From the IMG/VR virus record IMGVR_UViG_3300030104_003363: a stretch of DNA of 20,000 bases, one strand, 5' to 3'. A program made the translations under genes and the position numbers. The stretch is from an uncultured virus (IMG/VR IMGVR_UViG_3300030104_003363). Taxonomy: Duplodnaviria > Heunggongvirae > Uroviricota > Caudoviricetes. This document shows, one piece after another, positions 1 through 20,000 of this stretch. The notes beneath the pieces were generated by a model that saw only the letters and a program-made list of their open reading frames with translations, was not told where the DNA came from and ran no database searches. The first letter of the stretch is position 1, and each line of letters opens with the position of its first letter.

Positions 1-170
1 ATAACGACACCCATACCAAAAGTAAGCATAAGAGTTTCATTAGGATTAGTCTGTTTCATACCGGACATATCATCACCTTGTGTCGGGTGTCTTTTAAGTA
101 TTATTGCTGTAACTGCACCCAAAGCAGCCAAAACTAGGCTGTAAATAGCAAATTGGATTTCAGAGTTCAT
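1..170 (-). CDS. Partial small membrane protein downstream of portal (runs off window)
   Basis: ATG at 170 overlaps the portal stop (ATGA). It reads MNSEIQFAIYSLVLAALGAVTAIILKRHPTQGDDMSGMKQTNPNETLMLTFGMGVV... open to base 1, with hydrophobic segments. An alternative in-frame ATG at 68 has a GGTGA RBS. Confidence 0.6.
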   Translation of the reverse strand, partial: MNSEIQFAIYSLVLAALGAVTAIILKRHPTQGDDMSGMKQTNPNETLMLTFGMGVV

Positions 171-1561
171 ATATCTCCCTCACTAGGTGCGCTTTCTTGT
201 TCGTTTTCTCTAGGTAGACTTCCTACATTTGCAGGTTTATCGAGACTTTTTCTTTCGTCGCCTTCCTTACCTACTTGTGGCAGGTTTAGAATATCAAGGG
301 ATTGGTTAAGCGTAAGTAGGCCACCATCGTAACCCATAGTTACTCTTTGCATAACATTAAGTGGAGACTCCATATCCATAGCGTCAAACTTGATAGTAGG
401 TAGGTCTTGCCTTCTATATGTTATACCTAGTAAATCTAGGTGCATCATAAATAGTTGCATAGCAGATTCCGCTAGTATTTTATGCATACGACTAATTGCT
501 TGTACAGCCCAAAGGTTAGCATTGAATGTTGCAGCGAATGTTGAACCACGTTCTTGACCTGCTGCGACTCTAGGTACTTGTAGTACAGCCGCAATATCAG
601 CGTTTATACTGTCTAGGAAGTCAGCACTATTAGGCATTGTGTTACCTAAATCAACGTGGTGTAAATTAACGTAATGCGGCAATACAGGTATTTGGTCGCC
701 TCTTAGACCGGAAAACAAACTGATAACCTCATCCATAATAAATGATAGTCTTTGCGATTGTTCAACAGGGTCTTGTATGTGTTCGATAGCAGATTTGTCA
801 ATAGTAATGTATTGTTTAGTCATAGCATCCTCTAAAGATATACGATTGTTCATACTGTTGTATTTCATGCGTATTGCTTGCTTAAGACTGCTAAATCTTG
901 ATGCACCCCATATACCATATGTCTTTCTTCCTTTGTTGTCTGTAAACCAATTAGAACGAAAATCAACTTTGACGTGTAATATCTCTTTTGCAGATATAGC
1001 AACTTCGTATGGGGATGTTTCACGCATTACATATGTTCTTGCGTTAATGATAGGGTTATCTTCATCTGCTACGAAATAAGAACCTACACCGCCTCTTTCA
1101 TCAACTATGGTAATTTGTTTTACGGGTAAACTTTGTAGTGCTGTTACGCCTATACCTTGTTTACCTACTATTTTATTTATATCATTACCATACACCATCA
1201 TATTACGCATAGCGTTAATCATAATGTCGTCAAAATCAAGAGTATCTTCTACTAAAGTCTGTATTGCGTTACGGATTTGTGCGTTTCTACCTTTAGAGTA
1301 ATTAATTTCGTAATTATTTGCTGTAAGTGATACTGCACGTACCGCACCGTTTAGTTCGGGGTCTAACTTTAGCATAAGGTCATACAAATCAAACTCATTG
1401 TCAAACTTGCTGTCCTGTCTTAGTTTTTCCGTATCTCTTACAATATCAGGTATTCCCGCTACCGCAGAAAACTTTTGGTTAGTAGGCAGAGTTATTCTTT
1501 GTGGTTCTTCTGTTTTTTCTACACTTCCTGTTAATCTTTGCCACAAACTTCGCTCCGCCAT
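167..1561 (-). CDS. Portal protein
   Basis: 464 aa with portal-like motifs (YDLMLKLDPELNGAVR, MMVYGN, KEILHVK, IWGASRF, IAAVLQVP, GLLTLNQSLDILNLP) and an acidic tail; lies near terL. Confidence 0.85.
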   Translation of the reverse strand: MAERSLWQRLTGSVEKTEEPQRITLPTNQKFSAVAGIPDIVRDTEKLRQDSKFDNEFDLYDLMLKLDPELNGAVRAVSLTANNYEINYSKGRNAQIRNAIQTLVEDTLDFDDIMINAMRNMMVYGNDINKIVGKQGIGVTALQSLPVKQITIVDERGGVGSYFVADEDNPIINARTYVMRETSPYEVAISAKEILHVKVDFRSNWFTDNKGRKTYGIWGASRFSSLKQAIRMKYNSMNNRISLEDAMTKQYITIDKSAIEHIQDPVEQSQRLSFIMDEVISLFSGLRGDQIPVLPHYVNLHHVDLGNTMPNSADFLDSINADIAAVLQVPRVAAGQERGSTFAATFNANLWAVQAISRMHKILAESAMQLFMMHLDLLGITYRRQDLPTIKFDAMDMESPLNVMQRVTMGYDGGLLTLNQSLDILNLPQVGKEGDERKSLDKPANVGSLPRENEQESAPSEGDI

Positions 1562-1582
1562 ATATTAACCAGTTTTAGCCCG

Positions 1583-1590
1583 TTTTATAA
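1583..1590 (-). promoter_or_regulatory. Archaeal-type TATA box of portal gene
   Basis: TTATAAAA on the minus strand starts 29 nt upstream of the portal ATG, the same spacing as other promoters in the window. Confidence 0.55.
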
Positions 1591-1860
1591 CACTTTTTGA
1601 TAATTTTGCTTATTTTTTTTATTTTTTCGATATTCTACAGAATTAATAAAACGCAATACTGCGGCAATTTCTTCTATTTATTTTATTTCTTCTATAACAT
1701 AGATGAGTTAAATTAGTAATAGATTAGTTATCAGACAGGGCCGTCGCTATCCCATACTAAAGAAAAAATAAATTAATTCCGAAACAGGCTTGTAGTACCA
1801 CGTTTTTTTTATTTTGTAAACAACATAAATTATAAAATTAAATAAGTATTATAAGACGGT

Positions 1861-3309
1861 ATGAGCAGCCTAATATCAATGGCAAGGTATCAAGGTGGGT
1901 ACGACCTCATAGAAAAATACGCTAACGATAGAACTTTCAAAAGCAACTCCGAGTTTGCTAGGTTTTTGCACGAAGTTGAGCCTCAATGCTCGGTAAACAG
2001 TTGGAGATGTAGAATACAACGATGGGTCAAACAAGGAAATGACTTTAGGAATGTTGCTATACAAGATGTCTCTGTAAATAAGATAAAAGTTTACTATGAT
2101 AAGGCAAACGACACTTATTTAACAGTATTAGAAGGTTTAGGCGGTCAAATGATTGCTATTGATGGTGATAAGCATAGAAACATGAAAAAAGATTACTCGG
2201 ATGACGGTAACGGACTTACTATAACAGATTTGTCAAGAAAGTACGGATTACCTACTGGATGGGTAAAAGAATATGTAAAGGCAAACGAGTGGAATCACGG
2301 TATGGATATTTTTACCGACGAAGAAGTTATGCAAAAGACAACAGATGACTTAGTTAAGGAAACTCTTGCTGTTAGACGTATGCAAGTAGCAGAGAAAGCA
2401 GAAAGTAAGCGTTGGGCGGAAATAGAAAAGGATGCTAACTCATATAGAGCATTTAGCGAAACAATTCTTGATGAGTTCCGTAGTTTAATCCCAAAAGTAA
2501 AAACAAGTACGAAAAACAGAATCAAAATGACGGAAAACGGTAATTACGCAGTAGTTATTTCTCCAACAGACTTACACTACGGTAAATATGGGTGGAAAGA
2601 CGAGGTTGGTGAGGAGTATGACCTTGACGAAGCACGTTCAAGACTAATTGACAGAACTAACAACCTAATTTCAAGATTACCTAGTAGACCGGAAAAGATT
2701 ATAGTAACTGCGGGTTCTGATTGGTTTCACATAGATAATGACGTAGGCACTACTACAAAAGGTACACCACAAGATATGGCTGCATCTCCGGCACAGATTC
2801 TTATGGGTGGTTGTGAGTTAGCGAGAGAACATATCGAAATGCTTCGTGCTGTTTCTCCTGTACAAGTAGTATTTATGTGTGGTAATCACGACAGACACAG
2901 TAATTTTGCTTTGATGATGTATTTATCTGCACTTTATGAGAATACAGACGATGTAGAAGTTATTGTTAGTCCGTACCCTCGACAGTATATAAAATACGGA
3001 AACTCTTTGTTAGGTTTTACTCATGGTGATGGTGTTAGAGGTAATGACTTACCTGCACTTATGGCTACCGAAGAAAGACAGGCATGGGGGCAGAGAGAAC
3101 ACCACTATTGGTTTCACGGACATTTACATCATATGAGATTAACAGAAAAAGCCGGATGTACCGTAATACAACTACCTAGTTTAGCAGGGCATGATAGATA
3201 CCACGCTAGAAAAGGTTATGTTCTTGCTAGGGCAGGGATATGCGCCCACATTATAGATAAAGACTTAGGGCTTGTAGGCAATTTGTTTTCTCCGGTGGTG
3301 CATGAGTAA
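1861..3309 (+). CDS. Calcineurin-like metallophosphoesterase (Mre11/SbcD-like fold) with N-terminal putative HTH region
   Basis: Motifs TDLHYG, GSDWFH, GNHD, THGD, GHLHH; N-terminal LTITDLSRKYGLPTGWVKEY is HTH-like. The true start may be ATG 1879 (TTATAAGA at 1849, 30 nt upstream). Confidence 0.8.
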   Translation: MSSLISMARYQGGYDLIEKYANDRTFKSNSEFARFLHEVEPQCSVNSWRCRIQRWVKQGNDFRNVAIQDVSVNKIKVYYDKANDTYLTVLEGLGGQMIAIDGDKHRNMKKDYSDDGNGLTITDLSRKYGLPTGWVKEYVKANEWNHGMDIFTDEEVMQKTTDDLVKETLAVRRMQVAEKAESKRWAEIEKDANSYRAFSETILDEFRSLIPKVKTSTKNRIKMTENGNYAVVISPTDLHYGKYGWKDEVGEEYDLDEARSRLIDRTNNLISRLPSRPEKIIVTAGSDWFHIDNDVGTTTKGTPQDMAASPAQILMGGCELAREHIEMLRAVSPVQVVFMCGNHDRHSNFALMMYLSALYENTDDVEVIVSPYPRQYIKYGNSLLGFTHGDGVRGNDLPALMATEERQAWGQREHHYWFHGHLHHMRLTEKAGCTVIQLPSLAGHDRYHARKGYVLARAGICAHIIDKDLGLVGNLFSPVVHE

Positions 3310-3425
3310 TGTGGGTTTCTGCTAGATGTCGTACTTGCGGGTGGGCTACTAACAGAATGATGAAAAGTAAAGCAGTAACAGGTATATGTCCACATTGTAA
3401 TAAAAAAGACTTACATCCGAGGTAA
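3309..3425 (+). CDS. 38-aa Zn-ribbon micro-protein (not in ORF track)
   Basis: MWVSARCRTCGWATNRMMKSKAVTGICPHCNKKDLHPR; CxxC...CPxC; TAATG coupling to the upstream gene; fills the gap before terL. Confidence 0.7.
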   Translation: MWVSARCRTCGWATNRMMKSKAVTGICPHCNKKDLHPR

Positions 3426-3429
3426 TTGT

Positions 3430-4941
3430 ATGGGTACATTTAACACTAATTTTTCTATGGAACGTAGTCGTAACGACGTAGAATATTTCTACAAGTGGTT
3501 AGGCTACACATGGGGAGAACACATAGGTGAGTGGATAGATATGTATGGCGATAACCATGACAATTCTTCTGTACATCGTGTTTGTATTATTGCACCGAGG
3601 GACCACAGTAAATCTACTACTTTAAGGGTAAAACTATTACACATGGCTCTTTTTGAACAATGGCGTAACAAACCCTTTACTTGTTGGTTGTTTTCTGCTA
3701 GTAAGGACTTGGCTGTAAGAAGATTAGAAGAAATAAGGGAGGATATGAAAAGACATCCTCAATTGTCTAGGTATCTTGACCCTAAAAGGGGTAACAAACT
3801 AGAAATACGTTTTACTAATGGTGCATGGATTCGTGCTACCTCAGTTGGTGCGGCTATTCGTGGAGAACACCCTGCGGCTATTGCATTTGATGACGTACTT
3901 GATGATATGGGCGATATGAACTGGAATGGTATAGCACAATGGTTTAGAAAAAAGATTACACCTATGTTAAGTCCCGGCACAGCGATTTTCGTAGTAGGCA
4001 CACCTATGAGTATGAATGATTTGTATCATACAGAGATGTTAGAAAACAAAACATGGAAATCGGGTACATGGTCTGCTATTCCTAATTGGGATGAGTACAA
4101 AGCCGACCCCGAAAACGTAAAACCGAAGGAATTATGGTCTGAGTATAGACCAATTAAGTTTTTGTTAGAGCAGAAAGAGGCTATGGGTGAATTGTCTTTT
4201 GTACAGGAATATTTGTGTAAGGTAGTAGATGACGAGGCTAGTGTGTTTCCTAGAATGCTAATTAGAAAAAATCTTGACATGGATGCTATATTGCAGGTAG
4301 ATAAGATGGATGGTTACAGATATGTAATAGGGTTTGACCCTGCACACGGTTTAGGGCAAGATTATAGCGTTATGATATGTTTGAAACAAGATGACGAAGG
4401 TTATATTCACTTTGTAGATATGTGGAGAAGAAATGACTTCCCACCGGATAAACAAGCAGATATGTTGATAGAGTGGAGTAAACGCTATGGTAACTGCCCC
4501 ATAGCAGTTGAGGATGTAGGTTTTCAACAAATGTACGAAAGTTTGCTTGCACAAAAAGGTGCGGTAGTAGATTATCGGGCTAGTAAGGTTGGCAACAGGA
4601 CTTTAAAGCAAGGTTTACTAAATAGGCTTAGAGTTTGGTTTGAAAGGGAAATGATAGTATTCCCCTTTGGTAACGATGCTACTAGAACAAAAGTAGGTAT
4701 ATTGTTACAAGAATTAGAAACCCATGCATGGCGTGATGGGTTAATTGTAGATTTAGGTAAGCATAACGATACAGTTATGGCTTTTGCACACGCCATAGAC
4801 CAATTCACATATAGAACACCGGATATGCCTGTAATTATGAAAACCATGAAAGGTGGTGATTGGTTAGGCGGTGAAATACAAATGCAGCGTAGAGACAGGC
4901 ATGGTATTGGTGGCAAAGTGATAGATAGGAGAGGATGGTAA
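3430..4941 (+). CDS. terL: Terminase large subunit
   Basis: Walker A APRDHSKST, Walker B IAFDD, motif III VGTP, FVQEYLC, RNase H-like nuclease motifs IGFDPA...DYS...HNDTVMA. Confidence 0.93.
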   Translation: MGTFNTNFSMERSRNDVEYFYKWLGYTWGEHIGEWIDMYGDNHDNSSVHRVCIIAPRDHSKSTTLRVKLLHMALFEQWRNKPFTCWLFSASKDLAVRRLEEIREDMKRHPQLSRYLDPKRGNKLEIRFTNGAWIRATSVGAAIRGEHPAAIAFDDVLDDMGDMNWNGIAQWFRKKITPMLSPGTAIFVVGTPMSMNDLYHTEMLENKTWKSGTWSAIPNWDEYKADPENVKPKELWSEYRPIKFLLEQKEAMGELSFVQEYLCKVVDDEASVFPRMLIRKNLDMDAILQVDKMDGYRYVIGFDPAHGLGQDYSVMICLKQDDEGYIHFVDMWRRNDFPPDKQADMLIEWSKRYGNCPIAVEDVGFQQMYESLLAQKGAVVDYRASKVGNRTLKQGLLNRLRVWFEREMIVFPFGNDATRTKVGILLQELETHAWRDGLIVDLGKHNDTVMAFAHAIDQFTYRTPDMPVIMKTMKGGDWLGGEIQMQRRDRHGIGGKVIDRRGW

Positions 4942-5220
4942 GTGAAGAAGCGATATAACAAACAAAACCCCGAAATAAGAAGGCATGGACCAAAAAGCAA
5001 AAAAATTGTCTATAAGGAATCTATTGATAAAGTAATGGATGAAGGATATTTAGACGATTGGAAAACATCAGAAGAAATTGCGTGGAAAGCAAATAAATAT
5101 GTAAGTAATTATTGGACACCACTTTCTAGGAATATAGTCCCAACGTACTTGAAGCGTACTAACCAAGTAAAATGGCGTAGGAAACCCGGCGCACATAAAC
5201 TTGAGTGGAAAAAAATGTAA
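4942..5220 (+). CDS. Small basic protein, possible winged-HTH
   Basis: GTG start abutting the terL stop; 92 aa, Lys/Arg-rich; WKTSEEIAWKAN helix pattern. Confidence 0.6.
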   Translation: MKKRYNKQNPEIRRHGPKSKKIVYKESIDKVMDEGYLDDWKTSEEIAWKANKYVSNYWTPLSRNIVPTYLKRTNQVKWRRKPGAHKLEWKKM

Positions 5221-5396
5221 AAAAATATTTTTCAAAAAAATTATAAAAAATTGTGAGAGGGGGTTGGCGGTGTAATACGGCGACCTATATCTGACTTTTG
5301 GAAGAGAGAAAAGTGTATTTTTGGCCTAAAATCGCACATTTTTAGGTGAGAATCAAAATCATACATACTATATAGTAACGCTATCTAGGTAATGGC

Positions 5397-6545
5397 ATGG
5401 AGCAAAATCTGATGTATTTTGTAATTAGGCCTAACGACGAACGCCCTCTATCCATAGAGGAAGAAGGAGAGTCAAAGACTCTTCTTGATGTGGTAAATAC
5501 TCTCGGTATTACTACATCAAAAGGAGAATCTTTCAAGCGGTTTTCTTCGATGTTAAAAGCATTAGAGAAACACGGATTTCCTGTCATCGATTTACCTCAT
5601 ATTTCTGCCGGTAAATTAGACCATCTTGAATTAAAGATTACACCAGTTAAAAGTAATGCGATTGTTAGTAGTTACAAGACTGACGAACTCAACCGTTCAG
5701 TTGACCCCAGTAACAAAAATATTTCAAGATATTCTAAGCAAGATTTTACTACACAACCTAGAAAGATTTGTCCTTGTAATTTCAATGATGATTATAGAAA
5801 AGACTCGACTCATGAAGCACCTAAATGTTACATGATTCTAGAACCAAATAGTAACCCAACCGAAGAGAAATATATCTCTAGAGGTTCAAAGTGTAGAAAC
5901 ACAATGTCATCACTAGAATATTACCAGTTAAAGACATACTTTACGAGTTCTATTATCGGTCATTATTGGAATATTATTAATGTCCCGACAATGGTATTCA
6001 AGAGAGGTGATTTCGACAAAGCAAGAGATTCAAAACTTAATCTTAGAATCGGCAACGGAGAATCATTTCAATCGGACTTTTACAGTAATAACAAAGACTT
6101 CCGAGATACAGTAGACGGTATCTGTAAAGACTGCAATTCTCAAGGGTTTCAATGTGTTACAAAACAGAAGAAAAACGGCAACAAAGAAGTCTTAGGGACT
6201 ATGCTACTGGCTCAACTAAATTATCATGGTTGGTATTCAGAAACTTACGACATGGTTGGTCTAGGTCAATCATGGAATCAACCAAAGTACTTACAGAAAT
6301 TATCTACCGGAGAAATCAGAAGTGTTGATGATTGGAATATGCCGGACTTCAAATGCCGACCGACATGGAGATTCACAATCGCAAAGTTCCTTTGTAGAAA
6401 TGACCCAATGAGTAACGAGCCTCAAGTGAGATATGGTTGGGTCAAATATGTACCAACTGATGCTATGAACAAAGCACTAGATTCAATCAACAATGTATCA
6501 TCAGAAATGCCATTGTTCGGAGAGGTTGATACAGGATATTATTAG
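5397..6545 (+). CDS. Hypothetical Cys-containing protein (382 aa)
   Basis: Long ORF; CTATATAG TATA-like box at 5368, 29 nt upstream; followed by a hairpin. No family recognised. Confidence 0.75.
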   Translation: MEQNLMYFVIRPNDERPLSIEEEGESKTLLDVVNTLGITTSKGESFKRFSSMLKALEKHGFPVIDLPHISAGKLDHLELKITPVKSNAIVSSYKTDELNRSVDPSNKNISRYSKQDFTTQPRKICPCNFNDDYRKDSTHEAPKCYMILEPNSNPTEEKYISRGSKCRNTMSSLEYYQLKTYFTSSIIGHYWNIINVPTMVFKRGDFDKARDSKLNLRIGNGESFQSDFYSNNKDFRDTVDGICKDCNSQGFQCVTKQKKNGNKEVLGTMLLAQLNYHGWYSETYDMVGLGQSWNQPKYLQKLSTGEIRSVDDWNMPDFKCRPTWRFTIAKFLCRNDPMSNEPQVRYGWVKYVPTDAMNKALDSINNVSSEMPLFGEVDTGYY

Positions 6546-6552
6546 ATGTAAA

Positions 6553-6585
6553 GGGGGTTAGGGGTCGTCAAGACCTCTAGCCTCT
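6553..6585 (+). terminator. RNA hairpin after 382-aa ORF
   Basis: GGGGGTTAGGGGTC-GTCAA-GACCTCTAGCCTCT, a 14-bp stem with G-U pairs (pairs fully only as + strand RNA); no clear U-tract. Confidence 0.45.
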
Positions 6586-6614
6586 CTTAAAACATCACAA
6601 TAGGGGGTAAAAAC

Positions 6615-6842
6615 ATGAAGATAAATGATAACACACTAAACGGAGATATAATCATAGTGAAATATGTTTACAAATCTGATAAATCTACATCATGGATTCG
6701 GGTATTTATTGACTTCGAGAATTATTTTGATTGTGTAGATTCTAAAGATAAAATAATACTTTCACAAGAAAGAAAATCGAACATATATGGCACATGGATT
6801 CAGAATAATATTATTGGAAGGATTGACAATGAAGAGAGATAA
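6615..6842 (+). CDS. Hypothetical protein (75 aa)
   Basis: ORF with GGGGT RBS upstream. Confidence 0.55.
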   Translation: MKINDNTLNGDIIIVKYVYKSDKSTSWIRVFIDFENYFDCVDSKDKIILSQERKSNIYGTWIQNNIIGRIDNEER

Positions 6843-6915
6843 GATAATTGCTGTAATAAGTAATGACGAAGAAGGTTGGGAATTAACCTTTACAGACATT
6901 GATTATTTATGCTAA
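6829..6915 (+). CDS. Possible 28-aa micro-protein
   Basis: MKRDKIIAVISNDEEGWELTFTDIDYLC; overlaps the end of the previous ORF and fills the gap. Confidence 0.35.
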   Translation: MKRDKIIAVISNDEEGWELTFTDIDYLC

Positions 6916-6931
6916 ATGGAGATGATGACGA

Positions 6932-7297
6932 ATGAAGAATGAAAGCGAGAAATTAGGAGACAACCTAATCAAAAACAGTCATGGAAAGGGGGGTGATATG
7001 CTAATGACTAACAAAAGACCAACATACCGAATAACAACCTATGAAGATGCTGAAAATCTAGTGAATCCAACTCATAAAGAACATAATGGAGATTTATATG
7101 CAGTTGTAAATATCTTAGATTTAGAAAAGAGACTTGCTAAATGCAAAAAACATTGGAATAAAAGTCTTGGACAAAAAAGGACAGGTAAAAAAGATTATGT
7201 TATATTTTACTTTGATAAAATGTCACATCTTCAAGGATGTAAATCAGATGACGAGGATATTCAATTAGGTGATTTTATACTTTCGGGTGAAAAGTAA
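6932..7297 (+). CDS. Hypothetical protein
   Basis: 121-aa ORF; alternative start ATG 6998 has a GGGGGTGAT RBS. Confidence 0.6.
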   Translation: MKNESEKLGDNLIKNSHGKGGDMLMTNKRPTYRITTYEDAENLVNPTHKEHNGDLYAVVNILDLEKRLAKCKKHWNKSLGQKRTGKKDYVIFYFDKMSHLQGCKSDDEDIQLGDFILSGEK

Positions 7298-7365
7298 ATA
7301 TGGATATTAGACGGATTTACAAAAGACTTCTATGGATATATTCATAGAAGTTTAGAGCATAAATT

Positions 7366-7401
7366 AGGTCGGCCACCAAATTGGTGGTCGGCCTTTTTTT
7401 T
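7366..7401 (+). terminator. Hairpin plus T-tract terminator
   Basis: AGGTCGGCCACCA-AAT-TGGTGGTCGGCCT followed by a T run. Confidence 0.7.
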
Positions 7402-7419
7402 ATTTTTACAAAGGGGCTA

Positions 7420-7587
7420 CCCTACAAAATAATTTTATTTTTTTTCTGTTGTGCTACCCTACAAAATATTAGCCTACAAAATATTACCCTACAAAACTTT
7501 AACCTACAAAACTTTAACCTACAAAAGTCTGAGAGAATCTAAAATCTAAAAATGTTTTCAAAAACTAAGATTTCAAACCCTACAAAA
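7420..7587 (+). repeat. CCTACAAAA cluster 1 (7 copies, including a 5x15-bp tandem array)
   Basis: CCTACAAAA at 7421, 7458, 7473, 7488, 7503, 7518, 7579, all on the + strand. Confidence 0.95.
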
Positions 7588-7602
7588 TAAAGTAAATTAT
7601 CC

Positions 7603-7635
7603 AAAAAAAGAAGGGGACTAGCCCCAACTTTTTTT
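7603..7635 (-). terminator. Terminator for minus-strand 177-aa gene
   Basis: Minus strand GGGGCTAGTCCCC hairpin followed by TTCTTTTTTT directly after the stop codon. Confidence 0.55.
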
Positions 7636-8168
7636 CAAATATCCGATGCAAACTTTAGCATCTCTTCCGGCACTTTTCTGAATAATAACCATTGTCCAGA
7701 ATCTCTGGATTTCATAACCCAATATCCAGCAGCCTTAATATCTGCTTTATTTTCTCTCCATTCATCCCAGAATGCTTTATCATTGATATGGCCGTACCAG
7801 ACCGTTCTACGGCGACTCATTTTCATGGTAATACCAAATGCTTCCATATTAGTAAACACCGGCCTAGCCGAGTCGTATTGCTTAATTTTAGCACCTTTAT
7901 CACCTAGTTTGTCTCTGATTGCTTGTGCTTTTACTTTTGCCTCAGTTTTATTGTGTGCTAGGTTCTGAATAAAGGATGAAGTATGGAAGTAACCATATGC
8001 ACCTCTAATCAATCTATCAATGTACAGGGTGTAGTATTGTTCTTTATCACCTGTTCTACATACATAGTATGTAGCCTCAATTTTGGGTTTTTGCGTTTTA
8101 GGGCTTGCGTCATCAAGTTTAGCGGCCTGTAGTAATAATACTAGACCTAGTAGGATTCCAACCAACAT
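7635..8168 (-). CDS. Hypothetical protein with N-terminal hydrophobic anchor/signal
   Basis: 177 aa; MLVGILLGLVLLLQA N-terminus; aromatic C-terminal part (FWDEWRENKADIKAAGYWVMK); TATA-rich upstream region and a downstream terminator. Confidence 0.75.
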   Translation of the reverse strand: MLVGILLGLVLLLQAAKLDDASPKTQKPKIEATYYVCRTGDKEQYYTLYIDRLIRGAYGYFHTSSFIQNLAHNKTEAKVKAQAIRDKLGDKGAKIKQYDSARPVFTNMEAFGITMKMSRRRTVWYGHINDKAFWDEWRENKADIKAAGYWVMKSRDSGQWLLFRKVPEEMLKFASDI

Positions 8169-8333
8169 GATTCATACGAAGTGGTATTAGTATATATATA
8201 TTATTGGTTATTAGGATAATATTTTGTAGGGTTAGGTTTCTATTATACTGCGTATGTCATCCCTACAAAATCTTATGTAGCATATTAGGTCAAACAACAT
8301 AGGTCAACCCTACAAAATATGGGTCAACCCTAC

Positions 8334-8370
8334 AAAAAAATGAGGGCGGGGTGTTGCAGCACCCCAACCC
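8334..8370 (-). terminator. Terminator for minus-strand 45-aa ORF
   Basis: Minus strand GGGGTG-CTGCAA-CACCCC hairpin followed by GCCCTCATTTTTTT, just after the stop at 8381. Confidence 0.5.
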
Positions 8371-8380
8371 TACAAAAGAT

Positions 8381-8518
8381 TTATTGCGTTATTTTACGGT
8401 AACGAGCCGCCCCATTTTGATACCCTACAAAAGAGTATTTTTTTGGGCATGGGTAGCCCCATTCATTCTTATTTTTCTTACTTAGCCTATCCGCTTTAAC
8501 TGTACCTTTTAAGGACAT
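8381..8518 (-). CDS. 45-aa basic micro-protein (not in ORF track)
   Basis: MSLKGTVKADRLSKKNKNEWGYPCPKKYSFVGYQNGAARYRKITQ; upstream ACCAATAATACTATAAG resembles the promoter of the 177-aa gene; downstream terminator. Confidence 0.55.
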   Translation of the reverse strand: MSLKGTVKADRLSKKNKNEWGYPCPKKYSFVGYQNGAARYRKITQ

Positions 8519-8698
8519 ATTTTACTCTAGTCGTGTTTTGCTTATAGTATTATTGGTAATCTATCTCTTTATTTTGTAGGGTGTTGTAATATTCCCTAGT
8601 ATTGTCTCCTACAAAACAATATGTATGGATTTTATTTTGTGTCCTCTAAGTATAGGGGTTTCATGCCCTAAAAAATCAACCCTACAAAATAATAATAA

Positions 8699-9081
8699 GT
8701 GTAATTTTTACACTAAGTGTTGTGAATAACACCGAATAACCCTACAAAATAAGTTTTTTTAGCAAAAAAACCCTACAAAATATTGAGCCGTAAAAAGGTA
8801 GTATTTATATAGGTAAACAGCATCTCATCACGGATATTTAGTTTTGCGGGATTATTTTGTAGGGGTAAAATAACATGGCCGGATTTGACACACAGTCGAG
8901 CGTGTAAAATAAAAACCCTACAAAATAAAAAAAACGCTGTACTGCGGCGGTGCAAAAAGTAAACCTGAGATTTTTTCCCTACAAAATAAAACCTACAAAA
9001 GATTTTCCTACATTCATTTATCCACAATTATTTTGTAGGGGTTTTCCGAAGTCAAAAAGTTACTTAGTGTAAAAACTACAC
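8699..9081. repeat. Inverted repeat pair bounding a ~380-bp non-coding segment
   Basis: GTGTAATTTTTACACTAAGT (8699-8718) versus ACTTAGTGTAAAAACTACAC (9062-9081), 19/20 reverse-complement match. Each has an inward-facing CCCTACAAAATAA 21 nt further inside. Confidence 0.8.
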
Positions 9082-9316
9082 CGAGTGTCAAAAATCACAC
9101 CTACTGTTAAACACACACTAAGATATTTTGTAGGGGTTGGGTACTCTAAAAAATGAAAGACCCTACAAAAGATTAAATAGAAAGATTATTTTTTTGGTAA
9201 AACAAAACCCTACAAAAGACAGGCTATAAGATGATGAAAAATTACAAAAAGTTACCCTACAAAATAAGGAGAATGAGAATAGAAACGCTTATAAAGGGTA
9301 ACGATATATTCAAATT

Positions 9317-9895
9317 ATGAGTAAAATTAGAAAACCGTGCAGATACAAACAATGTAAAGGGGTTGTCCATCGTGGAAAATGTCCAGTAGCCTCAAAAAGA
9401 GGTTCAAAAGGTGGTAGCACTACCGGCAAATCAAAAGCGAGAACAGGTTCAAATAATGGTCGATTTACAGGACTTCGAGAATGTGGATGTCCAAAAAGAC
9501 AACATTTACCTTCTTGTATTCATTCTCAATTAACATTACAAAAAGTCAAAATTATTAACGCACATGATTTCAATTATAATGAGAATCTATCACTTGAGAT
9601 TTACGACCAAAAAATGCAATCTAAGTTTCCAAAGTCAAAGACTAAAATTAGAATTGCGAGAAAAGAAAATATCCCACTTAAAAGAACTGTGGCAAATTGG
9701 GAATTAGAAAATGCCGTCAAGGTAAAATCAATTCCTCATTATTCATTCTTAAAATATACGGGCGTGTGTGCCTCATGTGCGTGCGAGAAAAATATCAAAG
9801 ACGCTCACGTCATACACGTAGACGATATTAAATATAAATTACCAAAAGAGCATTATTTCAAGGCTCGAATAATTTGCGACGCTTGCGAAGCATAA
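9317..9895 (+). CDS. Basic Cys/His-rich putative Zn-binding DNA-binding protein, HNH-like C-terminus
   Basis: CRYKQC..HRGKC, GSKGGSTTGKSKARTGSNNGRF, CGC..H..C, CASC...HVIH...CDAC; TATA CTTATAAA at 9288, 29 nt upstream. Confidence 0.7.
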   Translation: MSKIRKPCRYKQCKGVVHRGKCPVASKRGSKGGSTTGKSKARTGSNNGRFTGLRECGCPKRQHLPSCIHSQLTLQKVKIINAHDFNYNENLSLEIYDQKMQSKFPKSKTKIRIARKENIPLKRTVANWELENAVKVKSIPHYSFLKYTGVCASCACEKNIKDAHVIHVDDIKYKLPKEHYFKARIICDACEA

Positions 9896-9911
9896 TCGGA
9901 GACTCTAAATA
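9878..9911 (+). promoter_or_regulatory. Repeated promoter module copy 1
   Basis: GACGCTTGCGAAGCATAAT; TCTAAATA at +26; ATG 9933 at +55. Confidence 0.8.
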
Positions 9912-9932
9912 CTATTAACAAAAGGTGAGAAC

Positions 9933-10037
9933 ATGGACAAAAGAGGCGTAAATAACAGAGGTAGAACTCAAAGAATTGTTAATTTGCTTCTTGATGATTC
10001 TAAAAGATACGGGAGACAAAGATATGAACAACGATAA
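9933..10037 (+). CDS. 34-aa basic micro-protein
   Basis: MDKRGVNNRGRTQRIVNLLLDDSKRYGRQRYEQR; ATG at the conserved distance from the promoter, with GGTGA upstream. Confidence 0.5.
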   Translation: MDKRGVNNRGRTQRIVNLLLDDSKRYGRQRYEQR

Positions 10038-10269
10038 ATATAATGGATGGACAAACAGAGAAACGTGGCTTATTAATCTACATTTTGAGCCAAGAAATCT
10101 TAGTGATTTGGATTTCATAAATGATGAGATAATAACTTATGCTAAAAAAATCCAAGAATTACCTTACGGTATGTTCTTTACAGATTTTCTTGATTTGAGT
10201 AAAATCAATTGGTACGAATTAAAAAATCACGTTCAAGAAAATTATGATGACGCTTGTGAAGCAGAATGA
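10024..10269 (+). CDS. Conserved phage hypothetical protein (YNGWTNxETW family)
   Basis: KYNGWTNRETWLINLHF motif is typical of a widespread small phage protein; GGAGA RBS before ATG 10024. Confidence 0.75.
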   Translation: MNNDKYNGWTNRETWLINLHFEPRNLSDLDFINDEIITYAKKIQELPYGMFFTDFLDLSKINWYELKNHVQENYDDACEAE

Positions 10270-10282
10270 AAGACTTTAAATA
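10249..10282 (+). promoter_or_regulatory. Repeated promoter module copy 2
   Basis: GACGCTTGTGAAGCAGAAT; TTTAAATA at +26; leadered, ATG 10332 with GGAGA RBS. Confidence 0.8.
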
Positions 10283-10331
10283 AGATTGACGATAAGATTA
10301 AATTGTAAGAAAAACAACGGAGATAAAAAAT

Positions 10332-10415
10332 ATGTATGAAGATAGCGAATGGCTAAAAGAAATGATTGAAAACACGAAAGCGGGTAAGATTTATTTGGCG
10401 GGGTCTGAAAGATGA
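10332..10415 (+). CDS. 27-aa micro-protein
   Basis: MYEDSEWLKEMIENTKAGKIYLAGSER; RBS present; ATGA-coupled to the next ORF. Confidence 0.5.
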   Translation: MYEDSEWLKEMIENTKAGKIYLAGSER

Positions 10416-10531
10416 AAGATTTCCGCCCGACACTTCAAAGAAGAATTGATTTGAAGAAATCAAATCCGGCCTTGACCCTTTGGGCTAGGCAAAAAATTGA
10501 TGAACTCGGATTGAATGCCGAGAAATATTAG
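10412..10531 (+). CDS. 39-aa micro-protein
   Basis: MKDFRPTLQRRIDLKKSNPALTLWARQKIDELGLNAEKY; ATGA overlap with the previous ORF. Confidence 0.5.
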   Translation: MKDFRPTLQRRIDLKKSNPALTLWARQKIDELGLNAEKY

Positions 10532-10585
10532 ATTTACCAAAAAAGTAAAACTTGCCTTCCGGCATTAGGTTCGGGAGAGGACTTG

Positions 10586-10928
10586 TTTTGTAGGGTCAAA
10601 AAACCTTTCGGGGTGCATCCATTCGGGTGCATCCCACTTTTTTTATTTTTATAGCCTATATTTTGTAGGGTTAAAGAGTGATTTTTTTTTATTTCAGATT
10701 CAAATATTTTGTAGGGTAGTTACTTCTTCCGCAAAAATAATTTTGTAGGGTCGCCCCTTTTTTTGTAGATACATATACCCTACAAAATAATTAAGCCTGT
10801 CTTTTGTAGGTTAATTACATTTACAGTAAAACTAAAAATCCTACAAAAGATTTCAAATCCAAAAACTAAAACCCTACAAAATAAAACCGTAAAAGAAAAA
10901 ATAAAACTCAAAAATAAACCCTACAAAA
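10586..10928. repeat. CCTACAAAA cluster 3 (9 copies)
   Basis: Reverse copies at 10586, 10661, 10707, 10741, 10802; forward copies at 10778, 10840, 10872, 10919. Confidence 0.95.
10610..10644 (+). terminator. Hairpin plus T-tract terminator
   Basis: GGGGTGCATCC-ATTC-GGGTGCATCCC followed by ACTTTTTTT. Confidence 0.65.
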
Positions 10929-10929
10929 T

Positions 10930-10963
10930 AACGCTTGTGTAGCAGAATTGAAAGACTTAAATA
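10930..10963 (+). promoter_or_regulatory. Repeated promoter module copy 3
   Basis: AACGCTTGTGTAGCAGAAT; CTTAAATA at +26; ATG 10986 at +56. Confidence 0.75.
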
Positions 10964-10985
10964 AAATTACTTTTTGGTGTTAAAT

Positions 10986-11162
10986 ATGCGAACAGAACTA
11001 AGAATTGCACTAACGGTTGAGAAAATAAATCAAATTAGAGAAAGAAATGGTGAATTATTTGCTAAGGGAATTACCAACCTATCAAGTGATGAATTAGAAG
11101 AATTAGGCGAATTAATTGATGAACTTGAAAAATTACTTCATCTACAAAGAAACGGGTTCTGA
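10986..11162 (+). CDS. Small helical/coiled-coil protein (58 aa)
   Basis: MRTELRIAL...ELEELGELIDELEKLL; start assigned from promoter spacing. Confidence 0.65.
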   Translation: MRTELRIALTVEKINQIRERNGELFAKGITNLSSDELEELGELIDELEKLLHLQRNGF

Positions 11163-11196
11163 GACGCTTGCGAAGCAGAATCAACAGGTTTAAGTA
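11163..11196 (+). promoter_or_regulatory. Repeated promoter module copy 4
   Basis: GACGCTTGCGAAGCAGAAT; TTTAAGTA at +26; ATG 11218 at +55. Confidence 0.85.
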
Positions 11197-11217
11197 GTAG
11201 GGCGGAGATGGATATAT

Positions 11218-11337
11218 ATGGCGAGAATGGAGAAGAGAAGCGAACAAACACCGATAGAAGGATTAAAAGTTATAAAAATACAAAGTGGGGCACGAATAAA
11301 AAAGTGTCATAATTTGTTGAGGGAGATGGGATTTTAA
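11218..11337 (+). CDS. 39-aa basic micro-protein
   Basis: MARMEKRSEQTPIEGLKVIKIQSGARIKKCHNLLREMGF; exactly fills the space between promoter copies 4 and 5. Confidence 0.55.
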   Translation: MARMEKRSEQTPIEGLKVIKIQSGARIKKCHNLLREMGF

Positions 11338-11369
11338 CGCTTGCGAAGCAGAATCGTAAGCCTTAAAAG
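11336..11369 (+). promoter_or_regulatory. Repeated promoter module copy 5
   Basis: AACGCTTGCGAAGCAGAAT; CTTAAAAG at +26; the predicted leader begins with hairpin TGTGGG-AGAAGTAA-CCCACA (11391-11410). Confidence 0.8.
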
Positions 11370-11453
11370 GAATGACTAATTAGTTAGTTTTGTGGGAGAA
11401 GTAACCCACACTAAAAAAACATTCGCAAAAAAACAAAAAAGGAGATAAAAAAA

Positions 11454-11648
11454 ATGAAATATGAAATAGGAATGAAAGTGAGTTTCGGGCGACCGAATGG
11501 AGAAAAGACCGAGGGTATTATCACAAAGATAAACCCTAAAAGCCTCAAGGTGCGAACCTTAGAGAGTCGTGGTAGAGCAGGTAGGTCTGTTCAAGGGACT
11601 GTCTGGAAAGTACCGAGAGATGAGAGATACACGAAGGTGATACAATGA
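11454..11648 (+). CDS. Small SH3/KOW-like beta-barrel protein
   Basis: YEIGMKVSFGRPNGEKTEGIITKINPKSLKV pattern; AGGAGA RBS. Confidence 0.7.
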   Translation: MKYEIGMKVSFGRPNGEKTEGIITKINPKSLKVRTLESRGRAGRSVQGTVWKVPRDERYTKVIQ

Positions 11649-12640
11649 GTAGAGGAATGAGAGGAATGTTGGGTGCATATGCCCGATTTGGAAAAGAAGC
11701 ACAAGGAACGACTGTGAAAGAGGTTTTGTGTAATGCAAAAGCCGATTTCAAGATTGGTATGGAATCTGTCTATACTAAAGATGGTAAGGTTATACCTAAC
11801 CAATTTAGGACATTTAGAGAAGATACCGATGAAACTTTTGGTGTTGTAAAAGGCACATACAAAGTTATGCAAAATGAAAGATTGTTAAATATATCTGACG
11901 ATTTGGTAAAAAGAGGCGTAGTAGATTGGGATAGGATTGGACTTGTAGATAACGGTAGAAAAATCGTAGCATCTTTTAAGATGCCCGAAGGGTTCTCTAT
12001 CGGTGGAATGGATGATGTAGACCAATATATCATGCTGCAAAATACAAATGATGGTTCGGGTGGAATACGTATTTTACCCTCAAATGTAAGAATTGCTTGT
12101 AGTAATCAATTTACATATATGCAAAGTCTATTGAATAAAATGGGTATCAATAAAAATGCTCTAACTATCAGACATTCAGCACGTCAAGAAGATAGGATTG
12201 CACAATTAGTCGAGGCTCTAAAAATTGTAGACCATCTCAATCAGACATTCATGGAAACAGCGACAGAGTTAATCAATGTTGAAATGTCTCAAGATGAGAG
12301 AATCAATTTCTACATAGATACTTTAGGGCTAAAACAAAATGAAGATATGATGAAGGGCGGCAAAGATTATGATGCTAACAATCCTTACGGATTAGGTACT
12401 AGAGGTCAAAATACTCTCACAGAATTGTTAGAGTTAGAGTTAGCACCAACAAATCAATTGAACGGAATGGGTGGCTCGGCTTGGGGCTGTTTTAATACAG
12501 CAACGGAATATATAGACCATTCGTGGACGTACTCAAAGGACGGCAAATCAAGTGATAGCAAAGTAGAATCAGCAATCGTAGGTGCGGGTGCTAGAATGAA
12601 GTCAAAAGCATGGGAAACCATCACGGAGATGTACGCCTAA
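11645..12640 (+). CDS. DUF932 family (TIGR03299-like phage/plasmid) protein
   Basis: Motifs REDTDETFGVVKGTYKVMQN, LQNTNDGSGG, VRIACSNQ, IRHS, GSAWGCFNTATEYIDH. Confidence 0.88.
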   Translation: MSRGMRGMLGAYARFGKEAQGTTVKEVLCNAKADFKIGMESVYTKDGKVIPNQFRTFREDTDETFGVVKGTYKVMQNERLLNISDDLVKRGVVDWDRIGLVDNGRKIVASFKMPEGFSIGGMDDVDQYIMLQNTNDGSGGIRILPSNVRIACSNQFTYMQSLLNKMGINKNALTIRHSARQEDRIAQLVEALKIVDHLNQTFMETATELINVEMSQDERINFYIDTLGLKQNEDMMKGGKDYDANNPYGLGTRGQNTLTELLELELAPTNQLNGMGGSAWGCFNTATEYIDHSWTYSKDGKSSDSKVESAIVGAGARMKSKAWETITEMYA

Positions 12641-12654
12641 GATTTATCGTAAAA

Positions 12655-12708
12655 GTAAGTAGGGGGGTAGTACCCTCTACTTACGCCTTCGGGCGTAGCC
12701 TATCTTTT
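12655..12708 (+). terminator. Double hairpin / terminator after DUF932 gene
   Basis: GTAAGTAGGGGG..CCCTCTACTTAC stem overlapping a TACGCC-TTCG-GGCGTA (cUUCGg) stem, then TCTTTT. Confidence 0.6.
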
Positions 12709-12716
12709 GTAGGGTT

Positions 12717-12750
12717 CACGCTTGCGAGGCAGAATGAATAGATTTAAGTA
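12717..12750 (+). promoter_or_regulatory. Repeated promoter module copy 6
   Basis: CACGCTTGCGAGGCAGAAT; TTTAAGTA at +26; ATG 12773 at +56; preceded by TTTTGTAGGG (12705-12714). Confidence 0.85.
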
Positions 12751-12772
12751 AAAAGAAAAAGGAGAGAGATAT

Positions 12773-13183
12773 ATGAGAACAAGATACGGTAAAACCGGAG
12801 AAATATGTAAAAGACAAAACGGAAGAATGATGATGACTATAAGACCGACACCAACGGTTTTAGATGATAAAGATATAGCCATGTTTTTAGGTTATCTTTG
12901 TAATGTACAAATGCGTTTTGGTGATTATGGCGAAAAAATTAGTTATCAAGAGGCTAAACAAAAAATACATGATTGGCAATATAATTGCGGTGCAGTTACA
13001 CCTTTGACAAAGAAATTAATTATGGATTATCTAACAAGTAATCATTACTTAGCACAATATGAAGAATGTACTGATATGTATGAGTGTTATGATTCAGAAA
13101 ATGAGTCGCATAAAGCATTACTAGAAAAAGTACATGAGATATTCCCTTCTTTTGTCGTAAAAGAAACCGAGGTGATTGCGTGA
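12773..13183 (+). CDS. Hypothetical protein (136 aa)
   Basis: ORF at conserved promoter spacing; coupled to the next gene. Confidence 0.75.
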   Translation: MRTRYGKTGEICKRQNGRMMMTIRPTPTVLDDKDIAMFLGYLCNVQMRFGDYGEKISYQEAKQKIHDWQYNCGAVTPLTKKLIMDYLTSNHYLAQYEECTDMYECYDSENESHKALLEKVHEIFPSFVVKETEVIA

Positions 13184-13437
13184 GTAATCCTTACAGCGTT
13201 AAAGTTTATCCTATGGCTGCAAATCAGTTTAGGATATATCATGGTGATACGATAACATTTCAATCATACAATTCAACAATATGCACCAAAATTGAAGATA
13301 GAGTAATTTTACATGAGCCATATTGGAATATGTATTCAGCAACCACTAACAAATATTTACTAAGATTCTTAGAAGAAGATTCAATTAATACTATTAGGGA
13401 AAAAGTAAAGTCAGGAGAATATGAGGTGATTGCATAA
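13180..13437 (+). CDS. Conserved phage hypothetical protein
   Basis: FQSYNSTI...YSATTNKYL motif common in small phage proteins; GAGGTGAT RBS. Confidence 0.75.
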   Translation: MSNPYSVKVYPMAANQFRIYHGDTITFQSYNSTICTKIEDRVILHEPYWNMYSATTNKYLLRFLEEDSINTIREKVKSGEYEVIA

Positions 13438-13778
13438 TGGCTAATCTAAATATTATTACAAATCAAGTTTATGATTGGATAAACGAATCTAATACAGATT
13501 TTAACTTAGATTTCGGAGAAAAGAAACTTTACTTGGTTGTAGAATGGATTGACGGTAAATCGCTTTTTATAGAAGATTATTTTTATTTTATGAATGAATT
13601 GATTGCTGCTTATTGTGATTTAGATAGAGATACTGATGAGGTAAAAGTAATTTGGTTTAACAGAATATTCGGAATCAATAGTGAGTATCATGGAATCGCT
13701 GATGGGAGATGGACTGATGACGCTTGCGATACACAATCGGCAGACTTAAATAAGATGGAAAAGGAGAGAGATATATGA
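13437..13778 (+). CDS. Acidic hypothetical protein (113 aa)
   Basis: TAATG coupling, GAGGTGAT RBS; C-terminus encoded by promoter copy 7. Confidence 0.7.
   Translation: MANLNIITNQVYDWINESNTDFNLDFGEKKLYLVVEWIDGKSLFIEDYFYFMNELIAAYCDLDRDTDEVKVIWFNRIFGINSEYHGIADGRWTDDACDTQSADLNKMEKERDI
13719..13752 (+). promoter_or_regulatory. Repeated promoter module copy 7
   Basis: GACGCTTGCGATACACAAT; CTTAAATA at +26; ATG 13775 at +56. Confidence 0.75.
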
Positions 13779-13966
13779 GTAAAAGAGAAGAAGAGATGGT
13801 AGACTTAGCCTTAACAGAATTAGAAAATGCTATGGATGCACTACATAAACTGAATAGAGAAACGAACATAGTAGACGATGTTGAATATGATAAAATAAAT
13901 AGAGCGACTTGGGATATAGAACAAGTGTTAAAAGATTGGAAAGATGAAAATATAGGGGATGAATAA
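13775..13966 (+). CDS. Small acidic helical protein (63 aa)
   Basis: ORF track; promoter spacing. Confidence 0.7.
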   Translation: MSKREEEMVDLALTELENAMDALHKLNRETNIVDDVEYDKINRATWDIEQVLKDWKDENIGDE

Positions 13967-14219
13967 AATGAGAAACGTAAGTATAAATGGACACGGCATA
14001 AAAGAAATAAGAATACTAAGAGGCAAAGGTGATTTAGACCATTTGCTTAGAGTTATAATCGTTGGTAAAAATGATGAAGTAACCGATATTAGTTTATTTG
14101 GTATGGCTGATAAAGAAACACACAAAGATATTAAAATACCCGTAAAAGTAACTAGTGATATTCAAGTAACTACCCATGAGATTAATTTTCTTGGTGATAT
14201 AATAGATGAAGAGGAATAA
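13959..14219 (+). CDS. Hypothetical protein (86 aa)
   Basis: Overlap-coupled ORF with GGGG RBS. Confidence 0.65.
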   Translation: MNKMRNVSINGHGIKEIRILRGKGDLDHLLRVIIVGKNDEVTDISLFGMADKETHKDIKIPVKVTSDIQVTTHEINFLGDIIDEEE

Positions 14220-14221
14220 AT

Positions 14222-14560
14222 ATGGCATTAAAAGATACACTAACTAATTTGCACAAGTATGATGAAGAGATAGAGACATTATACAATGAACATGACTTTA
14301 ACCCCAATCTTAGTTTCGCTAGGAATGCGGCTAAAAATACTGTTTGGGCTGCTTTTTACACAGCAGCGAGAGAGGTAGGAATGACCGAAGATATGGCTAA
14401 ACAATTTATTGATTCAAAGTGGTTTAGACACAATCAAGAGGAAATATACAAACAAATTACAGCGACATTATTTACAATGCTTTGGTGCGAATCATCCTTT
14501 GTTGATGATACCGAGTTTAGTAAATTAGAGCCTTACATTGATAGAGGGGATGTAGAATGA
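14222..14560 (+). CDS. Hypothetical protein (112 aa)
   Basis: GAGGA RBS; tightly packed with neighbours. Confidence 0.7.
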   Translation: MALKDTLTNLHKYDEEIETLYNEHDFNPNLSFARNAAKNTVWAAFYTAAREVGMTEDMAKQFIDSKWFRHNQEEIYKQITATLFTMLWCESSFVDDTEFSKLEPYIDRGDVE

Positions 14561-14676
14561 TTAGAGATAGTTTTAAGGAAATAGTAAATGATGAGTTGAT
14601 GATACTAATTATGACACAAGTTATTTTTGGGGTAATATCATTAGGTATCTTGATTACTGCGGCTGTGATATTATGA
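14557..14676 (+). CDS. 39-aa single-pass membrane micro-protein (not in ORF track)
   Basis: MIRDSFKEIVNDELMILIMTQVIFGVISLGILITAAVIL; ATGA overlaps at both ends. Confidence 0.65.
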   Translation: MIRDSFKEIVNDELMILIMTQVIFGVISLGILITAAVIL

Positions 14677-15257
14677 ATATACCAAAATACTACGGATATA
14701 AATACTATGTGGGCGACCCTTGTTATGTCATAGATGATAATAGATGGGAAGAGTTTTGTACAGCCCTATGGGATGGAGAAAAAGAAAATAAAGATAATGG
14801 TTGTCCTGAATATCCCGTTTATATCGAGTGGGGTATAGATGGTATAATTTACAATATAGAAGTATGGAATAGTCCAAACGGAGATGGTGTTTGGAACTTT
14901 AGTAATACCGTAAAAGAAATGCGTGGTTGGATTGCAGGTACAGAAATGGGTGTTGATGCAGGTTTATTGGCTATCGTACCCTATGGTGCTATTTCTAATA
15001 ACAGCACTTGTTCAGATAAAGATAGCATAAAAGAAATATCAAATCTAGGTATTATTTTTACCGAAGAACCAACCTTAGAAACAGGTATACACGTAGTAGG
15101 TGAAGTAACACTAAATTACAATGATGAAAATAATGTATATTATTGTTATAATTGCGGAGAGCATACCTACGAACATGATGTAATAGATTGTGAAAACTAT
15201 AATTGTATGGGATGCTATACGTGTTTTGAATGTGAATGTGAGGATGAGGAAGAATGA
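14673..15257 (+). CDS. Conserved phage protein (GDPCY...GDG...VDAG) with Cys-rich C-terminus
   Basis: YYVGDPCYV, NGDG, GVDAGLLAIVP motifs; tail CYNC...CENYNCMGCYTCFECEC. Confidence 0.75.
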   Translation: MNIPKYYGYKYYVGDPCYVIDDNRWEEFCTALWDGEKENKDNGCPEYPVYIEWGIDGIIYNIEVWNSPNGDGVWNFSNTVKEMRGWIAGTEMGVDAGLLAIVPYGAISNNSTCSDKDSIKEISNLGIIFTEEPTLETGIHVVGEVTLNYNDENNVYYCYNCGEHTYEHDVIDCENYNCMGCYTCFECECEDEEE

Positions 15258-15646
15258 CTAGTAGGCGACCTAGAAAAATCATGGTTGATTTCTGTTACAG
15301 ATATATTAGAGATAACGGAAAACAAAGTGCTACTGATTTACTTCAAGCCTATGATAAACAAGATTTGAGTCTGAAAAGAATCGGTCTTTGCAGCCATCGT
15401 GAGTTAGCATCTTTATTATCCAAAGATAGACTTTTCTTTAAGGTAAAAGAAGATTGGAAAATAGTAAATGGAAATAAAGTTTACAAATATGATATTAATG
15501 ATGTGCATGAGGTAGCGAAGAAATTGGCCTTGCTAACACATATTAGAGCGACACCTGCTCAGATGCCTAAGATACTTAGGGATGCATATCTTGACGCTTG
15601 CGAGGCAAAATCAACAGACTTAAATAGAATGAGCGAGAGGGTATAA
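15254..15646 (+). CDS. Putative winged-HTH protein (130 aa)
   Basis: YIRDNGKQSATDLL...SHRELASLLSKDRLF helix pattern followed by a beta wing; C-terminus encoded by promoter copy 8. Confidence 0.6.
   Translation: MTSRRPRKIMVDFCYRYIRDNGKQSATDLLQAYDKQDLSLKRIGLCSHRELASLLSKDRLFFKVKEDWKIVNGNKVYKYDINDVHEVAKKLALLTHIRATPAQMPKILRDAYLDACEAKSTDLNRMSERV
15593..15626 (+). promoter_or_regulatory. Repeated promoter module copy 8
   Basis: GACGCTTGCGAGGCAAAAT; CTTAAATA at +26; ATG 15648 at +55. Confidence 0.85.
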
Positions 15647-15647
15647 T

Positions 15648-15809
15648 ATGAGTAAAACAATAGAGGTAAGAATGAGAGTATTAGATTGGACATGGTGTGA
15701 TGGAGATGAAGAGTGCTTCGTTACATTAGAATATACAGATAGCCTACAAACAAAACCACTTATTTATAGGGGAATTGTAAGTATAAAAGATGTGAGGGAT
15801 TTACTATGA
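15648..15809 (+). CDS. 53-aa protein (not in ORF track)
   Basis: MSKTIEVRMRVLDWTWCDGDEECFVTLEYTDSLQTKPLIYRGIVSIKDVRDLL; ATGA-coupled to the next gene. Confidence 0.65.
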   Translation: MSKTIEVRMRVLDWTWCDGDEECFVTLEYTDSLQTKPLIYRGIVSIKDVRDLL

Positions 15810-16381
15810 ATATATTTATCTTAAATGAATGCCCCGAATTAGCAGCGAGAGATTACTGCAATAAGCATCTACCTAAAATGATAGTCGAGTGCTATCAAAT
15901 GCTAGGTAGTAGTGTCATTAGACACGGTGCAACGCCCGACATGATGCCACTTACTAAGAAAGGTACGCCTCTCAAGGGTGGCTATCATAATCATCCTTGC
16001 AGCCGTTGGGTAGGAGACAGTAGAGATAATTACATTTGGACTGTACGCCATGCCCTAGAGATATGCAAAGAATATACAAACAAGTATAACAAGATTCACT
16101 TTTGCGAAGCAGGTATTCGTCATCTTAATTTTATGGCAAAACTAATTCCCGAAGGCGACCTTACACACTTTGCTCTTGCTATGCCCGATGAGTATAGACC
16201 GAACCACATACCACTTAGCACAGGAAAAGCCGGACAGCAACAGAAAGGAGACAGTCATGCCGATGGCGAAGCAGCAGTAGCCGCTTACAGGCGTTATTAT
16301 CATAGTAAAGAGTTTGCTCGATGGGATGACCGTACTGTTCCTACATGGTGGCGTTATGATATAGAGGGGAATATAATATGA
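15806..16381 (+). CDS. Pyrimidine-dimer DNA glycosylase / T4 endonuclease V-like protein
   Basis: MNIFIL..CPELAA..CNKHLPKMIVECYQML...HNHPCSRW...FALAMPDEY...AYRRYY...PTWW signature. Confidence 0.8.
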   Translation: MNIFILNECPELAARDYCNKHLPKMIVECYQMLGSSVIRHGATPDMMPLTKKGTPLKGGYHNHPCSRWVGDSRDNYIWTVRHALEICKEYTNKYNKIHFCEAGIRHLNFMAKLIPEGDLTHFALAMPDEYRPNHIPLSTGKAGQQQKGDSHADGEAAVAAYRRYYHSKEFARWDDRTVPTWWRYDIEGNII

Positions 16382-16641
16382 GTGTGCCGGATATGTTTTA
16401 CAATCAAGGTTATATTTACCGGAAAACTAATACACCCTATCAAGATATTTTTGACCGTATAGAAGCAAGTAAATATGCGGGTTGGGGTATACGAAATGGA
16501 CAAAGGGTATTCGTGATAGAATGCACCGACCATGATTGGGATTGCTGTTGTATAGCGTGTATAGATGATGATACAGTTACCGAACATTTAGAGTGGATTG
16601 ATTGGTATAGAAGGACACATTTAGGAGATGAAGAAAAATGA
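16378..16641 (+). CDS. Hypothetical Cys-containing protein (87 aa)
   Basis: ATGA overlap; CTDHDWDCCCIAC cluster. Confidence 0.65.
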   Translation: MSVPDMFYNQGYIYRKTNTPYQDIFDRIEASKYAGWGIRNGQRVFVIECTDHDWDCCCIACIDDDTVTEHLEWIDWYRRTHLGDEEK

Positions 16642-16665
16642 GTAGTTTTTTCTTAAATAAAAAAA

Positions 16666-16699
16666 GACGCTTGCGAAGCAAGAACGACAGACTTAAAAG
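16666..16699 (+). promoter_or_regulatory. Repeated promoter module copy 9
   Basis: GACGCTTGCGAAGCAAGAA; CTTAAAAG at +26; ATG 16722 at +56 (12-aa ORF), then ATG 16753 with GGAGA RBS. Confidence 0.8.
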
Positions 16700-16752
16700 G
16701 GATGGCGTTTTAGGTAGAAACATGGCGAGAGCCGACAAAGGAGATAACAGAA

Positions 16753-16944
16753 ATGAATAAAGAATATGAATATGAAATGGAAAGAGAAATATATCGCTCA
16801 ATGTTAGATTTGATAGACAATGGCGATATTGTAGAAGATATTGAGGATGCAGCAACAAGAAAAAGAATACTGCACGTTAAAACTGTTCTACATAGAATGT
16901 TAGACGCTAATGCGTTTATATCCGTAATTAATGGAGAGGAATAA
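16753..16944 (+). CDS. Hypothetical protein (63 aa)
   Basis: AGGAGA RBS. Confidence 0.65.
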   Translation: MNKEYEYEMEREIYRSMLDLIDNGDIVEDIEDAATRKRILHVKTVLHRMLDANAFISVINGEE

Positions 16945-16945
16945 A

Positions 16946-17197
16946 ATGAATAAAGAAGAAAGAAGTAATATGAATGAGGAATTAAGAAAGAATGCCCCTA
17001 TACCTGCTGATGAGTTTGACATTAGGGGTGTAAGGTTTGAGAATATGTATAACCATATTGAAATGGAGATTGTAAGTAGTTGGGTCGGTGATACAGGCGT
17101 AGTTATATGGACTTCCGATGCCGGAGATATATACACTACTAGAGAGATTAAAACACATTGGATTATGTTAGATATAGAAGAACCACAAGGATGGTGA
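16946..17197 (+). CDS. Hypothetical protein
   Basis: GGAGAGG RBS favours ATG 16946 over 16931. Confidence 0.65.
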   Translation: MNKEERSNMNEELRKNAPIPADEFDIRGVRFENMYNHIEMEIVSSWVGDTGVVIWTSDAGDIYTTREIKTHWIMLDIEEPQGW

Positions 17198-17201
17198 AAG
17201 A

Positions 17202-17369
17202 ATGACTAGAATAACGGTAAAAGTAAAAGTAGAAATAGAAGATGAAATAGAGATTGAAGTAGAGACTGATTTGATGCACGTAAGTATTGAAGAATACATG
17301 GATAATGTACTGTCAAACTTACAAGAGCATATATGTTTAGAAAATTATGCAGATTGGGAAGTGAAATAA
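17202..17369 (+). CDS. 55-aa acidic protein, paralogue A (not in ORF track)
   Basis: MTRITVKVKVEIEDEIEIEVETDLMHVSIEEYMDNVLSNLQEHICLENYADWEVK; GGTGA RBS. Confidence 0.75.
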   Translation: MTRITVKVKVEIEDEIEIEVETDLMHVSIEEYMDNVLSNLQEHICLENYADWEVK

Positions 17370-17537
17370 ATGAGTAGTATAAAGATAAAAGTAAAAATAG
17401 AAATAAATGAAGAAATAGAGATTGAAGCAGAAGATTTGATGCACCAAAGCATTGACGATTATATGGATGAAGTAAGGGATAACCCCCAAGATTACGTAGA
17501 CATAGATAATGGGTTTGATTGGGAGTTGCTTCAATGA
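17370..17537 (+). CDS. 55-aa acidic protein, paralogue B (not in ORF track)
   Basis: MSSIKIKVKIEINEEIEIEAEDLMHQSIDDYMDEVRDNPQDYVDIDNGFDWELLQ; aligns end-to-end with paralogue A. Confidence 0.75.
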   Translation: MSSIKIKVKIEINEEIEIEAEDLMHQSIDDYMDEVRDNPQDYVDIDNGFDWELLQ

Positions 17538-17755
17538 GTATTGAAAAGAAACTACAAGAGATTAGTGATGAATTACAAACGCTAAGAAAGGCGGAAGAGG
17601 CGTGTGAATATGCCATGCACTACATAGGAGAATTAGAACAGGCTTTACCTGCTAACGTGGCTATGAGCCACCATGCAGAAATGGAGATAGATGAAGTGCA
17701 TTCAGAAATTGTAGAAAGAATAATGGAATTAGAAGATAAAATAGGGGCGATATAA
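17534..17755 (+). CDS. Acidic coiled-coil protein
   Basis: ATG 17534 overlaps the paralogue B stop; heptad-like pattern. Confidence 0.7.
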   Translation: MSIEKKLQEISDELQTLRKAEEACEYAMHYIGELEQALPANVAMSHHAEMEIDEVHSEIVERIMELEDKIGAI

Positions 17756-17756
17756 A

Positions 17757-18029
17757 ATGAGTGAATTAAAAAGAGAATATTGGTCGGAGACATTAACTTG
17801 TGTTACCGGAAAAGTAAAGATTGACAGAAGAGAGATTGCGGCAATAGTCGAAAGAAAAATTGGTGGTTTAGATATTCATCTAAAGTCGGGTAGTATTTTT
17901 ACCGTAACAGTATATAATATGAATACAATAGCAAATCTCTATCTAATAGAGTCGCCACATGAAGAGGTGCATACAGTACCTAATACTTTTACCATGAGAG
18001 AAGGTAAAGCACCGGAGAGTGAAGAGTGA
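17757..18029 (+). CDS. Hypothetical protein (90 aa)
   Basis: GGGG RBS; beta-rich IAAIVE...IHLKSG pattern. Confidence 0.7.
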   Translation: MSELKREYWSETLTCVTGKVKIDRREIAAIVERKIGGLDIHLKSGSIFTVTVYNMNTIANLYLIESPHEEVHTVPNTFTMREGKAPESEE

Positions 18030-18118
18030 TGCCTAACAAAAGACAGAATGCGGCACGATTGTATCTATACAATAGAAAATACAAGGCACGAAGAAATTAT
18101 ACTGGGGAAGAGGAATGA
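18029..18118 (+). CDS. 29-aa basic micro-protein
   Basis: MPNKRQNAARLYLYNRKYKARRNYTGEEE; TGATG and ATGA coupling. Confidence 0.5.
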   Translation: MPNKRQNAARLYLYNRKYKARRNYTGEEE

Positions 18119-18216
18119 GTTTTGGAGAAAACAAATGTAATTGCGGTAAAAGAAAAGTTGATTACAAGAAACCTATGTACCCTAATTATTGTGGTGAATG
18201 TATGGGGTGGTACTAA
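18115..18216 (+). CDS. 33-aa Zn-finger micro-protein
   Basis: MSFGENKCNCGKRKVDYKKPMYPNYCGECMGWY; coupled at both ends. Confidence 0.6.
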   Translation: MSFGENKCNCGKRKVDYKKPMYPNYCGECMGWY

Positions 18217-18446
18217 TGCCTCAATTACCTAGAGATGATAAAGATACAGGCTATGCAGGTGATATGCCGACAAGTATTACAAGTATGAGGAATATGAAAA
18301 GCCACCTTAAAAGAAAAATGAGGATGGATGAAATACACCCCGATAATGTAAGTGATGAAGAGATGACTAATTTCTTGATTAGTTGTTTTGGTTTTAGTAG
18401 AGAGTTCTGTGCTAAAGCAGTAGAAGAATGGAGAGATGAATTATGA
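18216..18446 (+). CDS. Hypothetical protein
   Basis: TAATG coupling places the start at 18216 (MPQLPRDD...). Confidence 0.7.
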   Translation: MPQLPRDDKDTGYAGDMPTSITSMRNMKSHLKRKMRMDEIHPDNVSDEEMTNFLISCFGFSREFCAKAVEEWRDEL

Positions 18447-18763
18447 GTAGTTTTGAGGAAAAAGAAATTGAAAACAAAGACATACAGCGAATCGAATTAA
18501 CCTTTGAATCACATTGTCTTATAGATTTGGATGAGGTATTTGATATGGAAGATGGTGATACAAACCCATTTGCCGAAGGTAAAGTAAAACAATGGTGGGT
18601 TAAATATGGAATGTTATATATGGAATTAGATGATGATACTATAATAGAAAGAGATGTAAGTTGGTGGGTAGGAGATGCCTACGAGAACGTGGACACAAAA
18701 TGGCCTACTGCTATTATGGTAGAAGATGAAGAAGGTCATTGGCATAGGAGAGATGTACCATGA
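18443..18763 (+). CDS. Acidic hypothetical protein (106 aa)
   Basis: ATGA overlap, GGAGA RBS; WWVKYGMLY motif. Confidence 0.7.
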   Translation: MSSFEEKEIENKDIQRIELTFESHCLIDLDEVFDMEDGDTNPFAEGKVKQWWVKYGMLYMELDDDTIIERDVSWWVGDAYENVDTKWPTAIMVEDEEGHWHRRDVP

Positions 18764-18948
18764 GTAGTATTGAGGAAAAAGTAATTGCTGAGATTAGAGA
18801 ACGTGCTGAAAAAGGCGAGGCTAAATACGGTACTACAATGGATAGAGATGACCTATCTCTAAAACAATGGCTACAACATCTAAAAGAAGAATTGATGGAT
18901 GGTGTAATTTACACACAAAAAATAATTGATTTGTTGGGGATGAATTAA
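18760..18948 (+). CDS. Conserved phage protein, possible MazG-like all-alpha NTP pyrophosphatase fold
   Basis: ERAEKGEAKYGTTMDRDDL...WLQHLKEELMDGVIY motif is widespread in phages; the fold assignment is inference. Confidence 0.7.
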   Translation: MSSIEEKVIAEIRERAEKGEAKYGTTMDRDDLSLKQWLQHLKEELMDGVIYTQKIIDLLGMN

Positions 18949-18955
18949 TATGAGG

Positions 18956-18989
18956 GACGCTTGCGACACGGAATCGAACACCTTATATA
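18956..18989 (+). promoter_or_regulatory. Repeated promoter module copy 10
   Basis: GACGCTTGCGACACGGAAT; CTTATATA at +26; ATG 19011 at +55. Confidence 0.8.
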
Positions 18990-19010
18990 TAGAAGAAGAG
19001 TAGGGATATT

Positions 19011-19283
19011 ATGAGAAAGGTACAGTTGAAAAGAATGGTCGCTAAGGCACTTATCGGCCAAGAACAAGGCTTAACAGCACAAGAGATTTACGGTAAATTA
19101 AACTACCAAGCACTATCCAAGATTAAGAACCCTAAGCATATATCTAACATACTAAAGAGTATGAAAGGTGTAGGTAAATACAGTACAGGCGTAGGTGTTA
19201 AACTAAATGGAGATAGATATAAAGTAAATCTATACAAGATTGAGGACATGGATGAGATAATGAAACTAGGGGGGCTTAAGTGA
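19011..19283 (+). CDS. Putative winged-HTH DNA-binding protein
   Basis: GLTAQEIYGKL...NPKHISNILK followed by a beta hairpin. Confidence 0.65.
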   Translation: MRKVQLKRMVAKALIGQEQGLTAQEIYGKLNYQALSKIKNPKHISNILKSMKGVGKYSTGVGVKLNGDRYKVNLYKIEDMDEIMKLGGLK

Positions 19284-19603
19284 AGAAGTTAGAACCACAA
19301 TGGCCGTATGTAGATTACGAATATCGAGAAGCAGATGATAATGCACCACATATAGATGATATAATTTATATTATAGGTTTGAGTGAATTAGAATTGGCTA
19401 GGAGAATAGAAGAGTTTGGTATCTATGTACCCGAATATGAGAATCGCATACAGCGATATAGAAATACAATAGAAATGGCCTATGAGTTTATGTTCATAGG
19501 TCAATTTCAAGCGAAAACCCCGCAGAAAACAATTAAGAGATTTAAGAATGCTATTAATAGGGTAAAAGAAACAGTAAGGAGAAATAAAAATGAGCGAGAA
19601 TAG
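19280..19603 (+). CDS. Hypothetical protein (107 aa)
   Basis: GTGA overlap, GGGGG RBS. Confidence 0.65.
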   Translation: MKKLEPQWPYVDYEYREADDNAPHIDDIIYIIGLSELELARRIEEFGIYVPEYENRIQRYRNTIEMAYEFMFIGQFQAKTPQKTIKRFKNAINRVKETVRRNKNERE

Positions 19604-19790
19604 AATGAGAAGATGGATAAACTTTGGAAAATACAGCAGCCCACCGATAGGTAGGGGGAAAATATTAGATTGTGAGTTTAGAACATGGGAAACGGACTAC
19701 CCACACAGATTATATCTCAAACTAGAAATTGATGGTGTTGTGTATGAAGGTACATTACCCGTAAAAGTAAGTGAGGATGAGGAAGAATGA
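19590..19790 (+). CDS. Hypothetical protein (66 aa)
   Basis: AGGAG RBS. Confidence 0.65.
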   Translation: MSENRMRRWINFGKYSSPPIGRGKILDCEFRTWETDYPHRLYLKLEIDGVVYEGTLPVKVSEDEEE

Positions 19791-20000
19791 GTGATGGAAG
19801 AGGTCAAGAATATCTTGATGAGAATCTGTGTTTGCATGAGAATGTTTATATTGACGGGTTTGAGATTATTAACAAGCCCGACCCTACTAATCCAAGTGCA
19901 GACGTTCTTATTACTTTGCGTTGTGAAAAATGCGGAGATACACAAGAACATACTTTAGATTTAGAAGATGTAATATACGATTTAGATTTGGGGTGGAATG
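19787..20000 (+). CDS. Partial acidic protein with CxH...CxxC (runs off window)
   Basis: MSDGRGQEYLDENLCLHENV...LRCEKCGDTQ...; ATGA overlap; open to the window end. Confidence 0.6.
   Translation, partial: MSDGRGQEYLDENLCLHENVYIDGFEIINKPDPTNPSADVLITLRCEKCGDTQEHTLDLEDVIYDLDLGWN

Follow-up and report, generated by a model that had tools for sequence, protein, structure and literature searches.

The short motif CCTACAAAA is concentrated in a single field of this uncultured phage genome, between the packaging module and the early-type genes, and related phages carry an equivalent field at the same place, written in motifs of their own. Counting over the whole 20-kb stretch of DNA that was analysed (the window), we found 37 exact copies (26 on the + and 11 on the - strand), all inside 7421-12713 and none elsewhere in the window, compared with 0.33 on average and at most 2 in 200 dinucleotide-preserving shuffles. 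An earlier note on this DNA had reached the same 37 by hand, in groups of 7, 20, 9 and 1 that recur at the same positions in the exact count, and had rightly described them as unevenly spaced, in both orientations and missing outside the field. The extended site reads aCCCTACAAAA(T/G)A, and only 6 copies with one mismatch occur across all 20 kb. A fragment identical to window 1-6931 adds 10,466 upstream bases with 0 motif copies, bringing the sequence of this genome that was counted to about 30.5 kb in total. Neighbouring sites lie 14-148 bases apart, the exception to this unevenness being four successive 15-base steps at 7458-7526, and the spacers between sites are AT-rich. A CRISPR array has regular repeats of about 23-47 bases with spacers of similar length in one orientation; a motif of 9-13 bases with such spacing and both orientations in use differs on every point, and we reject this identity, as did the earlier note.

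The field lies between the packaging module (TerL, 3430-4941) and a run of small + strand early-type genes, which is where the earlier note had put it. Cluster 1 (7421-7587; 7 sites, all on the + strand, including the 15-base steps) is a pocket flanked by two convergent transcription ends and is probably untranscribed: the terminator scan placed a terminator before it at 7366-7394, and a hairpin at about 7606-7634 (GGGGACTAGCCCC, 4 pairs, A/T runs on both sides), which the scan did not flag, was read by eye. The sole gene inside the field, ORF 7635-8168 on the - strand (177 aa, hydrophobic N-terminus), is the counterpart of blocks of about 10-12 mostly leftward small ORFs in gene-rich relatives; among the compared relative loci it has a homologue only in L002, and it gave one weak PHROG match, to a family of unknown function, and no Pfam match. 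Cluster 2 (8222-9264; 15 sites on + and 5 on -) occupies the divergent intergenic region of 1.15 kb from this ORF to ORF 9317-9895 on the + strand, and includes divergent pairs 36-40 bases apart at 8222/8262, 8572/8608 and 9126/9162. Together with cluster 3 it brackets a small operon (cluster 2, ORF 9317-10530, cluster 3). Cluster 3 (10586-10928) is a near-symmetric module of 9 sites in the order - - - - + - + + +, a type of order also seen in G005 and G006; it follows a terminator (10610-10635) and stops 2 bases short of a promoter-like element at 10931. A solitary - strand site (12705-12713) lies between a terminator at 12681-12698 and a promoter-like element at 12718. The sites are intergenic, as had been claimed for nearly all of them: although 79% of the window is coding, 0 of 38 CCTACAAA sites fall within retained ORFs, a figure that depends on the retention rule (a 55-aa minimum, with short ORFs carrying at least two sites dropped). 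Two ORFs do overlap sites and are presumed spurious: one, at 7381-7542 (53 aa), lies below the minimum, and the other, at 8773-9027 on the - strand (84 aa), fell to the filter; both start with TTG.

The earlier note had named an assembly artefact and the lack of comparable fields in relatives as the two findings that would overturn it. Independent contigs, from two runs of a single study, cover 6835-11710 without differences, and every relative with enough sequence has an equivalent field in the corresponding position, with the terminase module on one side and the early genes on the other, so that the field came through both tests. In three complete relatives, a single 6-8-kb zone adjoining TerL takes in nearly all copies of each one's own motif: 45 of the 47 in G005, 71 of the 73 in G006 and 57 of the 60 in G010. 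Clusters 1 and 2 are also present on a contig from a different study, which differs by whole-unit indels, one additional unit being inserted in cluster 1 after 7523. Across the aligned part of cluster 2 (8560-9316, 5 sequences), all 126 site columns are invariant, as against 436 of 631 other columns; this disparity and the whole-unit indels indicate selection on the sites.

The motif is a lineage-specific code on a conserved backbone. Lineage motifs include CCCTACAAAA, GCCTACAAAAC, AACTACAAAAC, TACTACAAATTA, GCTACAAATTT and others, with the core CTACAAA common to many motif classes, and five relatives whose TerL is 92-95% identical (best segment, tblastn; L005, L013, L016, L018 and L019) have GCCTACAAAAC or GACTACAAAA in place of CCCTACAAAA. 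The block itself is hypervariable and its flanks are conserved: gene content varies among phages with 95% identical TerL, and homology between L112 and L114 picks up again about 35 bases ahead of the first early gene. Most of the sites point the same way along the genome, the TerL-sense strand having the majority of them in all 10 lineages compared, and this orientation tracks the genome axis rather than local gene direction.

Most other lineages also pair their sites head to head at one fixed offset. Ten lineages together gave 88 head-to-head neighbour pairs, of which 67 lie at one of two fixed offsets, 11 (46 pairs, 6 lineages) or 7 (21 pairs, G005 and G006), reading CTACAAA-N4-TTTGTAG or GCTACAAATTTGTAGC, and 61 of 114 divergent neighbour pairs are 30-39 bases apart. 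Class A, to which the window belongs, is without such palindromes: the window and L011 have 3 head-to-head pairs each, none of them at a fixed offset. The pairing in the other lineages fits half-sites for a dimer-capable protein that would bind double-stranded DNA, and the invariant sites, with the fixed-offset palindromes of relatives, point to a multivalent protein-binding platform. We share this part of the earlier note's proposal, as a reading of the sequence, whereas the functions it attached to the platform (iteron origin, terminus or ejection pause, centromere, decoy) find no support in the form given. In gene-rich relatives the sites are divided among at least 10 intergenic gaps and lie next to terminators and promoter-like cores.

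Such a distribution points more to transcriptional control of a hyperplastic gene block than to a single origin, pac site or centromere. In L112, L102, L105, G005 and G006 the sites spread across many intergenic gaps over 6-8 kb. Gene-rich relatives have arrays in every gap between their small variable genes, so that each gene has beside it a terminator, 3-14 sites and, beyond the sites, a conserved promoter-like core; along L112 a terminator is followed by tandem sites, then by GGTTCATAAG and, about 25 bases further on, by a start codon, and G006 has the same core. As this terminator, array and core surround each small gene, we tentatively prefer, at somewhat less than even confidence, to see the field as operator or enhancer arrays controlling the hyperplastic accessory and early block. 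The sites would be recognition half-sites for a sequence-specific protein able to dimerise, most likely phage-encoded, and would mark the clade's hypervariable block from the packaging module to the early operons, with the arrays most likely acting in transcriptional control of the block and the first early units (activation, timed shut-off or insulation). In the window the block would have shrunk to the one leftward gene at 7635-8168, leaving about 1.1 kb of site-dense non-coding DNA and two flanking arrays. Several observations sit awkwardly with transcriptional control: cluster 1, set between two transcription ends, has no gene that it could control, 20 sites are excessive for one small gene, orientation disregards local genes, no binder was found, and class A does without the fixed-offset palindromes.

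Two of the closest known systems are regulatory. Stoperators are asymmetric sites of about 13 bases present in dozens of copies. Those of cluster A mycobacteriophages (repressor sites of the L5 and D29 type) are described as lying in short intergenic regions and differing in sequence between related phages (PMC9283540, PMC6550527). The field resembles them in its short asymmetric site, its many intergenic copies and its variation between relatives. Stoperators, however, are genome-wide and transcription-oriented, whereas 94-97% of copies here fall in one 6-8-kb zone at up to about 20 per kb, with several sites per gap, both orientations, fixed-offset palindromes in most lineages and an orientation that differs between L016 and L112 without following local gene direction; and stoperators have a cognate immunity repressor gene, whereas the window ORFs scanned (PHROGs, Pfam) include no repressor family. 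In T4-type phages, PeSL are promoter and stem-loop cassettes described around hyperplastic-region ORFs and linked to modular shuffling (PMC2839356, PMC4122927). Here too repeated intergenic cassettes flank small variable ORFs in a hypervariable block linked to modular shuffling, but PeSL is one composite promoter-terminator unit per junction, as opposed to 3-20 copies of a lineage-specific 10-13-base site plus terminator and core. The order terminator, arrays, GGTTCATAAG that invites the comparison was seen in L112 and G006, where the core is a putative promoter, and the core is absent from the window's field.

A search of the neighbouring genes did not find the binder, as both adjoining orphan families fail to covary with the motif. 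At the terminase-side edge of the field, 5397-6545 (+) encodes a Cys-containing orphan protein of 382 aa with no Pfam or PHROG match, which does not covary strictly with the motif: L102 and L110 have the same motif, yet their members are only 32% identical, and none of 4 complete genomes with motifs of other classes yielded a member. The first rightward gene past the main array in most lineages, 9317-9895 (+), encodes a Cys-rich, basic orphan protein of 192 aa with no Pfam, PHROG or PDB match; its family was rejected because ACTACAAA occurs once in L114 versus 67 times in L112 although the two proteins are 94.7% identical, and because L102 and L110 have a motif in common with proteins that are 59% identical. 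A conserved 92-aa basic protein after TerL (4942-5220) shows no variation with the motif. Finding the binder would yield a specificity code, a protein with its 10-13-base site, that changes between close relatives, would help to show how first-expressed, fast-changing genes are organised in a group of uncultured phages, and would explain the assembly breaks at the field, which stands out more than any other non-coding feature of these genomes and is also where near-identical phages differ. The clade is widespread in marine metagenomes, with TerL relatives from many samples and sources; the phage collection searched contained no cultured member, TerL being about 24% identical among the matches listed and all 525 matching records below 60%.

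A more speculative idea, which we regard as possible if rather doubtful, is that the field acts as a lineage barcode, in which 37-76 exact docking sites, kept uniform by concerted evolution and module-swapped between otherwise 95% identical phages, would together with a fast-evolving binder restrict a genome-level step to the phage's own DNA. A lytic marine phage would thereby exclude co-infecting relatives from that step, be it the switching on or off of takeover and accessory genes or the handling of the first-entering end. The logic resembles that of immunity or incompatibility groups, and we know of no earlier description of such an architecture.

An iteron-type replication origin or copy control appears unlikely. 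Iterons of P1- and F-type plasmid replicons are typically 17-22 bases long, number 4-14 and lie at one locus beside a recognisable rep gene, in an iterons-rep-iterons layout. An initiator would bind the repeats and melt an adjacent AT-rich stretch, with extra arrays titrating or handcuffing it; a small operon with arrays of a single short repeat on either side, flexible copy number, AT-rich spacers, the near-symmetric cluster 3 and a probably untranscribed cluster 1 would all suit such a scheme. Yet there are 37-76 sites of 10-13 bases, spread in gene-rich relatives over at least 10 gaps and 6-8 kb instead of one compact locus, cumulative GC skew is nearly flat from about 7000 to 10500, and no Rep, helicase-loader or primase family was recognised among the 28 window ORFs scanned (PHROGs, Pfam), a scan that an orphan initiator could escape. 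The single DnaA-box-like TTATCCACA (9019-9027) reads TTAGCCACA, TTAGCCATG, TTATCCATG and TTAGCCACG in the four aligned relatives. A ParB-parS centromere was rejected, the window ORFs scanned (PHROGs, Pfam) containing no ParA or ParB family and the window's sites being single half-sites, not palindromic parS.

We consider it distinctly unlikely that the field is a packaging, genome-end or ejection signal, such as a terminase recognition zone or a T5-like injection stop at the first-entering end, with the machinery of packaging or ejection, or an injected protein, reading the sites. A pac or cos site is bound by the small terminase and cut during packaging; here no small terminase was recognised, and the field extends over 6-8 kb with genes in between. 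The field does always adjoin the TerL module, its sites show a strand bias along the genome axis in all 10 lineages compared, several related IMG/VR contigs break off at the field or inside it, and the 119-base end repeat of G006, the one relative classed with direct terminal repeats, lies at the field's edge; repeats by themselves can break assemblies, however, and the break point of a circular contig is arbitrary, with about an 11% chance of falling inside an 8-kb field. The T5 iss is likewise described as a large untranslated region beside first-expressed genes, filled with repeats, inverted repeats and palindromes (bioRxiv 10.1101/866236). It lies in a long terminal repeat and has 8 DnaA boxes in a fixed layout, whereas one motif dominates here and the lone 9-mer changes in all four aligned relatives, leaving no conserved DnaA box set as in T5.

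Recombination joints that shuffle gene cassettes in a PeSL-like manner could coexist with a regulatory role, and the hypervariable block between conserved flanks, the return of homology between L112 and L114, the differing gene content at 95% identical TerL and the terminator and repeats flanking every cassette would agree with them; we nevertheless find this improbable as the main explanation, because 9-13 bases kept exact in 37-76 copies, fixed-offset palindromes and lineage-specific sequence exceed the needs of homology-driven shuffling. Even less credence goes to sites for a host factor (a decoy, a recruitment platform or Chi-like polar protection of an entering DNA end), with motif classes tracking host differences. 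No phage protein covaries cleanly with the motif, strand polarity follows the genome axis and many classes share CTACAAA, but motifs differ at 92-95% identical TerL, the palindromes suggest a dimeric binder of double-stranded DNA and not a strand-reading nuclease, and a scan of prokaryote genomes returned unrelated tandem repeats only.

That each site is by itself a minimal promoter, used by a phage RNA polymerase or sigma factor, is barely plausible: takeover regions of phages do contain strong promoters in tandem, and TTTGTAG favours the sense strand 165 to 60 in '--' gaps, between leftward genes (L112, L102, L105, L028), but L016 reverses this rule (27 versus 11 in '++' gaps), head-to-head pairs overlap at fixed offsets, the direction required in L112 would turn the frequent 30-39-base pairs into convergent promoters, no -10-like hexamer lies at a fixed distance in 7 lineages, and a different, strictly strand-specific promoter-like element is present. 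This separate element, ACGCTTGCGAAGCAGAAT, occurs in 10 copies with at most 3 mismatches, all on the + strand, between 9879 and 18974 (starting at 9879, 10250, 10931, 11164, 11337, 12718, 13720, 15594, 16667 and 18957). It is a candidate early promoter distinct from the field; TTAA(A/G)TA follows 26 bases after it in 6 of the 10 copies, and it is the commonest 8-mer in L108, L109 and L114 as well.

An exact-match count over the full 20 kb found 37 copies of the field motif CCTACAAAA, 26 on the plus and 11 on the minus strand, whereas dinucleotide-preserving shuffles of the window contained a mean of 0.33 and a maximum of 2 copies, so that the motif field claimed in the earlier note is borne out at a level far above chance. 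The copies fall into cluster 1 (7421-7587, 7 copies), cluster 2 (8222-9264, 20 copies), cluster 3 (10586-10928, 9 copies) and a solitary site at 12705 (1 copy), with none elsewhere in the 20-kb window. The motif is also absent from 10,466 further upstream bases (on a fragment identical to window 1-6931), and the count for this phage covers ~30.5 kb in total. Oriented flanks of the sites give the consensus aCCCTACAAAA(T/G)A, and the motif is sharply defined, since one-mismatch copies number only 6 in the 20-kb window. Two runs of one study, possibly the study that supplied the window, yielded contigs spanning 6835-11710 with 0 differences. Another study provided a contig over 5002-9357 that differs by ~6-10%, its indels consisting of whole motif units added (14 bases following position 7523, 15 bases following 8231); the field is thus real rather than an artefact of assembly. 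Assemblies of this phage break just 5' of the field: two IMG/VR contigs of one sample end within ~6453-6931 (the 17.4-kb contig ends at 6931 and the 51-kb contig starts near 6453), and a branch point at 6613/6824 is present in the contig graphs from two runs. No meaning can be drawn from differences in contig depth (e.g. 31.5 vs 18 in X1).

The window derives from an uncultured tailed phage whose uncultured relatives are abundant in marine samples; against a collection of cultured phages, the listed matches to its terminase are ~24% identical and all 525 matching records fall below 60%. A portal gene (167-1561, minus strand), a metallophosphatase-type exonuclease gene (1861-3309) and the large terminase gene (TerL, 3430-4941) are followed by orphan ORFs up to 7297, and many small plus-strand ORFs run from 9317 onward. 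Directly 3' of TerL in nearly all relatives lies a gene for a very basic 92-aa protein (4942-5220, plus strand), which is 89-98% identical in close and 26-40% identical in distant relatives, does not vary by motif and may assist the terminase as a small DNA-binding partner. A tRNA search of the sequence found none, and an Rfam scan gave one weak match only (trpB motif, E 0.71, 31 bits vs a gathering score of 59).

The equivalent field that the earlier note proposed to look for in relatives was found after the terminase module in every lineage with sufficient downstream sequence (80 terminase-related loci). The field motifs of these loci comprise CCCTACAAAA, GCCTACAAAAC, GACTACAAAA, ATGCTACAAA, GGTAACAAAT, (C/T)GTTACAAAAC, TTATCTACAAAT and GCTACAAATTT, and more distant lineages carry unrelated ones such as AAATCCAAAT and GGGTATATAAAC; loci found via the 192-aa protein encoded at 9317-9895 (9317 protein) add AACTACAAAAC, ACTACATAAC, TACTACAAATTA and CCTACGAAGT, the copy numbers reaching 69. 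Confinement, counted in complete or near-complete relatives, is tight: 45 of 47 copies lie within 43.4-49.3 kb in G005, 71 of 73 within 63.8-71.8 kb in G006 and 57 of 60 within 33.2-39.4 kb in G010. The field is a module that is dense in sites, conserved and specific to the lineage, and because its motifs differ among phages with 92-95% identical terminases (best segment, tblastn), it behaves as an exchangeable one. Its interest lies in this density, in the concerted change between near-identical phages and in the abundance of the clade.

In the window, cluster 1 is flanked by a strong terminator (7366-7394) and by a short GC hairpin with A/T runs (~7606-7634, read by eye from the sequence), at which the leftward gene 7635-8168 ends; the pocket between the two is probably not transcribed. 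The divergent 1.15-kb gap separating this gene from ORF 9317 is occupied by cluster 2. Cluster 3 (order - - - - + - + + +) follows a terminator (10610-10635) and stops 2 bases short of a promoter-like element, and the solitary site at 12705 has a terminator on one side and another such element on the other. The fields of six relatives (L112, L102, L105, L028, G005 and G006) contain ~10 small ORFs, often opposite to the early-gene strand, with 3-14 sites in every gap of the ORF block. Along the genes, the gaps of L112 run from a terminator through tandem sites to a conserved core, GGTTCATAAG, ~25 bases 5' of the start codon (cores at ~4943, 4520 and 5596, minus strand), and in G006, a distant lineage, the core comes after palindromes and again ~25 bases 5' of field-gene start codons (6428 and 9159, plus strand). 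This core is absent from the window's own field, its single copy being at 9401, inside ORF 9317. Judged from sequence, the L112-type layout would be a cis-regulatory cassette repeated at each gene junction, resembling the PeSL cassettes of T4-type hyperplastic regions and recalling the stoperators of Cluster A mycobacteriophages with their many asymmetric repressor sites. We rate the field as belonging with known kinds of phage cis-element arrays, as a new variation on them.

We therefore tentatively read the field as a regulatory operator/enhancer array through which a putative DNA-binding protein may control the hyperplastic accessory and early block, a reading for which the odds are somewhat short of even. 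Two observations count against it in a simple form. First, cluster 1 has no obvious gene to regulate. Second, 10 of 10 lineages have most of their sites on the terminase-sense strand, so that orientation follows the genome axis and not local gene direction: L016 has 27 plus and 11 minus sites between plus genes, and four other lineages have mostly plus sites between minus genes. The strand bias may merely be inherited, as the lineages are related by descent. Among the functions that the earlier note had put forward, a single origin, pac site or centromere fits poorly with the cassette-like gaps of gene-rich relatives; we consider an iteron origin unlikely, and a packaging or ejection signal more doubtful still.

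Cluster 2 bears on how an operator array of this kind might be read. When 8560-9316 was aligned with four relatives, the site columns were invariant at 126 of 126 positions, compared to 436 of 631 for other columns. Neighbouring sites also keep preferred distances: 67 of 88 head-to-head pairs in 10 lineages have a fixed offset (11 in 46 pairs, 7 in 21), forming CTACAAA-N4-TTTGTAG or GCTACAAATTTGTAGC, while 61 of 114 divergent pairs are spaced at 30-39 bases and 98 of 283 tandem copies at 10-19 bases. In the window's own motif class, fixed-offset palindromes occur in 0 of 3 head-to-head pairs and divergent pairs stand at 36-40 bases. Such geometry suggests half-sites that are used alone, in adjacent positions or as dimers and, together with the site invariance, is evidence that a putative protein reads the sites on double-stranded DNA. 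That the field is made of shuffling repeats appears to us a slim prospect, of about one chance in ten. Because the central dinucleotide of the palindromes varies, they were not accepted as LacI-type operators; a DnaA-box reading of TTATCCACA at 9019 was also rejected. The cluster 2 spacers 8695-8735 and 9055-9100 additionally hold small inverted repeats, AGTGT-N5-8-ACAC(T/C), conserved in the relatives' loci L002, L009, L011 and L014, some of them changed on both arms, that may represent a further type of site or else small hairpins in RNA.

Two orphan proteins were considered as binders. The Cys-rich 9317 protein is encoded by the first gene past the main array in most lineages, and among the 29 new loci tabulated (33 returned), its gene mostly comes right after the arrays. 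Its tree groups by motif, with 59-100% identity in 22 same-motif pairs and 29-65% in 231 different-motif pairs (7 of 30 rows, for which the motif is not known, were dropped). The link to the motif is nevertheless broken by two comparisons: the proteins of L114 and L112 are 94.7% identical, yet ACTACAAA occurs once in L114 and 67 times in L112, and L102 and L110 have one motif in common at 59% protein identity. The 382-aa protein encoded at 5397-6545 (5397 protein) belongs to a family whose members border the field on its terminase side in six motif classes, with identities of 57-100% within and 13-30% between classes (17 rows) and only 21 matching representative clusters among 1.84 billion proteins. 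It was likewise rejected, as the L102 and L110 members are 32% identical despite their common motif and no member occurs in 4 of 4 complete genomes of other motif classes. Clustering of all ORFs yielded no clean candidate for a family tracking motif class. The models (pLDDT 61 for the 9317 protein, 36.8 for the 5397 protein) were too poor for fold searches, a protein atlas look-up gave no lead (best score 0.79), PDB sequence searches gave no match and Pfam gave nothing credible for the 9317 family at E up to 10.

As no family, solved relative or usable model is available for either protein, the binder could still be a host factor. The search of host genomes for the motif, as suggested in the earlier note, gave no host lead: of the 120 loci that a triple-site scan of prokaryote genomes retrieved, 102 have site spacings limited to at most 2 values, the pattern of a regular tandem repeat, and none is similar to the window by blastn. 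Among the matches listed, a scan of viral contigs for a 14-mer gave mostly single chance matches. We regard host-factor sites as improbable.

A second, promoter-like element, ACGCTTGCGAAGCAGAAT, is present in 10 copies at ≤3 mismatches, all on the plus strand, within 9879-18974 (starts at 9879, 10250, 10931, 11164, 11337, 12718, 13720, 15594, 16667 and 18957). It holds a small inverted repeat, GCTT-GCG-AAGC, and is followed in 6 of 10 copies by TTAA(A/G)TA at a constant 26-base offset, ~35-40 bases 5' of start codons. The element is the commonest 8-mer in relatives whose field motifs differ. Together with TTAA(A/G)TA it is a candidate bipartite early promoter and a better early-promoter candidate than the field motif, which, given this separate element, would be another kind of signal. 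Sigma-70 promoters are not enriched (18 found vs 23.2 expected), and a field site as a -35-like or MotA-box-like element was rejected, with no fixed-distance TAnnnT in 7 lineages. That each field site is itself a promoter is very improbable, as no -10-like hexamer stands at a fixed distance from the sites and, in the direction that L112 needs, the common pairs at 30-39 bases would be convergent promoters.

At 9876-9895 and 10247-10269, copies of ACGCTTGCGAAGCAGAAT encode the last codons of ORF 9317-9895 (...CDACEA) and ORF 9976-10269 (...DDACEAE), so that protein and DNA signals overlap there; a C-terminal C-x-x-C-E-A is conserved in most members of the 9317 family. The complete 71-kb genome of G005 encodes a family B DNA polymerase, a clamp loader, GroEL, a Mom-like protein and a 2692-aa orphan (10249-18327) located after a tape-measure-like gene, with a 2662-aa counterpart in G006. 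This orphan has no match in PHROG or PDB sequence searches, and the hairpin in the promoter-like element suggests, as an idea, a virion-borne polymerase. A DUF932 protein (phrog_1221, 11645-12640) is 90-93% identical in relatives having another field motif and also occurs within the G005 field in opposite orientation. Finally, the small proteins encoded at 9976-10269 (matching DUF7249 and phrog_871) and 14673-15257 (matching phrog_20074) have a common N-terminal NGWTNRETW-type motif and look like paralogous early proteins with no assigned function.
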